Shown: positions 1-64,000 of the stretch, in pieces | Layout of the letters: every line of letters starts with the position of its first letter | How positions within the stretch are numbered: position 1 is the first letter of the stretch | NCBI GenBank assembly: GCA_000002445.1 | Contig: CH464491.1 | Location: 4,192,001 to 4,256,000 of the forward strand | Origin: Trypanosoma brucei | Taxonomy: Eukaryota | Direction of reading: 5' to 3' | Length of the DNA stretch: 64,000 bases | Made by a program: the position numbers and the translations under genes | The notes under the pieces: model-generated | Databases searched by the model: none | Told to the model about the DNA's origin: nothing | Seen by the model: only the letters and a program-made list of their open reading frames with translations

Positions 1-743
1 TGGCATTACTTTGTAGAGGCCTCCACACAAAAGAGGGGGTGAATTGGGAAGAAAAAAAAACAAGAGCATCAGGGGGAAAAAAAAATTATTACCACATTCA
101 AAAACGATAACAGAAAAATGTCACCATGTAGTTGACCAGTACTTACCTTCCCACATATCTCTCCTACCTCCTCCATACTCATACGTTGAAGCACTCACAG
201 CGCATTGTCAAAAGGAAGAGCAAAAAAAAAAGAAAAATAAAAAAACTCTCCCCTAAGCAGCCACAAAGGGAAGCGGAGAAAAGATGTCAATAATCAGCCT
301 CAGAACGTGGCATCAGAAACAGTAATGTGCACGCCAGAGCGCTGTTTTTTTTTTCCCCTCGTGCGTGACCTCACAGCAACCAAAGTGAGAGGGAAAAGAC
401 ATCGAAAGAAGCAAGGAAAAGGGGGAAAAAACTAAAACTAAAGATCCTAGCGTCGTACGACACGCAGGTTTGCGTTTACTTATATAGGCAAGAAAATACA
501 GAGGAAGGGTAAAGGAAAAAAAAAAACTGCTACCGTCATTCCCGAAAGGTTAAATATGCTTTTCGGACACTCGTTAAACAAAAAGTAAACAACGTTAGCG
601 GCCCGTTGACTGTCGGGCGAACTAGCGCACCTCCCACATATACTTTTACACTTCTTTAATATGGTACCTTTCTCCCCCTCCTCCCCCCCCCCAACAAGTG
701 CCTGAGTGATGCGGCCACATCCCCTACCTCGTCCATATGATTC

Positions 744-2336
744 TTACTTCCACCGCTCCTTCGCTCCATAACCACTTATACTCTTCACAGTGCCAATAGT
801 GCTTGTGAGGAGCTCCTGGAATTTTGGTGCAGAAATACGGTACAAGGCAGCAGCACCATCCTCAGCCAGCCCAAAAAGCCGGTGTGGCCCCTTGTAGAGC
901 GCGTTTGCCCATAGCGACAAAACCGTTGTGCTGGGTGAGTAGCTTTCCTCGGGTAAAACTACGTAAAAGGGAGGCATTCCATCCGTAAGAGTCCCTTTGC
1001 CGTTCTTGCAATACAACGGTAGCGATAAGCATGGATCTTTAGGGCTGTTACCTTCCCGCTCGTGGCACGAGGGCGGTGGAGGAGGGGGAATAGAGTTCAC
1101 ATAACGGCGGTGCTCACAGCATACCGTGTAACAGCCCTCGCAGACACGAACCCAATTCCTGGATGATTCTAGACAACCTGCCCTATCTGGCAGCTTCCCC
1201 AAGAAGGAAGAGCAGTCGTGGCAGTAAATAAGGCCACATCGGCGGCAGTGATGACGTCTCACAAGGTGTGTAAAAGAACGGCTGCAAGCATTGCAGGAAG
1301 TAACTGATTCATCCCGCTCCCACGGCTGCACCCGAAAGGGGTCGCCAGCGTGGTCGGCAATAGCCTGGCGGTGAAGCTGCCGCATTAACACAAGCAAGTG
1401 CACCAAATCCCCCCGTATCTCCTCATTCCGCTTCACGTAGCGTCGAACTCGGTCGTCACGCCCCTCTACTGCCTCGCGAACACTACCCAGTACCTCCCTT
1501 GTAGCAATCTCCCTCGCCCTCTCTGCTACACGATCTACCAGCAACTGCAAACGCACCTTGTCTCGTACATACGAATCGAAATCCCCCCCAATATGCGGAG
1601 AGGAGGACAATCCCTCACGCGTGATTTCGGGTACGGGAGCGGCAATATGTGTGGAGTCAGTGGAAGGGTTCGAGCCGAAGTCGGGCTCAAGTGGCGCACT
1701 ATCCTTTTGATGGTCAAAGGTGTACACGCCACCATCAGTCGCGCCTCCCATATCTGGCCTCCACTCACAAGAATGCGTAAGCTCCACTATACCCCCAAAG
1801 TAAAGGATGTTTTCATCAGCTTTTTGATGCACACTACAATCACCGCCCGCTCGCCTAATGCTTTCTACTTCCTCCCCAGATTGTGTGGGGTCAACATTTC
1901 CCGAAGGAGAACACCCAGAACCCTTATTTATCAGCACAAAACCAGCGTCATTTCCACTTCGATATTGTTCCTCATATTGTGCGCGCCGTTCGGACGCCAA
2001 ATTTGCTACTGCAGCATCAATTTCTGCATCACTAATATCAGCCAACAAATCCAACCATTCGTTTCCATCTGCGGAGTCAACACCCTCTCTAGGTATACAT
2101 CTTTCGTCTGCGTGCCCCGAGCCACCGCATAGATACCTCTCGTAGACTCCACTCAAGCTCTCCAGCCCAGTTCCTGAACTCACGTTTGTGCTCAACACAT
2201 CTCCCTGTGCATCAGGCATACAAGCAGCCGGTAATAAATCCACATGGCCGCCCTCCACCTTGCGCATAAGGGCAGTGGCAGCCTCTCGTATCATCTCCAC
2301 GGTGACACCCCTGTCCGCACCGCGCAACATCGCCAT
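744..2336 (-). CDS. FYVE zinc-finger domain protein (530 aa)
   Basis: C-terminal half carries a complete FYVE signature: W..D....C..C...F....RRHHCRRCG..YC..CS ... RVCEGCY. Long uninterrupted ORF. A purine-rich tract immediately upstream on the plus strand is a polypyrimidine tract on the minus strand, as expected for a trans-spliced minus-strand gene. Confidence 0.8.
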   Translation of the reverse strand: MAMLRGADRGVTVEMIREAATALMRKVEGGHVDLLPAACMPDAQGDVLSTNVSSGTGLESLSGVYERYLCGGSGHADERCIPREGVDSADGNEWLDLLADISDAEIDAAVANLASERRAQYEEQYRSGNDAGFVLINKGSGCSPSGNVDPTQSGEEVESIRRAGGDCSVHQKADENILYFGGIVELTHSCEWRPDMGGATDGGVYTFDHQKDSAPLEPDFGSNPSTDSTHIAAPVPEITREGLSSSPHIGGDFDSYVRDKVRLQLLVDRVAERAREIATREVLGSVREAVEGRDDRVRRYVKRNEEIRGDLVHLLVLMRQLHRQAIADHAGDPFRVQPWERDESVTSCNACSRSFTHLVRRHHCRRCGLIYCHDCSSFLGKLPDRAGCLESSRNWVRVCEGCYTVCCEHRRYVNSIPPPPPPSCHEREGNSPKDPCLSLPLYCKNGKGTLTDGMPPFYVVLPEESYSPSTTVLSLWANALYKGPHRLFGLAEDGAAALYRISAPKFQELLTSTIGTVKSISGYGAKERWK

Positions 2337-2339
2337 GTT

Positions 2340-2660
2340 AATCCCCCTCTCACCTGTGTTATCTACGTTAGCGCAAGCAAACGTATACTAAGGTAAACAA
2401 GAACAACCCGAAGAGAAAGAATAACTATAACTGGTCACTGTCAAAGTTGAAGGAAGGCAGAATGAGCACAAAGAAAAAGGAAGAGAAAGGTAACGAAACG
2501 TAAAGGCAGTTACACCACCCAGAACAGGCAACGGCTGAACAATGGGCAATGAGAGAATAACACAGGAATTTCCCAACGCGCAGCAGCGGACTTCATTGAG
2601 TGGGAGACGTAGAAAAAAAAAAAAGAAAAAAGGCGGCATCGTTCCTCCACTGTAAGTGAA
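2340..2660 (-). promoter_or_regulatory. Polypyrimidine-rich tract (minus strand) upstream of the FYVE gene; candidate trans-splice acceptor / processing region
   Basis: Plus strand is strongly A/G-rich here (gaagagaaagaa..., aaagaaaaaggaagagaaagg...), which is C/T-rich on the minus strand just 5' of the minus-strand ORF start at 2336. Kinetoplastid mRNA processing uses such tracts. Confidence 0.45.
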
Positions 2661-2799
2661 ATGAAACTATGGAAAACACTCACCGTAGTGACGACGTCCA
2701 CCATCAAATGGGTCCGTCATTAACCTCCCCACTCCAAGTGGTTATCCCCACACACTCACATCTTGTTCAAGGCAAAAAACAGCTAAGAGTTTGGCAACT

Positions 2800-3801
2800 T
2801 CACTTAGAAGCGGCGCAGTAGGGACACATTCTGATGGCCCCCACCTCCTCATGTGGGTGACGCACCAAGGTTGCCAAACAAGCGGAGCAAAGCCACGCCA
2901 AATAACTCACGTTCTCCCCACTTGCAACGCCGGTTTGCGCGGGATCCTGAGGTAAGCAGGCAGGTGGCACCACGTAGCGCTCAACAAGAAGCTCCCGCTG
3001 CCGACGACTATTTGTAGCGCTGTCCATCTCCCGTTGGCCGTTCCGCCTAACAGCCAACTCCATCAAGTAGCCCACATGTGACAGTGCGAACTGAGGCGCC
3101 CAAATCCCTCCCGTAGTATTCGCAAGAGCCTGAAGACGCAACCCAAGTGCGCTAGAAACAACCGCCGGCCCGAAGACATGAACAGCAGTACGGAGTCTCG
3201 TAGCAGCTGTAACAGCTGCTGAGAAAGGACACTCTTCCGAGAAGGATAATGGCCGCGTGTCGCACACACCGCTAAATATAATCATCGCCACACCAGCAGG
3301 GACGAATGCGTCGCACACCTCTGCACCACACTCATCGAAACTCTCGCTAGGACACGTGGAATATGACCGAAGAAAGCAGCATGCAGCCAGTATGGCTCCA
3401 GCAAGACAGCGCCACACGCCCACAGGCTCGGCATCTTGTTTATCACTCACACGGATATCACCACACTGTAGAATCGCCCGCTGCAAATTCACCACCGAAC
3501 GGCCACTGAACCTGGGAGAAGCACGGTCACTGCCATCAGCTTCGTTAACGTTGCCGCTGTACTGCATCACAGCATCCTCTACAAACGAGTCGTACCGATT
3601 GTCGCTAACAGTCGACGTGTACGCATACCGCACACCTTCAACAGGGTTCGCGCGAATGACAGCTACCGTCGGAACGAAATCTGAAGAACATCCACGGACC
3701 GAACTGAAAAGTGCGGAGGCACAATGAGCTGCCTGAGAGAGAAGCGCAGAATCACACGAAACACCAGATGAATGCAGGATGAAAATATAGGATGGCATCA
3801 A
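2800..3801 (-). CDS. Hypothetical protein (333 aa) with C-terminal Cys-rich motif (CSAC...H.H....CPYC)
   Basis: Long minus-strand ORF with the same orientation as the PTU and the sequence complexity of a real protein. No recognisable catalytic domain. The C-terminal C-x2-C ... C-x2-C spacing suggests a small zinc-binding module. Confidence 0.5.
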   Translation of the reverse strand: MMPSYIFILHSSGVSCDSALLSQAAHCASALFSSVRGCSSDFVPTVAVIRANPVEGVRYAYTSTVSDNRYDSFVEDAVMQYSGNVNEADGSDRASPRFSGRSVVNLQRAILQCGDIRVSDKQDAEPVGVWRCLAGAILAACCFLRSYSTCPSESFDECGAEVCDAFVPAGVAMIIFSGVCDTRPLSFSEECPFSAAVTAATRLRTAVHVFGPAVVSSALGLRLQALANTTGGIWAPQFALSHVGYLMELAVRRNGQREMDSATNSRRQRELLVERYVVPPACLPQDPAQTGVASGENVSYLAWLCSACLATLVRHPHEEVGAIRMCPYCAASK

Positions 3802-4259
3802 TCTTGAAAGAGAGGCCAGATCACCGCAGCCCTTTGTCCAAAAAAAAAAAACTCACGATGTTTTTAATCACCCCCAGACACGATGGTGCCACGCCGTCGT
3901 CACTTCAGCTATCAATATACCTTCCCTGCCACTTACGCTCCGCACTACCGGCAGCACGGTCACACACAAAGCAAAAATGTTTAAAGGTGCGGATATATAC
4001 AAGAAAAGGTTAGAGACTGGATGTCACAAGAAAAAATAATTTGAGCGGTCACGCTCACCGAATACCCTCGCCGTTTATGTTATCCCTACAGACACCCAAG
4101 GGACTTTGTAACCCCATACCCAGAAATACATATAACAAAATATGGATATATGAAATTCAAAGGATTTTTCCGCCTTCAAATGTAACTGGGAAGAAATATG
4201 AGCGGGGTAACCTTTTTGTCGCATGTCTCCGTACCAAGTTTTGGGCAAATTAGCACACG

Positions 4260-5141
4260 CTACATGATGCTTTCACTGCGGCCCTCCAGCAACTTCACAG
4301 CGCGGGCAAATATTTGTTCCTTGATGTCGTTGACGGTACACACCGTACTGTAGTCGTCTATCGCCTCCTTTAGCTTCTCCGGGCTCTCGCACTCCATTGC
4401 CTCGATAATGGCTGTGATGAGCATATGCTCACGTGTGTACTCATTAAACTGTGGGTCAAGCTCTTGGTATTCAGTGAAGCGCTCTCGCACCGACTCCACG
4501 CCTACAGAAACGTTTTCGCTTGTCAATGTGGATAATTGCGATAACAGCGCCATGAAAAACAAATTCCTTGCGCCCAGTCGTGCTGCACGGTCGTCGAGTG
4601 CCTTGCGTGCCAGTCGGTCGTACATCATGAGTGCTCCTTCATAGTTCCCCCCCTTTATCATCTGCTCCGCCATCGACTTCAATACGTCAGCCGCCATTGT
4701 GTGTGATCCCTGAGCCTCGTAATATTTGGTAGCCCGATCCAGCCACTCCACCGCACGTTCATTAGAACCGAGGAGTTCGCTAAGGCTCAAGCATGCCTTT
4801 GCTGCCTTGACGTTTTGTCGCTTCCTGTCGTAGGTATCAACGATTTGCTCGTACAAGCGCGTGGCAGCTTTCACATCACCAGCCTTCGCATGACACCGGG
4901 CCGCTTCCTCGAGATCCACGATAAAGTCCACCTCGTTTTTATCTTTCTTGCATAACTCAGCCGCTCGCTCAAATACACGCGCAGCATTTGCAAAGTCACC
5001 GGCCGCCTTGTACTGTGTGCCCGCGGAAACAAGCTTTTCGTGGGCCTTCTCGTAGTTGCTGCCAGATCCCAAAAAGGAAAGCCAGCCCTTGTGGAGCAAC
5101 TTTTCCGCCTCCGCCACCAACTGTTCCGGGGGTTTAGACAT
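4260..5141 (-). CDS. Alpha/gamma-SNAP-like protein (soluble NSF attachment protein family), 293 aa
   Basis: Size (~290 aa) and an all-helical TPR-like repeat pattern (AEKLL..., YEKA.E.Y..AG.F..AA..FE.AA, repeated A/E/K-rich helices) fit the SNAP/Sec17 family. Assignment is by remembered family features, not a database search. Confidence 0.65.
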   Translation of the reverse strand: MSKPPEQLVAEAEKLLHKGWLSFLGSGSNYEKAHEKLVSAGTQYKAAGDFANAARVFERAAELCKKDKNEVDFIVDLEEAARCHAKAGDVKAATRLYEQIVDTYDRKRQNVKAAKACLSLSELLGSNERAVEWLDRATKYYEAQGSHTMAADVLKSMAEQMIKGGNYEGALMMYDRLARKALDDRAARLGARNLFFMALLSQLSTLTSENVSVGVESVRERFTEYQELDPQFNEYTREHMLITAIIEAMECESPEKLKEAIDDYSTVCTVNDIKEQIFARAVKLLEGRSESIM

Positions 5142-5272
5142 GTACAGAAAAGGATGACTTCTCCTGATTGCAGCTTCAGCAGTATCAGATATTATGTCGA
5201 ACCCTTGTGTTCTTTATCCCTGAAAGGTTTCTCTTATCAGCCCCCTCACACTTCCCTTAATATACTTATGGG

Positions 5273-5297
5273 TATATATATATATATATATATATAT
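5273..5297. repeat. (TA)n microsatellite
   Basis: tatatatatatatatatatatatat read directly in the sequence. Confidence 0.95.
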
Positions 5298-5923
5298 GTA
5301 CAAGCTCAATAAATCAACTTATGATAGGAGAAACGCTATTATCCAATCACCTTGCTTATATACTTATTTCCCTCTCCCTACTTTTGGTACTACTCGAGGA
5401 TTAGTTCCTCCTCTCGCCGCAGAGCAATGCCTTCGAAAGTGGCCCGCAGAGACTCTTTCAGCACGTTACAACTAAAAGAAAGGGTGAGCAAACAAAAAAA
5501 AAGAGTAACGGGGAAAAAGAGAAAACAAAAAAATTATTAAGAGGACAAAGCGATGAGTACCCGAATAATAAGAATATCTTAGGGAAACTTTGTGGTCCGC
5601 AAAAGACTCGCAACTTACGGAACGCACGACAAACTGCTCCTTTTCCCCATGGGGGAGCTCACAACCACACGCAACCCCCGAGAACATAATACACATGTGA
5701 CCCGAGAAGGGAACAGCAGCATAAATCGTGTGCTTCATACGTAAGCGTTATGCATACAAGAGCTTTTGAACATCCAGACTCAATATACATAGCAGGTAAC
5801 AAGTGATAATAAAGGCAGAGAAAGAAATGAAGAAGGGACCGTAATGGTTTGCAGACAGCCCCTCCCTCCTTCACGCACCCTTTTCCGCAGCAGCCATGAC
5901 ATTAAAAAAAAAAAAAACTTTCC

Positions 5924-5968
5924 CACACACACACACACAAACACACACAGAGAGAGAGAGAGAGAGAC
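5924..5968. repeat. Compound (CA)n(GA)n microsatellite
   Basis: cacacacacacacaaacacacacagagagagagagagagag read directly in the sequence. Confidence 0.95.
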
Positions 5969-6986
5969 ACTGACACAACAGAACCACGCCGACTCATGGA
6001 CACTGTTGCAGGCAGTGAAGGCGCACACACAAAAAAAAATGTACGTGGGACGCGACTTTTTCCTCCTCTGTGCTCTGTTGTTGTTGTTGCCTTTTCACTC
6101 CACTCTGTAATCGTCTACATTTCGTTCATCCTCCCCCCCCCGCTCCCTTTTTTTCCCCGCCAGGACAGTTCGCGAAGAATTGGAAGAAGAGAGCAATAGG
6201 GACCTCAGCTCACAGCTGCAGATTTGTGCAATGAAGCAAACAAACAAAATAGAGCCCCATGTACAACCGCAGGAGGTGGGGAGTCAATGATCAAGAAGAA
6301 AAAGTGAGGCAGCGGAGGTAACGACACACTTCAGTGAGCGCAGAGAAAATAATGAAAGACTGAGATGAAGTACAGGAGAAAAAAGAAAAGTTCGGACGCA
6401 CTACCTGAAAAGGGCATATTCCACCTGGCGTCACCATATAAGAAGCAGTCCACATACCTGCTACTGGTCACTCTTCTCCTTCCCCCTCAATTATTATTAC
6501 TCTCCCCTCGATACTTTTCTTATCTTATCCTTCTCACTCTTTTTCTTTTTTTTTTAATTTTCTCCCTTGCATTTTCTTTGATTGCTGCCTCAATTTCCTT
6601 TACATTCTCTTCCTTATAAAGCGGATAAAATCATTTTGCTGTGGGTGGATTCGTAGTCCGCTTAAACGCAGCGTGATTTCAAAGTTTCTTTCTCTCTTCT
6701 TCCTCTCCCAGGGGATAAAAAGAAATATGAGTACGAAGCGCCCAACAGGAAAAAGACACATAAACGCATACACATAACGCACAAAACACAGCGGCTGAGG
6801 CAGCGAATCACACACCTTGACGGTTATTCGTGCCCGCAGCAAACAGCTGGACGGATAAAGGGGAAGAGAACGTAAACAGAGTACAGAAAAGTAAAAGGTC
6901 AACATCACGGAGGCACAAAAGGGTAGGATCACCGAGACCTGTCGTACAGGTGGGTACGTTTTTTTTTTTGAAAAACTGACATGGCT

Positions 6987-8891
6987 TTACTTTCTGCGGA
7001 GTATAGGCGGAGCATCGGCAAACTGATCCTTCAGGTCACGCTTTCGGCGCTGTCCCTTTTCTTCACGCAGCCGCTTTGAAAGTAGACGCTGCTGCATCTG
7101 CTGTCGCAACTCCTCATGCGAGACGACGGGATCACCGTCATGGTCATCCTTCCCCTCAACACTTTCGTCCCCGTACAGTTGAGCGCTTGGAAGGACTGAA
7201 CAACGGACAAACTTCGCTGCAGTGCCGTCCTTTCTTACAGGCAAGTTCAGTACGGGACTAAAGTCTGCTGTTCCCTCAACCAATGCCTGTAATAGACGGA
7301 CGTCCACTTTACTACCAGAACTACCTTCACCGCCCTCCTCCTTAACCGCACTCACAATGCCCCTAGTGTTTTCCGCCCCACCGGCCGCCGCCGCGTTTCC
7401 GCCTCTGTCCCCATCGGTTTCCTTCTCCTTACCAGGGAGATAAGTCTGATCATCGCCCGCGCCAATCGGCAAAGTCCGCTTGGAACCATCCGCCCCTTCT
7501 TCTGCGGCCTTTTGTTCTTGTAGCATCGCCTCCGTTCGTTTATATAGCTGGTAAGTGCACAATATCCTCGTAGCTCGTTCCTCTATAAGGCCAAGAAACT
7601 TCAACTGAGTGGATTCCGTACAGTGGTCCGATCCGACCAGGCGTCGGGCTTCCTCCGCTGAGCATCCAATCCGCTTGAAAACACCCTCTGTGGTCTCGCG
7701 AATCCTGGCGAGAACCTCTTTGTGAACTTCAGCAGAGCGATTAAGACGATCTAGCATGAGCTCTGTCTCGGCCAGACGATCTTCGTATTCCTTGATGAGG
7801 CGGCGCTGCTGAACGTCATGCTCGTGTTCTTCCGCGATTACCTTCTTCAGCGTGTGTATATCCCGTTCCATCTCCTCTCGACTGGTAGTTAGTTCGTTGA
7901 TACGCTTGTAAAGGGAGAAGTTACTCTCACCAACAACCTGGTAAGTCTGAGCCAGCTTTTGCAAATCACCATCTGGAGCGAACATGGACAGTTGCGCGGG
8001 AATGTCCATAATCTCTGATCCCACCTCAGCGGAAGACATACCATCGGAAGCATCCTCTCCATCTTCCGTAAATGGGGTAGGGGCATGAGTGTTTGCAACA
8101 GGGAGGTTTTTGCCCACGCCGCTGTGATCTACCGTAGGGTTTGGCATGTAGGAACGCGCCTCAAATTCAATTTGCCGCCGGTGGAGTTCATCTCGCATTC
8201 TGTTGATGTCGATCATGCATACATCCAAGTTACGCACAGCGGTGTCATATTCCTCCTTCTGCTCGCTAAGCGCTGTTCTAAGCTGCTCCACCTGCTGCAG
8301 GTAGCCGTCTCGTTCATCCAGGTCGTGGTTTGACTGTTCAATCCGTTCCGACATGATTTTTTTCTTAGATCTCAGATCGTCCTCCATCTTCTTGTGTACA
8401 CGTTGAAAAACGCGCCGTTCCCCGCGAATTATATCGATGTGATCGCGCAGCTCTTTGTTATAGGAAACAGCGTCGTTAAACCTCGCGAGCGCTTGATCTA
8501 GGCGGTTTTCTAGTATCTCCAGCTGGCGTTGTACCGCTCGAACATTTTCTTGCTCTGCGTTCACACCCCCCTTTAGCTTGGAACCCTGCATAAGGTCAAT
8601 GCGAGCTAGCTGATACTGCTTGGTAAGCTCGTTCAAATGCATCTTTTCAAATTGATACCGCTGCTCCAGTGAGTCCACCTCAGTTTTTAGGGCTGCATAT
8701 TTATCCGCTTTAACATAATCATACTGCTCCCCGGAGGCAACAGCTATTTCCTTCTTCAACCTTTCATTCTCGCTAGTCAGTTTCTGCACCGCCTCTTGCT
8801 GACGCATAATTTCATCCTGGGCAGCAACAATGTTACTCGCCATCAGGCAACGGCGCTCATCCATGTCTTTTAACAGCTGGCTCGGAGGCAT
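6987..8891 (-). CDS. Coiled-coil protein (634 aa), function unknown
   Basis: Central two-thirds is heptad-like and E/K/R/L/Q-rich (e.g. LENRLDQALARFNDAVSYNKELRDHIDIIRGERR, LKKEIAVASGEQYDY). Long ORF on the PTU strand. No enzymatic motif. Confidence 0.6.
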   Translation of the reverse strand: MPPSQLLKDMDERRCLMASNIVAAQDEIMRQQEAVQKLTSENERLKKEIAVASGEQYDYVKADKYAALKTEVDSLEQRYQFEKMHLNELTKQYQLARIDLMQGSKLKGGVNAEQENVRAVQRQLEILENRLDQALARFNDAVSYNKELRDHIDIIRGERRVFQRVHKKMEDDLRSKKKIMSERIEQSNHDLDERDGYLQQVEQLRTALSEQKEEYDTAVRNLDVCMIDINRMRDELHRRQIEFEARSYMPNPTVDHSGVGKNLPVANTHAPTPFTEDGEDASDGMSSAEVGSEIMDIPAQLSMFAPDGDLQKLAQTYQVVGESNFSLYKRINELTTSREEMERDIHTLKKVIAEEHEHDVQQRRLIKEYEDRLAETELMLDRLNRSAEVHKEVLARIRETTEGVFKRIGCSAEEARRLVGSDHCTESTQLKFLGLIEERATRILCTYQLYKRTEAMLQEQKAAEEGADGSKRTLPIGAGDDQTYLPGKEKETDGDRGGNAAAAGGAENTRGIVSAVKEEGGEGSSGSKVDVRLLQALVEGTADFSPVLNLPVRKDGTAAKFVRCSVLPSAQLYGDESVEGKDDHDGDPVVSHEELRQQMQQRLLSKRLREEKGQRRKRDLKDQFADAPPILRRK

Positions 8892-9873
8892 AGCGTAACG
8901 GTCACAAGTTGTGTGTTTGATAGAGTTAAATAGCTCCTGTTCCTACTTCAACGAATAAAAAGGGAGGAAAACACGTGGGAAGGAAGAGGATGAAAACAAG
9001 TAGACGACGGCGAGCAGAGTAAACAACAGGGAAAGAACGTGGCATCATTCAATACGGGATATAGAATGTGCGCAAGACATTTAATTTGCTTCGTATTCTC
9101 TATCGCAACCTTGTCCAAAGATTGTGAAGGAGTAGCCGCATGCATCACCGTAACGAATATTCACTTGTGCACACCCATGAGCAGGAGAGCCACTTCGGAC
9201 GGCAGGGTTCGATTATAAACAGGTTCAGCGGATAAGGTGAAGCCTGGCAGCCTACAGCATCGCATCGTTGCCCGCATCTGCGCACAACGAACATACCGGA
9301 TTCGGTGGCACACACGCTTACTTATATTTATGTTCACAACTTCCCTCATTCACTGGCATAAACTTCCCCTAATATTTCTCCTCCACATATACACGCGTCC
9401 GCGCGCACCCGTTTCCTTTCAATCAGTTCATTCATTAAAGCTCCACCACCACCACCTTCCAACGCTTCATTCCCCGTCCCATCCACAGCGTCCTCCACCC
9501 GCCTGATGGTTATAGAATGAACACACAAATAATTACAGTGGTAACAAAGAAAATGGGGATAAAATAATAACAATAGCAACGGAAAAGAGGGGGGAAAGAA
9601 TTTTCCTCGTCAAAATGATATTTAAAAAAAAAAGACAAAAAGTTTTCGGGTGTATTCCACCACCACCACGCACACAAAGAACACACGAAGCACACCAATT
9701 GGGGAACTAATAAGAGGAGCTTTAGGGAAAGAAATTGAATGGCAGGCCCCGATGAGGAGGGGGCGTGAAATAAATAAGCATAAACAAGTAAGCAGACGAA
9801 TAATAACCGTGGAGCGCGCTGTTCATAGACAGCTGCCTACGCCCATGCTCCGGCTCATATCATGTCTCAGCCG

Positions 9874-12800
9874 TCAGCCCTCAACTAACTGCTCGTAGCA
9901 CAAAATATACGCATCTCCTGCAGCGGGCCATGCCCACGGCCCTTTGTCCCTGACCATCACACTAGAATCATCGCAGCAAAACCACTGTTTGGTGGCTTTG
10001 CTGAATCTCGCCGCTGTGTAGTGCCCATATGACAAACCCCCTCGGTGGAAGACAACGCCGACCAACTTGTACTTTGTGTGCTTTTCTGGCGATTCCTCGT
10101 CCATGAACTGTTTCATGTCCAGTTCTTCGCTAAACCTTACAAACGCAGTATCCTTTGTTACTCCACGTATGTCTAATTTGAACCGCTTGAGAGAAATAAT
10201 AAGACACGGTGGAAGACGGAATAGTCGTCTTTCCACGCGCCCATCACAGAAACCCCCACATTTACTGCAGTTTAAACTATTCTCCCCGGTGAGGATGTCG
10301 GACGAAAAAGTACTTTTCAGACACTCATGAACGTCAACCGCCTCCTTGTTAGTTCCATTGCAACTATAAAATGTGGGCTCACCTGGAAAAGGGCTGCTGC
10401 CCACCGAATGAAAGTTCGTGACACGGATCGCATCACTAAGTTGCATCATTTGATCATCGTACTGTATGACAACGCGGGAGTCCATCGAGAGAGTAAGTGG
10501 CAGATCGCCCGAATCAATCCAGTCGCGGCCGTCCCCAGTGTCTTCAAGATTGAGATAGTAGCCGTTATCCCCCATGGTGGAACAGAACCACACCCTGAGA
10601 TTTTTTTTCGGACCGCGCTGCAGATGTTTGTTTTCTCCACCATCCTGTTCAAGCGACGTACATTGGTCAACGCAGCCCAGTTTCCAGCTCAAAAAGTGAT
10701 CACCCAAATTGACACTTCGTTCGATAATGTAGGCCAGGGACGATTTTCTGTCACCCAAAGCATCAACCGACGAACACTCCACATGACAGAGCAGTGCATC
10801 GCGGGGGGACGAACTACCTTGGGGTTGAAGAAAGTACCAGATGTACACACACTGATCTTTCATCTCCCTTTGCTGCTGGAATTCATTGCACATTGGCTGC
10901 GCTTCTGCAAATTCCTCCGTACTGTTCCTGTTGGCTAGCGACGGCCCCGTCGGAAGAACACGCTTTTCCCCCGCCCCAAGCCCTGCACCCCTCCAAAGGA
11001 CTGCGGCGTGAAGTACGTGTCCCCCATCTGAAAAGCACGTGTGGGAATCCGCACATAGAACAGCCCGATAATCCCCAAGTGATTGTTTGTTGTCTTGTCC
11101 CTTCCCTTTAAGGGGCGCCTGAGCTTCGGGGCAGCCGACTGAGGTAGCCATGGAAGAAAAGAAATCCGTATTCGTAGAGTGTAGGCGTTCCCATATTTCC
11201 TTCTCGATATCCGACGCACGAACACGGTCGTCGGAACCGCAGGCCACCTTCACCTGCACTCGACGCACAAGCTCTCCCGGTAGAAGAACATCAACGTCAA
11301 ATACACGTCGGGTTGGTGGCGCTATAGTGGCAACTAACGTAGAGCCGTTGTCAAATACTGTACTCGTCCCCTTGCAATTGCAGCAAACGAAAAAGTGAAC
11401 TGACTGATGAGAAAAAAGTTGTGGAACAAAGCTTTGGTTGTTGGCCTTTGCATCCTCCCAAAAGCAATTCGCCAGCTTACTTTTGGGAATGTCCTTGTCA
11501 GTATCTAGGCGTTCCCTATAGCGCTTCCCGTACACGTGGTTCATTTCCTCATGTATGCGGTCAAGCAACACTTCAATAAACTCAACGGCATCCTGTTGCT
11601 CGTACGTATTGAAGCGTCTTTCCACGGACCCAATGGCCGTCTTCAAGGGGAGGGTCTTCGCAACTCTTCTCCCAGCGAGCATATCACGAAGAAGGTTGAC
11701 AAACTCACGTGTAATTGATAGATTGGCGTACTCTGAGAGACGAAGGGAGAAAAGTAAACGGCACACGGCCCCTAAACTTAACAGACATTGTAGAGCGCTG
11801 TTCATGTAACACGTGTTGCCAACGTTCGTTAGGCCACAAAAACCAGGTCCTGCAGGTGATGTCAGTCCCGCTGGGTGGCGAACAAGTAGCGACACTCGAA
11901 GAACTGGCCCACAATGGTCAGTGACCACTTCGGTAGAGCTACGAAAGTCACCAAGTAAATCTTCTACTGTCTTTCCATCCACAACTTCCACCAACCGAGA
12001 AGCCTGTAGCTCCTTACCGTGAACGTGGGTGACGCACATCTCAATAACATTGTCCGGGCGCGTAAGGCCGAAAAGCTCCATCCCATTCTCCCACCCGTAC
12101 TGGTGTTTATCCAGTAATTCACCTATAGCGCGCCGCGACACCTCCGACAACGACGCCCGCGGTAACACATCATCCAAGAGCAAAGAATCCACTCTCAGCT
12201 GGCCTTCTCGATCGGATCCCTCAAACGTGACGGCAATGGATACACGCTTCGGCTTCAGCAGCTCCATAATCTTACTCTTGTTACGAAATTTACCCATCAC
12301 TATGTATTTTGCCCCTCCACCAAACAGCGACCACAGGTAGTCAAACAGATCTTCAGGGATAACATCTACGCCACCGTCATCATACTGGACCATATGTTTG
12401 CTTGGATCCTCAGCAGTGACCCTCAACACACGCGAGATGTCAAAAGGACCTGGAGCACATGGGACGGGAGAATAATCCATCTGTGAGACTGGTGTAAGCG
12501 ACTGTGATGGGCATCGAAGTGGCAACAACGGCACCTCATCGCGATCTGTGAGCCACCGCAGGAGTTCGTCCATCCATTCAACGGGAAAGAGTATGCCCCT
12601 CCCCGATCCAGTCTCCTCCTCCCACCGATTGATTCGAGCTACCATATAGTAAACATGAAACGCTAGTTCTGCCTTATCGACCGTGGCATCATTCCAGACC
12701 AACTGCAGAGGGTGGCGCGAAGAGACCGCGAACACTAAATAAGGAAACGTGCTTAGCCCCCATCTGTTGACGTCTTGAAGAAGTAATGCCTTAAGCTCTT

Positions 12801-13428
12801 CCATGCTTAACGGTACCTGGGCGGTTGAAAAGGGACCACGACTCGACCCTATGTCACCAACAAACCGCCTACTGATGGAAAGCAGACGCTCGTGTACATC
12901 ATCGAAAGAGCACAAGGGAGCCGCCCCCAAGGCAGAATAACACCTCCTTAAAACGCCTGCCAACTCCGTCATGCCACAAACAAGGTTACCTCTGGCGTTA
13001 TTCAAGCTGGCCCCGTTATCCGCTGCGGGGAATGTATCCCTACTCACGAGTTCCTCCAGTGCAGGGTCCACTGACGAGAAAGCCTTCTCAGAAGCATCGC
13101 GTAGAAGAGCAACCCACGGCAAATCAAATACAGCCACACCTTCCTTGAAGGTCGTTACAACGTGGCTGCTGCGCAATAACGCCCCGGCTAAGCCCAGTGG
13201 ATCCAAAGCTTCCCCGAGTCGCTTTACCAGTGCTTCTACATACCCGTCCAGTGGGTTCACTAGAGGATCTTGGATGGGTGATTTAGGGCAAACAGACCCT
13301 TTAAACGCTGGCATTCCGTCCATGTCATACTGAACACAACCGGAGGCATGTGGCGCAACGTCTGATCCCTCATCTGCGGTGGTCGTGTCACCTGATGGCG
13401 CTTCGGAAGCGAACCCCCCCGACCGCAT
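9874..13428 (-). CDS. Ubiquitin carboxyl-terminal hydrolase (USP/UBP family deubiquitinase), 1184 aa
   Basis: Cys box GLTNVGNTCYMNSALQCL and His box YGHYTAARF...WFCCDDSSV sit at the expected spacing of the C19 peptidase family, within a long N-terminal extension. Confidence 0.85.
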   Translation of the reverse strand: MRSGGFASEAPSGDTTTADEGSDVAPHASGCVQYDMDGMPAFKGSVCPKSPIQDPLVNPLDGYVEALVKRLGEALDPLGLAGALLRSSHVVTTFKEGVAVFDLPWVALLRDASEKAFSSVDPALEELVSRDTFPAADNGASLNNARGNLVCGMTELAGVLRRCYSALGAAPLCSFDDVHERLLSISRRFVGDIGSSRGPFSTAQVPLSMEELKALLLQDVNRWGLSTFPYLVFAVSSRHPLQLVWNDATVDKAELAFHVYYMVARINRWEEETGSGRGILFPVEWMDELLRWLTDRDEVPLLPLRCPSQSLTPVSQMDYSPVPCAPGPFDISRVLRVTAEDPSKHMVQYDDGGVDVIPEDLFDYLWSLFGGGAKYIVMGKFRNKSKIMELLKPKRVSIAVTFEGSDREGQLRVDSLLLDDVLPRASLSEVSRRAIGELLDKHQYGWENGMELFGLTRPDNVIEMCVTHVHGKELQASRLVEVVDGKTVEDLLGDFRSSTEVVTDHCGPVLRVSLLVRHPAGLTSPAGPGFCGLTNVGNTCYMNSALQCLLSLGAVCRLLFSLRLSEYANLSITREFVNLLRDMLAGRRVAKTLPLKTAIGSVERRFNTYEQQDAVEFIEVLLDRIHEEMNHVYGKRYRERLDTDKDIPKSKLANCFWEDAKANNQSFVPQLFSHQSVHFFVCCNCKGTSTVFDNGSTLVATIAPPTRRVFDVDVLLPGELVRRVQVKVACGSDDRVRASDIEKEIWERLHSTNTDFFSSMATSVGCPEAQAPLKGKGQDNKQSLGDYRAVLCADSHTCFSDGGHVLHAAVLWRGAGLGAGEKRVLPTGPSLANRNSTEEFAEAQPMCNEFQQQREMKDQCVYIWYFLQPQGSSSPRDALLCHVECSSVDALGDRKSSLAYIIERSVNLGDHFLSWKLGCVDQCTSLEQDGGENKHLQRGPKKNLRVWFCSTMGDNGYYLNLEDTGDGRDWIDSGDLPLTLSMDSRVVIQYDDQMMQLSDAIRVTNFHSVGSSPFPGEPTFYSCNGTNKEAVDVHECLKSTFSSDILTGENSLNCSKCGGFCDGRVERRLFRLPPCLIISLKRFKLDIRGVTKDTAFVRFSEELDMKQFMDEESPEKHTKYKLVGVVFHRGGLSYGHYTAARFSKATKQWFCCDDSSVMVRDKGPWAWPAAGDAYILCYEQLVEG

Positions 13429-13853
13429 CGACGAAACGTCACTCGACAGTCTGAAGCAGCCGCGGGGAGATGTGAACCGTAGAAACGGTAGTATATGATG
13501 CCTGCAAATCTACCTACGACCGCCCTGCCTGTTTGGTAGGTTCAGAGTCGGGAAGTGCTTGAATATTATGGGACCTCTTCCCTGTAGTGGTGACTCTGGT
13601 CGTATGAAAAATTATTGGATGAAAGAGTTTCAGAAAGGCAGCAGAGCAGCGGTTAATGCACAAGGAAACGTGTTGTGAGATATTAGGGAGAGCAGTAGCT
13701 TTCACAACCAGGCTGAGGCACGAAATGAAGCAGGGCGGTCTGCCCTATTCGCGTCCGTGTGTGAAGAGACATAGCCCACGAGGAAAGGTATTTGGTACCG
13801 ATACCATACTAAAATCGGTCCCTTCACATCTCACAGCTCTTCGAATAATGATT

Positions 13854-16007
13854 TCAGTCCGTTGCACGGCCCGACTTCCTTTTAGCCATACGGTACAAAT
13901 CCTGAGTAGTGGTGGGCAAAATATCATCCTCACTCCAGACTCCACCACCTAACTGTCGGACCACAAAAAGGACGACAAGCAGCCCAACCATTAGAATCAT
14001 CAGTGCAGTGACGGTGTCTGATGATGTACGCGTTCCTATCACGAATCCGTATATTCCACCCTCCGTCACGACGATAATGTCATTGATACCGTCCCCATTG
14101 AAATCCTGCACGATTACGGGAGCCACCGCTGGTTCCTCCAGCTCCACTACTCGCATAACACGCCCCGTCCTGGAACTCAGTATGGTCAGCTTCCGCTCGC
14201 CTACAGCAACAATGTACGGGTCCACCCGAAGATACCGTCCAGGCCCCCCTACGTGACCAACGGTGTCCTCATTAACTTGGTAAAAATTGTACGAAGCAAG
14301 ATGTGGGAAAGGGAACGTACGTTGCTTGTGCTCTGTCTCAGAGGAGGCTGCTTCCCCTACATCTGCCTCACGTTCACTGCGAAGCCTCCAGAAGGATGAC
14401 TCGGTTTGTGAACGCCAAACAACTCGACGTCGCGATGGATCTACGCATGTGACCAACCCTGAATCGGTCATAAAGACTGCAAGCCGTTCAACTTGAAACA
14501 AACCTCTCCCTCTCAACGTGTGTAGTTGCACCACAAGTGGAGTAACGCTCTTTGTAGTATGCGAGAGGGTGTTGTGGCTCCCAACAAGCTCGAGGGCGCT
14601 CAGGACCTCTGGAGTGCCCTCTCCGCGCGTGTCGCCATCAATGAAGCGGTGAATTAGTTCCAAACGGCCAAAAATCCCCTCGGTGTTGCAGATTGACGTC
14701 TGGAACAGTGAGTGATCGGCCGCAGGTGCACCTGTTGAAATGACACCGAGACAGTCGAGGGTAACGTCCACATCAAAGTGCGAATGCTTCTCCATCCGCC
14801 GACCTATGAGGGTGCTGACAGCGTCGATCTCGAAGTCGTCGTTGATATCATGATAGTAAACACCAGCAGACTTGAGCGGCGCCACGCGCGTAATCAAGTT
14901 TCCGGTGTATAGATGTACCACTTCTATTCCATGTTCTCCATGAAAAGCCAATACGTTGGCGGACTTGCGCTCCTTTTCCCCATGAGAACTCCCTTTTTTT
15001 TGAGGTTTACTCACAAGGCCGAGTCTCTCCGCCAGTTCGCCGTAGTCTTCACTGTTCATTCGAACAAAGCGATCCTTGTATTTCACTACAACTGTGTTTC
15101 CAGCTTGTGCCTTAGTTTTCTTTCTGTTTTTCGTGTGGAAAAACACGTGCGGACGGAGGCACTCATCCCAGGGATGAGAATAACGGTGGGGAAGAAGTGT
15201 CGAAACGGCCTCACGGTAAAATGTCCACGGTTTTTCGTACAATCTAAAAGATTCAGTGGCCTGGGAACTCACCACCACGGAGGCACCGGACGGTGAGCTG
15301 CCTCCCACCCCAACGGCATCCTCCGGGTCCAGCACTTCTCGAACTGAACTCTCCGCGTCGGAAGTGTAACGCCACCTCAGCTTGCCATCCGCACCATTAA
15401 ACGCTGCGAACAGCATCAATTTTGTGTGATTCGGTCCCGGGACTTGGGTGGCAATCACGACGGTTCCCTCGTCTCCTTCGTAAATGCGTTCACTGAGAAC
15501 ACTGACAGACGTATGGAAAGACTCCGACAGCACATTATGGATTGGTACACTCCATACTTCGGAAAAATCGTGGGGCGACAAACGGTACAAAAGAAAGTCA
15601 CTCGTAACCACAAAAATCGCATAATCCTCACCCACGGCGAGTCTTCCGGCTCCGATTGCTGTAATTCGCGAAAAGAACGACCTCTGATACATAGAGACGG
15701 GAGTTGCATACGTTTCAGCTGCCCCACTCGTTGAGTGGGTCTTGAACATTTCAAGAGACCCGTACGAAGTGGTTGCGATGAGGACTGGTCGACCATCACC
15801 CATAGGGTCAAGGACAACGGGTTTTGGAATCATGTACCGCTGCGACTCCAGGTCGGTAATTGGTATCTCAAAGCCCTTCCATACGGCCAGTCCATCTTCT
15901 TGATGCCACCCAAATATGCAAAAGATAATCGCGACACCCACAATGAAAACATCACGAAGTCGCATAGTGACCGACTGTAAAAACAGCCACAGCGCACTGC
16001 CAGACAA
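13854..16007 (-). CDS. FG-GAP/VCBS-repeat type I membrane protein (717 aa), function unknown
   Basis: Hydrophobic N-terminal signal/anchor (FIVGVAIIFCIFGW). FG-GAP-like motif VIVQDFNGDGINDIIVVTEGG near the C-terminus, followed by a hydrophobic transmembrane stretch (LMILMVGLLVVLFVV) and a short basic tail. Confidence 0.6.
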   Translation of the reverse strand: MSGSALWLFLQSVTMRLRDVFIVGVAIIFCIFGWHQEDGLAVWKGFEIPITDLESQRYMIPKPVVLDPMGDGRPVLIATTSYGSLEMFKTHSTSGAAETYATPVSMYQRSFFSRITAIGAGRLAVGEDYAIFVVTSDFLLYRLSPHDFSEVWSVPIHNVLSESFHTSVSVLSERIYEGDEGTVVIATQVPGPNHTKLMLFAAFNGADGKLRWRYTSDAESSVREVLDPEDAVGVGGSSPSGASVVVSSQATESFRLYEKPWTFYREAVSTLLPHRYSHPWDECLRPHVFFHTKNRKKTKAQAGNTVVVKYKDRFVRMNSEDYGELAERLGLVSKPQKKGSSHGEKERKSANVLAFHGEHGIEVVHLYTGNLITRVAPLKSAGVYYHDINDDFEIDAVSTLIGRRMEKHSHFDVDVTLDCLGVISTGAPAADHSLFQTSICNTEGIFGRLELIHRFIDGDTRGEGTPEVLSALELVGSHNTLSHTTKSVTPLVVQLHTLRGRGLFQVERLAVFMTDSGLVTCVDPSRRRVVWRSQTESSFWRLRSEREADVGEAASSETEHKQRTFPFPHLASYNFYQVNEDTVGHVGGPGRYLRVDPYIVAVGERKLTILSSRTGRVMRVVELEEPAVAPVIVQDFNGDGINDIIVVTEGGIYGFVIGTRTSSDTVTALMILMVGLLVVLFVVRQLGGGVWSEDDILPTTTQDLYRMAKRKSGRATD

Positions 16008-16196
16008 CTTCCAGGGTTCGCTATGTGTTTTGACTCCCGTTCACCTAGCTAAAGTCTCAAAAGAGAAACAGAAAAAAGAAGGGTAGCTGCAACCTGGGAG
16101 GCGTTACCAGAGCAAACACGACCAAATAGAAACGTCACAGGGGTGCGAAAGAGTATTGAAATAGGGAATCTTCCAATATGAAAATTCCAATAGTGA

Positions 16197-16363
16197 CCTC
16201 CGATACGTATCTCGCCACATCGCCAGCGGAAAGTATCATGGTGCCTTAGCGATACCACCGCTGTACTGATGCTGCTTGGGTCACCAAAAATCTCACACCA
16301 CACTTTGGCCACCATTGTGGAAACTACCGCACAGAAAGGGGCTGGTTGGTGGGTGTTGAGCCA
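16197..16363. repeat. Direct repeat copy 1 (~167 bp)
   Basis: Nearly identical to 16590-16756 (about 4 mismatches), beginning cctccgatacgtatctcgccacatcgccagcggaaagtatcatggtgcc... The short ORFs 16049-16393 and 16439-16708 share an identical 40-aa translation only because they cross this repeat. Confidence 0.9.
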
Positions 16364-16589
16364 AATGAAAATGTCAGGAAACCGATAGAGCATTTCTCAT
16401 TCATGCACACAATGAGACACAAATTAAACAAATCTTGGTCAGCTTTTGAACCACATTGCACTTACAATGGTACAAGTACTGGGCCTTCGAACTGACCTTA
16501 AGGAACCATCAGGGTCACCGCCGGGAACTTTGTAGGCGAAAGGAACACGAAATAGAGGGGAAAAAACGCAAGGAAGACGAAAACAGCAA

Positions 16590-16756
16590 CCTCCGATACG
16601 TATCTCGCCACATCGCCAGCGGAAAGTATCATGGTGCCTTAGCGATACCACCGCTGTACTGATGCTGCTTGGGTCGCCAAAAATCTCACACCACACTTTG
16701 GCCACCATTGTGCAAGCTACCGCACAGAAAGGGGCTGGTTGGTGGGTGTTGAGGCA
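16590..16756. repeat. Direct repeat copy 2 (~167 bp), 393 bp downstream of copy 1
   Basis: Same sequence as copy 1 with a few substitutions (tcaccaaaaa vs tcgccaaaaa; gtggaaactacc vs gtgcaagctacc). Confidence 0.9.
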
Positions 16757-18332
16757 AAAAGAGGGAGCGGGGGGAGGAATTCAGCTCCGCGGCATCTCGT
16801 TCCGCGACCCGGCAGGTACAGGTTGGAGTTCCACAAAAGACATCACCCACGCACGCACACACTCAACACGTGCGATGCACGATCGCCGAAACGAACAAAG
16901 GTTCAGAAAATTTTCGTACTATGAAGCTGGGTGTTTTGCGACGGAAGAAAGGGTAGAGTGAAAAGGAAGGAAAACAACTTCAACGACCGAACACGAAAGC
17001 ATAAACAGATGTGAGCACCGGTGTCCATATGGTAAATGATTCACGTAGGCGAACTGCCGCGTCACCTACGGAAGAAGGCGAAGGCACAACAGTTTTGGTG
17101 TCACGTGACCTTGCACTAAGCACCTCGTAGGAAGGGTACAGCATCTACATCCCTTGCCTTCACAAACATGTGCGCAGTATGTGGGGGCACGATCCCCACG
17201 GTCCACGCACAGCACCGCCTAACACATAGACTCAATGACATTTCGAAAGTTACTCACCCCACACAGAGCTTCCTGAAGCGGAGGAAGGGAAACCTGTTGC
17301 CACGTGGTTTCGATAAGCAGACGCACAGGCTCTGCTTCTTGACCGCAAGTCTGGTCACCTTCCTCGTGCCCCAGTGAGTGGTGCAAAACAAGTCGGAAGG
17401 CATTTCCACAAGGTATCCACAACGCTTCTCGAAACTGAAGCGCCCACCGATGAAGATATGCAGTCAGCCTTTCACAAAAATCAAACCCGCTGATTGTCCC
17501 TGGCATCAGCAGGGATGCCAAAAGATGGAATACTTATATACCACTAACAACAAATTCCATGACTCTCCTTGCCCAAGTTTGGTACAGAAACAAAGGACCA
17601 GAAGATCACGCGGCATCAACGTGCGTTGTGCCTCCATTTCTTTCGATCATTCCCAACGAGGAAAAAGAGTGAGCGATGTAATGAGGATCGTAATAACAAG
17701 CACGTATAACACCAAACAACCGAGAAGGGTGACCAACATGAAGCAGTGCAACGAGGAAAAGTTCACAGAAATTGACCTTCCACGATACGCACGTGGGTGC
17801 GGCCCTTATTCAGGGAAGATAAAACAAAGATAGAGAAGGGAGCAAAGAGAGGAAAACTTAGTCCTACTGGGACCCACACACAGACACACACACGTACAGG
17901 TACAAAGGCAACGCCGCACTTCCAATATTCCCCACTGCATATTGGAAGAAATAATGGCAAGTAGCTCGACCCCACAGCAGCGTTATTTTTCTATACCTCT
18001 ATCAGACCTTAGTCACATACATCCCATTAACCAGACACGAACGCGCGGACGCGCTCCCACACGCCGCACCATCGGGAAGATGCAAGCTTCTCCAAACGAA
18101 AGTAGTAGTCAAGCAACCCCCTCCACCTCTCGCTGGCCCCATTAGCATTTTCCCCGTTTAGCTCCGTTGGTTTCACTTGGGGTTTCTATATGTGTCAATT
18201 TGTTGTGCAGATATCATCGAGTTATATTTATGGAACGAAACGGAAGGGGTGTTGGCAGCTAGGAAAAACAGCTACAAGCAGAAAACCAAACAACAGCAAT
18301 AGTATAACACTGGCAACCACATGTCATTGCGG

Positions 18333-20189
18333 TTAGAGTGTGGTGCCCTGGGGTCTTGTGTATATTGTGGCCAGCCCTATAACACGCACAGGGTCGGTTG
18401 TAAATTGCGAATTGTACAACTTGTGACCTCCCTCAACACCGCCACCTTTCTTTGCCACGGGAAAGGAAATGGGCTTCACTTCGGGGAGTGCCTGAAAACC
18501 GGACATGAGGCACTCGCTCACGGTCACCCAGAGAGGGCTCCTACGCTTAAGGGACGTCAAGAACGCTTGACGCTGCTTGCCGAGAACGGGGCGCCACTTG
18601 GAGTCAAGCATGAAGTGTGCCGACTTGCTTGACTTTGGAAATATGGAGAGAACTTCATCGGGGTTCACCAGGTCGTCTATGTTGTAGAACTCTTCATTCG
18701 TCCCACCACCTGAATCATCGTCATATTCTTCTATGGAGGCACTGCCAATAAGAACATAGTTATTGATATGCTTTTTCTCTATACCTACGCCCATTCGTTT
18801 CGCACCGAGAGGAGTCACCCAAATGGGACTAGACAACTTGTGCTTAAGTGCAAAGGCGCGCAACTTCGCTTCATCGCGGCGACCAACAAGCTTTCCATTG
18901 AGAACGGCTATCGAGCGGATAGCGGGAACAGCCAAGTGGGGCTCTGTCAAACATACGGCGTTGTAGTAACGACGCAACGTGGCGTCTTCGGCCAAAAACC
19001 CGCGGATGGGGACTGGTGAACGGCTAGCGCCCACAGTAATACTAAAAGAGCGTACAATGGAGCTCGCGTCGAGCTTGTGGTTCTTGGCATCCTCATCATG
19101 GGGCTCGGGAGGTTTGCGCACCGACTTACCTCTAAGCAACTGCACCTTATGATCACAGGCTTCAGCGAAAGCGGAGTACTTGGGCTTTTGTAACCCAAAA
19201 TCCCTGACGTTGACGAAGTGGTAAGGGTACCTAGGATCATTTACCGCCGCCATAGACTTCACGAGTACACGAGACCTCATCACTTCCCACCCATTCACAC
19301 CGTATATGAAGTACAGATCATACCCAAAAGCATCAGGATGATCCTCCTGCAGTTCCTTCAGCAGTTCCTTCTGCGCTTCCTTCGGGATGCTGGACAAGGA
19401 AACAACAAACCCGGTCATATTAGGGGCGAGTACACCCTCATTTTCACACCCTTTATTTACCTCAAGGTTCAGATGTTTGAGCTGCTTTTCGGCCACCCAC
19501 ATGGGTGAGGTGTAACCTCGAAGAATACCAACAGCCAAAAGGATGTCATGTGCGGGCTGACCAAGCCTCTTCCCGGTTGCAGCGTTCAGAGTTATGCCCC
19601 TTTGTGGCTCCCCTTTATACGGATCATCTAACTGCTCAGCACTGTACACTGAAACGGAACTCTGCTTTCGAATATCAATAACGTCCTTCCGGTTTACCTG
19701 CACACCCAGCTCGGAAGCAATATCGGTGTCTATGTACAATACACGATCAGACTCTTCTTCGTTCAGAAAGCGGCGAAGACGATCACCAGTGACAGATTTC
19801 CATTTCATTCTTGTGGAAAGAATACCCACACCAGACCCGAAGAAGGGCGGGTGTTCATCCATTATGCGCTTCTGCACACTTTTCGGTACCGAAGAAAATG
19901 GAATGACGCTCTTTACGTTCAAGTGTATTATGGTCGGAGCCTCCCCAGGAAGCACCACAGCGTTACATGAACGACGGGACTGTGCCAATGTCAACCAGTG
20001 CCTCTTCACGTAGTGTCTCTCCTTAGCGACAGAGCGAAGCGCGGCCTGACACGAAGGGGAGAAGGGCGCGTTCGTAACAGATGATAGCACACTTACCTCG
20101 GTATGGACAGTTGACAAGCGCTTTCGCTTTAATAACACTCCGGTAAGGTAAAATACACCACGCATATCTCGTGTGTCACCCTTCGTCAC
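18333..20189 (-). CDS. Hypothetical protein (618 aa) with internal repeated motifs
   Basis: Long PTU-strand ORF. Motif S-P-[MIL]-W-V recurs three times (SPMWVAEKQ, SSPIWVTPLG, RSPLWVTVSE). A paired motif S[VI]PK..QK...(D)EHP..FG recurs twice. This suggests internal duplication. No known domain recognised. Confidence 0.55.
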   Translation of the reverse strand: MTKGDTRDMRGVFYLTGVLLKRKRLSTVHTEVSVLSSVTNAPFSPSCQAALRSVAKERHYVKRHWLTLAQSRRSCNAVVLPGEAPTIIHLNVKSVIPFSSVPKSVQKRIMDEHPPFFGSGVGILSTRMKWKSVTGDRLRRFLNEEESDRVLYIDTDIASELGVQVNRKDVIDIRKQSSVSVYSAEQLDDPYKGEPQRGITLNAATGKRLGQPAHDILLAVGILRGYTSPMWVAEKQLKHLNLEVNKGCENEGVLAPNMTGFVVSLSSIPKEAQKELLKELQEDHPDAFGYDLYFIYGVNGWEVMRSRVLVKSMAAVNDPRYPYHFVNVRDFGLQKPKYSAFAEACDHKVQLLRGKSVRKPPEPHDEDAKNHKLDASSIVRSFSITVGASRSPVPIRGFLAEDATLRRYYNAVCLTEPHLAVPAIRSIAVLNGKLVGRRDEAKLRAFALKHKLSSPIWVTPLGAKRMGVGIEKKHINNYVLIGSASIEEYDDDSGGGTNEEFYNIDDLVNPDEVLSIFPKSSKSAHFMLDSKWRPVLGKQRQAFLTSLKRRSPLWVTVSECLMSGFQALPEVKPISFPVAKKGGGVEGGHKLYNSQFTTDPVRVIGLATIYTRPQGTTL

Positions 20190-20729
20190 GTATTGCCGGG
20201 GGAAACGCTAGAGCTATGCGCTAGCTAGTCACACACTTTCAGCTACTTGAACACCCACGCGTAGGGTTAGCCAAGATCCCAAGGAACAGCCCCACGAGAA
20301 ATCTACACCCCTAGAAGTAACAATAATGTGCAAGTCAAAAAAAGCGGAGAGAGAGAGTGAAAACATGTTTTAAAACAAAAAAAGCGAGAGTCTTTTCCTC
20401 AGGAAAAAAAAAACACCACTGTGCGACCACAGTGCTAAATTTTGACTTGTAAGGGAGTTTAAACTATCAGTGAGTATTACCAAGAATTCATCCCACTCTA
20501 GAGACCAACGTTTTCATCTCCTTCCACGCCTCTATCTGATCCTTTTCGGGAGATGTCGGGTTCCTTTTTGTTCTTTTCGAAGTAGAAAGTAAAAAATAGA
20601 CCGGTCTTTAAGGCCGCACTACGTTCCCCTCGTTTCATTTGAAAATCATCCGCTTTCCCCCAAAAAAAAATTAATACAGTTTCATATACTGTCCTTAAAG
20701 TAAGAAATCCCCAGCGTTCCCCATGCACA

Positions 20730-21191
20730 TTATGCCCTTTCATAAATTTGCTTGACGGAGTGGGACGTCCAGCTTACCAGCTCCTCCGCCTTGAACCAGA
20801 ACGCGATTTCGCGTTTGGCGCTTTCCACGCTGTCGGACCCATGGCACACATTGCGGCCAACATCCACGGCGAAGTCACCACGAATGGTGCCAGGGAGCGA
20901 GTCTGCGGGGTTCGTTGCGCCCAAAAGCACACGGCCGCCCTTTACAACACCGAGGCCCTCCCACACCATACCGACGATAGGGCCAGAGGAAAAGTACGAC
21001 ACAAGGCCACTGTAGAAGGGTTTCGATGCGAGATCAATGTAGTGCTGCTTGGCTTGTTCCTCAGTGGGCTGGAGAAGTTTGAGACCAACAAGTTTGTAGC
21101 CCTTGTTCTCGAAGCGCTTGATGATTTCTCCCACGAGATTACGCTGCACGCCATCGGGTTTGACTGCAATGAAGGTCCGCTCGCTGGGCAT
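20730..21191 (-). CDS. NDPK: Nucleoside diphosphate kinase (153 aa)
   Basis: Full-length NDK fold sequence with the active-site region [20 protein letters not shown] and the conserved GSDS/His context. 153 aa is the canonical length. From memory it matches the T. brucei NDPK closely. Confidence 0.95.
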
Positions 21192-21631
21192 GGCGCACTT
21201 AAAACTTACTTCGGAGAATAGTGTTGTTTGATAGCTCGACTTAAAGTTATAGAGGAGAGGAACGAAATTTTATTTTCAAAAAAGAATGTCACTGAAGCGC
21301 AGGCGGTCACGGTCGCATGAATATCCACTCTTGAAACCGACCAGCCCCTGGGGGAAACCCGCAAAAGAGGACGTATGCGTTGAAGGAAAAGGAAAGTCCT
21401 TCATGAGAGCACAGAGAAGGCTCCGATATCCAGAACGGCGACAACGACAACAAATGGCGTGGGCCCCCGTCCATTCGGAGTTGAAACCAGAGCAACCTTA
21501 ACGTCCCACAAGGATCCGCCCTTCTCACTACTTCAAGGCTTGTATTTGGATCTTGCCGAGTCTCTTCTCTATCCAGTGTCATGTACCTCTTCCTTGATTT
21601 ACCAACGGAAAAATTAAAGTCTATGGTGCTT

Positions 21632-23848
21632 TCACTCCAGTGAAAAGTGAACAGTGTTCCCGCTCACTTCCCACACACCCACGTCCGCGTAAGTGTTCAA
21701 ACAGCGTTGTAAATGTGACTCGTCAATACCTTTTATCATAAGAGCCGGTCGCACCTCAGCCAAATCAATCGACCCCCTGGAACGAGCCAATTCCTTAATG
21801 GTCGAGAAAATTGCAGCATCAGATGTTGTCACCATGCGCCGCCCACCGGTATCCACACGTTCTTGTAGCGAAATCTTACTACAGTCTAAAAGCCGACCAG
21901 CCTCTCGTACATCAGCTTCAACGACACGGTCGGAGAAGCGGAGTCGCGCGCATGCTTGCGAGAGGCGAATGATGCTGAGTAGTGTCCGCGCGGTAACAAC
22001 GTTTGTGTGACGAACACTCTGAGCCCGCATTTCACAATAAATGTCACTGATAACCTTTGCTGCAGAGCTGTCAACAATAGGGTGAATTTTTTTGGCTTCA
22101 CCAACGTATGCCTGCAGGAAATCCTTTCCAAAGTAGTCACTTGACAAACCGTAAAACCCATTGTCGGATACCGTCCCTGGTGCCACACCGTGCAAATGAA
22201 CATAGGTTACGTGCATCGAAAGTTCTGCATCCCGTTCCCGGTTTGATTCGTCAAGCAGAAGCCAAAGGACATCGAAACGAGAAAGTAGCGCGGGAGGTAA
22301 ATTTACATTCTCACTCGGTGTCAAGTTGCGGCGCCAACGTCCATACTTGGGGTTTGCGGCGGCTAAAATAGATGTGCGGGCATTGAGCGAAGTAATTATC
22401 CCAGCTTTAGCTATAGACACCATCTGTTGTTCCATTACCTCATGTAACGCTGTCCGATCGCTATCGTCCATTTTGTCAAACTCGTCAATACAGCAAATAC
22501 CCCGGTCCGAAAGAACCAATGCGCCACCCTCAAGCATCACCTCTCCGGTGTAAGTATCTCTAGTCACAGCCGCCGTTAAACCAACACCAGAACTGCCCTT
22601 CCCTGTTGTAAAAATAGAACGAGGGGCTACCGAAGCAATCCATTTCAAAAGCTGACTTTTGGCGACCCCGGGATCCCCCATCAAGCATATGTTGGTGTCA
22701 CTTCGTATGCGAATCCCGTTGGCAATGGAACTTCCCCCAACCAACAAACAGAGTAGTGCCTTTTTAACATCCTCCATTCCCCAGATTTCTGGTGCCACGC
22801 TTCGCGTCAGCTTCTCAATAACAACCTCCTTGTCGGGATGCTGCTTCACATTATCTACCTGAATCTTCAGGTCATCTGCAGCCTCCTGATAGCTGCGCCT
22901 TTCCAACTCAATGCGCAGAGCGCGAAATAGAGTCTTCACCATTGTTGATGCCCTAAATGCTTCATGGCCTTGCCCAGTAGACGGATCAGGGCAATACGTC
23001 CCCACAACCTTTACAACCTGTCCTGGGGTTGCTATTCGTGTCTGCTCACCCTCACAAATGACACGAATCGTACGAGGAATGGCACCTCGGGGCACGTACT
23101 GGGGAAGTTCCTGTAAACGAAGCTCCTGGTGCTTGGTGAACTTACTTGCCTTATACTGAGGGAGCAGACGACCTACGGTATTGTTCAACCTGCAGCGCTG
23201 TGACTGGCACACCATTAGCGGGGTCAGGCGATCCCCAATAACTTGCTGAAATGTGGTCTCAGCACACACCTCGCAGACAGATACTAACATTGATAGCTTG
23301 GGGCGTACAGCTGTTGCGGCAATACAAATTCCACGCAACACAACGAGTGTGCCTATCAAACCCCCCTTTAACTGCCTGAGAGGCACAGGCTCAGAGAAGC
23401 TAGTTAAGGGCATCACAACCAGTTCGTAACGTCTCGTAAGTAATGGAGGAAGATGCTGTCCCGCTGTCTGCGCCTCTAAAATAAGGTGATCAATCATATC
23501 TTCTTCGAAATAAGCCTCCGGAATTATCTCATCCACAACGCGATACACCTCTTCACGGTACCCCATGACATTCATTTGGATTCGCTGCGCCAGGTACAAC
23601 TGCCCATAAAGTTGTATGTCATCTAGATCAACAGTGAAAACGTTTGTCTCCCTACGGGCTACCCGAGCCGCCATATCCATGTATTTCATCCCGCCAGACG
23701 CATCACGAAACTCTTCAAAGAAACGTCTGCACAAATCACGATCGGCCAAGTAGTTGGGATACTTGGAGGTAGCAGCTACAGCAAATGCCGCCTTTTTGGT
23801 CTGCTCTTGCGTCGGCCCGTCCGCCATAGGCAGGACGATCTTGCACAC
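21632..23848 (-). CDS. MCM7: DNA replication licensing factor MCM7 (738 aa)
   Basis: Walker A GDPGVAKSQLLK, MCM box CIDEFDKMDDSDRTALHEVMEQQ and arginine finger SRFD. The stretch NICLMGDPGVAKSQLLKWI...TTGKGSSGVGLTAAV..GE..LEGGALVL.D.G.CCIDEFDKM follows the MCM7 paralogue pattern rather than MCM2-6. An N-terminal Zn motif C-x2-C...C-x5-C is present. Confidence 0.88.
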   Translation of the reverse strand: MCKIVLPMADGPTQEQTKKAAFAVAATSKYPNYLADRDLCRRFFEEFRDASGGMKYMDMAARVARRETNVFTVDLDDIQLYGQLYLAQRIQMNVMGYREEVYRVVDEIIPEAYFEEDMIDHLILEAQTAGQHLPPLLTRRYELVVMPLTSFSEPVPLRQLKGGLIGTLVVLRGICIAATAVRPKLSMLVSVCEVCAETTFQQVIGDRLTPLMVCQSQRCRLNNTVGRLLPQYKASKFTKHQELRLQELPQYVPRGAIPRTIRVICEGEQTRIATPGQVVKVVGTYCPDPSTGQGHEAFRASTMVKTLFRALRIELERRSYQEAADDLKIQVDNVKQHPDKEVVIEKLTRSVAPEIWGMEDVKKALLCLLVGGSSIANGIRIRSDTNICLMGDPGVAKSQLLKWIASVAPRSIFTTGKGSSGVGLTAAVTRDTYTGEVMLEGGALVLSDRGICCIDEFDKMDDSDRTALHEVMEQQMVSIAKAGIITSLNARTSILAAANPKYGRWRRNLTPSENVNLPPALLSRFDVLWLLLDESNRERDAELSMHVTYVHLHGVAPGTVSDNGFYGLSSDYFGKDFLQAYVGEAKKIHPIVDSSAAKVISDIYCEMRAQSVRHTNVVTARTLLSIIRLSQACARLRFSDRVVEADVREAGRLLDCSKISLQERVDTGGRRMVTTSDAAIFSTIKELARSRGSIDLAEVRPALMIKGIDESHLQRCLNTYADVGVWEVSGNTVHFSLE

Positions 23849-23859
23849 AATTCAACAAC

Positions 23860-23900
23860 CAACTGAGAGGCGGAAGAGTAAGAAAAAAAAGGTCCTGTAT
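23860..23900 (-). promoter_or_regulatory. Polypyrimidine tract (minus strand) upstream of MCM7; candidate trans-splice acceptor region
   Basis: Plus strand reads ggcggaagagtaagaaaaaaaaggtcc just beyond the MCM7 start. On the minus strand this is a C/T-rich tract at the expected 5' position. Confidence 0.4.
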
Positions 23901-26136
23901 AACATGAAAATTGTGGATAGCAACGGGCAAATGATGACTCATACCCTCAACACCAAGAAGGGAGAGATGTGCCGAAACACTTGATGTTTTCAAAGTCCTC
24001 CTCAATATTCGGATGGATTCATTACGCTGCACAGAAGTCACACCCCACCATCATCCTGTCCCGTATCTCCATTCGGTGTGCAATATCTTCCCTTCCACAA
24101 AGATAGATAACAAATGAAAAACTTGTTGAACCAACCATAATTGTCAAAGCGGAAAGAGAAACCAGCTCAGGGAAGGTGAAAAGGGGAAATAGTAAAAAAA
24201 AAAGGTAGCGATCATTCACAAGCTGCTAAAATAGTAAAATAAACAACCTCACGCATATACACAAGACTCCTACTACATGGTCAGGATCCTAGAAATTTAA
24301 ATATATTCCAGGCCTGGAATATAAATATCAGTTTTGTCGTGAGGTGGATATGTTAAATCACCTAGCAACAACGTACCACCGACGAAACACCGTCCCCCCC
24401 CCCCTTTAGGGATTCTACTGAAGACAGAAACATAGGGAAAGTACACACATAAGCACACACACCGAGCATCCAATCCTTCAGTTTAATTAAAAAAGAACGA
24501 ACGCACTTCCTTCTCCCCCCCCCCGCCCCCGATCACAGGGTTCTAGCGGTAAGTCCCTTTGCCACCACCACCACCACAAGGTGCTCTCATGAGCAAAAAA
24601 AAACGTGTCCCTCGTTGAAGTAGTGCCCAAGACCACGAACATTAAGGAATGAAATCACCCATTGTCATATATTACCTTTAATAGGAACGAACGGTTTTTC
24701 TTTTTCTTTTTTTCGCCACAACGCACTAATCAACAAGCAACACACATAAAGAGGGGAATCAAAAATAGTAGGAGTTTAGTGAGAGGTCAGCGAGCCTCAT
24801 TAACACATTCACTTCAAGACAATATTTTATATGCCACAACACCGACAACAACGCCGCATCTCGTTTCCGTGTAAAAACGAAACGCGATGTCGGGTTTGTG
24901 TAACCCTACCCCCCCCCCCCCACACACACACACACGCACGTAGAAAAGGGGGTGGATGACATACTGAGAATAACCTGGCACGTATATACGTATATAGGCC
25001 AGCGGCATAAATTTGTTCGCGCTCTTCAAACACGGACGCACATCTGTCTTCAAGTGGCACCAAGGATATTATCGAATACCATGGAAACGAAAGTAAGCGA
25101 GAGAACCCGGTACCATCGGTTACTTACTGAACGCGGGTTTTCAAACCGCATAGCGCACTCTGAAAAGTGGCGAAAGTGCTCTATGCTATGTAGGAACCTT
25201 CATCCCACCTCCTCATGCTTACGCTGTTGGATAGTTATCAAAGCGAGAAATAATAACAATAATACGGAACCTTTCATTTACCAACAACAACCGCCGATCT
25301 GTCGACTTATTTGGTGATTCCGCGGACAGAACAAAAAGAAAGGGGGATATCACAAAAAGCAAACTGCAGCGGTGTTGAGTAAACATGCACAATGATATTA
25401 AGACACGGGGTCACAGTATTCACATGAACTGTCTCAAAGAAGCGGTCAACATCCCTTGGTATTACCTTGATCACTCAAAACCAACCAACCGCCTAGAGGG
25501 TACAAGGGGGGAGCAACATTCAATTCGGTGCCTCGTTGAAGAAACACAACCATATTCGGCAAACGAAGTGCCATCGGAAACACCCCGTGCTACAGCTGAT
25601 AAACACATTTTGGGCCGCTTCTGTAGGCAAATTACCAAAGCGTCTCAGACGCTAAGGCAACGTATATTTCGAGCGTAAAATTTAAAAGATTGGTCGGGAG
25701 AACAAATAAAATGGACCAAACTTACCTGCAGATGACAGCGCTCATACGCTTCATGCAGATGTTATTGCCCTGATCACCGCAGAGCATATGCAGTACATAA
25801 ACAATAAGTGAAATCAGATACAATCCTGAAGTACCAGTGACACTAAGCATTTAGGTATGAAAGTATACATTTGCAAATAGAACTTTCCACTTATTGGTTA
25901 CTTCTTCCAGAGTGTTAGCTCTCTGAACTACGGTAAAGTTCAACACCGCCCTTGCCTTTGCAACAATGAACATAGAAGAAAGCAGAGCGGAGTACCCAAC
26001 ACACGAAAAATGGTGAGACACATGTGTTAAAAAGATGTAGAGCGCAAAAAAACTTAAGTAAATTAATCTGAGAACACATGCCTCACTTCAATTAAAAAGG
26101 CAACACCACCGCTAAGGTTTCGTACTACCGATTGTA

Positions 26137-26535
26137 TTATTGTTTAGACAAAGTTAGCTGTGCACTTTCTAAAGTTGTACGGGCATCTTGCATTAACTCC
26201 CCTTCTTCCGCGTCGTTTTCGTGGGTGTCCAAAAAATCTTGCAGGTCTTTTATAGCGGCCCTCACTCTGTTTTCAGAGTGGGGAATCATCATTTGTGCCT
26301 CAGCTATGACATTCTCTTGTTGTTTTACTCGATCCGGGTTGGTATCCCTGATTGATTCTAGGCGTGCTGTTTCGCACACAACCTCCTTCTTTGCAAACTC
26401 CAGGTCCTTCATGTTACGTTTGAGTCCATTGACTTTGATTCTCAGAGCCTTTACAAAAGGATCTTCAGCCTGCTTTACTCGACCAGCAAAGCGATTAGCA
26501 GCATTGCCCTCACTTGTCGACATTTTACTCAGCAA
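26137..26535 (-). CDS. TBCA: Tubulin-specific chaperone / folding cofactor A (TBCA); true start probably at the internal Met (MSTSEG...)
   Basis: ~120 aa three-helix protein. The segment AEAQMMIPHSENRVRAAIKDLQDFLDTHEND..EEGELMQDARTTLESAQL parallels the conserved TBCA core (human ...ESRMMIPDCQRRLEAAYLDLQRILENEKDLEEAEEYKEARLVLDSVKLE). Confidence 0.8.
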   Translation of the reverse strand: MLSKMSTSEGNAANRFAGRVKQAEDPFVKALRIKVNGLKRNMKDLEFAKKEVVCETARLESIRDTNPDRVKQQENVIAEAQMMIPHSENRVRAAIKDLQDFLDTHENDAEEGELMQDARTTLESAQLTLSKQ

Positions 26536-26773
26536 TCTGAGACCTGTCGTAGGAAAATATCACAACTGTCTCGCCGCTCGGGGCTAGGTCTGTCTCCGCG
26601 CTCGACCCTACAACTTAAAAAGGGATGAGATATGCAAGCCCGCACACAAACAGATATATATTACCCAAGTAAAAAATATATACGAGTATACGAGAAAAAA
26701 TCTAGCCGAACCACAAAAGGATGGGGCTGATTAAGTACATCTTAGAAAAACAACCACATGATCTTAGGAGAGA

Positions 26774-27343
26774 TTAGTCATTACCCTGATCCGCCGCAAA
26801 CATCCCTTGTTCATTCAACATCCCATAGCTTGCAAGTACCTTAATTACAGTCTCGGAGGCAAAATCGTCAGTTCCACCAAACTCATCAAACCCAATAATA
26901 CTGTGGAAAGTGTTCTTGTTTTCTACTAGCATAAGCGTCGGCAGCATCAGAACATTAAATCTTTCCGCAAGAGAAGGTATTCTCTCCACGTCAACATAGC
27001 AGAATCGCGTTTCGAAATGTTGAGGTGCGATTATCTGAAGGTGGCGCTCCAATATGGAGCACCTTGATGTGCTTCTTCTCATAAAGTGAACGACAACCCG
27101 CTCAGATTCCTGCACAAACTGAAAGAATTCTTTCGGATCGGACACTTCATGAAGTCTTCCATGTCCCTTCCTTATCCATGCCTCCCTGCGTGCTTCCATC
27201 TCCTTCAGTGCCTTAAGCCTCTTTCGACGTATGTCCAGCAGCTCCTCGTCATCCATATTGTCAACACGCTCCATCTCATCGTCCACAGCACGCTCTATTG
27301 TCTCTGCGATCCGCAGAAGCGCCTGTTCTGCTGGATTTGTCAT
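26774..27343 (-). CDS. Phosducin-like protein 3 / TXNDC9-type thioredoxin-fold protein (189 aa)
   Basis: N-terminal acidic/coiled region (DDEELLDIRRKRLKALKE), then a thioredoxin-like fold without CxxC. FFQFVQESERVVVHFMRRSTSRCSILERHL...ETRFCYVDVERIPSLAERFNV.MLPTLMLVENKNT...IIGFDEFGGTDDF parallels TXNDC9/PhLP3 (FF.EV..SE.VVCHFYRDSTFRCKILDRHL...ETKF.K.NVEKAPFL.ERL.I.V.PTLAL.KDGKT...VGF..LG.TDDF). Confidence 0.8.
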   Translation of the reverse strand: MTNPAEQALLRIAETIERAVDDEMERVDNMDDEELLDIRRKRLKALKEMEARREAWIRKGHGRLHEVSDPKEFFQFVQESERVVVHFMRRSTSRCSILERHLQIIAPQHFETRFCYVDVERIPSLAERFNVLMLPTLMLVENKNTFHSIIGFDEFGGTDDFASETVIKVLASYGMLNEQGMFAADQGND

Positions 27344-27605
27344 TCCTTGTAAAGTAACCTTTAAAAACTGAACAAGAGGGAGAAAAAAATTTTTTTACCA
27401 AACGCAAAAATGCCTCATCCAAAAGGCATACATATATCAACAAAGGAGTCAGTTGGCCTTCTGCACTCGCAACCTCAGTGCTCAATCCCCAACAAAGCTG
27501 AGTCTTGCGCGACACATCTATCCTCCTACCGCTTGGAAGGGCGGCCTACATCGACATCCACACCGGGTTACTTTCTCCGGGCTGCAGTTTAAACGCTCAA
27601 CAATC

Positions 27606-28286
27606 CTACAAATGGGTATTGTAACTAGGATCTGTCGTTGCACACGAGGCTATAATATCAGCGTCCGTTTTCTCTCTAACATTGCGAAGAAACGAATACG
27701 ACGGGCAGCCCGTCGAATTGACAGGTGAAAAGAAACATACACGCATCTGCTTGACCACCAGTAACGTGCGGCGGAACGACACACCACCGCTGACTGAATC
27801 GGTTATATCGCTGACAATACTTTGAATGATGTATTTGAAGGAGTGAACATACGCATCCCTTAACTGAAGCACAACGTCAGTTACCCATGGGACGAAATAC
27901 GATCCATCCCTTGAGCGCGCATATAGTCGGATTTGCCACCTTATAGCGCTACAGAGCATTGCTCGGTCAGCAGCGGCTAATATTGCAAACGCACCATCCG
28001 TGTCATTTTTAAGATTATATACAATGGAAGAATAAAGCATTCTGGTCTCGGTATGATTAAGATTTCTCCCCGAGCCATATAAACCGCTCAATCCTTCCTG
28101 TGAGTAGTTCTCAGGGAGAACCAAAGATAAAGGTTCAGGCGTCAAAAGTTTCTCCCAACCTAAACCGAAAAGAATTACAACAATACACATGCGATACAGG
28201 CGCCGCATCGTAAATTGCTTAAATAACGAAAAGATAGTAGAAAAAACAATAGTACAAGCGACAAGACAAAAAACAAACCAAGCCAC
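27606..28286 (-). CDS. Hypothetical secreted/membrane protein (up to 226 aa; likely start at internal MRRLYRMCIVVILFGLGW)
   Basis: PTU-strand ORF with a signal-peptide-like hydrophobic N-terminus. No domain recognised. It directly follows the PhLP3 gene. Confidence 0.35.
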   Translation of the reverse strand: MAWFVFCLVACTIVFSTIFSLFKQFTMRRLYRMCIVVILFGLGWEKLLTPEPLSLVLPENYSQEGLSGLYGSGRNLNHTETRMLYSSIVYNLKNDTDGAFAILAAADRAMLCSAIRWQIRLYARSRDGSYFVPWVTDVVLQLRDAYVHSFKYIIQSIVSDITDSVSGGVSFRRTLLVVKQMRVCFFSPVNSTGCPSYSFLRNVREKTDADIIASCATTDPSYNTHL

Positions 28287-29039
28287 TTTTGGATGTCAAA
28301 ATACCCCACCACCCACTGTTACCAACTCCCAACGAACGTGGCCACCTTCAAACACCACATACGGCACAAGCCTCATCACTTACGAGACAACAACAAGCGA
28401 TAAAAGACGTCCATCAACAGTGACGCATCAAACAATTATTATACGCCGTCACTGCAACAAAAACATAGAGACGAAAAATCCGGTAATTCCCACTTCCGAG
28501 AAGCATCCATGGTGGAGAGACAACCGTTGATATAATAAAAACAAGACCAATGCCAAAAAGGCAGTGACAAAAACTACAACTCACAACAGCATGCGCGTCT
28601 CCTCACCACCATCACCTTTCGCACAAAGAGTAAAAAGATAAAGGAGCATAGGACCACAATGCTAAACAACACACACACTAAAAAAAAAACGACAAGCAGT
28701 ATACAACAAACATTCCAAATCGCCAATCATTACACAATCACCTAAATGAAAACAATAAAACAAACAGTAAAAAGGGAGTAAACCACTACACGAAGAGACC
28801 AGTAACCCTTCCAACTGCAGCAACATACGCAGCCAACGGAAAAAATGAGCAAATAAAAAACATCGACACAAACGAACATTCAAATACATCACACCAACAA
28901 AAACAAAAGATAGGTGAAAAGCGCCAGCACAAGCCAACTACAAATACACCCTGACACGGAAAACCACAAAAAAATTAATAAAAAACTAGATACGATACGA
29001 AACAAACTCTACAACAATGCACCTCGCCCCTATACAAAA

Positions 29040-30890
29040 GATAAGCGACACATGCTTTCTTTTTTTTTGGGGGGGGGGAGGGGCCTCGAAATGCACATAA
29101 ACATTTCCTCCTCTATGAGGACTAAATGATGAGTCCCTCCCCCCCCCCTCCAATCAAATGAAAAAGGAAGTAGTGCATACACAAAGTGATGAATCGTAGA
29201 TACAAAGGAAAAAAAAAGCAAACAAATCACTGTGGACAGATGTATTTGTAAGGCCAGAAACATCCTCCAGTGCAAATATTGTTTCCTTCGGTACGCTGAG
29301 TAAAAGAGTAGATGGGTAGCGAAATGCCAGAAGATTATCATACAACTATTGTTCAGGGAGGGTGTGTCACTGTAGATGGTACCGTGAAAGTTACCGGAAA
29401 GAAATAAAGGACGGATCCGTGTGTAAGACAAAAGTAGCCATATTTTACAAACTACATGTCATTCTTTGTAGCCCTTTAAAACAAGCTCCACTCGAATTCA
29501 AGGTGGGAACCGCCTGCCACACATGGAAGTTGACTGACTATGAAACTAGTCAGCAGAGGCATACGCATTCGTATTAATTCATTCCGCTTTTCCCCACTGC
29601 GCGGCGGACCGGAATGAAAACGAGGGCGGCATCATTGCTGCTGGAGAGTGGGAAAAGACTGCCCCATAATATTCCCGGCTCGAATCGTGAACATTACTAT
29701 GAAGGTTACCGTGAGGCAAAATCGCAGCACCCCGAGAAGGTACAACTCACCACGGTGGTGGAGGGAATCGTCCCTGTGCGGTTTTTATGCAATCATTTCC
29801 AGTAACTTTAGCCGCTTTCACGGAGAAGCACACCGGAGGGTGGAGCCGAGAATGTGGATGATACAGCCGTTAGAATCAACAGCGGAAGTCGGTAAAGGGT
29901 GGACCAAACCTAGTAACACCTCCTGAAGGATTCACGACACTTCCACCTCACTAATCAAAGGAAGAGAGGACTCGTGATCCAGCGGTACGTTGCGAGTGCA
30001 ATTTGCTTCACTCTCGATTCGACTCGAAAGTAAAGCATACGGCGGGGAAAACATTGGCAGGCTGAAAAGAAACGGGTAGGTGGGAAATAAAATATGGCTC
30101 CGAAGCCACTTGTGCACACAGACGCCCTTATTGCCACGGCGCCCTCATGATCATTCTTACACATTTGTATAGTTTTGAGGGAGTCCGTAAACACAGAAAA
30201 GGGAACGATGATTCCGGACGGCACGGATAGCAGGAAGTAAAAGGGAAAGAAGCAATGGGGCCACATCAGCAAATACGTGCTAAGGCACTCATAGCGACCG
30301 AAACCAAACCGGTTACAAACTTGCTTTAGGTGCCAAGTTGTATCCAAGCGTGTTGATAATTGAAAGGGATTTGCGCAGCAAAATGGAATAGGAAAAGGGA
30401 CTCTCACTGAGCAAACAATGATGCCAATAGTAAGAGCATGAGCGCAAATAAGTAACGGATTCGGAGAGTCGTGCAATACATGGCAACGCTGGCTCGTGTA
30501 ACGCCTCTCATTTCTTCTTCAACAGGGAGTGAGCAGAGATGGAATGAATCCAAGGAGGGGGAGCGCCATCATGAAAGTGCGTTACTGAAAGTTGTTCACG
30601 AGAGCTTTGCTAAATTTAACCAACCGGCTGGCCGATAGAGAGGGCGTCACTTCCCACAACATCGCTTGTGTGGGTTGCGTACGGCACCTGAAGATGGAGA
30701 GATACGGGATACTTCTTCCGATATAACTGAAACATCATGTGATTGCCGCATGCCATTTACTCCGGAGCAGAAGGTAAAGGGATGTGGGGTGGCACCATGG
30801 CCCAAGGTAGTGTTGGCCGAAAGCGTCTTAAGTGTAGCCAAGTATTTCTGAGGCAGGTGGGCCCCACCTGGCGTATTTGCAAACAGGGGA

Positions 30891-30927
<37 letters not shown>

Positions 30928-30960
30928 GGAGTGACGCCCCCCCCCCAAAAAAAAAAACAA
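29040..30960. repeat. Left arm of large inverted repeat (~1.92 kb)
   Basis: Reverse complement of about 34697-36612. Every spurious ORF in this arm has an identical or 1-aa-different twin on the opposite strand of the right arm (e.g. 29955-30476(-) equals 35173-35694(+), 173 aa identical; 29362-29577(+) equals 36072-36287(-)). Start plus end coordinates of the paired ORFs sum to a constant (65649 to 65652). Contains (TA)n at 30893-30924, a C-run plus A-run, and (CAAA)n at the inner edge. Confidence 0.92.
30893..30924. repeat. (TA)16 microsatellite inside left repeat arm
   Basis: atatatatatatatatatatatatatatatat read directly. The partner in the right arm (about 34735-34756) is shorter. Confidence 0.95.
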
Positions 30961-32157
30961 ACAAACAAACAAACATATAGAAGAGAGAGCCTTTGGAAGA
31001 AGGGAAAAAATTGCCGAGCATATCAGCAGTCAACCCCTAAAAACAAATTGGAAGCGCCATCACATCAATAGTGTAGTGGGGAGTTGAAAACAACAATCGA
31101 ATGCAATTGGGCAAGTGACAACTACGAACAAAAACTGCAAGTGGAAGACGGCTGCACTGCCCTAGACAACACTTATCAGGAAGCGCCCAACCATGTATGC
31201 GACATATGCGAATTTTGGGCATCATGTAGGGAATGTGACAAAAAGACCAATTTCTCCCGCACTTAACACACCTTTGGCCCCCACAAGTACTCCGCAATGG
31301 CTGAGGTTATCTCTACTGCGGAAATACAGGGACGTCGGGCCATGGGTGCAACAGATGCTTAAGGTAGGGTAAGTGGTGATGGGGGAGCGTTTGATTTTAT
31401 TTATTTTTAATAATTCGATACGTTCGTGCATATAGGGATTAAGAGGTGGAAGGAAAAGTGTGTGTGTGCGATTTTTTTTTTTTTGAGATGACGGAGCAAA
31501 AAATGTTTGTCCGTACATGTGTGCTAAGCAATATAAAAGGGTGGGGGTTAATATCAAGTGGCAGTGACAGTTGTTATCGACGTTTGATCAGCAGGAGGGT
31601 TCTTCCAGATTTTCCTACATTGTTGGAGGCAATATATTTTTTTGTGTTTTTGTGGTGGTTTATAGCAGATATGTGCTGTTATGCTTAGAGGAGAATATCG
31701 TGATCCAGGCCAGTACTGACGGAGAAAAAAAGCTCCATGATTTTTTCCTATCCGGTGGGCAGTGGCCTTCTGTCAGTCACTGCTGGCCGTTGTCATCTGC
31801 GGCAATTTGGCGTTTACCCTTTGCGGTTATTTTGTCAAAAAAAAATCAATTGAACTGAAACAGGCACCGCATAATCTTTAAAAAAACGTGTTCCTTGTGT
31901 GCTGCTTGCCTGCTATTCACGATGTAAGGAAACATAACGATACAGCTGAATATACTTAAATTTTCTATAAAACATACAAGTGCCCCCCCCTGACGAGATG
32001 CAATGAACACAGCGGTACACTTCACATACTTCTGCACCATATATATTGTTACAATATGCACATGTTACAACTTCCTTTTCAATGCTATACTTGTGGTGTC
32101 AATACATGCAGAAAGACATGCAATAAACTAAGATACGACAAGAAAGAAAATTAAGAT

Positions 32158-32826
32158 ATGACTCAGCAGCAACCCCCTACATATCAGCAAGTTGTCGGAA
32201 TAGTGGAAAGTTTTGGAGTAGAAGCAAATGCGACAATAGAACAATACCTCAGAAAATCACAAAGCAGCGGGTGGCAGACACTAATTCTCAACACCTGTAC
32301 GACACTAACAAATATTAGGCGGATACATGAAATTACTACACTACAACAATTACAGTTGATAAATTGCCAAGGTATTACTGATATCAGTGTCCTGAGGGAT
32401 TTCAGGAATTTGATAGCACTTGATATTTCCTATTGCAATAATATTCGTGTTTTTAATGTTCTGAAAGGTTGCATGAAGTTGAAGTTAGTTAATGTTTCTT
32501 GTTTGGGCGTTCAAGATGCGAGCTTTTTTGGTGGCATTACTTCACTTATGGCTGTGAAGCTTCGTTATTGTGGTCATTTAGGTGATACGTCTGCACTTAG
32601 GGGAATGAGTCAACTGAGGGCGTTCGACGTCACAGATTGTTATAATACTAGTGTGGATACAGATTTTTTAAAAACTCTTCCGTCATTGGATACAATCCAT
32701 ATGTCTGAGAATTGTGTTGATGATGCGATTCTTTGTGAAGTTAGAGGAAGAGGGGTGAACGTAAAAGAGGTGGAGTTGCCTTTGAAGGGGATGGGGCCCA
32801 AGCAACTTGGTGAAAAAATAGCTTAA
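32158..32826 (+). CDS. Leucine-rich repeat protein fragment, ESAG8/LRRP-like (222 aa; probably truncated or a pseudogene)
   Basis: About six ~24-aa repeats of the form L..L.L..C..ITD.S.L..(F)..L (LQLINCQGITDISVLRDFRNLIALDISYCNNI..., LKLVNVSCLGVQDASFFGGITSL, LRAFDVTDCYNTSVDTDFLKTLPSL). This is the cysteine-containing LRR pattern of the T. brucei ESAG8/LRRP1 family. It is the only sizeable ORF on the plus strand not lying antisense to a gene. Codons are strongly A/T-ending (aat, att, gat, tta, gga), unlike the flanking GC3-rich housekeeping genes. 222 aa is far shorter than family members (>600 aa). Confidence 0.6.
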   Translation: MTQQQPPTYQQVVGIVESFGVEANATIEQYLRKSQSSGWQTLILNTCTTLTNIRRIHEITTLQQLQLINCQGITDISVLRDFRNLIALDISYCNNIRVFNVLKGCMKLKLVNVSCLGVQDASFFGGITSLMAVKLRYCGHLGDTSALRGMSQLRAFDVTDCYNTSVDTDFLKTLPSLDTIHMSENCVDDAILCEVRGRGVNVKEVELPLKGMGPKQLGEKIA

Positions 32827-34696
32827 TGAGTTGGCTGTGGTTGAATGTCTTCTGTTGTGAGAATTTTTGCGGCGCTGCGCCACTTCGCGGAGTTTCACTA
32901 GTGTTTGTCTGGGTACCGAAGAAAGGGTTCGGGGAAGTTGAAAACTCTCACTATTTCGATAAGGGTGGTCATTGGAGGTACGGGTAGTGGACGCAGGGAA
33001 TATGGAACTAGACAAGGGCGTTGAAGTTTAACTCTTCTCTTGGGTTTGCTGTTGAGGATATGCAGTTATTAAGTCCCTCGAGAGAGCTTGAAGAATCGGC
33101 GTTAAATTTGTGGGGAGGTATCGGAAGATGCCATGGGTAATCTTCACTCGTCACAGAATTGATGTTGGGTTTAAACTAAAGACAATGCCGCGGATGGATG
33201 TTTTGCTACACTCGGCAATGTAAATGAAAATGACGATCGCAAAATTGGAACCCCTGTTGGTTGTGGAGTGTGGCAGTGCTGTGGTCGTCGGAACCTTGGG
33301 TGGTGCGGTGGTGCTCTTGGAGCTGTCGTTGGGTGGGGGTAAACAACCGCAAGTGTAAGGAGCGTCATTAGTGAGCTCCTTAGTTTTCGCAGGCTATTTT
33401 TGAACAGGGCTCCAACGACGACCGGTAGTTACGAAACCCTAGAAGCACGCGTGGACACGCTGAGATTGGGACTTCTCGTTTGTAAACCATTCACTTGCAG
33501 GTGCTCCAGGTTATGCGTGAATCACATGGCTGTTGGTGTCCTTCCACGCGAGTTGTAACGCATGATACTCCACTAGTGCGGTTTAAATGTTAAAAATTTC
33601 GGCGCACAAATTGCGGCGATGCGCCTCGAGGTTTGGGCATTGCAGGTCGTATAAACCACCATGAAGGGTAAGCGAGCCCTTACGGCGACAACATCCTTCA
33701 ACTTCCGAGGCACAACAACAGTTCTGCAGCTGCAGCCGCTTAAGTTTGTAATTAAGTCGCGATGGTGCGCGTCCCATCATTAGTAAATGCGAACGCGCTG
33801 AAGTGCTGGGGATCATCTTGGATATGTGCCGCCAAACGAGGATCCTACGATATTCCGAGGCGCCGGAGATGCGTTTCTACTAACGCGATCTACGGTATGA
33901 TGAGGCGAAGAAGTGTTGGGACGCAAAGGTCAGTGGAAGAGAGGTAAGGTTAACTAATCACCTGGGGTTAGTATTCCAGCGTGTGTGATCCAAATCTTGC
34001 CTGCAAAACATTTTAACCGATCCGCATGTGCCCATAAGTGTGTATACGGGTGCTGTTTTTGGTGGTGGGATTGGTGGCTATTTCCCACCTTCTTCTAAGA
34101 CTCTCTATATCCTTCTGCCAATCATTTAGTAGCGTTGGCGGTGAGTTAAACTAAGAAATAAACGGGCGAACACCCAGGTAGCCGGAGGTATGAGACGCGG
34201 ATAATTGTGGGGGTCTCTGCTTTCTGTGCTCATCGCAAGTTCGACAGCTTACGGAGCTGCAGTGGGGTGGCACTGGGCGAATTATTCCCTCCGCTCTTCT
34301 TCCCATGTAACGAAAAGGCCGGTTAAACCAAGGGATGGATGGATGTCGGCAGCGGGCGTATATCTGTTGCTTGTGGGTCCGAGTTGGCGGCAGCCTTTCA
34401 CGTATTTCCCACTGTTCGGTCTGGTCAGCGTGTTCTTCGGTGCTCGCATCGGGCGTTGCGAAGAAAAGATTGACGTGTTTTATTATAAGGTAGGGGTTCG
34501 GAGCCTTGGCGGATACACGCGTACGTATATGGGCCAAAAGAAGGGCCAGCGAGAAATACCCCCTTCCCGAGGAGAGCACCAGCTCGGCAAAGTTTCGATG
34601 CTCTCCCATTTCCGGAGTTATAGAGGCCGGGAAGGCCCAAGTGATGAAGCCGTAAAAGTATTTGGTGGAATAAGTGCTGTACACTTCATCGCTGAA

Positions 34697-36612
34697 TGTT
34701 TTGTTTTTTTTTTGGGGGGGGGCGTCACTCCGCCATATATATATATATATATATATCTTCCCCTGTTTGCAAATACGCCAGGTGGGGCCCACCTGCCTCA
34801 GAAATACTTGGCTACACTTAAGACGCTTTCGGCCAACACTACCTTGGGCCATGGTGCCACCCCACATCCCTTTACCTTCTGCTCCGGAGTAAATGGCATG
34901 CGGCAATCACATGATGTTTCAGTTATATCGGAAGAAGTATCCCGTATCTCTCCATCTTCAGGTGCCGTACGCAACCCACACAAGCGATGTTGTGGGAAGT
35001 GACGCCCTCTCTATCGGCCAGCCGGTTGGTTAAATTTAGCAAAGCTCTCGTGAACAACTTTCAGTAACGCACTTTCATGATGGCGCTCCCCCTCCTTGGA
35101 TTCATTCCATCTCTGCTCACTCCCTGTTGAAGAAGAAATGAGAGGCGTTACACGAGCCAGCGTTGCCATGTATTGCACGACTCTCCGAATCCGTTACTTA
35201 TTTGCGCTCATGCTCTTACTATTGGCATCATTGTTTGCTCAGTGAGAGTCCCTTTTCCTATTCCATTTTGCTGCGCAAATCCCTTTCAATTATCAACACG
35301 CTTGGATACAACTTGGCACCTAAAGCAAGTTTGTAACCGGTTTGGTTTCGGTCGCTATGAGTGCCTTAGCACGTATTTGCTGATGTGGCCCCATTGCTTC
35401 TTTCCCTTTTACTTCCTGCTATCCGTGCCGTCCGGAATCATCGTTCCCTTTTCTGTGTTTACGGACTCCCTCAAAACTATACAAATGTGTAAGAATGATC
35501 ATGAGGGCGCCGTGGCAATAAGGGCGTCTGTGTGCACAAGTGGCTTCGGAGCCATATTTTATTTCCCACCTACCCGTTTCTTTTCAGCCTGCCAATGTTT
35601 TCCCCGCCGTATGCTTTACTTTCGAGTCGAATCGAGAGTGAAGCAAATTGCACTCGCAACGTACCGCTGGATCACGAGTCCTCTCTTCCTTTGATTAGTG
35701 AGGTGGAAGTGTCGTGAATCCTTCAGGAGGTGTTACTAAGTTTGGTCCACCCTTTACCGACTTCCGCTGTTGATTCTAACGGCTGTATCATCCACATTCT
35801 CGGCTCCACCCTCCGGTGTGCTTCTCCGTGAAAGCGGCTAAAGTTACTGGAAATGATTGCATAAAAACCGCACAGGGACGATTCCCTCCACCACCGTGGT
35901 GAGTTGTACCTTCTCGGGGTGCTGCGATTTTGCCTCACGGTAACCTTCATAGTAATGTTCACGATTCGAGCCGGGAATATTATGGGGCAGTCTTTTCCCA
36001 CTCTCCAGCAGCAATGATGCCGCCCTCGTTTTCATTCCGGTCCGCCGCGCAGTGGGGAAAAGCGGAATGAATTAATACGAATGCGTATGCCTCTGCTGAC
36101 TAGTTTCATAGTCAGTCAACTTCCATGTGTGGCAGGCGGTTCCCACCTTGAATTCGAGTGGAGCTTGTTTTAAAGGGCTACAAAGAATGACATGTAGTTT
36201 GTAAAATATGGCTACTTTTGTCTTACACACGGATCCGTCCTTTATTTCTTTCCGGTAACTTTCACGGTACCATCTACAGTGACACACCCTCCCTGAACAA
36301 AAGTTGTATGATAATCTTCTGGCATTTCGCTACCCATCTACTCTTTTACTCGGCGTACCGAAGGAAACAATATTTGCACTGGAGGATGTTTCTGGCCTTA
36401 CAAATACATCTGTCCACAGTGATTTGTTTGCTTTTTTTTTCCTTTGTATCTACGATTCATCACTTTGTGTATGCACTACTTCCTTTTTCATTTGATTGGA
36501 GGGGGGGGGGGGGAGGGACTCATCATTTAGTCCTCATAGAGGAGGAAATGTTTATGTGCATTTCGAGGCCCCTCCCCCCCCCAAAAAAAAGAAAGCATGT
36601 GTCGCTTTTCTC
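34697..36612. repeat. Right arm of large inverted repeat (~1.92 kb)
   Basis: See left arm. Differences seen are a few SNPs (GWTKPSNTS vs GWTKLSNTS; LLLSVPK vs LLLGVPK), 1-bp differences in G/C homopolymer runs, and a different (TA)n length. Confidence 0.92.
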
Positions 36613-37245
36613 CAGTGTTTTAATTGTATATATCGCATCGGCAGTCGGCCCGTAATGATTGGAGTTGCTACTGAAGCAAAATGGGGATAATACCGGGTGT
36701 GCAACAACTTGGCTGTGATATGGAAAGGTTTTTTTTTGCCCGCTCATATCTCTTTTCTTCCCGATTCTCCTTTTTTTTTATTTCTTTCCCTCCGTTGGGT
36801 CGAAGCATATCCACAAACTCGCAGTATGGAATCTAAAGCAAACCAGTTGCATTGTTAGTTAATATGCCTTTTTTTTCCGCATTTCGCAACTCCTAAAGAA
36901 GCGTGAGCGCAAAAAGAAACCCGGCGGGAGCGGAAGTAGGAATAAGTGAATGTCGGCCACATCACATCTGCGCTGGGGCAACCTCTACACTGCAATTGTA
37001 CAAACGAGAAGTAAAATGAGAACCGGAAGGGTGAGAGAATAATTAACAAGAAAAAAAAAGGAAAACGGCTCCTACGAGACGACATATTCAAAAATATGTT
37101 GCATCGGTTGAGGTGGCAACACACCAACAACCAGTGGGACGGCAGGGCTTCGCATGACGAATGGGAGGAGACGCGTTTTCTTGAAGTTTCATTCCCCCCA
37201 AAATGTTATTCATTTTTCCCCTTTTTATGATGGTTTACATTCGAA

Positions 37246-37279
<34 letters not shown>
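37246..37279. repeat. (AAT)n microsatellite
   Basis: aataataataataataataataataataataat read directly. Confidence 0.95.
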
Positions 37280-37280
<1 letters not shown>

Positions 37281-37907
37281 CATCAACAATAGTTTAAGGA
37301 ATGTCCCTTGACAAAATATAAATACATGAAGAGAAGGATAGGAAAGGGAGGGGCTCATGTTGAAATGCAGCACACATTTATCATCATTACCGCTTTGTGT
37401 TTCATTCGATTATGGGACTCACTACACCTTTTTATCCTCCTTCATTGGGAACATGAAAGTCGATGTAAAGTAAAGTGAAGGAGACATAGCGGACATAAAC
37501 GAGTAAATGTTGAAACGCAATTCACTTTTTTCTTCCCACTTGGAAAGTCCCTCTGTTGTTCATTAGGTCGTCCCATATTCCTTTTCATTTCCTTCTCCCT
37601 TTACAAATAATAATAGTAATAATATATCACGCAAAAGTGAGTGATATACAAGTGGAAAATAAATAAATAAATAAATAAACAAATCCGAGACGCTCGATTT
37701 AAGGTACATTTCAAAAAAAAAAGGAAAAAAAAGGGATCATGGCGCTAACAGAAAAAGAAAAAAAGAGAAAACGCTTGTATCGTCTCTCGCACAATTTCCA
37801 AGGGGTCACTCTCACTAACATTTTCTACATTCATCCCCTCACTTCGTTTCATAACTCCCTCTTACTTTCCCCCTTTCTTTTTCCCTTCAGCATTTTAAAA
37901 GATTACA

Positions 37908-38306
37908 TCATGATGTTTGAGCGGGCCCATTCGATCCATTTTCAGGAGCTGCCGCCGTTGCACCAGCTGGCAGAAGCCCCAGTGGGGACGCGTGATCTGC
38001 AGGACCCCACTTCCGCAATGTCTCCAATTTTTCTTTTATTTCGCTCATCTGCTCTGCCAACCTGGAACGGGTTAACTTCACTTTATCCAACTTCGCCTTT
38101 ACGTCCTTTTCCGCCTTTTCAATTTCTGCTCTTTGCTTTGCAAGTTCCTTCTGTTTGTATTGCAGCTCCTTTGAGTTCTTCTCACACAAACCGTCTTCCG
38201 TCCTCATTTCCCCGAGGAGTTCGGTGAAGAGGTCCATGTTTTGCTTCCGGAACTCCGCCTCACGCCGTGAAATGACGGCTTGCATCTCAACAAGCTTGCG
38301 ATCCAT
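37908..38306 (-). CDS. Small coiled-coil protein (132 aa), hypothetical
   Basis: PTU-strand ORF. E/K/R/L-rich heptad-like sequence (KELAKQRAEIEKAEKDVKAKLDKVKLTRSRLAEQMSEIKEKLETLRK) with non-random composition. No homology assignable from memory. Confidence 0.4.
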   Translation of the reverse strand: MDRKLVEMQAVISRREAEFRKQNMDLFTELLGEMRTEDGLCEKNSKELQYKQKELAKQRAEIEKAEKDVKAKLDKVKLTRSRLAEQMSEIKEKLETLRKWGPADHASPLGLLPAGATAAAPENGSNGPAQTS

Positions 38307-38683
38307 AATTCAGAGTGTTTTGTTTGCCCTTGTGTTCTTTTTTCTTTCCCACTTCTCGTTCTCCTGTTTTGACTATTCACCAGCCTGTTTACTCTGCTAG
38401 TAGAAACGCGTTCCAAACGAATGAGCAGAAGGTTTCGCTTGCACACTAGCTCACAATTTCGGCTACAGTATAACTACGCTGTGGGATTGGATTCGTTAAA
38501 GTGTGAGTAGTCCTTTCCTCCTTTACGTCGCTAATGTTTGGTTTGCTTTTAAATAACAGAAACTTACACAGCAAAACGAAATGGAATAACCGCAAGTATG
38601 TTGTTGTTCAGAAAATGATTCGCTGTTGAGACGGCCTCAGTCGAACCACTTTGTACAAAAATACAAAGAGACGCATGTACATA

Positions 38684-38714
<31 letters not shown>

Positions 38715-38716
38715 AT
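38684..38716. repeat. (AAAT)n microsatellite
   Basis: ataaataaataaataaataaataaataaataaa read directly. A shorter (AAAT)n occurs at about 37658-37680. Confidence 0.95.
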
Positions 38717-39561
38717 ATATGTATTGCCTTGAATAGACCATACGTGCACATGTGAATAATACATATAACATACTGCCCATACATTGCGGGGACCAAATCA
38801 GTCACCGGACATCAAAAACAAAAACACAACACTGTAACGGTTTCTTCTACACGGACCAAACCATTTCCGTTCCTCTCCTTTGTCCCCCCTCTCTCTCTTC
38901 CATTACTTCTCAGGAAAGAATATATAAGGCAACTCCCTCCAACGAAATATGAACAAAGAAAATGAACTCCACACACCGTATCAAAAAACCAAATATATTA
39001 ATAATAATAACAATACAATAAATAAATAAAATTACACAGCAATGCAGAAGAGAAAAACTAACACGCAAAAATTTAAGCACATGCATTTTTTTCTTTTTTT
39101 CTTTTGCTACATTACATAGCATGATAGGAATGTGATTTAACAAACAAACAAAAAGATCTCATAGAAGTGTGGGGTGTGAGTGAGGAGGAGTGACGAGAAG
39201 GGAAGATATGGAAGAAGGGTGGCGAGAAAGAAGAGAAAAGAGAGGAAATGAGATGAAAGGCACCGCTCAAAAAACACAAAAAACAAGTGAGAGACTATCT
39301 TGTTGATATGCAACCCGCTGCTGCGTAACGTGCGTGTTTTCTCTTCTCTTCTTTTTTCTTTTTATTATTTTGAATCGGTTGACACTTGTCCATGCGCTAA
39401 AACACTTCCTCAGGTACCGCTGATGTTCTCCTCTTAGTGTTGTATCCCTCGATGCCAGCACACATATTTCATTTTCTCCTTTTCTCTTCCTTAGCATCTT
39501 TTCTGTTCCGCCTCGCCCTGTTCCAAAGGGTGTCCGCTTCACATCTTTCAATTATTCACTG

Positions 39562-41679
39562 TTACCTTTTCGCCATGAACTCTTTGCTCTTGCGGTAGAG
39601 GTGCACAAAACTCTGGTTAACTGAATTGGTGAGATAACTCGCATTGTGCTCTGTCTGACATAAGCTAATTAACTCCTGCGATTTCTTGTTGTTGTGCATA
39701 ATTGCTTTTAATTCCGGAGGCACTGATTTTTCGAAAGCAGCCACATCCACCAGAAAGGCCTCGGTCAAGCCGTAACTCGTCACGGTGTAGGTGTAGTGCG
39801 TCTTGAGAGAGGCGTATTCGTACGCCCCCAAGATTCGACTAATAAACAACTTGTCAGCAAGGGACCTCCGCCTTGAGATGCTTTCATAAGGACTCACAAC
39901 ATCTCCCCCCGGAGACGCGTCACCGGATACGGTTATCCTCACCGTAGCATATTCCCCCTCCTCGGTAGAGATGGTCGTCTCACAAACACCGCTATGTATG
40001 ATAACAAACCGCTGAAACTTTTGTCCCTGAATCACAAGCTTCTCATCGTTGAGGAAAATGGTTGGGACGCTCATCTCCCACATACGCATCATTAGCTGGC
40101 GCGTAAGACAAAATTGGATGAAAGGGTCCTTGGAAAGGGAACGAGGGACGGCACAGGGTTTCTCCACTTCCATCGCACGATGGGATTTGGCTGCTCCGCG
40201 GCAGTATAGGAAAGCTGCCGGTTCGCTCATTCCAACATCCATAAGAGCTTCACGGCTTATCCTCCAGATGTCACAATAGTTCTGGCTTATTATGGTACAC
40301 TTTTTTCGCTCGTTAACGCTGCAAGCGCACTCAAATATCCCCACACAACTGCCGCGCGGGACAAGGCGCTGGTTGCCGCTTGCCTCCAGGAGAACAGCAA
40401 CGCCATCTTGTATGAAGTAAGCGGAGGGGTCCAGCTCCGACTTGGAGAAGAGGTGATCATTATTGTGGAGGACGATGGGCTCCGCCTTGCTAATAATATT
40501 TTCCAGGGCGGCGTTGCTGAATTGCACAAAATAAGGGAAACTACGAAGAAATTCCACACGCAGAGGGAAAAACCTCTGCAAATTGGCGCGCCTCCTCACA
40601 TCTGTTGCTTCCCGCTGTTTGCTCTTGATTTCCTGGCTCAACTGTTGGGCGACCTCCTCGAACCCCTCGGGTGGCACGCTCCATACGCCAACATCGGTTT
40701 CACAAATAATCGACGCACTTCTCGGCTCCTTACACACGAGAGCAAACTCGCCCACATAACATGGCGGCGAAAGCGTAAAACAGGCTTTGCTATTCTCCTT
40801 GATGCGCCTCTTCCCCTTCTCTCGATCGTTCATGATCACCGAAATGGTTCCAGCTGTGATCATGTACATGCAACGGTCCACATCTCCTTCATGCATCAAA
40901 TACGAGCCCTCCTTCAGATACAGCGGCCGGGCCTTGTGTCCCAGTTGCTCTAACAATTTATTTGGCCATCCATCAAAAAACGTACCCTGCATTCGGTGAA
41001 TAATGGAGGGGGTTGGGAAAGGAATTTTGTCCAAATTGTCCCGCGTTAACTCCGCGGCTAGCATCCGTTTCCTCTGCACGGCCAACCGTCGTTTGATAAT
41101 CGGCAGTAGGCGGAACTTAATCTTCTCCATTGCTTCGTAGTCGCGCCGTTCTTTGATAAGAACAGTGAGGAAAACATGTGATGTAATAATTGTGTACCAC
41201 CTCGCCGCCCGGTGTTGGCGAACCTCCTCAATTAACACGTTCTTCAGATTTAAATGCCGCCTAAAAATGTACTCCCTTCTTGGGCGCTCATGTTCGTAGG
41301 CCGCGCGAAGCTCATTCTGTGCTCTAGCCTTAAGCTCGGCGCCACGCATTCTAACGTTTTCAAGGTATTCAACCTCGTTTCTTGCTTTTACATTACTGAG
41401 CCGTCGCAGGAAGTTCTCCTCGTTCAGCGGTTCGCACCTGCGCAGCCTAGAAACAATAGCTCTCTTTTCCCAGTCCGTGAAGACGCTGTTCATATTTATG
41501 TTCTCCACTATTTGGGCATACCGTCGCGAGCCTTGTCGCTGGGGCGGCAACGGGGGAACCGTGAAGGGTTGGACAGGCTCAGTGCCCTGAAGAATGTCAT
41601 CGCACGACGGCACGTCCGTTCGTGTGAGAAGCCAGTCATGATCACCCATAGCGTAGTCTGGGTATTCATAACTACCCAT
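39562..41679 (-). CDS. Cyclic nucleotide-binding domain protein (705 aa) with no kinase domain
   Basis: At least two cNMP-binding (CAP-family) beta-barrel signatures: YLKEGSYLMHEGDVDRCMYMITAGTISV...YVGEFALVCKEPRSASIICETD, and a second with FIQDGVAVLLEASGNQRL...GSCVGIFE. Neither the kinase GxGxxG...K motif nor the HRDLKPEN motif is present. Confidence 0.75.
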   Translation of the reverse strand: MGSYEYPDYAMGDHDWLLTRTDVPSCDDILQGTEPVQPFTVPPLPPQRQGSRRYAQIVENINMNSVFTDWEKRAIVSRLRRCEPLNEENFLRRLSNVKARNEVEYLENVRMRGAELKARAQNELRAAYEHERPRREYIFRRHLNLKNVLIEEVRQHRAARWYTIITSHVFLTVLIKERRDYEAMEKIKFRLLPIIKRRLAVQRKRMLAAELTRDNLDKIPFPTPSIIHRMQGTFFDGWPNKLLEQLGHKARPLYLKEGSYLMHEGDVDRCMYMITAGTISVIMNDREKGKRRIKENSKACFTLSPPCYVGEFALVCKEPRSASIICETDVGVWSVPPEGFEEVAQQLSQEIKSKQREATDVRRRANLQRFFPLRVEFLRSFPYFVQFSNAALENIISKAEPIVLHNNDHLFSKSELDPSAYFIQDGVAVLLEASGNQRLVPRGSCVGIFECACSVNERKKCTIISQNYCDIWRISREALMDVGMSEPAAFLYCRGAAKSHRAMEVEKPCAVPRSLSKDPFIQFCLTRQLMMRMWEMSVPTIFLNDEKLVIQGQKFQRFVIIHSGVCETTISTEEGEYATVRITVSGDASPGGDVVSPYESISRRRSLADKLFISRILGAYEYASLKTHYTYTVTSYGLTEAFLVDVAAFEKSVPPELKAIMHNNKKSQELISLCQTEHNASYLTNSVNQSFVHLYRKSKEFMAKR

Positions 41680-42171
41680 CTCTCCCCTCCCTTTTCTGAA
41701 TTACTAAAAATTTATCCAGCCAACCACCAGTTGTGGTTTTATCAATATTACGTACCGCTGTAGTTAGCCGCGCGTGCGCGCCTACCCGACGCTGAGGGCA
41801 GGGGAAAGAAAGAGAAGTGAAGAAGGTAGGATGAACGCAAATGCTAAGGAAGTATACGAGCAAGAAAGTGAGTTCCGATGGACGAAATGGGTAACCCCCG
41901 GTTACATGAATGGTATGGTGGCGATGCACAAAGCCAGTCGTGCACGTGAGTAACAAATAACGCACCGAATATTACAAATTCAATGTGCAGGAATCCAGTT
42001 ATACTGATTAAGACGATAATGTTTGCCTTTTGTCTTGGAGGTGGTGAACCTCTCTCACTGGCATCAAACTCTCCCTTTGCAGCAACTGCCAATCAAATGT
42101 CCGCACACGAACCCTCCATTGGATATGGTGTAACACAAGCAGCAGGAGGGACGAGCGAGTGTGAGTAAAAT

Positions 42172-42777
42172 TTATGCTCCATCATTGTCCGTGCACTTAG
42201 TTTTTCGCTTCACCTTATGCTTTACACGGTGCAAATCACTATCACTGAGTTCGTTAGGCCCGTTCCAGCGGCCCAACTTTTTCAGCGTCGCCTTCACCTC
42301 CTCCACATCCTCGGGCCGAATCCTGTCGTGGTAACGACGGATGAACTCCTCAAGACTCACCGGGTCAATATGATTGTGAGAAGCCCTGAGCGTGTCGGTG
42401 TCGTACTTGAAGAACATCTCATTGGACTTGCCTTTGCTGTACACAGGAATCAGCCCAGCGCGTATACCTTCATATATTTGCTGGCCGCGGATATTTTGCA
42501 GCTCTGCTTCCTCGGGGGAATCATTACGATGACACCAAAATTCAAACTTGGTTTGCTTCCATGCCGCCACTATAGTCTTGTGGTCCGTGTCAAACTTGCG
42601 TATATACAGTTTGAGAAGCTGGCGGTATAATAAAGCCGGTGAGATACACTTGAACTCTTTTGATGCAATCGGCCCCTCGGGTTTTGGAGAAATAAATTCT
42701 ACTTTACTCCGAAAAAGGGACGGATTACGGCGCATGAAGAAAAAAATTGAACAAGAATCTCCTAAGAAGTACAACAA
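42172..42777 (-). CDS. Hypothetical protein, possibly LYR-motif (Complex1_LYR-like) family; start likely at an internal Met
   Basis: PTU-strand ORF. Segment ALLYRQLLKLYIRKF resembles the L-Y-R/K motif of LYR proteins. Weak evidence. Confidence 0.35.
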   Translation of the reverse strand: MLYFLGDSCSIFFFMRRNPSLFRSKVEFISPKPEGPIASKEFKCISPALLYRQLLKLYIRKFDTDHKTIVAAWKQTKFEFWCHRNDSPEEAELQNIRGQQIYEGIRAGLIPVYSKGKSNEMFFKYDTDTLRASHNHIDPVSLEEFIRRYHDRIRPEDVEEVKATLKKLGRWNGPNELSDSDLHRVKHKVKRKTKCTDNDGA

Positions 42778-43020
42778 CTAAAAAGAAACCAAACACTCTT
42801 ACAGTTTCCTAAATAAACAATAAAAGGGAGAACGGGTGACATAAAGAGCTCACAGAATGCACATAACAACAACCTACGAAACTCGCCGGTATTATTAAGA
42901 ATCAACAGTGGAAATGCGCCGTACCATACTCTTACAAAGTAAACCCTCCGATTCCCACCACCCCACCCTCAAGGCGGAAGTAAGCACATCCTTATCGCTG
43001 CTTCTGTGGGGTTTTGCTCA

Positions 43021-45942
43021 TTAACACAGTGCGGGGATATTCTCAAATAACCTCAACAGCCACTCAGTATCCACCGCCTTGTCCTTAAATAATGGGTCCG
43101 TTTCATACGTGGTGGGCAAGTTCTCCTTGACCATATCCTCGATCTTCTTCACATTAGGAACTCCGGTGACAGTCGACGATCCTCCAACGCCTCGAAGTGC
43201 GAGCGTAAGGTCTTTCAAGAGTACACTCCGCGTGACGAGCCCCCGCCTATTCGGGGGGCGGCTAACCTTCTTCGATCGCATGTCCAAATTTGTATGGGCT
43301 CCCTGCTTGCCATCCGCCTTTTCACCACTCAGACGAGATGTACGATCATTCATTCTACACGGCATCCATGACGTGTCATCGGGCATGGCTTCAACTACAC
43401 CCTGAAGCGGAAAGTTTACAAATTTCTTTTCGGTGCCACCACCCGGAGTGGTGGGTCCGTGAAAAGCACTACTTTCCTCTAAACCCGCCCACTCAGAGGT
43501 AAATAAGCAGTTGTCGTAGGTTTGGAGCGGCACCGTTGCTCCGTGAATTCGTGTGCTGACCAGATCCAGTGGCAGCTTGAAGTACGATGCAAGACTATTA
43601 GCCTCCTCATCCACAACGAAGAAGGTATTGCGGATGCTTTCTATCTGTGTGAGTAGTGTATCCATGGCCTGTGACGAAACCGAGACGAAATCGCCAGATG
43701 CGGGCGAAGAATAAACGGCAGCAAGTGCAAGTCTCAAATCTTCCAAAATGCCCAAAACTTGTGAGACCACAGAAGCGTCGCTATGGCAGATATCTGTGCA
43801 GCTAGAAGTGAAGTATTCATCCACACCACAATCGGCCAAATCCCAACCTTTATCTTTAGCTGAGCTCACGAACATCTTAAGGTGATCTTTCCACCTTTCA
43901 AGGATCACAAGCGCCTGTACGAGGGCGCCATTTCGGATGAGCTCCAGTCTAATCCAGTGGTGGCAAAACGTATTAAACGCCCGTTGGCAACGACGTGGGG
44001 TGAAGTCCTTGCTTTCCCTTACAGCGCGACGCACAACCCCCATAATGAGAGAAAGAAAATCCACACGATGCATTGTGAACCGCGCGACAAGTCGTATGAA
44101 CTGTGTATTAGTTACTTCTCGGTTTATACTACCCCACCGCATCCAGTTTACGGAGAGAAGTGTTACTTTTTCGAGAGCCGACACAACAGCATCAGTGCCC
44201 GCAAGCGACTCACCTTTCACATAATCCACGACCATGTTTCGTTGTTGCATCAGAAGCTCTTTCATTTTGCGGTGGGCACACTCCGGGTCACCAAGGTTGT
44301 TCAGCATATAATCACAGTACGCCACGCGCATGTAGAAGTTCCCGGGTAGTAGGTAAGAGACCCTCTCCAGAGCATCTCGCACCATCACTCGCCGTTCTCT
44401 CTCGGATAGAAGCGGTTGCTTCTCCAGGCAGAAATCCGCGTAATTACACCAGCATAACGGCTCATGAGGGAATATACTAGTCCGCATCAATAGAAAAAAG
44501 CGAACCCGTTCGTAGCCGAAAAGTTCGATGCCTGCGTAAGCAGAAGTGCTGCTCTCACGCTCGATGATGGTAGACCATACTAACCACGCCTCCACCTCGG
44601 ATCGATGCATGTGTTCCTCCTTTTCATCCCTCACGTCGAAAGCGCCGTCCACATGCAGCCGAACGGGTCGTGGGAGGTACAATGCCTTTGGCAAGAGATT
44701 ACGAGTCGAGCTGCTTTGAGACGAAAAACCACCAACCGATCCCATCAACTTGTTGAGCTCCGCCACGGCAGCTCTCGCCCTCACAAACCTCTCTTCCACT
44801 CGTCCTTCAGGTGGAGGTCTGCCCCGGTATTCCGTCTTCACGAAGTAGTCATAGTCTTCCTTAACCTCCTGAAGTTCCTGCAGGGGCGTGCGAAGCATCC
44901 TGATGTACAGCTTCCTCACCCACTCACGCCGTTGGTACATGTCAAGTATCTTGTCGCCTTTCCAGCGCAGAAATTTCTTCCATATATCTGTACTCGCTGG
45001 ACAATGCCCAACGTCCCGTTGCAACGCGGTGGTGAACACATTTTCCATCCCTGAGTCGTCCGGTTTTATGTAAACCTCCAGGAAATCAACAAACAGACGG
45101 TACAGCTCAACACTAAAGCAAAGTGGAAGGTGACGGAAGAAACAGTTCAACACTCGACAGTACGAACGATAGGTTTCCTTTGCGTCGTCTTCGTGCCGCT
45201 CATCCCACAAGTACCGGCCCTTTGCAACCTCATTGATTTCCTTACGTAAATAATACGTGACGAGGGGTCCACTCGTCGGAAAGAAAAAGGTGGCTGCATG
45301 CCAAACGTGCCGGACCGCGTTGATAGGATACTCATCCAAGGAATTTAGCAGTGATATCCAGGATGAAACACTGTAAACATTTTTATTTACCTCAATGAGG
45401 TCCGTTATCATCGATGGCGTGGGGTTTGGAAGTTGCACCTCCGCCCGCTTGTATTTTGATTCATCCAGAGTTAGCAGCGGTCCCGTCACAAGGGGAAACA
45501 ACACATTCCACGGTGAGAGGTCTCCAACACTATACTGCGAAAATTCCGGTAATGCTTCGATTCCTAAATCATCCAGCATCCGCTGGCGGGCCTCGCCAAA
45601 CGCTTGTTCCACGTCACTGTACACCGCAGAGAGCCGTTCCATCTCCAGTGTCTCTGACGTCTCATTCATCCATACCAACATTCGACCCACATCGTCCGCC
45701 ACCGTGTTCTCCACCTGAAGAGTGTGTTGCAGCTGATCCATCAGCTGCCTCTTCAACTCATCGCGCGTTTTATGGATGGCAACTAAGGCGGGGTGGCGAC
45801 AAAGAACCTGGCGGATGACAAGTAAGCACTTCTCATCTATGCGGGTGGAAGTCACCTCCTGCACGGGGGCCGCTGCCACCTTCCCTGTGGCGAACCGCAA
45901 GCGGTCCATCATGTCCCGAAGGCTACTCTGCTCATCCTCCAT
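43021..45942 (-). CDS. Large helical-repeat (HAT/TPR-like) protein (973 aa), possible RNA-processing factor
   Basis: Long PTU-strand ORF. Repeated W/Y-rich helical hairpins (WKKFLRWKGDKILDMYQRREWVRKLYIRML; EVEAWLVWSTIIERE; YCDYMLNNLGDPECAHRKMKELL) resemble half-a-TPR repeats. No catalytic motif. The functional label is tentative. Confidence 0.55.
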   Translation of the reverse strand: MEDEQSSLRDMMDRLRFATGKVAAAPVQEVTSTRIDEKCLLVIRQVLCRHPALVAIHKTRDELKRQLMDQLQHTLQVENTVADDVGRMLVWMNETSETLEMERLSAVYSDVEQAFGEARQRMLDDLGIEALPEFSQYSVGDLSPWNVLFPLVTGPLLTLDESKYKRAEVQLPNPTPSMITDLIEVNKNVYSVSSWISLLNSLDEYPINAVRHVWHAATFFFPTSGPLVTYYLRKEINEVAKGRYLWDERHEDDAKETYRSYCRVLNCFFRHLPLCFSVELYRLFVDFLEVYIKPDDSGMENVFTTALQRDVGHCPASTDIWKKFLRWKGDKILDMYQRREWVRKLYIRMLRTPLQELQEVKEDYDYFVKTEYRGRPPPEGRVEERFVRARAAVAELNKLMGSVGGFSSQSSSTRNLLPKALYLPRPVRLHVDGAFDVRDEKEEHMHRSEVEAWLVWSTIIERESSTSAYAGIELFGYERVRFFLLMRTSIFPHEPLCWCNYADFCLEKQPLLSERERRVMVRDALERVSYLLPGNFYMRVAYCDYMLNNLGDPECAHRKMKELLMQQRNMVVDYVKGESLAGTDAVVSALEKVTLLSVNWMRWGSINREVTNTQFIRLVARFTMHRVDFLSLIMGVVRRAVRESKDFTPRRCQRAFNTFCHHWIRLELIRNGALVQALVILERWKDHLKMFVSSAKDKGWDLADCGVDEYFTSSCTDICHSDASVVSQVLGILEDLRLALAAVYSSPASGDFVSVSSQAMDTLLTQIESIRNTFFVVDEEANSLASYFKLPLDLVSTRIHGATVPLQTYDNCLFTSEWAGLEESSAFHGPTTPGGGTEKKFVNFPLQGVVEAMPDDTSWMPCRMNDRTSRLSGEKADGKQGAHTNLDMRSKKVSRPPNRRGLVTRSVLLKDLTLALRGVGGSSTVTGVPNVKKIEDMVKENLPTTYETDPLFKDKAVDTEWLLRLFENIPALC

Positions 45943-46158
45943 ATTGATTCCCTGTTATGGATGCTCCGTGAGAAGGTCACGCGACAGGAAATACCAATTA
46001 TGTTATGTACCACAGCTCTAGTATAATCCAATTATCACACACGAACGCCAATGCAATGGGGAGTGGCCAACCATGAGTACGGACCACAGGGCGGTTCCCA
46101 GTTGACAAGCGGCATGGTGAAAAGAAGCGTGGAAAAGAGTTAAGGGGGGATGAATGTT

Positions 46159-46178
46159 GGTGTGTGTGTGTGTGTGTG
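46159..46178. repeat. (GT)n microsatellite followed by G-run
   Basis: tgtgtgtgtgtgtgtgtgtggggggtgg read directly. Confidence 0.95.
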
Positions 46179-46529
46179 GGGGGTGGCACCATCCAACAAA
46201 AAAGGATGTACATGAAGGCACGAAGAACCATAAGAGTTTACACGGAACCATGTGCGCCTCCGTACCAGTAACAACAACGTACGGTAACTAACATGATAAG
46301 TCCCATCATCCCATTGAGACAAGTGACACAAAAGGGCGGGGAAAAAACAGAAACGATGGGGCAAGAGTAACATCACCCTACTCCCCCCGCGAAAGAAAAG
46401 GGTCAGATGAAGCAATAAAAACAGGGATAGAAGAGAATGTGAAGGAGCAAAGAAAAGTTATCTTTTTTTTTTGCGTTGGTTAGTTGTCTCTGTGCGTCCC
46501 ACTTCCGGCAGGTAGCTCAACCCAAACAA

Positions 46530-49500
46530 CTACGTGGGTCTGTCGATGAATGCAACACCTACAATGCTTTCGCTTTCCGCAGTTTCAACCAGGCGACGCA
46601 GGATGTGGTTTCTCACATAGCACAGTTTTGCACAGCACTCGAAACCCACATCGACACAGCCCTTCCACATATTAGCAGTTGCTTCACGCACCATTAAAAC
46701 TGCACTGGCCCCCGGTTTCGCTGCAGCGGGAGCAGCCACTTCTTGAGGTGCTGATACCACTCTGCTGTTCTCACCGTCGTTACGTACGCGCACTTGCTGT
46801 ACTCTCCCAAAAAAAGCGAACACGGCGGGTGATAGTCTTGTCCAGCATCTCAACAGCAGCCTAAAGATTAAACACAACGTGGCAATATCGAAGCGCATGA
46901 AGAAAGCACCAAAAGAGTCGACTTGCCGTACGTGCGGCCAAGCCATTACCGCCAGCGCAAATGGGAAAACTATAAATGTTGTTGTCGTCATAAAAATAGG
47001 CATCACTGCGAAAGCTAACGCTTCAAATAGTGGCATGTGGTGACAACCACAGGAAAAGTAAAGCCTCACAGGCCCCAGGTCACTTTTCAGCTTATCAGTG
47101 AGGATTATGAGTGTACCTGTTGCCACCACGCCCACAACCCATAGAAAACCACACACAAAACCCGACGCGACAACACAGGACGGGGAAAGAAAAAGCGCCA
47201 AAACGGAGGAGACGACACAAGCACCAACCATGAAGGGAAGAGCCAGCAGCAACAACGCAGCAACCAATAGTAAAGTAAGAAGGCGCCCCATGCCAGGAAA
47301 TTTTAGGCACCTAAAGAGTATCATCATCTGCTCTTCCGTCAGTGTACATGCTTGTTCTTCCCGTCGGATGAGTGGTGTAATTTCTATTGCTACTCGTTGG
47401 ATGACCTCAGCGTCGTCGGCTGTGGCGTTCCGCTGCAATTCGTCGAGAGCAACCATGATTCTGCTACAACACAAATGGGTGTACCAAGTAGGCATACCCG
47501 TAATGAGAGTTAATTCTCGCTGAGCAACATTTACCCCATCCACGTACTGTGGGCCTGCCCAAATACCGAAAGATGAACTAAATAGCCAACGACACTTCCA
47601 CTCAGTAAACTGACGAACCCCCTTAAAGGGAAGCTCCACAATGCTCAGCATCCGACTCCATGCCTCGTTGTCATTTATCATGTAAACGGTTATTATACAC
47701 CGACACCCATAAAAGAAGGTATCGACAAAGCATGAGCTGCGGACCACCAGGCAGTCAAATAGAGCAAGGCATATCCCTATCCAAATGCAAGAACATATGG
47801 AACTGCATGCAACAAAAGCCGTGCAGCGCAGAGCCTTTGAGAGAAATCCTGTGATCGAGATACCATCCCCCAACGCCAGGCCCCTGACATCGAATAGCTC
47901 CCCCATCTTGTCACCCAAACGACTATCCACGTACCACGCGATATTAAGCGAAACGTCTACCAGCATAAACACACCTTTTGCCCACCTAAATGATGATAAC
48001 AAGTTGCGGGTTACCAGCAACACCAGCGGCTTGTCGTTCCGGGAGAAGAATTGATATGCACCGAAAGCGTATGGAAGAAACCCTCCGCAAATAACCGCCA
48101 CAATGAAATTTATTTCTGCACACACTCGAAGAAGGGCCCACAAATCAAGAAGTGCACAAAGCTGACGCAACCCAGTGACAGATGCAACCTTATGTAGCAT
48201 AGTCCAACGAAACCACCTTCCTGGAAGACGCGTAGCAAACCCTACGATAAAGAAAAACTGAGAAATTACGACAGCCAAGATGACATCACTTGCCGGCCAC
48301 ATCGAAGGCATATCCACCACGGAAACAATAACCGAAAGTGCGAAGAGAAAAAATAATACTGGGTCCTCAGCTTCCTCTCCATCCAGTGTCACACCTTGAT
48401 CGACCGTTGCATTGATTCCACTTCGAAGCACCCGCGCTGCCCCGAAATCAAAACACACTTCCCTCCGCTCTGATCCCAACACAGTCTTCAACGACTTCAG
48501 TACAAGGAGGGTTGTTGGGCGCTCATCCTCATGCCTAACAGATACGGGAGTCGTTATTACCTGCCACGCCCTCTTTTTATCCTCCGCAATACCAACGTTC
48601 CGGTCGTCATCAAAGAAGTCCATAGACAAAAAAAGAACCAAAAGCGTTGTTGTTCGAATGAAGAAGGTGGGTAGCACCAGAGCAGCCATGATGCACCGAA
48701 GCAGCGACAATGCTTCAAGTACGAAAGTTCGGAGAGGCACACAGCGAACCCCCTTCATGACAAAGACAACTATCCAAATAACAAATGTCAGTCTGGCAAA
48801 GTATAAAGGGGCATGCAGTAGGTCTGAAGAACCCAGTGCTTCAATGAGTGGCTTGACCATCGCACCCCGCATACGGGCCACATTCTCCGATGGGGACAAC
48901 GTTGCCAATAAGGTATCCGCAACTTCCCAAGCACGGGAATTACCGTCAACGGCTACCCAAAGCTCCCACATCTTAATGCGCACCACCTCTGGTGCTAGTA
49001 CGCACAATACGGTACAGAAAACGTTAAGAAAGAAGAAGGGGAGAACGAGGTGTAGCAACTCCTCCTTCAATTTTCCTCGGAGCGTTTTCGACTTGCCAGC
49101 ATCACTATGTGCAGCTTCAATAGCCTGTAAAACAACCCCATCGTCCCTGGGATGCACGGCCACCTCCACAATGAGACCCGATGTTGCACTAACCATCGGC
49201 TCCCCTTCGACATCACCTCCCTCTCCAGACGCATCATATTCGCCCTCTTTCCCCTCTTCGACGGCGTCGGTGCGCCAGTTTTGCAATTGATTTACCGCAC
49301 GGCCTTCGAGGACAGGCCTCCCCTGCTCGTCCGCGTTGGGTGCTTCCCTAACAAAGGGTTCGATACCGGGCCAGTGTTCCCGTACAAGTTTAAGTAACAT
49401 TGAAGCTGCAGTAAGTTTTGTAAGGACCCACACTGTATATGACAGAGCTTCTGTAGGTCCCCATTCACTCAACGTGTGGGTGTGTGTTAACGTTACTTTG

Positions 49501-49880
49501 ACAGGTGAATATATACTTCCAGCACCCTTTAGGGACCCCTCCAACACGAAAGTTAGCCACGAAAAGATGGGCACCAACAAAGAAATGGAAAGTATTCTAG
49601 CGTTTTCTCGAATCCAAACTCTTGAGAAAATCCATATAAGCGTTACCCAGCGATAATTAGTCGCACTGATGGAGTAACTTGAGAGCTTTGCGACCCTACA
49701 CGGTGTTCCGCACACTTCACAGATCAGCGACTTGCGGTGGCGCACCCATCGTGCAAGACACTTCGAATGCACATATTTGATGGACCCATCGCAGCAACAC
49801 GGACTAACACATTTCCCGGCGCTGCTGTGGCACATCCGGCAGCTGCGTTCTTCTCGTGATGACATGTGCTTAATGAGCAA
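46530..49880 (-). CDS. Doa10/TEB4 (MARCH6)-type RING-CH E3 ubiquitin ligase, polytopic membrane protein (1116 aa)
   Basis: N-terminal RING-CH (RINGv) finger CRMCHSS...CVSPCCCDGSIKYVHSKCLARWV...ICEVCGTPC. Then more than 10 hydrophobic transmembrane segments spread over ~1100 aa. This is the characteristic architecture of the ER-associated degradation ligase Doa10/MARCH6. Confidence 0.78.
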   Translation of the reverse strand: MLIKHMSSREERSCRMCHSSAGKCVSPCCCDGSIKYVHSKCLARWVRHRKSLICEVCGTPCRVAKLSSYSISATNYRWVTLIWIFSRVWIRENARILSISLLVPIFSWLTFVLEGSLKGAGSIYSPVKVTLTHTHTLSEWGPTEALSYTVWVLTKLTAASMLLKLVREHWPGIEPFVREAPNADEQGRPVLEGRAVNQLQNWRTDAVEEGKEGEYDASGEGGDVEGEPMVSATSGLIVEVAVHPRDDGVVLQAIEAAHSDAGKSKTLRGKLKEELLHLVLPFFFLNVFCTVLCVLAPEVVRIKMWELWVAVDGNSRAWEVADTLLATLSPSENVARMRGAMVKPLIEALGSSDLLHAPLYFARLTFVIWIVVFVMKGVRCVPLRTFVLEALSLLRCIMAALVLPTFFIRTTTLLVLFLSMDFFDDDRNVGIAEDKKRAWQVITTPVSVRHEDERPTTLLVLKSLKTVLGSERREVCFDFGAARVLRSGINATVDQGVTLDGEEAEDPVLFFLFALSVIVSVVDMPSMWPASDVILAVVISQFFFIVGFATRLPGRWFRWTMLHKVASVTGLRQLCALLDLWALLRVCAEINFIVAVICGGFLPYAFGAYQFFSRNDKPLVLLVTRNLLSSFRWAKGVFMLVDVSLNIAWYVDSRLGDKMGELFDVRGLALGDGISITGFLSKALRCTAFVACSSICSCIWIGICLALFDCLVVRSSCFVDTFFYGCRCIITVYMINDNEAWSRMLSIVELPFKGVRQFTEWKCRWLFSSSFGIWAGPQYVDGVNVAQRELTLITGMPTWYTHLCCSRIMVALDELQRNATADDAEVIQRVAIEITPLIRREEQACTLTEEQMMILFRCLKFPGMGRLLTLLLVAALLLLALPFMVGACVVSSVLALFLSPSCVVASGFVCGFLWVVGVVATGTLIILTDKLKSDLGPVRLYFSCGCHHMPLFEALAFAVMPIFMTTTTFIVFPFALAVMAWPHVRQVDSFGAFFMRFDIATLCLIFRLLLRCWTRLSPAVFAFFGRVQQVRVRNDGENSRVVSAPQEVAAPAAAKPGASAVLMVREATANMWKGCVDVGFECCAKLCYVRNHILRRLVETAESESIVGVAFIDRPT

Positions 49881-50154
49881 GAATTAGGCGTGTGACCCCT
49901 GCCTTTCGTTTTGTTGTTCTTAACTGCCTTCTCAACCCTTCTGCGTGGCAAGAAAAAAAGGGAGAGAAAAGGATGGACCATAAGGAACAAACAACGGAAC
50001 GACCCCGTAATGATTGCCAAAGGGAGAGAAGGATGGATCCACACACACAAAAAAACCTTCTCGTTTAGCAAGCACCTAGTCGTCTGTGCAGTAGCGCTGG
50101 TGCTGCGTGCGGTATAGCGATGGAAAACGATGGCGCAGAAGCAGCCATTAGAAG

Positions 50155-51975
50155 CTAATTTTCCTCCGATTTGACAGCGGCTTCTTCCAGTCCTTGGAAG
50201 CGCGGGAAGGTCTGAATGCCCAGCTCATCAGCAGCTAATGAAAGACGCTTATCCATCGTGCAAAGCAGCAACTGATCACATGCGATCCCGCGCACGTCGC
50301 GGTGATGGCGGCGCACATGGTACTTAATGAAAGCGAAGAGCATCGTTCCGTCGGATATCTGCTCTATACCCTGAAGTAACGCAGCGCTACGCTGTCGAAA
50401 GGCGTACTGAAGCGCAACACAAGTATTGAGAATGCGTAAGTCGGGATCATTCTCACTTGCCATCTCATTGAGACGTGAATATGCCATACATGAGATGACG
50501 GAAAGCGAAATGCAGGGGAATTCTGATGACAGAGCCAAGACTTCCACCGAAGGGTCCCTGAGAATAGCAGTCACACGACTCCACAGCAGCGTGCGCATTG
50601 CCCGCTTCAGCGGCGCAGCGGAGTTCCATACTAGTTGGTGGGCCTCACGTACAGTTGTAAAAGGAATGATAACGCGACGCAGAGACTTGCCTTCGAGGTG
50701 AGGATATTGCTTTCTTATGTGGACGTAAAAGTGGCTGAGCGCCAGGTTCTTGGACGCGCAGTGAATGAGAAAATTGGTGTCGAACACCAGCAGCACATCA
50801 CCTCGCTTAAATGCCTCATCCGCAAGCTCAGACACGGGACGCCCGTGGAGGTCATTCAATGACATTACCTTCGCGCAGATGTTGCTAAGTGAGTTCAGGA
50901 GTGGACGGTACTTCCGGTGTACCTCACTAGTTGATAGCAACCGAAATGTCTTGTCGCTTCTGGGAGGTGGACCAAAAGAATCATCTCGGGGGTGCATTCG
51001 ATACGTGATGTCATTAATAACATCGTGAAGAGTAAAGTTGTGGTATGGGTCGGAAGAGTAAAGACAGTCCACTAGACTTGTGTAAGTTGCCGTGATCCTT
51101 TGGTCGGGCTCTCTAGAAGAGGAAAATAACCCCAAATCCGCAGCTGCGTCCAACGCCGCTATCCACTGACCGGATTTTTGCAAGGGCTTCACTAGGGAGC
51201 CGAAAAGGGAAACATTTACCTGATGCCCCTCCGCCAAAGAGGAGGCTACAAGTCGCAGCATTTTGTCATATTTCCCCGCTACACCCAGAGCTCGAACAAT
51301 CGGTTTAATGTTTGAGGGAGCCATCGACATCAACGGCTGTTGGTGCAACACTTTAATGGCTTCACCCCAGCGGCCGTTAGACGACAATATGTTTATGAGA
51401 CTGCGCGTGTCGGTTATGCTCTGGCGCATCCCCGGATGTTTCTTGTAAAGATGTATGGCATGCTCCCACATGCCTGTGAAGGAAGCATACACCAAAGCTG
51501 ACCTGGTTCCCTGATAAGTTGTGGCGTCTACATCCTCCTCCATTATCCGCTTGATGGCGTAGAAATTACTATAGCGTTTAAATCTTTCCAGTGCTGTACC
51601 GACAAGGCGCGTGTGCGGACGTACCTGCCCACATATTCCCTTTATTATTCCGTAGTAAAACAATGATGCACTCCAAGAATTCTCCATTTTCAAAAGCCCT
51701 TGGTTTAGCTCCTCAGTTGTAGGCTGGTACACCCCCGAAAGCAGTTCTGTAACACTTTTATACACAGAGAGCACATCCACCCAAGTCCCGCAACCTGAAG
51801 AAGCCACGAGAAGCGGAAGGGCTCTCGTCGGCGGCGGAACCCGCTGCATAAACAAAAGGCCACACCCTGTCCCACCTTGCACTATTTCTACTTCCTCACT
51901 TTTCCCTCTATGTGAGGGGGATTTAATACGTTGAGGGTGGGGCGAGGTGGCTGCAGTAAACGATGGCAGTCGCAT
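50155..51975 (-). CDS. Helical-repeat (PPR/TPR-like) protein with C-terminal PIN/NYN-like nuclease domain (606 aa)
   Basis: The middle of the protein has ~35-aa helical repeats (WEHAIHLYKKHPGMRQSITDTRSLINILSSNGRWGEAIKVL; LVKPLQKSGQWIAALDAAADLG). The C-terminal ~200 aa has PIN-like acidic-residue spacing: VLLVFDTNFLIH ... IIPFTTVREAH ... DLRILNTCVAL ... CDQLLLCTMDKRL. This combination is reminiscent of protein-only RNase P (PRORP)-like or other RNA-processing nucleases. Assignment is tentative. Confidence 0.55.
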   Translation of the reverse strand: MRLPSFTAATSPHPQRIKSPSHRGKSEEVEIVQGGTGCGLLFMQRVPPPTRALPLLVASSGCGTWVDVLSVYKSVTELLSGVYQPTTEELNQGLLKMENSWSASLFYYGIIKGICGQVRPHTRLVGTALERFKRYSNFYAIKRIMEEDVDATTYQGTRSALVYASFTGMWEHAIHLYKKHPGMRQSITDTRSLINILSSNGRWGEAIKVLHQQPLMSMAPSNIKPIVRALGVAGKYDKMLRLVASSLAEGHQVNVSLFGSLVKPLQKSGQWIAALDAAADLGLFSSSREPDQRITATYTSLVDCLYSSDPYHNFTLHDVINDITYRMHPRDDSFGPPPRSDKTFRLLSTSEVHRKYRPLLNSLSNICAKVMSLNDLHGRPVSELADEAFKRGDVLLVFDTNFLIHCASKNLALSHFYVHIRKQYPHLEGKSLRRVIIPFTTVREAHQLVWNSAAPLKRAMRTLLWSRVTAILRDPSVEVLALSSEFPCISLSVISCMAYSRLNEMASENDPDLRILNTCVALQYAFRQRSAALLQGIEQISDGTMLFAFIKYHVRRHHRDVRGIACDQLLLCTMDKRLSLAADELGIQTFPRFQGLEEAAVKSEEN

Positions 51976-52681
51976 TCATAATTGCAGGTTCGCCGCGGGG
52001 GCAGGAAAGAGGAAGAGCAATAATGATAAGAACAGCGTAGAATACAATGTAGGCAAAGAAAGGTATCATATAAACCAATCAAGTCGAACAAAGCGACGGA
52101 TTATTAGGAACATGCGGTTCTTAACAACTAACATACACCAATAGCTCCCCTATATCTGTATTACCTCTTTAATGAAGTTACTTGACATCGTACACTGCGA
52201 CGGGGTTTCCCCCAATTTACAAGTTACAGTGAGGAATTAAGAGCAAAAAAAATAATTAAAAAAATCGGGTTAGTTTCTCCCCTTCTTTCCATAAATCAGT
52301 TCAAGATATAAAACAAATATACCCACTCCACATTACAGCATATAAAGGGAATAAAGGCAAAACAAAGCAAAGGATTTAATTACACACCCTTTCCCCCCTC
52401 TCGTAAGGGTTGCTGTACATTTGGATAGGCGCAAAAGTCCCTTGCACAAAGGCAAAAAGAGCATCACCAAAACACAGAAAGAAGGAAACAAATAGGAAAA
52501 CACAAAAGTAAGAAAAGTAGCTATAAAGAAGGAAGTAACAGCGGGAGTGATGTGGATAATGAAGTTTAAGTCTGTACAGTCAAAGACAACGATGCTTGAA
52601 AAGGTGAGGAGGTGGGAAATAGTCATAGAAATTTTAAAATATTTTTTAAAAATAGTAATTTTTACTTCCCCTTGTAGGGAG

Positions 52682-55600
52682 TCACGCAAGTTCCATTTCC
52701 ATTGCATGGTTAATTGCTATCATGAGCTTTTCTTTAAATAGCTTGTACGTATCATACGGAGGAATTGTCACAAGTGATGTGCACGATTGAGCCCGTGGTA
52801 GATGATCAATGCTCTCCGTTCCTTGTAGAACTCTGATTTTAGCAGCGAGGGGAGGCCGCTTTTGACCGCAGCCAAAACAAAGGAAAGAGGAGCGCTGACA
52901 AGGACTAAAATCGTCCATGACGCGCCAAAAAATTCTTTTGCTGCGCGGCGGAAGTTGTACTTCGAGCCACTGCCTCATCACTTCAGGCGTTATGTCGGGC
53001 TCACCGCACACCATTCGCTCCAGCTCCCTCCACGAAACACAGCGAACGACTCGCCTCGGTAAAACTGCCCAAAGGCCTGTGCGAATAGCGCTTAACTGAG
53101 CGTCTAGTGAGTGAAGCAGACAACTCTCCGCGACCCGACGGTAGTGAGCCACTTGGGATTCTCCGGTCATTGTTGCGTTGCTAAAAGCAGCGGAAAGGCC
53201 CTTGGAAAAGTTTGGTATGATTTCCTCGGCCGCTGTGCTGAGGAGAAAATCTCCATCCCCCACGATCTTCTCCGCCGCATTATCGACGTAAAGATAATAA
53301 TCCCTCACCATAAGTACATCTCCGACCATATACTTCCACAGAAAGGGTGAAAAATCCAAGGAAACTGGTGATTTGGCTACAATGCAGTGAGCCATTATTT
53401 TTCCGAGTAAATTGAAAAGTGCAAGGCTGTGTGCTGAGTTGGCGGAGCTGTTGGGTACTAACCCGACCCTTTGAGAATGTTCCGGGTAGTGGAAAAGTGG
53501 ACTCCGGTTGAAGGAGGTGTTCGGATAACACATGTCTGGATGGGTCATGATCTCCTCACTAAGGAAAGTCCACAACTGTCTATACGGGCCTCCAAGATCT
53601 TGAGGTGAGTGTCCACTGTGAGTGATGTGCAGCTGCACTTTGAAGAGTGGGTGCTGCCTAAACATCCTGGGCTTGAATGAGCCAATCTGTTTATATATTT
53701 GAGACAGTATGGAGCAGTGGAGAACCGCCTCGGCCGTTCGTGGGAGATCGCAGTACAGCTCTGTTACGTGCACTGTTATGCCCTGGGGCATGTCATTTAT
53801 CTCCACCTGTGGAATGGCCACTAAATACCGCCTCGTGAACGGGCGCCGAACAATACATTTCAGCATAAGAAAGGCCTCAGGCAAACACCCAACGACAACG
53901 TCATCGTCCAAGTTAATGAAACGACGAGCGGTTGCCATGCAGCTCTCAGCAACACGAATAACCTTTGTGTGAAGCATCCTTTCCGTGTCAGTAAGCGCCA
54001 TGATCATCGGGTAGCGCAGGAGAGGCCCCCTTTCATGCACACCAGGCTCGCAGTGGAACGGAGAGACACCGCTCGCACTAATCTCAGTTACCCTTGATGG
54101 CTTGGCCTCCTCCAAATCTGAGAGATATGATGCCAGTTGTTCATAGAACGAAATGGGCATGTACGGCAGGACGCTTTTTCCTTGGGAAGCGGCATCACCC
54201 CAACCTCGTACCCTGACGCAGGCAAAACGCCCAGCCAAGTCCGAGTAGTCACCGGGTAGGTAATGAAACTCATTGACATTCAAAGAGATCCGCATGCCGT
54301 CGTTCGTGCCAGCAGACACGAAGGCATATAATGGCCCATCTCCGCGTCCAACAGGGATAGGTACAAACGGTCCACGAATTCCGTCAACGGACCATGCCAC
54401 CACCCCCTTGTCATTGTCCAGAAGGCAACCAATCGTACACTTTGGCGACACTTCCTTTTCTGGTTTGTACTCTTCCTTTCTGTCATGGCACAAGAGTTCA
54501 TTCCCCGTAAATCCAAAACTGTATGCGTCACTTCCAATGGGTTGGTCAGGAATATGACTGTGTTGTTTCGCCCCCCAACCGACGACAAATGGCACCGAGA
54601 GTTTCTCTGGCAATGTAACTTCATAATAGTACTTTCCCCGAGAGGCCACAGCGCATCGGCTCACGACCTTTCCCACAACGAGAGAGCCACCTTCAAACTC
54701 CCCGAATAAACAGACCGCCTCAACAACCGCCGCATGAAGCATGCCATCGTGCTCATCGCTAATGTCTACAGCCTTTGGCAGCTGGCACCCCTCACGAAAC
54801 GCCTGGGCCAAATCCAGTAGGCACCGCAGTGGTGCCAAAGGAATATGGCGGACAGTGCTAGCGAGGAGTGACTCCGGGAGAAACATCACAAGCTCCACTC
54901 CCGCGGCAACATCCTCCGGAATCTCCGAGTAATCCGAGCCGTCCAAGGCATATTGGTCAACCCACCTCACCAGCATGGATAACAACTGAAGAAGAACGCC
55001 ATCGTGTCCCTCGCCGTAGCACCTAACAAGGCTGATAATGCATCCCAGAAGGTGTTGCCGGTACCTTCGGCAGCAGCGATGTGTTGCCGACACGATGGCG
55101 TGAAACGAATCCCAAAGAAGCGATGGGAAAGGTACCACGATTTCAGGGCGCAGTAAAACATATTTAGTGACGAGATGCGATAAAGTGACACAATCCCATG
55201 GCTTTGTTGAGGGTTCTGAAATGGTCCGCAACGCTCCACACAAAAACCTTTGCAACAGCGCTCCATCTGCACAAGTAGCAAACAGTTTCTCCGCCATAGG
55301 ACTGGAGTGGTAAAGCACCACTGCTTGAACGTCGTCCCCACCAGCGCCGAGAAAGGAAAGATAGATGTGACGGGAAAGCAGCACCACAAGCCGGTGTAGC
55401 GCCGACCCAACACCGCGTTTATACGACTTTTCCACCCCCGCTAGCGTATTTGTCGGGGGTTCAGTGGGGTCCCTCAAACCAGGAAGAGGTTCAACGTGAG
55501 CCAAGTCAGACAATGGAGGTATTCGCACCGTGTCGCAGCGGAAGGAACGCAACACAAATGCACTAGCACTTCCTTCTCTTGGCTTCCACTGCCCCGAAAC

Positions 55601-58600
55601 CCTCAGACCACTGGCGTCTACGGTACCCTCCGCAATTACAATTCCAACGGAACGCTTTCCACTTGCAAGGACGGACCCGACTTCTTCCGCAACTTCCTCA
55701 AATGAGGAGTGACACCCTCTCATTAGAAGGCGAGTGACACAATAAACAGTTTGAAGAGGAGCAGTAAACAGTAGAAGGAATAAAGATCGGCTGCTGCGCC
55801 TAAACTTTCCCAACGCGGTGTATTTCATAGTACCGGTAGGAAGGTTAACGTAAGCTTCGCCCATGCAGTTTGCCTTCAACTGCAAAGAAATTGTGCCGCG
55901 GACTCCACCAGCAGCGCTAATTTCTCCTTCCCACACACCTTCTATTGTCATTCTCTTCATGGGATTGTTGAGACACGTCACCCGCAGCCCATGCTCAAAA
56001 AGGCTGCAAGGCAATCCACTGCTTGATGTCCACCACACATTCCCGGCACATTGTTTCACTGGAATGCAATCCAGCGTACTGAGTGAAACTCTTGAATGCG
56101 GTGCGTGAATCTTCACGCCCTCAAATACATCTGCAGTATTCTGTTTAACGACGCGAAAGATTTCCCCTCTGTGCACTCCACCAATTGCACAAACCAACAT
56201 GTTGTACTTCACTGCGCAAAACCATGAATTACACAGAGATGAAGGTACAAAACCATCGAGGCGCTTATCGCCCAACTCAGCCAGGTATGTGCAACTTTCT
56301 GTGGCCATCACAGCATCCTGTAGGTCAGAAAAGAATTTCGCCTGAACATCGTTGCTTATTTCCACTGCTGCCAAGTGTCTCAGAATATCCACAAGTGCCG
56401 TACGGTGTGGGAGAACAACGGAGGAAAGGTCCTTGTTGTCGCACAACCCCTTTAGAATCAGCAAAAATCGGGATATCGCAAAGCCCTCTGCCACTGTTGG
56501 GCCACACTTTTCCAGGTTGCAGTTAAGCTCCCGTTCCTCAGATACCACACCATACGGATCAACCAACAGCTGTGAAAAAGGGACATGCCGAACTGCACCC
56601 CCTGCCGGAACATACAAAACCGCTTCATCACGATCAACAGCCACAACCCTGCCCTGAAGAAGCTCTCCGTTATCAAAGGTATATACAAGCACACCCACCA
56701 TTGGGGAGTCTGTACATGGTACAAGCGGGACGCGGCAGTGCTCTGGCCTAAGCAACTTTACCCCACCGCTACACGACACACTCACAACGCCATCAGTAAC
56801 GTCATCCACAACTCCTTGAATTGTTCCACCACATTCTGGCAAGACGGAGGCTGTAATGTCCTTCTGTCCGAAGAGTACGAACCCTACAAGGTTAGGCTTT
56901 GATGAGCTCACATCAAGTGAGGCAATATCGCAAGACCCAAGCGTCGACCAATCACGTGCTATCACCACTTCACCACACTGGAAATCTGCTTCAACAGTGA
57001 TTGTCGAACTGTTTTGGAAGCCCCCTACAGAACGAGCAGAAAATCTTACTGCCTGATTCAGCGTCGAGTCGTTGCAGAGAGCCACAATTCCTGGTGTCCC
57101 CGAAACCAACTTCCCTCGAAGCGACACTGGGGAGACACCGAGTACTTCCGAGGCCTCACCAATACCAATGAACGTAGGTACAACGGGGTCCAGCGGCTCT
57201 CCATCGGTTGTATTAATCGTGACGGTGAAAACCGCCCGATGCTTATACGCAATCCCCCATACTGTCAGAGCGTTGATTCCAGACGAAACCGCAACGCAAT
57301 GCATCCGTCTTTCATCGACACAGCATCCCTCACTTTTAAGGTAAAAGGCGCATACAGCAGGAATGGCTACACTCATTCCCACATCTAGTTTGCTTGGAGG
57401 GGTATTGTTGCTTACCAGCAAGTTGGATCCCATCTCGGTAAAAGGATGGTGCGAGTGGGCGCAGAGCATAAAGCAGGACCTGCAAAGTTGATAGTCGACG
57501 CATTCATTGCACTTGTACCATTTCAACTGATTCATGTCAGTTGTCAGCTTCATCACAGGGCAGGAGTCACATCTTTTCTTGAATTTTGCCAGAGACAGCG
57601 AAAAATGTGGCAGCTGCGTGGTTGTGCGCGCTACCTCCTCATTGTTCCGTGAAGGTAAAATAACGGCCACAGCGTCTGTATTGTAGAGATGAACGAAAGG
57701 GAATAACTCCTCGCCCGCAGGGACCTCGTCGTAGATCAATCCCAAAGGAGTTTCCTCCTGATTCACACCTTTGCGGTACGCATGAATGGTCCCTTCGTCC
57801 CGGTTAACATCAAGACGAACGATATCACCGCTGACAATGATGCAGTTAGGCTCCGCTATAGTACGAAATTTTGCATTGGTGCAGAGGTGAGGTAAACGCC
57901 ACGGTGCAACATCCATATCGTGCAGCGCCCACGCCTCCGGGCTTCCCAATGTGAGGTCACGCCGTCTCCAACCAAAGGAAGCGTTGCAAACACCAACGTA
58001 ATATCCTCCACCCAATATTTGTCCTACCTTTCCTCGGAGAAGTTGAAAGCGCAAGCTGAACTGACCTTTAAGTGGGACTGACGGCTCTGCGATTGCAATG
58101 AAGGGGGCTGACGAACCCTTCGTGTCGTTCAAAACTGTCGCCAAACTACCGCAGAAGTACGGCGGGAAACGGAAGCAAGGATTAGATAGGGCCGACGAAA
58201 AAGTATGACCGCAAGGAATACGTGACGGCTCTAGTAAAGTAGTATCTCGTACAAGTCGTTGAATACGATAGAAATGCATCGCGCGGACACTGAAAAGCGA
58301 CCGATTCCATAGCTCTTTCTCCTCCTCAAGGATGCGCTCCCGCTGCCGCACTTCGGTTAAAGAAAGCGCCTGTGTCGTAACCAATGGTGTAACAAGGCGC
58401 CTGAGAGCACCAACCAGGGCGTTAACACATTGACGCAATCCCCCTAGTGAGTGACCAGGCTGCTCCCAACGCAGCGCGGTGTGCATGAAACGGCTATTGT
58501 GTGGACGAAGATTGCCGAGGTGCTCGCAGAACGTGACACCTTCACAAGAAACGCTGGCAAAATGGCTCATAAGCCGGCGGCACGACACAACCGCCACCTC

Positions 58601-61600
58601 ACCATCGTGCCCACAAATCTCGAAGAGACGCGGATCTGCCACACCCCCAAACAATGCCAACGTGACAAAAGGAGTGACGCAATCATTGAGCTCACCGCAT
58701 ACGGCATCAACAACGCATTGCTCAAAGGGCTTCAGCGTTATCATACTCCGCAGCACATCGGTGGCTGCAGCCCTGAGAAGAGTGACGGGGGATATAGGTG
58801 ACATCATCTCGCCTGACCCAATAAACGCGGAGGCATCGTCGTTGTAAAGCTGCACGAAGGGAACCAAATCGATATCCGATGGAACATTGACGAAGAGTGT
58901 CTGGACGAAAGCATTCTCGCGGTAAAATTCCAGTTCCCGTTTCTCCCGCCGGACACGCACACGAATCGACTCCACACTCCCAAAGGACCGCTGAAAAGTA
59001 TTGGGCGCCACGTGCGGGTTCGTTGCGTGCTGCAGCTGCGGTGACATATCGTGGAGGGCCCATACAAGAGGCGGGTTTAAAGATTTCCATCCTTGTGCGG
59101 TGCTCGTGGAAATCGGAAACGGGAGATGCGCAGCAGCAACACCAACATAGTACCCCCCTTTCAGTGAACTACCAAGTGGATATCCTCTCCGGCAAATACG
59201 TACGGTAAACGAGGTGTCGCCGACCCTCGGCAGAACATTTCCCAGCACAACGCTCCGCTGCGCGCCCGAGCGCATCTGTGCCAGCTGTGCATGCGCAATC
59301 GTGACACATCGAGTATCGCACTTCAACCAGCGCAAAGAGAGGGGAATATGTTTGCGCTTACGGTCTCGAGCATTTGCATGCACGAAGAGCATATTTACAA
59401 GTTGATGCACGACACCAGTATCGTGGACATGGCTGATATGGGGAACAAGCTCCGCCAACAGTCCAACGGTTGCGAGCTGAACTGAATGCAAGGATGGTGA
59501 CATCAGAACGCGTACTGTGCTTAACAGCATTTCCTCCAGTGCTTCCGGAAGGGGACGGACCCTCACGATCCGCACAACGAAACGTAAAGTAGCAATATGC
59601 CGAAGAACTGACCACTCCGCAAATGGAGGAAGGCCGTCAGCAGCAAAGTAAGACCCAGAACTGTCTCGTATCTTGGCACCATCCTGTGTCACGAAAGACA
59701 TTACATTACCCAGGTGCCGACAAACAGCGTCACAGCATTGAACCCAAAACGGCGTCATGCATGGATTAAAGTTGCATTGCAACGTAGAAGAGTGAGTGGT
59801 GATGTAGTGTAGAGCAACCTCCGAAGCGAAGGCGATGCTGTAGTGCGTTGGGACGTCAGCGAAACCGGGAGAGGCCCAAAGTCGGTTTAGGTCATAACGG
59901 AATGGTCGAAGCCCAAAGTTAACGGTAAACCCCACACGCTTCTTGTCGCCCATACGAATGGTTGGATAGAGGGAATCCTCTCCACCCTTGATACCACCGG
60001 CAAAAGACATAAAGGTACCGTTGAGAGTAAAGAAAACACGACGGGTGAATCGGACAATACCGCAGCCGACCGTGTCGCCATAACCGAAGGGTGGAAGCTT
60101 AATAATGTGTGTCAAGCCAGAATCCTTGTAGAAATACACGGATTCATCAGGTCGGTCCACACAACTGTGACAGTTGCTGATGCAGACCATGAAACTGCAG
60201 CACGAAGTTGAAAGTTCCACCTCGTAGTACAGCACCGGTGGGACATCGGTTAAATGGGGAGTGAGAGGTGGGATGCTCCACGCCTCATCCGCTCGCAGTA
60301 CGAGTGGGGGCGAGCCGGCAGCTTTCTCGACCAGCACGCCCCTATCACACAAAGAAACACTAAGGTTAGGTATGACAACAGAGAATCCGTTTGAAGCAAG
60401 ACGCCTGTCGTACACTTGATCAGCCGGGGCTAACACCCCGCCTAATACCGGGTGGCAGCTCCTCAAACTGGCAGTAGAGTTACGCTTCCATCGCGTCTGC
60501 GCTCGCCATGTCGCTGGTAGCCTACAAACTGGCATGTGTATCGACTCCGCGAGGCGAATGAGAATGTTAAGCACCTCAGGCGCTGATGCTCTACTAAACA
60601 ATTCGCAGTCCGTGGGGTCCCACGGGTGACACATGATGCTCAGTAGCTGAATGGTCAAGGACCCTTGAAGGGCCAGCGTCGTTGTTGCGACTTCTGAAGA
60701 CATGTACACAGGGAGACTGTTGATGAGAATGCATCGGCACTTCCTCAACACGTCATAGAATGCCACACGCACACGAGACTCCAAATCCACTCCAGAGCCA
60801 GTGAAATTTTCTAGAATATGCTTCCCTTTGGCTCCTTCATATACGGAAAAGACAACGTCAAGGATCTTTCGGACTGTGCGCGGCTCATATTCTACCGCCG
60901 GCTGTGATAGTAGCGTAGAAAGTATATGAAACCCCCGAGCAACGTTTAATGCGGCAACCGTTTGCTCCACCAAAATGTCTTCAAGTTCGTCATGCGTACC
61001 GCCCTGCTCAACGAAATCGCGTAACTGGCTCAGAAGCTTCCGGGCGCCCTTCATCTCCTCTGGTTCTTTTTGATCTGGTGTCATGCTGTCACTATGAGCA
61101 ACCTCGTCGCACGGCGGTACCGCAGCCTCGCCTTCTCGTTCCTGTGGCGGATACGGCACAAACCTTGCTTGAAGTGGCAACACGTCGCTTTGGCACGCAA
61201 TACAGCGAACTGCCCAGTCGGCAAAATCCACAATCGACCGACGTGTTGCGTCCTTCTCAACTCCCTGAAGCAGATTCCCCCATTCCAAGGAGAACCCGCG
61301 CGACTCTAACTCTGCCTCTGCTTCATGTGGTTCCATGCCGCAATGTATAAGAAGCGCCAGAAGTGCCGAAACAACAGGCCGCATCGACAGGTTGACCTTA
61401 CCTTGCACACTTTGCCAGACCTTATCTGATAGTGTTTTTCCAGCACCCCTAGCGCCAAGGATATCCGACGCGATACCCAAACCCCCTTTTCGGCCAGGAA
61501 CATACAACTGATGCTTTGATAGAGCTTCGCTGTTGAGCCCGTGATGGAACAGCGGCGCGAGAGGAAATGCACGTGGCCTAGGAAAAACCACCAAGTGCTT

Positions 61601-63991
61601 TGCGACCGCTGTGAAGAGATTGAAGACACACTCACGGAATATGGCTCCCCAACTGCAGCCCACGGGTAAATCGTAGTTGCTAGCGATAGTAAATGAGGCT
61701 TCACCCGTTCCGAAAAACACCAAAGGCAGTCCGGAAATTTCAAAGAAGGGGTATTCATTGCTTAACACAAACGATATTGGGTCCGCGACACTGGTATCAG
61801 TTGCAACGACATGCACATCAGATGTGGACGCCCACCAGGAGATTACCACGGACTTTGCCCTCTTGTAGTCCAGTGCGAGCACAAACGGTGCGTCATCCGA
61901 TCTGGGTACCACATCATATTCCTGCCGCGCCTCAAATCTGACAGTATTCACATCTGCCCCACCCACAACTGGGGCCGACTCCACCAAAGCCAGCAGAGTC
62001 TTCTCGATATCTGGAGTAACCGCTGCAGGGCACAGCACAGACACACTGATCAGCAGAGGAAAGAGACCCGTGTGAACCTCGGTTTCTTGTAGGCTGTCAC
62101 GCCACCCACGGCTTTGGAGGAGCTTCCCCGCGTGCCTCACGTAGAGCTCCAAGAGCTGCGAAACGATTTTACCTTGCCCGTGGCTGTGCAGTAGCTGCAC
62201 TGAAATTATTGAAAACCACCACATGAGATGAGTGACTTTGCGACCACACGGTACATCATGTCTTTCCAATTCACATCGCCGGAGAAGGGAAGCAGTCATC
62301 GATATTATTTGTGAGGGAGCATCATTAACCACAGAAGAAAGAACAAATAAAAGGGAATCCTTTTGCATACAGGTGTAAAGTACATCAGCCGATTGAATGT
62401 CATCAGCGTTAAGCAAAACGCCGACTCGGTCCGAAACCGTCAGCAACGGGCCTCCGTCTGCGTTGAAGAGAGATGAAGCCACATCCTGAATCAAGTTCTT
62501 AGGAAGCCATCCCATCACTTTTTTGCAACAGCATTGCAGAGAAATAACAACAGATGAAAGGGGTGATTTTGCTCCTTCAACGGCAAACCGCTCCAAATAT
62601 ACGGTTCCCATCGTCGCAAGAGCGAGTAGCTTTACGCTCTTTGTCGTTGGCGTGGCGTTGCGTAGTCTGGTGACAATGTATTGAAGGTCGCCTGATCGAG
62701 CAGCATTTATTTCCTCAGGGATTCGAATAATACCCACCCCGTTGATGTAAACCCTTTTAAGAATTTCGTTGCAAACCCATGCTACGGAACCCCTATGCGC
62801 ACCAGTTAGAGCAATGCAACTTACGTTTAACTGGTGCTCTCGCCTTGCGGCAGTGGAGATTGGTGTCATCGAAAATGTGGAGAGCCGCCGCTTGAAGGTA
62901 TAGAGCGAAGACTCATCGCGCGAAAGGAAGTAGCGCGTCTCCGCGTGGCTCGCAGAGCAACGGTACACACGGGTAATGGTGTTGCAACCTTTCAGGACCT
63001 GAGCTACGACCTCGTCGCCGCCTCTGCATGATGAGGGGAAGACGAGGAGGGACTGGTAGTCGCTCACAATAACTCTAGCACTCAGAAATTGTTCTTGGGG
63101 CAGAAAAATATCGTGCTCATACGGTTCTGTGGGTGAACAAGGACAGCAAACGACACTGTCCCATATAAAGTTCTCTTCCAGCAACGTGAACCCTCGTGCG
63201 GTGACTAGCTCCTTCACCCATATCCCCTCACCTTCATCAAGGGGAAAGCAAAACAGCATTCCAGCGGTCGATTCCACTGCTCGCGTGGTTGAAAACCTGT
63301 TGATTGAGTGCTGGCAGCACTCGTCACCACCCCACACCGCGAGCGAAGATACGTGTCCTACACCGTCAAGCACAGTGACGGTGGCGATTTTGACTACCGC
63401 GAGGCTTGCTGCACGTACACCATGCAGCTCCACCGAAGTGTCATCCACGCACAAGGCCCATAACCCCCTCTCCCACTTGCAGCTCACAAAGTGCCAAGGA
63501 ACGTCGCTGGGAATCGCACCGAAGCAAGTGCATGTTCCCTGGGCCATCCTTATAACCCCATCCGCCAAACTTACGGTGAAAATCATCTCGTGTGCTCTTA
63601 TTTCAACGAGAACCCCGGAGAAGTCGCTGTGCACGTGACTGCATATGACAAGGAAGTCTACTTCAGAAGAAGCACCGTTTTCCAGCACATCCAACACGAT
63701 TTTACTTTTTTCCAAGAGAAAAAGTGAGCTGCTCCTACCACTAGGTAGTTTGGGGGCAAATAGAAACTCCAGTTTGTCATCAGCTACATATGTCGGGATT
63801 GCCGGGCGATCCGTTTCGCTCTCGTCCACGTACTCCAGCGAGGCATTTAGTACCACGTGGCGACGGCCAGCCCGCGTTGTGAGTATGAGAGATGAAAAGG
63901 TAGATGAGAACTGCATAAACCAAAGTGTCTCCACCAATTCGGCATTTTGTGACCGTGCAACTAACCTTCCACCGTCGACTTTCAGTAACAT
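52682..63991 (-). CDS. Giant HECT-domain E3 ubiquitin ligase with ZZ zinc finger and three SPRY (B30.2) domains; >=3769 aa, N-terminus probably beyond the window edge
   Basis: C-terminus ...LPRAQSCTSLVTIPPYDTYKLFKEKLMIAINHAMEMELA matches the HECT C-lobe end (LP.AHTC.N.L.LP.Y.S.E.L..KL..AI) with the catalytic Cys. ZZ finger CDSCPVMKLTTDMNQLKWYKCNECVDYQLCRSCF..CAHSHHP is encoded at about 57455-57590. SPRY-like cores GGYYVGV...W(A)LHDM are at about 59040-59160 and 57895-58020. GKYYYEVTLPEKLSVPFVVGWG is at about 54565-54650. The frame stays open from the first in-window Met (63991) to the window end. Confidence 0.88.
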   Translation of the reverse strand: MLLKVDGGRLVARSQNAELVETLWFMQFSSTFSSLILTTRAGRRHVVLNASLEYVDESETDRPAIPTYVADDKLEFLFAPKLPSGRSSSLFLLEKSKIVLDVLENGASSEVDFLVICSHVHSDFSGVLVEIRAHEMIFTVSLADGVIRMAQGTCTCFGAIPSDVPWHFVSCKWERGLWALCVDDTSVELHGVRAASLAVVKIATVTVLDGVGHVSSLAVWGGDECCQHSINRFSTTRAVESTAGMLFCFPLDEGEGIWVKELVTARGFTLLEENFIWDSVVCCPCSPTEPYEHDIFLPQEQFLSARVIVSDYQSLLVFPSSCRGGDEVVAQVLKGCNTITRVYRCSASHAETRYFLSRDESSLYTFKRRLSTFSMTPISTAARREHQLNVSCIALTGAHRGSVAWVCNEILKRVYINGVGIIRIPEEINAARSGDLQYIVTRLRNATPTTKSVKLLALATMGTVYLERFAVEGAKSPLSSVVISLQCCCKKVMGWLPKNLIQDVASSLFNADGGPLLTVSDRVGVLLNADDIQSADVLYTCMQKDSLLFVLSSVVNDAPSQIISMTASLLRRCELERHDVPCGRKVTHLMWWFSIISVQLLHSHGQGKIVSQLLELYVRHAGKLLQSRGWRDSLQETEVHTGLFPLLISVSVLCPAAVTPDIEKTLLALVESAPVVGGADVNTVRFEARQEYDVVPRSDDAPFVLALDYKRAKSVVISWWASTSDVHVVATDTSVADPISFVLSNEYPFFEISGLPLVFFGTGEASFTIASNYDLPVGCSWGAIFRECVFNLFTAVAKHLVVFPRPRAFPLAPLFHHGLNSEALSKHQLYVPGRKGGLGIASDILGARGAGKTLSDKVWQSVQGKVNLSMRPVVSALLALLIHCGMEPHEAEAELESRGFSLEWGNLLQGVEKDATRRSIVDFADWAVRCIACQSDVLPLQARFVPYPPQEREGEAAVPPCDEVAHSDSMTPDQKEPEEMKGARKLLSQLRDFVEQGGTHDELEDILVEQTVAALNVARGFHILSTLLSQPAVEYEPRTVRKILDVVFSVYEGAKGKHILENFTGSGVDLESRVRVAFYDVLRKCRCILINSLPVYMSSEVATTTLALQGSLTIQLLSIMCHPWDPTDCELFSRASAPEVLNILIRLAESIHMPVCRLPATWRAQTRWKRNSTASLRSCHPVLGGVLAPADQVYDRRLASNGFSVVIPNLSVSLCDRGVLVEKAAGSPPLVLRADEAWSIPPLTPHLTDVPPVLYYEVELSTSCCSFMVCISNCHSCVDRPDESVYFYKDSGLTHIIKLPPFGYGDTVGCGIVRFTRRVFFTLNGTFMSFAGGIKGGEDSLYPTIRMGDKKRVGFTVNFGLRPFRYDLNRLWASPGFADVPTHYSIAFASEVALHYITTHSSTLQCNFNPCMTPFWVQCCDAVCRHLGNVMSFVTQDGAKIRDSSGSYFAADGLPPFAEWSVLRHIATLRFVVRIVRVRPLPEALEEMLLSTVRVLMSPSLHSVQLATVGLLAELVPHISHVHDTGVVHQLVNMLFVHANARDRKRKHIPLSLRWLKCDTRCVTIAHAQLAQMRSGAQRSVVLGNVLPRVGDTSFTVRICRRGYPLGSSLKGGYYVGVAAAHLPFPISTSTAQGWKSLNPPLVWALHDMSPQLQHATNPHVAPNTFQRSFGSVESIRVRVRREKRELEFYRENAFVQTLFVNVPSDIDLVPFVQLYNDDASAFIGSGEMMSPISPVTLLRAAATDVLRSMITLKPFEQCVVDAVCGELNDCVTPFVTLALFGGVADPRLFEICGHDGEVAVVSCRRLMSHFASVSCEGVTFCEHLGNLRPHNSRFMHTALRWEQPGHSLGGLRQCVNALVGALRRLVTPLVTTQALSLTEVRQRERILEEEKELWNRSLFSVRAMHFYRIQRLVRDTTLLEPSRIPCGHTFSSALSNPCFRFPPYFCGSLATVLNDTKGSSAPFIAIAEPSVPLKGQFSLRFQLLRGKVGQILGGGYYVGVCNASFGWRRRDLTLGSPEAWALHDMDVAPWRLPHLCTNAKFRTIAEPNCIIVSGDIVRLDVNRDEGTIHAYRKGVNQEETPLGLIYDEVPAGEELFPFVHLYNTDAVAVILPSRNNEEVARTTTQLPHFSLSLAKFKKRCDSCPVMKLTTDMNQLKWYKCNECVDYQLCRSCFMLCAHSHHPFTEMGSNLLVSNNTPPSKLDVGMSVAIPAVCAFYLKSEGCCVDERRMHCVAVSSGINALTVWGIAYKHRAVFTVTINTTDGEPLDPVVPTFIGIGEASEVLGVSPVSLRGKLVSGTPGIVALCNDSTLNQAVRFSARSVGGFQNSSTITVEADFQCGEVVIARDWSTLGSCDIASLDVSSSKPNLVGFVLFGQKDITASVLPECGGTIQGVVDDVTDGVVSVSCSGGVKLLRPEHCRVPLVPCTDSPMVGVLVYTFDNGELLQGRVVAVDRDEAVLYVPAGGAVRHVPFSQLLVDPYGVVSEERELNCNLEKCGPTVAEGFAISRFLLILKGLCDNKDLSSVVLPHRTALVDILRHLAAVEISNDVQAKFFSDLQDAVMATESCTYLAELGDKRLDGFVPSSLCNSWFCAVKYNMLVCAIGGVHRGEIFRVVKQNTADVFEGVKIHAPHSRVSLSTLDCIPVKQCAGNVWWTSSSGLPCSLFEHGLRVTCLNNPMKRMTIEGVWEGEISAAGGVRGTISLQLKANCMGEAYVNLPTGTMKYTALGKFRRSSRSLFLLLFTAPLQTVYCVTRLLMRGCHSSFEEVAEEVGSVLASGKRSVGIVIAEGTVDASGLRVSGQWKPREGSASAFVLRSFRCDTVRIPPLSDLAHVEPLPGLRDPTEPPTNTLAGVEKSYKRGVGSALHRLVVLLSRHIYLSFLGAGGDDVQAVVLYHSSPMAEKLFATCADGALLQRFLCGALRTISEPSTKPWDCVTLSHLVTKYVLLRPEIVVPFPSLLWDSFHAIVSATHRCCRRYRQHLLGCIISLVRCYGEGHDGVLLQLLSMLVRWVDQYALDGSDYSEIPEDVAAGVELVMFLPESLLASTVRHIPLAPLRCLLDLAQAFREGCQLPKAVDISDEHDGMLHAAVVEAVCLFGEFEGGSLVVGKVVSRCAVASRGKYYYEVTLPEKLSVPFVVGWGAKQHSHIPDQPIGSDAYSFGFTGNELLCHDRKEEYKPEKEVSPKCTIGCLLDNDKGVVAWSVDGIRGPFVPIPVGRGDGPLYAFVSAGTNDGMRISLNVNEFHYLPGDYSDLAGRFACVRVRGWGDAASQGKSVLPYMPISFYEQLASYLSDLEEAKPSRVTEISASGVSPFHCEPGVHERGPLLRYPMIMALTDTERMLHTKVIRVAESCMATARRFINLDDDVVVGCLPEAFLMLKCIVRRPFTRRYLVAIPQVEINDMPQGITVHVTELYCDLPRTAEAVLHCSILSQIYKQIGSFKPRMFRQHPLFKVQLHITHSGHSPQDLGGPYRQLWTFLSEEIMTHPDMCYPNTSFNRSPLFHYPEHSQRVGLVPNSSANSAHSLALFNLLGKIMAHCIVAKSPVSLDFSPFLWKYMVGDVLMVRDYYLYVDNAAEKIVGDGDFLLSTAAEEIIPNFSKGLSAAFSNATMTGESQVAHYRRVAESCLLHSLDAQLSAIRTGLWAVLPRRVVRCVSWRELERMVCGEPDITPEVMRQWLEVQLPPRSKRIFWRVMDDFSPCQRSSFLCFGCGQKRPPLAAKIRVLQGTESIDHLPRAQSCTSLVTIPPYDTYKLFKEKLMIAINHAMEMELA

Positions 63992-64000
63992 TATATCAAA

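What the first reader, a model, noticed from the sequence alone, without database searches (positions are those of the whole stretch)
32158..32826. Opposite-strand, AT-rich ESAG8/LRRP-like LRR fragment embedded in a housekeeping PTU
The ORF has the cysteine-containing LRR periodicity of the T. brucei ESAG8/LRRP1 family but is only 222 aa, versus more than 600 aa for intact members. It lacks the RING/N-terminal region. Its A/T-ending codon bias differs sharply from its neighbours and it points against the polycistron. Read-through of the PTU would transcribe it as antisense RNA. Likely a relic or pseudogene, possibly with a regulatory or boundary role, rather than a protein-coding gene.
Basis: partly seen in the sequence, partly recalled or inferred. 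Interest (0 to 1): 0.5.

Follow-up and report, generated by a model that had tools for sequence, protein, structure and literature searches.

The report
LRR gene inside a flippable inverted repeat
The odd opposite-strand LRR ORF is a real, Trypanosoma brucei-specific mini ESAG8-like gene (Tb11.01.7860) sitting in the spacer of a large, already published siRNA-producing inverted repeat, and its "wrong" orientation is probably a recombinational flip of that spacer, not a fixed feature.

Summary
Window 32158-32826 (+) is a 222-aa ORF with seven 22-24-residue Cys-containing LRRs. Its GC3 is 0.345 against 0.46-0.59 in neighbours, and it opposes a minus-strand PTU. It is the annotated T. brucei TREU927 gene Tb11.01.7860, inferred to be Tb927.11.16180.

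The ORF lies in the 3.74-kb spacer of a near-perfect inverted repeat, with arms at 29039-30961 and 34700-36611. This almost certainly is Tb927_11_IR7 of Tschudi et al. 2012, a source of AGO1-bound, DCL2-dependent siRNAs.

Both arms share 20 lineage-specific substitutions, so they evolve in concert. In the T. b. gambiense DAL972 assembly the spacer is inverted, which puts the LRR gene co-directional with the PTU. A strand-composition test suggests that orientation is ancestral.

The module has no counterpart in T. cruzi synteny, nor, judging by gene numbering, in T. congolense.

The ORF is intact in four genomes but shows no purifying selection (12 nonsynonymous : 1 synonymous site). It keeps ESAG8-like N- and C-caps, lacks the RING, and has no relic LRRs around it.

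"Relic with antisense transcription" is partly supported. "Static boundary element" is not. The locus is known. The flip and concerted evolution are new details.

The parts
32158..32826 (+). 222-aa ORF Tb11.01.7860 (XP_829675.1), inferred to be Tb927.11.16180. Layout: N-terminal ~24 residues probably disordered, ESAG8-like pre-LRR helix, seven Cys-containing LRR units (residues 39-202) ending in the ESAG8/LRRP-type C-terminal cap 'VDDAILCEVRGRGVNV', then a 20-residue tail.
29039..30961 (.). Left arm of the long inverted repeat (1923 nt). It carries a G10...C10 local hairpin at its outer end, and a (TA)n-GGCGGAGTGACG-C10-A11 tract at its inner end.
30962..34699 (.). 3738-nt unique spacer (the 'loop') carrying the LRR ORF. 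It is inverted relative to the flanks in the T. b. gambiense DAL972 assembly. No Pfam or Rfam match outside the LRR ORF.
34700..36611 (.). Right arm of the inverted repeat (1912 nt). A 1779-nt core is 100% complementary to the left arm. Over the full arm, BLAST counts 4 mismatches and 5 gap openings over 1926 aligned nt, and MAFFT counts 7 substitutions.
31307..31317 (+). Empty target site (TTATCTCTACT) where a 5.2-kb ingi retrotransposon sits in DAL972 and in T. b. equiperdum GCA_003543875.1. The ingi has the 5' end CCCTGGCGATGCC..., a poly(A) tail and this sequence as target-site duplication. It is on the same strand as the LRR gene, about 840 nt upstream of its ATG. It is absent here and in T. 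equiperdum OVI.
34343..35002 (+). Annotated 219-aa ORF Tb11.01.7870 (inferred Tb927.11.16190). It straddles the spacer/right-arm junction and reads through the (TA)n tract. It has no family match and is probably not a gene.
27606..28208 (-). Left-flank PTU gene, a 200-aa conserved hypothetical (EAN80562, inferred Tb927.11.16170). It has a T. congolense orthologue, TCIL3000_11_16110. It is the first gene downstream of the module in PTU direction.
37908..38306 (-). Right-flank PTU gene CAP17 (Tb11.01.7880 = Tb927.11.16200). It is the last gene upstream of the module in PTU direction. CARP1 (Tb927.11.16210) follows at 39562-41679 (-).

Best explanation
The ORF is a lineage-specific (Trypanozoon-only) mini ESAG8/LRRP-type LRR gene. 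It is carried in the 3.7-kb spacer of a 7.6-kb palindromic module (1.9-kb arms) inserted between CAP17 and a 200-aa gene in a minus-strand Pol II polycistron on T. brucei chromosome 11.

Shown:
- The inverted-repeat architecture.
- The LRR/ESAG8 affinity, including both caps.
- Absence of the module from T. cruzi synteny.
- Concerted evolution of the two arms.
- Opposite spacer orientation in the DAL972 assembly, with breakpoints inside the arms.
- Lack of purifying selection on the ORF.

Taken from the literature: one chromosome-11 inverted repeat of this size (IR7) yields AGO1-bound siRNAs that fall to 2% without nuclear Dicer DCL2.

Inferred mechanism:
1. Polycistronic read-through copies both arms into one RNA. 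The RNA folds into a ~1.9-kb double-stranded stem that DCL2 dices.
2. Homologous recombination and gene conversion between the arms keep them near-identical and occasionally flip the spacer.
3. The LRR gene is therefore either sense to the polycistron (DAL972-type, probably ancestral, expressible as an ordinary trans-spliced mRNA) or antisense to it (TREU927-type, this window, effectively off).
4. The ORF currently evolves without protein-level constraint. It is best viewed as a dispensable or fast-evolving passenger of the repeat, not a conserved housekeeping protein or a boundary element.
For: Architecture: arms 29039-30961 and 34700-36611 have a 1779-nt core at 100% complementarity.

Identity of the locus:
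- The ORF is Tb11.01.7860 on TREU927 chromosome 11.
- Neighbours are MCM7 = Tb927.11.16140, CAP17 = Tb927.11.16200 and CARP1 = Tb927.11.16210.
- Tschudi 2012 Table 3 lists a single chromosome-11 inverted repeat, IR7, at 4.219-4.231 Mb: 1,814 bp, 3 mismatches, 9,296 reads, dcl2-/- at 2% of wild type.
- The DAL972 homologue lies at 4.24 Mb.

Flip:
- L002/L004 (DAL972) read left flank - arm - reverse-complemented spacer - arm - right flank, with the LRR gene on the same strand as the 200-aa gene and MCM7.
- GenBank protein order swaps accordingly. DAL972 CBH18694-99 runs 200aa, arm ORF, LRR, ingi..., CAP17. TREU927 EAN80562-65 runs 200aa, LRR, arm ORF, CAP17.
- GCA_003543875.1 shares the DAL972 ingi insertion and an identical ORF but has the TREU927 orientation, so the flip is recent.

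Concerted evolution: at 20 sites both TREU927 arms differ from all four DAL/IVM arms, against 4-9 differences between the arms within one genome.

Ancestral orientation: a 4-mer strand classifier scored all 13 training intergenic segments correctly in leave-one-out. It calls left arm(-), right arm(+) and the spacer downstream of the ORF(+) sense-like. So the DAL972-type arrangement has only one 1.9-kb arm the wrong way, while TREU927 has 5.6 kb the wrong way.

Lineage specificity:
- No relative above 40% identity exists outside the T. brucei clade among 1.84 billion representatives.
- T. cruzi runs CARP1 - TBCA - MCM7 - NDK with no LRR.
- T. congolense IDs leave one slot between the 200-aa and CARP1 orthologues.

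Selection:
- There are 10 nonsynonymous : 1 synonymous differences (927 vs DAL/IVM) and 12:1 over all variable sites.
- Omega = 0.25 is rejected at P = 0.003 and P = 0.0009.
- ORF divergence is 1.64% against 0.92% in flanking non-coding DNA.
Against: 1. The IR7 identity rests on chromosome, arm size, uniqueness in a systematic survey and approximate coordinate. The window's exact chromosomal coordinate could not be retrieved.
2. The flip is seen in one of four assemblies, and DAL972 is a Sanger whole-genome-shotgun assembly. A 1.9-kb near-perfect repeat exceeds read length, so a mis-oriented spacer cannot be excluded. The OVI contig orientation is also only as good as its path through the arm.
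3. Tschudi et al. do not say how IR7 reads divide between arms and spacer, so antisense or dsRNA over the ORF itself is not shown.
4. An ORF that diverged to ~25-35% identity from every paralogue yet stayed open (P~7e-8 by chance) must have been under selection for most of its history. The nonsynonymous excess (P = 0.025 against the non-coding rate) could be diversifying selection on a functional protein and not decay.
5. Stranded poly(A)+ RNA-seq in Lister 427 evidently detects sense mRNA of Tb927.11.16180, so the gene is not always silent.
Confidence: 0.6

Rival explanations
1. A functional, fast-evolving small LRR protein whose expression is phase-variable. The inverted repeat acts as a genetic switch. 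In the co-directional orientation the gene is processed from the polycistron into mRNA and translated into a 7-repeat LRR binding module. In the flipped orientation it is silent, and its antisense transcript plus the hairpin feed RNAi.
For: - The ORF is intact in four genomes, with N-cap, seven regular repeats and C-cap. The AF2 model shows β-strands at 23-residue spacing plus cap helices.
- It stayed open despite deep divergence from all paralogues.
- Nonsynonymous substitutions exceed the local non-coding rate (10 observed against 4.8 expected, P = 0.025), as expected for diversifying selection on LRR surfaces.
- Both orientations exist in assemblies.
- Tb927.11.16180 was the single most decreased transcript (log2FC -8.62, stranded poly(A)+ RNA-seq) in an acoziborole-resistant Lister 427 line. 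That is an on/off magnitude comparable only to a switched VSG in the same table.
- Several pyrimidine tract + AG combinations lie 45-490 nt upstream of the ATG.
Against: - There is no protein-level evidence.
- GC3 of 0.345 is far below neighbours, which in T. brucei generally goes with low mRNA and protein output (established knowledge).
- Substitution counts are small, and P = 0.025 is marginal.
- The RNA-seq drop could be a deletion, loss of heterozygosity or a mapping effect. The authors did not comment on it.
- The equation of Tb927.11.16180 with this ORF is inferred from consecutive numbering.
- The AF2 model is low-confidence (pLDDT 62).
Confidence: 0.2
2. One reading: a fixed, decaying pseudogene fragment of a long LRRP/ESAG8 gene. 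It is permanently antisense to the polycistron and acts, if at all, as an antisense-RNA or boundary element.
For: - It is short and lacks the RING.
- It has AT-rich codon usage.
- There is no purifying selection.
- Three of four assemblies, including this one, have the antisense orientation.
Against: - No stop or frameshift occurs in any of four genomes.
- Both ends of the LRR domain (pre-LRR segment and C-cap) are retained, so it is not a simple truncation.
- No LRR or RING remnants appear in any frame within 28-38 kb.
- Orientation differs in DAL972.
- The PTU continues on the same strand on both sides, with no tRNA or Rfam feature at the site.
- Poly(A)+ sense transcript is reported.
Confidence: 0.12
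3. The DAL972 inversion is an assembly artefact and the gene is always on the opposite strand. It forms its own tiny transcription unit (a back-to-back convergent/divergent strand switch) initiated inside the repeat, for example near the G-runs at the arm ends. The siRNAs arise from convergent transcription and not from a fold-back hairpin.
For: - The arm length exceeds Sanger read length.
- G9-G10 runs flank the arms. From my own knowledge, G-runs have been noted near T. brucei Pol II start regions.
- Sense mRNA exists in Lister 427.
Against: - The two DAL972 arms were assembled as distinct copies (9 substitutions apart). A reference-guided scaffold would not invert a segment without read evidence.
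- The annotation order agrees with the inversion.
- The strand-composition test favours a history of co-directional transcription.
- Tschudi's list of convergent units on chromosome 11 stops at 3.83 Mb and files this locus as an inverted repeat.
- Concerted evolution proves that arm-to-arm recombination occurs.
Confidence: 0.08

Closest known systems
Tb927_11_IR7, one of seven long inverted repeats of T. brucei that produce AGO1-bound siRNAs (Tschudi et al. 2012, BMC Genomics 13:427, PMC3447711)
   Same: - Same species and chromosome.
- Arm length matches (1,814 bp reported; here a 1,779-nt perfect core, ~1.9 kb with indels).
- Arms are near-identical.
- It is the only such repeat found on chromosome 11 in a systematic survey.
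- The coordinate (~4.22 Mb) fits the gene numbering and the DAL972 position.
This is almost certainly the same locus.
   Different: The paper does not mention the LRR gene in the spacer, the orientation difference between strains, the ingi polymorphism or concerted evolution. It speculated that 'selective pressure' maintains arm identity. Here the shared substitutions point to gene conversion instead.
ESAG8 (630 aa; P26337 / B3GVS1) and the trypanosome LRRP family
   Same: - 23-residue Cys-containing LRR units.
- Significant similarity (E = 4.8e-21).
- A pre-LRR segment alignable to ESAG8 residues 93-117.
- The C-terminal cap V(D/P)DxxLxxx(R/K)xxGV. Among the top 150 hits this cap occurs only in ESAG8, a T. 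vivax LRRP and one unnamed sequence.
   Different: - Only 26-33% identity.
- 7 repeats instead of roughly 20.
- No RING finger or basic N-terminal region.
- Chromosome-internal, not in a telomeric Pol I expression site.
- Has a 20-residue C-terminal tail.
Hairpin-RNA (hpRNA) endo-siRNA loci of Drosophila and plants (long inverted repeats transcribed into fold-back dsRNA)
   Same: A single transcript containing both arms folds into long dsRNA that a Dicer processes into Argonaute-loaded siRNAs.
   Different: Here the repeat is embedded in a constitutive polycistron and has no promoter of its own. The spacer is long (3.7 kb) and carries an ORF. No trans target of the siRNAs is known.
Polymorphic inversions between large inverted repeats (chloroplast genome isomers; the human Xq28 FLNA-EMD segment flanked by 11-kb inverted repeats)
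   Same: - Near-identical inverted arms are kept homogeneous by gene conversion.
- The spacer is found in both orientations, with breakpoints inside the arms.
- No dedicated recombinase is needed.
   Different: In a trypanosome polycistron the orientation decides whether the enclosed gene can be expressed at all, because genes lack individual promoters. The evidence here is one assembly, not population genotyping.
Bacterial invertible-DNA phase-variation switches (fim, hin)
   Same: Conceptually the same: inversion of a segment bounded by inverted repeats toggles expression.
   Different: Those use short repeats, a site-specific recombinase and a promoter inside the invertible element. Here the arms are 1.9 kb, no recombinase ORF is present, and it is the gene that flips relative to a distant promoter.

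Membership tests
ESAG8 / trypanosome LRRP family | Tandem ~23-residue leucine-rich repeats with a conserved Cys (LxxLxLxxC...) | tested here: met
   Seven units of 22-24 residues, with Cys at position 8-10 in all seven. Pfam LRR_4 and LRR_8 score E~1e-5, just below the cut-off.
ESAG8 / trypanosome LRRP family | Significant sequence similarity to bona fide members | tested here: met
   ESAG8 representative P0123 scores E = 4.8e-21 and T. vivax LRRP P0111 scores E = 1.8e-21. Pairwise BLASTP gives E = 4e-11 and 1e-10. Many generic bacterial and plant LRR proteins score higher because they have more repeats.
ESAG8 / trypanosome LRRP family | C-terminal cap motif V(D/P)DxxLxxx(R/K)xxGV at the end of the LRR domain | tested here: met
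   VDDAILCEVRGRGVNV aligns to ESAG8 [16 protein letters not shown] and T. vivax VDDKVLALLRSEGVRL. Only 3 of the top 150 hits carry the motif near their C-terminus.
ESAG8 / trypanosome LRRP family | N-terminal RING zinc finger (ESAG8 proper) | tested here: not met
   There is no Cys before residue 47. The alignment begins at ESAG8 residue 93. No RING-like sequence appears in any frame upstream.
ESAG8 / trypanosome LRRP family | Full length of 600 aa or more with ~18-20 repeats | tested here: not met
   222 aa and 7 repeats, against 607-731 aa for ESAG8 and the T. vivax LRRP.
ESAG8 / trypanosome LRRP family | Location in a telomeric bloodstream expression site (ESAG8 proper) | tested here: not met
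   It lies between CAP17 and a conserved 200-aa gene in a core housekeeping PTU that also holds MCM7, NDK, TBCA and CARP1.
Long inverted-repeat (hairpin) siRNA locus, Tschudi IR class | Two near-identical inverted arms of hundreds to thousands of bp | tested here: met
   A 1779-nt core is 100% complementary. The full arms are ~1.92 kb, with 4 BLAST mismatches or 7 MAFFT substitutions plus homopolymer and (TA)n indels.
Long inverted-repeat (hairpin) siRNA locus, Tschudi IR class | AGO1-bound 22-25-nt siRNAs dependent on Dicer | not testable with these tools
   Published for IR7: 9,296 reads, dcl2-/- at 2% of wild type. Identity of IR7 with this window is inferred from chromosome, arm length, uniqueness and approximate coordinate.
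Long inverted-repeat (hairpin) siRNA locus, Tschudi IR class | Both arms contained in one primary transcript | not testable with these tools
   Inferred. The module lies inside a continuous minus-strand PTU with genes on both sides. No nascent-RNA data are available.
Inverted-repeat-mediated invertible segment (flip-flop isomers) | Spacer found in both orientations with breakpoints inside the arms | tested here: inconclusive
   DAL972 is inverted. TREU927, GCA_003543875.1 and the OVI contig are not. Only one assembly is inverted, and read-level support cannot be checked.
Inverted-repeat-mediated invertible segment (flip-flop isomers) | Concerted evolution (gene conversion) of the arms | tested here: met
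   20 substitutions are shared by both arms of a lineage, against 4-9 differences between arms within a genome.
Inverted-repeat-mediated invertible segment (flip-flop isomers) | Dedicated site-specific recombinase encoded nearby (bacterial-type switches only) | tested here: not met
   No Pfam match for any spacer or arm ORF other than the LRR.
Pseudogene / gene relic | Disabling mutations (stops, frameshifts) or flanking remnants of the parent gene | tested here: not met
   The ORF is 669 nt and intact in four genomes. tblastn finds LRR similarity only inside the ORF frame.
Pseudogene / gene relic | Neutral substitution pattern (dN/dS ~1) | tested here: met
   10 nonsynonymous: 1 synonymous, ratio ~2.8, compatible with omega = 1 (P = 0.27). 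Omega = 0.25 is rejected (P = 0.003). The counts are small, and diversifying selection gives the same pattern.
Foldback-type transposon | Target-site duplication flanking the long terminal inverted repeats; multiple genomic copies | tested here: not met
   There is no direct repeat at the outer arm boundaries. No other copy exists in the window or in outgroup loci. Genome-wide copy number is not testable here.

The most novel reading that the evidence does not exclude
The inverted repeat is a recombinational on/off switch for a gene inside a promoter-less polycistron. Arm-to-arm crossover flips the ESAG8-like LRR gene between the sense orientation (mRNA made) and the antisense orientation (silent, feeding nuclear RNAi). 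The ~400-fold loss of Tb927.11.16180 mRNA in an acoziborole-resistant Lister 427 line would be one such flip, or an associated loss of heterozygosity, fixed in a clone. This would be inversion-based phase variation of a core-genome gene in a trypanosome, outside the VSG system.
Probability: 0.2. Interest if true: 0.75.

Novelty: already known. Interest (0 to 1): 0.4.

Why it matters
The gene is annotated, and the repeat is almost certainly the published siRNA locus IR7. So the core of the finding is not new.

What this analysis adds bears on a puzzle the original authors raised: why trypanosome long inverted repeats stay ~100% identical. Here both arms carry the same 20 lineage-specific substitutions. 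Identity is therefore kept by ongoing gene conversion and not by conservation of the sequence.

The same recombination appears to have flipped the spacer in one subspecies. In an organism whose genes have no individual promoters, flipping a gene within a polycistron is a simple all-or-none expression switch.

If the flip is confirmed by long reads, it would be a new source of clonal expression heterogeneity. It would also be a caveat for differential-expression studies that map to the TREU927 reference.

Tried and rejected
- **tRNA and Rfam scans.** The tRNA scan found nothing. The Rfam gathering scan of the whole window found only the TB11Cs5 snoRNA cluster at 16.2-16.8 kb. A permissive Rfam scan of 28.5-37.5 kb gave only sub-threshold miRNA-like hits on the G10/C10 local hairpin of the arm ends. 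I treat these as chance.
- **Relics of a longer LRRP.** tblastn of ESAG8, T. vivax LRRP and P0039 against 28-38 kb found nothing outside the ORF.
- **Other coding potential in arms and spacer.** No Pfam hits.
- **Similarity of arms or spacer elsewhere.** None to the rest of the window, to ingi, or to T. vivax, T. theileri or T. cruzi loci.
- **Foldback transposon idea.** No target-site duplication.
- **Simple GC/AT skew for the ancestral orientation.** The two skews gave conflicting signals for the arms. I replaced them with a 4-mer strand classifier that has leave-one-out calibration.
- **T. congolense synteny.** The orthologue's contig is not on record, so only gene numbering could be used.
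- **TREU927 coordinates.** The TREU927 copy is not on record in the gene-position index, so the exact chromosomal coordinate could not be read.
- **T. vivax and T. theileri.** Synteny breaks right after CARP1, so these are uninformative.
- **Paralogous sequence variants in the arms.** I tried to use them to trace the crossover between DAL972 and GCA_003543875.1. No shared variants exist, so this was uninformative.
- **Literature searches.** Searches for the old gene ID, for neighbouring IDs, and for reported inversions in T. brucei long-read assemblies found nothing on this locus beyond the papers cited.
- **RNA-seq supplement.** The supplementary table of PMC8648117 is truncated in the library, so base expression of Tb927.11.16180 could not be read.
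- **Structure search.** The single-sequence AF2 model was too low in confidence (pLDDT 62) to justify a fold search.
Full report
**1. The observation**

Window 32158-32826 (+) is an ATG-to-TAA ORF of 222 aa. An in-frame stop lies two codons upstream.

- It divides into seven units of 22-24 residues of the form LxxLxLxxC, with the Cys at unit position 8-10 in all seven.
- Pfam LRR_4 and LRR_8 match at E~1e-5, just under the gathering score.
- An exhaustive HMMER search of 1.84 billion representatives gave 6193 hits at E<=1e-3.
- These include the ESAG8 cluster representative (P26337, 630 aa, E = 4.8e-21, query 41-202 against ESAG8 466-629) and a T. vivax LRRP (E = 1.8e-21).
- GC3 is 0.345, against 0.458-0.588 in 13 neighbouring genes.
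- All other credible genes in the 64 kb are on the minus strand: p38/Tc-38, NDK, MCM7, TBCA, a phosducin-like protein, a 200-aa protein, CAP17, CARP1 and others.

**2. Identity of the ORF**

The ORF is an exact match to XP_829675.1 / EAN80563.1, 'hypothetical protein Tb11.01.7860' of T. brucei brucei TREU927. UniProt labels it LRRP. There are 222-aa copies in T. b. gambiense DAL972, T. b. equiperdum (GCA_003543875.1) and T. equiperdum OVI.

The current gene ID can be inferred from the neighbours:

- MCM7 is Tb927.11.16140.
- CAP17 is Tb11.01.7880 = Tb927.11.16200.
- CARP1 is Tb927.11.16210.
- Five consecutive GenBank proteins, EAN80560-64 (TBCA, phosducin-like, 200 aa, LRR, Tb11.01.7870), fill the five IDs between MCM7 and CAP17.

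So the ORF is Tb927.11.16180. This is inferred from numbering and was not looked up.

**3.

The ORF lies in the spacer of a large inverted repeat.

- The arms are 29039-30961 and 34700-36611.
- A 1779-nt core is 100% complementary.
- The full ~1.92-kb arms differ by 4 BLAST mismatches (7 MAFFT substitutions) plus indels in homopolymer and (TA)n tracts.
- The spacer is 3738 nt.

Tschudi et al. (2012, PMC3447711) surveyed the TREU927 genome for such repeats and found seven. Exactly one is on chromosome 11: Tb927_11_IR7 at 4,219,000-4,231,000, with repeat length 1,814 bp and 3 mismatches. It gave 9,296 AGO1-associated small-RNA reads. These fell to 52% in dcl1-/- cells and to 2% in dcl2-/- cells.

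The chromosome, arm size and uniqueness all agree with this window. So does the position: the DAL972 homologue lies at 4.24 Mb, and about 1,620 genes at roughly 2.6 kb each also comes to about 4.2 Mb. I take the two to be the same locus with about 90% confidence. The exact coordinate could not be retrieved.

**4. Comparison with other Trypanozoon assemblies**

*An ingi insertion.* DAL972 and GCA_003543875.1 carry a 5.2-kb ingi retrotransposon at window 31307-31317. It encodes endonuclease, RT and RNase H, has the canonical 5' end CCCTGGCGATGCC and a poly(A) tail, and is flanked by the 11-bp duplication TTATCTCTACT. TREU927 and OVI have the empty site.

*A flipped spacer.* In the DAL972 chromosome the order is left flank - arm - reverse-complemented spacer - arm - right flank. 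There the LRR gene is on the same strand as the 200-aa gene, MCM7 and the rest of the PTU. The deposited protein order is swapped accordingly: CBH18694-99 against EAN80562-65. GCA_003543875.1 shares the ingi and an identical ORF with DAL972 but has the TREU927 orientation. If the flip is real, it therefore post-dates the ingi insertion.

*Concerted evolution.* The arms evolve in concert. At 20 sites both TREU927 arms carry one base and all four DAL/IVM arms carry another. Arms within one genome differ at only 4-9 sites. Since all genomes share the repeat, these substitutions must have been copied from arm to arm. This proves that arm-to-arm recombination occurs, and that recombination is also the mechanism that would invert the spacer.

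*Caveat.* The inverted state is seen in one Sanger whole-genome-shotgun assembly, and the arms are longer than a read. I put about 65-70% on the polymorphism being real.

**5. Which orientation is older?**

Plain GC and AT skews conflicted for the arms. I therefore trained a 4-mer sense/antisense classifier on 13 intergenic segments of this PTU. All 13 were called correctly in leave-one-out, at +32 to +226 per kb.

| Segment | Score per kb (+ strand as sense) |
|---|---|
| Left arm | -90 |
| Right arm | +93 |
| Spacer downstream of the ORF | +71 |
| Spacer upstream of the ORF | -17 (ambiguous) |

In the DAL972-type arrangement, everything from the spacer through the left arm to the 200-aa gene reads 'sense', and only one 1.9-kb arm is the wrong way round. 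In TREU927, 5.6 kb is the wrong way round. The parsimonious history has three steps:

1. An LRR gene sat co-directionally in the PTU.
2. An inverted duplication of its downstream 1.9 kb arose upstream of it.
3. A later flip produced the TREU927 isomer.

This is inference.

**6. Lineage specificity**

- No protein above 40% identity exists outside the T. brucei clade.
- T. cruzi synteny runs CARP1 - TBCA - (492 aa) - MCM7 - NDK, with no LRR detectable by tblastn.
- The T. congolense orthologues of the 200-aa gene and CARP1 are TCIL3000_11_16110 and _16130. That leaves one ID between them, presumably CAP17.
- T. vivax and T. theileri break synteny after CARP1.

**7. The protein**

Pairwise alignment shows more than 'some LRRs'.

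- Residues 20-47 align with the ESAG8 pre-LRR segment 93-117 ([28 protein letters not shown]).
- The end of the domain aligns with the ESAG8 C-terminus. IHMSENCVDDAILCEVRGRGVNV aligns to [23 protein letters not shown], and it also aligns with the T. vivax LRRP C-terminus.
- Among the top 150 hits, only ESAG8, the T. vivax LRRP and one unnamed sequence carry this cap near their C-terminus.

The ORF therefore looks like an ESAG8/LRRP LRR domain with both caps but only 7 of about 20 repeats and no RING. It is an internally shortened, self-contained mini-domain and not a simple truncation.

No LRR or RING remnants occur in any frame within 28-38 kb. A single-sequence AlphaFold model is only moderately confident (pLDDT 62, pTM 0.62). 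It does show seven β-strands at 23-residue spacing, with an N-cap helix (27-37) and a C-cap helix (189-197). The closest solved sequences are designed consensus LRRs and internalins.

**8. Selection**

- TREU927 differs from DAL972/IVM at 11 sites, 10 of them nonsynonymous.
- Across all four genomes there are 13 variable sites, 12 of them nonsynonymous.
- This is compatible with neutrality (P = 0.27). It rejects omega = 0.25 (P = 0.003, and P = 0.0009 for all sites).
- ORF divergence is 1.64%, above the 0.92% of flanking and spacer non-coding DNA. The nonsynonymous count is 10 against 4.8 expected (P = 0.025).

So there is no purifying selection now. Either constraint is relaxed or the surface is diversifying.

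Against simple decay, a 222-codon frame of this composition stays open by chance with P~7e-8. Yet the sequence has diverged to 25-37% identity from every known relative, so it must have been maintained as a coding sequence for most of its history.

**9. Expression clue from the literature**

In stranded poly(A)+ RNA-seq of Lister 427, Tb927.11.16180 ('hypothetical protein') was the single most decreased transcript in an acoziborole-resistant line (log2FC -8.62, padj 8e-13). It ranked ahead of a switched VSG, and the authors did not comment on it.

- This shows that sense mRNA exists in at least one strain.
- The change has the magnitude of a genetic on/off event.
- A spacer flip, loss of heterozygosity or a deletion would each explain it, and I cannot distinguish them.
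- Several pyrimidine tract + AG combinations lie 45-490 nt upstream of the ATG, so trans-splicing is at least possible.

**10. Most likely mechanism**

*Shown:*
- The palindromic module.
- The ESAG8-like mini-LRR.
- Arm homogenisation.
- Alternative orientation in one assembly.
- No purifying selection.

*From the literature:* DCL2-dependent siRNAs from IR7.

*Inferred:*
- PTU read-through transcribes right arm, spacer and left arm into one RNA. Its arms pair into a ~1.9-kb stem that nuclear DCL2 dices.
- Recombination between the arms keeps them identical and flips the spacer.
- In TREU927 the LRR gene is antisense to the only known source of transcription and is effectively off. In the DAL972 orientation it can be processed like any PTU gene.

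I found no support for a boundary function. The PTU continues on both sides, and there is no tRNA, snRNA or other Pol III feature at the site.

**11. Verdict**

- The locus (gene and inverted repeat) is already in the databases and the literature.
- The new points are the link between the two, the arm-to-arm gene conversion, the probable flip with its consequence for expression, the polymorphic ingi, and the neutral or diversifying substitution pattern.
- Interest is moderate. It would be high if long reads confirm a flip-flop switch.

Noticed in passing
window 16210-16751 (- strand): Tandemly duplicated H/ACA snoRNA cluster TB11Cs5. There are two copies each of H1 (16288-16358, 16681-16751) and H2 (16210-16277, 16603-16670) and one copy of H3 (16433-16498). 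It sits between the 717-aa ORF and p38/Tc-38 inside the same PTU.
   Followed up: no
window 31307-31317; L002 3890-9146; L003 3887-9146: A presence/absence polymorphism of a full-length ingi with an 11-bp target-site duplication. It is shared by T. b. gambiense DAL972 and T. b. equiperdum GCA_003543875.1 and absent from TREU927 and T. equiperdum OVI. The two 'T. equiperdum' genomes thus carry different haplotypes at this locus. The ORF of GCA_003543875.1 is identical to DAL972, while OVI is closer to TREU927.
   Followed up: partly
window 34343-35002 (+): The annotated gene Tb11.01.7870 (219 aa; 155 aa in DAL972) straddles the spacer/arm junction and translates the (TA)n microsatellite as YIYIYIY. 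It has no family match and looks like an annotation artefact.
   Followed up: partly
window 29056-29162 and 36501-36590: Each arm's outer end holds a local hairpin formed by T9G10AGGGG ... CCCTC10. It gives sub-threshold miRNA-family hits. The inner ends carry (TA)n-GGCGGAGTGACG-C10-A11. All these tracts vary in length between arms and between genomes.
   Followed up: no
window 28209-29038: The composition is extremely skewed: GC skew -0.33 and AT skew +0.53 on the + strand, so the - strand is T- and G-rich. The stretch lies between the left arm and the 200-aa gene. It is presumably the pyrimidine-rich splice-acceptor region of that gene.
   Followed up: no
L010 (T. cruzi) 12127-14273; L007-L009: T. 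cruzi goes from CARP1 straight to TBCA, with no detectable CAP17, 200-aa or phosducin-like gene. T. vivax and T. theileri lose synteny immediately after CARP1. The CARP1-TBCA interval therefore seems to be a hotspot of lineage-specific gene gain and rearrangement.
   Followed up: partly
PMC8648117 Table 2 (Tb927.11.16180): The gene inferred to be this ORF is the top down-regulated transcript (log2FC -8.62) in an acoziborole-resistant T. brucei line. The authors do not discuss it.
   Followed up: partly

What the first reader, a model, noticed from the sequence alone, without database searches (positions are those of the whole stretch)
50155..51975. Helical-repeat protein fused to a PIN/NYN-like nuclease domain - candidate RNA-processing endonuclease
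PPR/TPR-like repeats followed by a domain with the acidic-residue pattern of PIN/NYN nucleases recall protein-only RNase P (PRORP) and other organellar RNA-processing enzymes. The N-terminus is Ser/Pro/Arg-rich (MRLPSFTAATSPHPQRIKSP...), which could be an organellar targeting sequence. If the acidic residues are conserved this would be an active nuclease.
Basis: inference. Interest (0 to 1): 0.5.

Follow-up and report, generated by a model that had tools for sequence, protein, structure and literature searches.

The report
Known trypanosome mitochondrial PPR–PIN protein TbPPR9
This gene is Trypanosoma brucei Tb927.11.16250 (TbPPR9), an already-studied mitochondrial RNA-binding protein needed to keep the COX1 and COX2 mRNAs stable; it carries an apparently intact PIN nuclease domain whose activity nobody seems to have tested, and it is not a protein-only RNase P.

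Summary
The ORF at 50155-51975 (minus strand, 606 aa) is real. It is 100% identical to T. brucei TREU927 XP_829682 and matches Tb927.11.16250 in chromosome, strand, length and mass. The literature reports that this gene, TbPPR9, stabilises COX1/COX2 mRNA and co-purifies with TbMba1.

- PPR-type helical repeats run from about aa 50 to 327. They are sequence-detectable from about 130 to 306.
- The PIN acidic quartet D399/E444/D512/D575 is invariant in 24 family members, down to about 22% identity.

Two points are not supported:
- It is not a PRORP. It has a canonical PIN fold rather than NYN, no zinc-binding domain and no PRORP/NYN profile hit.
- The quoted Ser/Pro/Arg-rich N-terminus is a T. 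brucei-only extension upstream of the conserved start M43. It probably lies upstream of the splice-acceptor site.

Best reading: a PPR-guided mitochondrial RNA factor with a catalytically competent PIN endonuclease acting on COX1/COX2 transcripts. Catalysis is inferred, not shown. Novelty: already known. Interest is modest.

The parts
50155..51975 (-). Annotated ORF Tb927.11.16250 (TbPPR9), 606 aa plus stop codon
   Evidence: ORF listing. 100% identity to XP_829682.1. The supplementary table lists Tb927_11_v5.1:4301330-4303150(-), 606 aa, 67.981 kDa. The computed mass of the window ORF is 67.98 kDa.
50155..51849 (-). Probable true CDS, starting at M43 (564 aa; MQRVPPPTRALPLLVASS...)
   Evidence: All nine other Trypanosoma orthologues align from M43, and the 564-position family profile begins there. 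The preprint's domain coordinates (PPR 150-210, PIN 355-550) fit M43-based numbering.
51850..51975 (-).
   Evidence: Column conservation is 0.08, against 0.44-0.59 in the regions from M43 to the end of the PIN domain. It is absent from the orthologues. The first AG after the polypyrimidine tract lies inside it.
52003..52017 (-). Main polypyrimidine tract upstream of the ORF (CTCTTCCTCTTTCCT); candidate trans-splicing signal
   Evidence: Script scan. Its role is inferred from the general rule that the trypanosome spliced-leader acceptor is the first AG downstream of a poly-Y tract (established knowledge).
51951..51952 (-). First AG downstream of the poly-Y tract. It lies 3' of ATG1, and no ATG occurs between it and ATG43
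   Evidence: Its use as the acceptor is inferred; no RNA data were available.
50995..51828 (-). Alpha-solenoid of about 8 helical hairpins (aa 50-327)
   Evidence: Helix pairs in the full-length AlphaFold model. pLDDT is 70-86 over most of aa 130-280 and lower elsewhere.
51058..51588 (-). Sequence-detectable PPR repeats (aa ~130-306, about 5 motifs)
   Evidence: TIGR00756 and Pfam PPR at aa 192-212. Designer PPR and maize PPR10 PDB hits.
50800..50994 (-). Linker: loop plus a long helix (aa 328-392) that packs onto the PIN domain
   Evidence: PIN-region model helices H10-31 and H42-52 (aa 349-370 and 381-391), with pLDDT mostly above 90.
50200..50799 (-). PIN domain (aa 393-592), PIN_4 type
50776..50781 (-). 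D399-T400 (DTN motif, directly after strand beta1): first catalytic acidic residue
   Evidence: Invariant in 24/24 sequences. Codons verified. Position relative to beta1 from the model.
50644..50646 (-). E444, in the helix after beta2: second acidic residue
   Evidence: Invariant in 24/24. Codon verified.
50440..50442 (-). D512 (N/D-P-D-x-R-I-L-N motif, N-terminus of a long helix): third acidic residue
   Evidence: Invariant in 24/24. The neighbouring D510 is not (15 D, 9 N). Codon verified.
50251..50259 (-). T573-x-D575 after beta4: fourth acidic residue (classic PIN 'T-x-D')
   Evidence: Both invariant in 24/24. Codons verified.
50308..50319 (-). H553...R556 in the family-specific KYHVRR motif: invariant basic residues in the helix preceding beta4
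   Evidence: Invariant in 24/24. A role in RNA or phosphate binding is only inferred.

Best explanation
The gene is Tb927.11.16250 (TbPPR9), a nuclear-encoded mitochondrial protein of Trypanosoma brucei.

Shown here:
- It consists of an N-terminal PPR-type alpha-solenoid, a helical linker and a C-terminal canonical PIN domain (PIN_4 type).
- The four metal-binding acidic residues and the flanking T residues of the PIN domain are invariant across the whole family.

From the literature:
- The protein is mitochondrial.
- Its depletion selectively destabilises COX1 and COX2 mRNAs.
- It co-purifies transiently with the ribosome-exit/insertase factor TbMba1.

Inferred mechanism:
- The PPR array selects COX1/COX2 transcripts.
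- The PIN domain makes a Mg2+/Mn2+-dependent endonucleolytic cut in their precursors or flanking/untranslated sequence.
- The protein then stays bound to the product. This protects it from exonucleases and delivers it to membrane-associated mitoribosomes.
- On this view it is a natural fused 'helical-repeat guide + PIN nuclease', convergent with PRORP but not a member of that family.
For: Identity: (same chromosome, strand, 1821-nt span, 606 aa and 67.98 kDa).

PPR array.

PIN fold.

Active site retained:
- D399, T400, E444, D512, T573 and D575 are invariant in 24 sequences whose overall identity falls to about 22%.
- 12 of the 14 invariant positions in the family lie in the PIN domain, which is the most conserved region (0.59 against 0.44-0.51 elsewhere).
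- The acidic residues sit at the canonical PIN positions: after beta1, in the helix after beta2, at a helix N-terminus and after beta4.

Function and partners: the Mba1 preprint 10.1101/2022.12.21.521360 and the reviews PMC6789859 and PMC11514114.

Precedent that a helical-repeat + PIN fusion can cleave specific mitochondrial RNAs in T. brucei: engineered PUF-SMG6-PIN ASREs (PMC4574754).
Against: - No nuclease assay or catalytic-mutant data were found. The reported knock-down phenotype is loss of mRNA, not precursor accumulation, as far as the held citing papers describe it.
- The original 2012 paper could not be read.
- The positions equivalent to the PPR 'code' are non-canonical (R191, K224, G259 in the alignment), so no target sequence can be predicted.
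- Some PIN domains with intact-looking sites act mainly as binding modules.
- My recollection of current models of kinetoplast mRNA end formation is that ends arise by transcription initiation plus 3'-5' trimming, with no endonuclease required. This is my own knowledge and was not checked here.
Confidence: 0.55

Rival explanations
1. TbPPR9 is a pure RNA stabiliser / translational activator, like yeast Pet309 or chloroplast PPR10. The PIN domain then serves only as an RNA-binding or protein-docking module, for example towards the Mba1/Letm1 network or the roughly uncharacterised complex it resides in, without cleaving RNA.
For: The only reported phenotype is destabilisation of COX1/COX2 mRNA. 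Non-catalytic PIN domains exist: SMG5 PIN, and the Nmd4 PIN domain, which was crystallised bound to the Upf1 helicase domain, appear among the structural neighbours. A PIN-like fold also occurs in the structural mitoribosomal protein mL67.
Against: Non-catalytic PIN domains typically lose the acidic quartet. Here D-E-D-D plus the T400 and T573 motif residues are invariant over deep divergence and are the most conserved part of the protein. That pattern is hard to explain without catalysis or at least metal binding.
Confidence: 0.3
2. It is a surveillance nuclease rather than a processing nuclease. Recruited to translating, membrane-bound mitoribosomes via TbMba1/TbLetm1, it would cleave aberrant, unedited or antisense RNAs (an SMG6-like role). 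Loss of COX1/COX2 mRNA on depletion would then be indirect.
For: About ten-fold enrichment in the TbMba1 pulldown. The closest eukaryotic structural neighbours are the NMD factors Nmd4 and SMG6.
Against: The depletion phenotype is selective for two never-edited or minimally edited mRNAs. Removing a decay nuclease would be expected to raise RNA levels, not lower them. No 14-3-3/EST1 or other NMD-type domains are detected.
Confidence: 0.1
3. [quoted passage not shown] This was the first reader's leading analogy.
For: It shares the gross layout of N-terminal PPR repeats plus a C-terminal PIN-superfamily metallonuclease.
Confidence: 0.02

Closest known systems
TbPPR9 / Tb927.11.16250 (Pusnik & Schneider 2012, Eukaryot Cell 11:79; Mba1 preprint 10.1101/2022.12.21.521360)
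   Same: It is the same gene: chromosome 11, minus strand, 1821 nt, 606 aa, 67.98 kDa. The domain coordinates agree once numbering starts at M43.
   Different: Nothing differs in sequence. This analysis adds family-wide invariance of the PIN active site, a high-confidence PIN model with canonical-PIN (not NYN) neighbours, a solenoid of about 8 hairpins rather than '2 PPRs', and evidence that the annotated first 42 codons are probably not coding.
PRORP (protein-only RNase P: PPR + split zinc-binding domain + NYN nuclease)
   Same: An N-terminal PPR array fused to a C-terminal PIN-superfamily metallonuclease, with an organellar RNA substrate.
   Different: The nuclease is PIN_4/VapC-SMG6-like, not NYN. 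The active site is D-E-D-D, not four Asp. The connector is helical with no Zn site. No sequence similarity is detectable. The substrate implied by the phenotype is mRNA (COX1/COX2), not pre-tRNA.
Artificial site-specific RNA endonucleases (ASRE: engineered PUF repeats + SMG6 PIN domain)
   Same: A helical-repeat single-stranded-RNA reader fused through a linker to an SMG6-type PIN endonuclease. ASREs work inside T. brucei mitochondria (PMC4574754).
   Different: ASREs are synthetic, use PUF rather than PPR repeats, and destroy their target. TbPPR9 is natural, and its presence stabilises its presumed targets.
Plant organellar end-processing systems: RPF-type PPR proteins working with the NYN nucleases MNU1/MNU2; PPR-SMR proteins
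   Same: A PPR specificity factor combined with an endonuclease for maturation or stabilisation of specific organellar mRNAs. MNU2 is mentioned in PMC10941002; the rest is from my own knowledge.
   Different: In plants the guide and the nuclease are separate polypeptides, or the nuclease is an SMR domain. Here the nuclease is a fused PIN_4 domain.
Yeast mRNA-specific factors Pet309 (COX1) and Pet111 (COX2)
   Same: Nuclear-encoded, PPR-type, mRNA-specific factors for cytochrome oxidase subunit mRNAs, linked to the Mba1/Mdm38 membrane-insertion network. Pet309 is mentioned in PMC11514114 and the network analogy is drawn in the preprint.
   Different: The yeast factors have no nuclease domain.
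Canonical PIN nucleases (VapC toxins, SMG6, Nmd4, Nob1, Utp24, Rrp44 PIN)
   Different: Sequence identity is 10-17% and no sequence-level hit to any solved PIN was found. TbPPR9 has a large helical insertion between beta3 and the third acidic residue, an invariant KYHVRR motif, and the fused PPR array.

Membership tests
PPR (pentatricopeptide repeat) proteins | Tandem ~35-aa helix-turn-helix motifs recognised by PPR profiles | tested here: met
   TIGR00756 scores 23.9 bits against a cutoff of 20. Designer PPR hits at 1.7e-18 (single sequence) and 4e-43 (family profile), and maize PPR10 at 1.4e-25. Pfam PF01535 alone is below its cutoff (20.1 against 25).
PPR (pentatricopeptide repeat) proteins | Readable nucleotide-specifying residues (positions 5 and 35) of P-class motifs | tested here: inconclusive
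   In the alignment to dPPR10, position-5 equivalents are R191, K224 and G259, which are not the canonical N/T/S. No target can be predicted.
PPR (pentatricopeptide repeat) proteins | Organellar localisation | not testable with these tools
   The literature treats it as mitochondrial. The true N-terminus from M43 is basic, with no acidic residue in the first 24 aa. No targeting predictor was available.
PIN domain, PIN_4 type (Pfam PF13638) | Profile match above the curated threshold | tested here: met
   28.7-29 bits against a gathering score of 21.9, covering profile positions 1-128 of 132. 14 of 15 divergent members match.
PIN domain, PIN_4 type (Pfam PF13638) | Alpha/beta/alpha PIN fold | tested here: met
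   [not shown]
PIN domain, PIN_4 type (Pfam PF13638) | Four conserved acidic residues forming the metal site | tested here: met
   D399, E444, D512 and D575 are invariant in 24/24 sequences and sit at the canonical topological positions.
PIN domain, PIN_4 type (Pfam PF13638) | Metal-dependent ribonuclease activity | not testable with these tools
   Needs biochemistry. No report was found in the searchable literature.
PRORP (protein-only RNase P) | C-terminal NYN-type nuclease domain with four conserved Asp | tested here: not met
   [not shown]
PRORP (protein-only RNase P) | Split zinc-binding domain (3 Cys + 1 His) connecting the PPR and nuclease domains | tested here: not met
   The family has no invariant Cys. 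The best-conserved Cys columns reach 18-21 of 24 and are scattered. The connector is helical. The definition comes from PMC10941002.
PRORP (protein-only RNase P) | N-terminal PPR domain | tested here: met
PRORP (protein-only RNase P) | Pre-tRNA 5' leader cleavage | not testable with these tools
   T. brucei RNase P activity is attributed to two other proteins (PMC10941002).
SMG6/EST1-type NMD endonucleases | PIN domain combined with 14-3-3-like/EST1 domains | tested here: not met
   Pfam reports only PIN_4, PPR and TPR.

The most novel reading that the evidence does not exclude
TbPPR9 and its relatives would be a natural class of PPR-guided PIN endonucleases, so far seen only in trypanosomatids and in unidentified, more distant sequences. 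The fused PIN_4 domain would make a site-specific cut that creates or licenses the mature COX1 and COX2 mRNAs, coupled to Mba1/Letm1-dependent co-translational membrane insertion. This would be a third, independent invention of a 'PPR + nuclease' enzyme, alongside PRORP and PPR-SMR. It would also reintroduce an endonucleolytic step into kinetoplast mRNA biogenesis.
Probability: 0.35. Interest if true: 0.55.

Novelty: already known. Interest (0 to 1): 0.25.

Why it matters
The gene and its phenotype are published, and its PIN domain has been noted both in a preprint and in UniProt naming, so the finding adds no new element to the genome. What remains open is mechanistic. The protein is described as an mRNA stabiliser, yet its most strongly conserved feature is an intact nuclease active site.

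If the PIN domain is active, it would identify a missing endonuclease in kinetoplast mRNA maturation or quality control. It would also be a natural template for programmable PPR-PIN RNA cutters. The start-codon correction (M43) matters for anyone tagging, expressing or predicting import of this protein.

Tried and rejected
1. Two word-indexed homology searches, with the divergent alignment and with the distant member P0026, returned only Trypanosoma sequences or a self-hit. Generic PPR words probably crowded out the 8000-candidate limit.
2. I tried to name the deepest-branching homologues. Cluster look-up named only Strigomonas culicis. Whether the family extends beyond trypanosomatids is therefore unresolved.
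3. The primary papers (Pusnik & Schneider 2012; Pusnik et al. 2007) are not held. Their content is cited only through other papers and, where marked, from memory.
4. Guessed old-style gene IDs (Tb11.01.79xx) and UniProt Q381G1 found no papers.
5. The PIN-domain profile against PDB sequences gave only chance-level hits, so classification had to rest on structure prediction.
6. The first full-length model was mediocre (pLDDT 62). It was used only for helix counting.
8. Reading a PPR code was rejected because the positions are non-canonical.
9. Opposite-strand ORFs inside the gene (50426-50701 and 50765-51028) were treated as chance ORFs, because the minus-strand frame is conserved across species.

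Full report
**What is there.** The window is Trypanosoma brucei brucei TREU927 chromosome 11.
- The 606-aa ORF at 50155..51975 on the minus strand is 100% identical to XP_829682.1 / EAN80570.1 / UniProt Q381G1, which lies on a 5.26-Mb contig.
- A supplementary proteomics table lists Tb927.11.16250 at Tb927_11_v5.1:4301330-4303150(-), 606 aa, 67.981 kDa.
- The window ORF spans the same 1821 nt on the same strand and has a computed mass of 67.98 kDa. The gene identity is therefore settled.
- The flanking genes lie on the same strand, as expected for a polycistronic unit. One is a RING-variant membrane protein and the other is a 3769-aa HECT/SPRY ubiquitin ligase.

**Domain architecture.**
- Pfam finds PIN_4 at aa 396-589 (28.7 bits, gathering score 21.9) and a sub-threshold PPR motif at 192-211.
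- NCBIfam's PPR model passes its cutoff.
- Against PDB sequences, the single protein hits designer PPR proteins at 1.7e-18 over aa 163-306. A profile of 15 divergent family members hits them at 4e-43 and maize PPR10 at 1.4e-25.
- The full-length AlphaFold model (pLDDT 62) shows about eight helical hairpins from aa 50 to 327. The earlier description of 'two PPRs' is therefore a minimum.
- A model of aa 340-606, built on a 22-sequence alignment, is confident (pLDDT 92.4, pTM 0.90). It shows a long linker helix followed by a five-stranded alpha/beta/alpha domain.

**Which kind of nuclease domain.**
- The bacterial HARP RNase P scores 6.1 and the Marf1 NYN domain 5.6. No eukaryotic PRORP appears among the 60 best.
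- Foldseek agrees, with Nmd4 and SMG6 on top.
- At the sequence level the PIN profile finds no solved structure at all. No family member hits the PRORP or NYN Pfam models, while 14 of 15 hit PIN_4.

**Is the active site kept?** The exhaustive profile search found 17 representative clusters below E=1e-30. Everything weaker matched only the PPR region.
- In a 24-sequence family alignment whose identity to the T. brucei protein falls to about 22%, only 14 positions are invariant, and 12 of them are in the PIN domain.
- The invariant positions include D399-T400 (just after beta1), E444 (helix after beta2), P511-D512 (helix N-terminus) and T573-x-D575 (after beta4). These are the topological positions of the PIN D-E-D-D metal site.
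- H553 and R556, in a family-specific KYHVRR motif, are also invariant.
- The PIN domain is the most conserved region (0.59 mean column conservation, against 0.44-0.51 for the other regions from M43 onward).
- This pattern argues for a functional catalytic or metal-binding site. It does not prove activity.

**The N-terminus.**
- All nine other Trypanosoma orthologues align from M43 (consensus MRRGPS..ALPLLVASS). T. vivax has an unrelated extension.
- The main polypyrimidine tract (window 52017-52003) is followed by no AG until 51952, which lies downstream of ATG1. No other ATG occurs before ATG43 at 51849.
- Trypanosome spliced-leader addition normally uses the first AG after the poly-Y tract (established knowledge). 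ATG1 is therefore probably not in the mature mRNA.
- The preprint's domain coordinates (PPR 150-210, PIN 355-550) also fit M43-based numbering.
- The real N-terminus is basic and has no acidic residues for 24 aa. That is compatible with a short trypanosomal presequence, but no predictor was available.

**What is already known.**
- The Mba1 preprint (10.1101/2022.12.21.521360) describes Tb927.11.16250 as a trypanosome-specific protein with two PPRs and a PIN domain. It was enriched about ten-fold with TbMba1, and its depletion specifically destabilises CoxI and CoxII mRNAs.
- Reviews name the protein TbPPR9 and cite Pusnik & Schneider 2012.
- That primary paper is not held. My recollection of its abstract (exclusive mitochondrial localisation, loss of cytochrome oxidase activity) is from memory only.
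- No paper in the library reports a nuclease assay or treats 'PPR-PIN' as a class.
- The protein has no counterpart among the chains of solved T. brucei mitoribosome or assembly-intermediate structures.

**Mechanism.**
- Shown here: the architecture and the conserved active site.
- From the literature: the mitochondrial location, the COX1/COX2-specific phenotype and the Mba1 association.
- Inferred: the PPR array binds COX1/COX2 transcripts and the PIN domain cuts nearby. The bound protein then shields the product and hands it to membrane-bound ribosomes.
- The main rival is that the PIN domain is a non-catalytic binding module. The invariance of the acidic quartet counts against this.
- A surveillance role is possible, but it fits the loss-of-mRNA phenotype poorly.
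- PRORP membership fails on two defining features, the NYN domain and the zinc-binding domain (definitions from PMC10941002). T. brucei already has two PRORPs that account for its RNase P activity.
- The nearest functional analogue is man-made: PUF-SMG6-PIN 'ASRE' enzymes, which cleave chosen mitochondrial RNAs in T. brucei (PMC4574754).

**Verdict.** The gene is already known, so novelty is low. The remaining interest lies in the untested catalytic role of a deeply conserved PIN active site in a protein known as an mRNA stabiliser, and in the likely mis-annotated start codon.

Noticed in passing
window 29136-30914 and 34735-36513: A perfect 1779-nt inverted repeat (100% complementary) flanks a 3820-nt spacer. 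The spacer carries the window's only sizeable plus-strand ORF (32158-32826, 222 aa, leucine-rich-repeat-like) and has reversed GC skew (+0.13 to +0.19, against negative values elsewhere). It looks like an inverted or palindromic segment inside an otherwise minus-strand polycistronic unit.
   Followed up: partly
window 16210-16751 (minus strand): A cluster of H/ACA-like snoRNA genes, TB11Cs5H1, H2 and H3. H1 and H2 are present twice, about 393 nt apart, so this is a tandemly duplicated snoRNA cluster lying between protein-coding genes.
   Followed up: no
[not shown]
   Followed up: no
window 52682-63991 (minus strand): A 3769-aa ORF immediately upstream, with a C-terminal HECT domain and a SPRY domain. 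It is a giant HECT-type ubiquitin ligase.
   Followed up: no
window 46530-49880 (minus strand): A 1116-aa ORF immediately downstream, with an N-terminal RING-variant (RINGv/MARCH-like) domain followed by many hydrophobic segments. It is probably a membrane-bound E3 ligase. The listed TTG start is likely an artefact of the bacterial-code ORF caller.
   Followed up: no
window 18333-20189, 21632-23848, 39562-41679, 43021-45942 (all minus strand): Other recognisable genes in the unit are a Tc-38 (p38) family protein, an MCM helicase subunit, a cyclic-nucleotide-binding-domain protein and a Suf/HAT-repeat protein.
   Followed up: no
T. vivax orthologue P0003 (aa 1-74) and window 51850-51975: Both the T. 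brucei and the T. vivax gene models carry unrelated N-terminal extensions upstream of the conserved Met. This suggests longest-ORF start-codon annotation errors in both species.
   Followed up: partly
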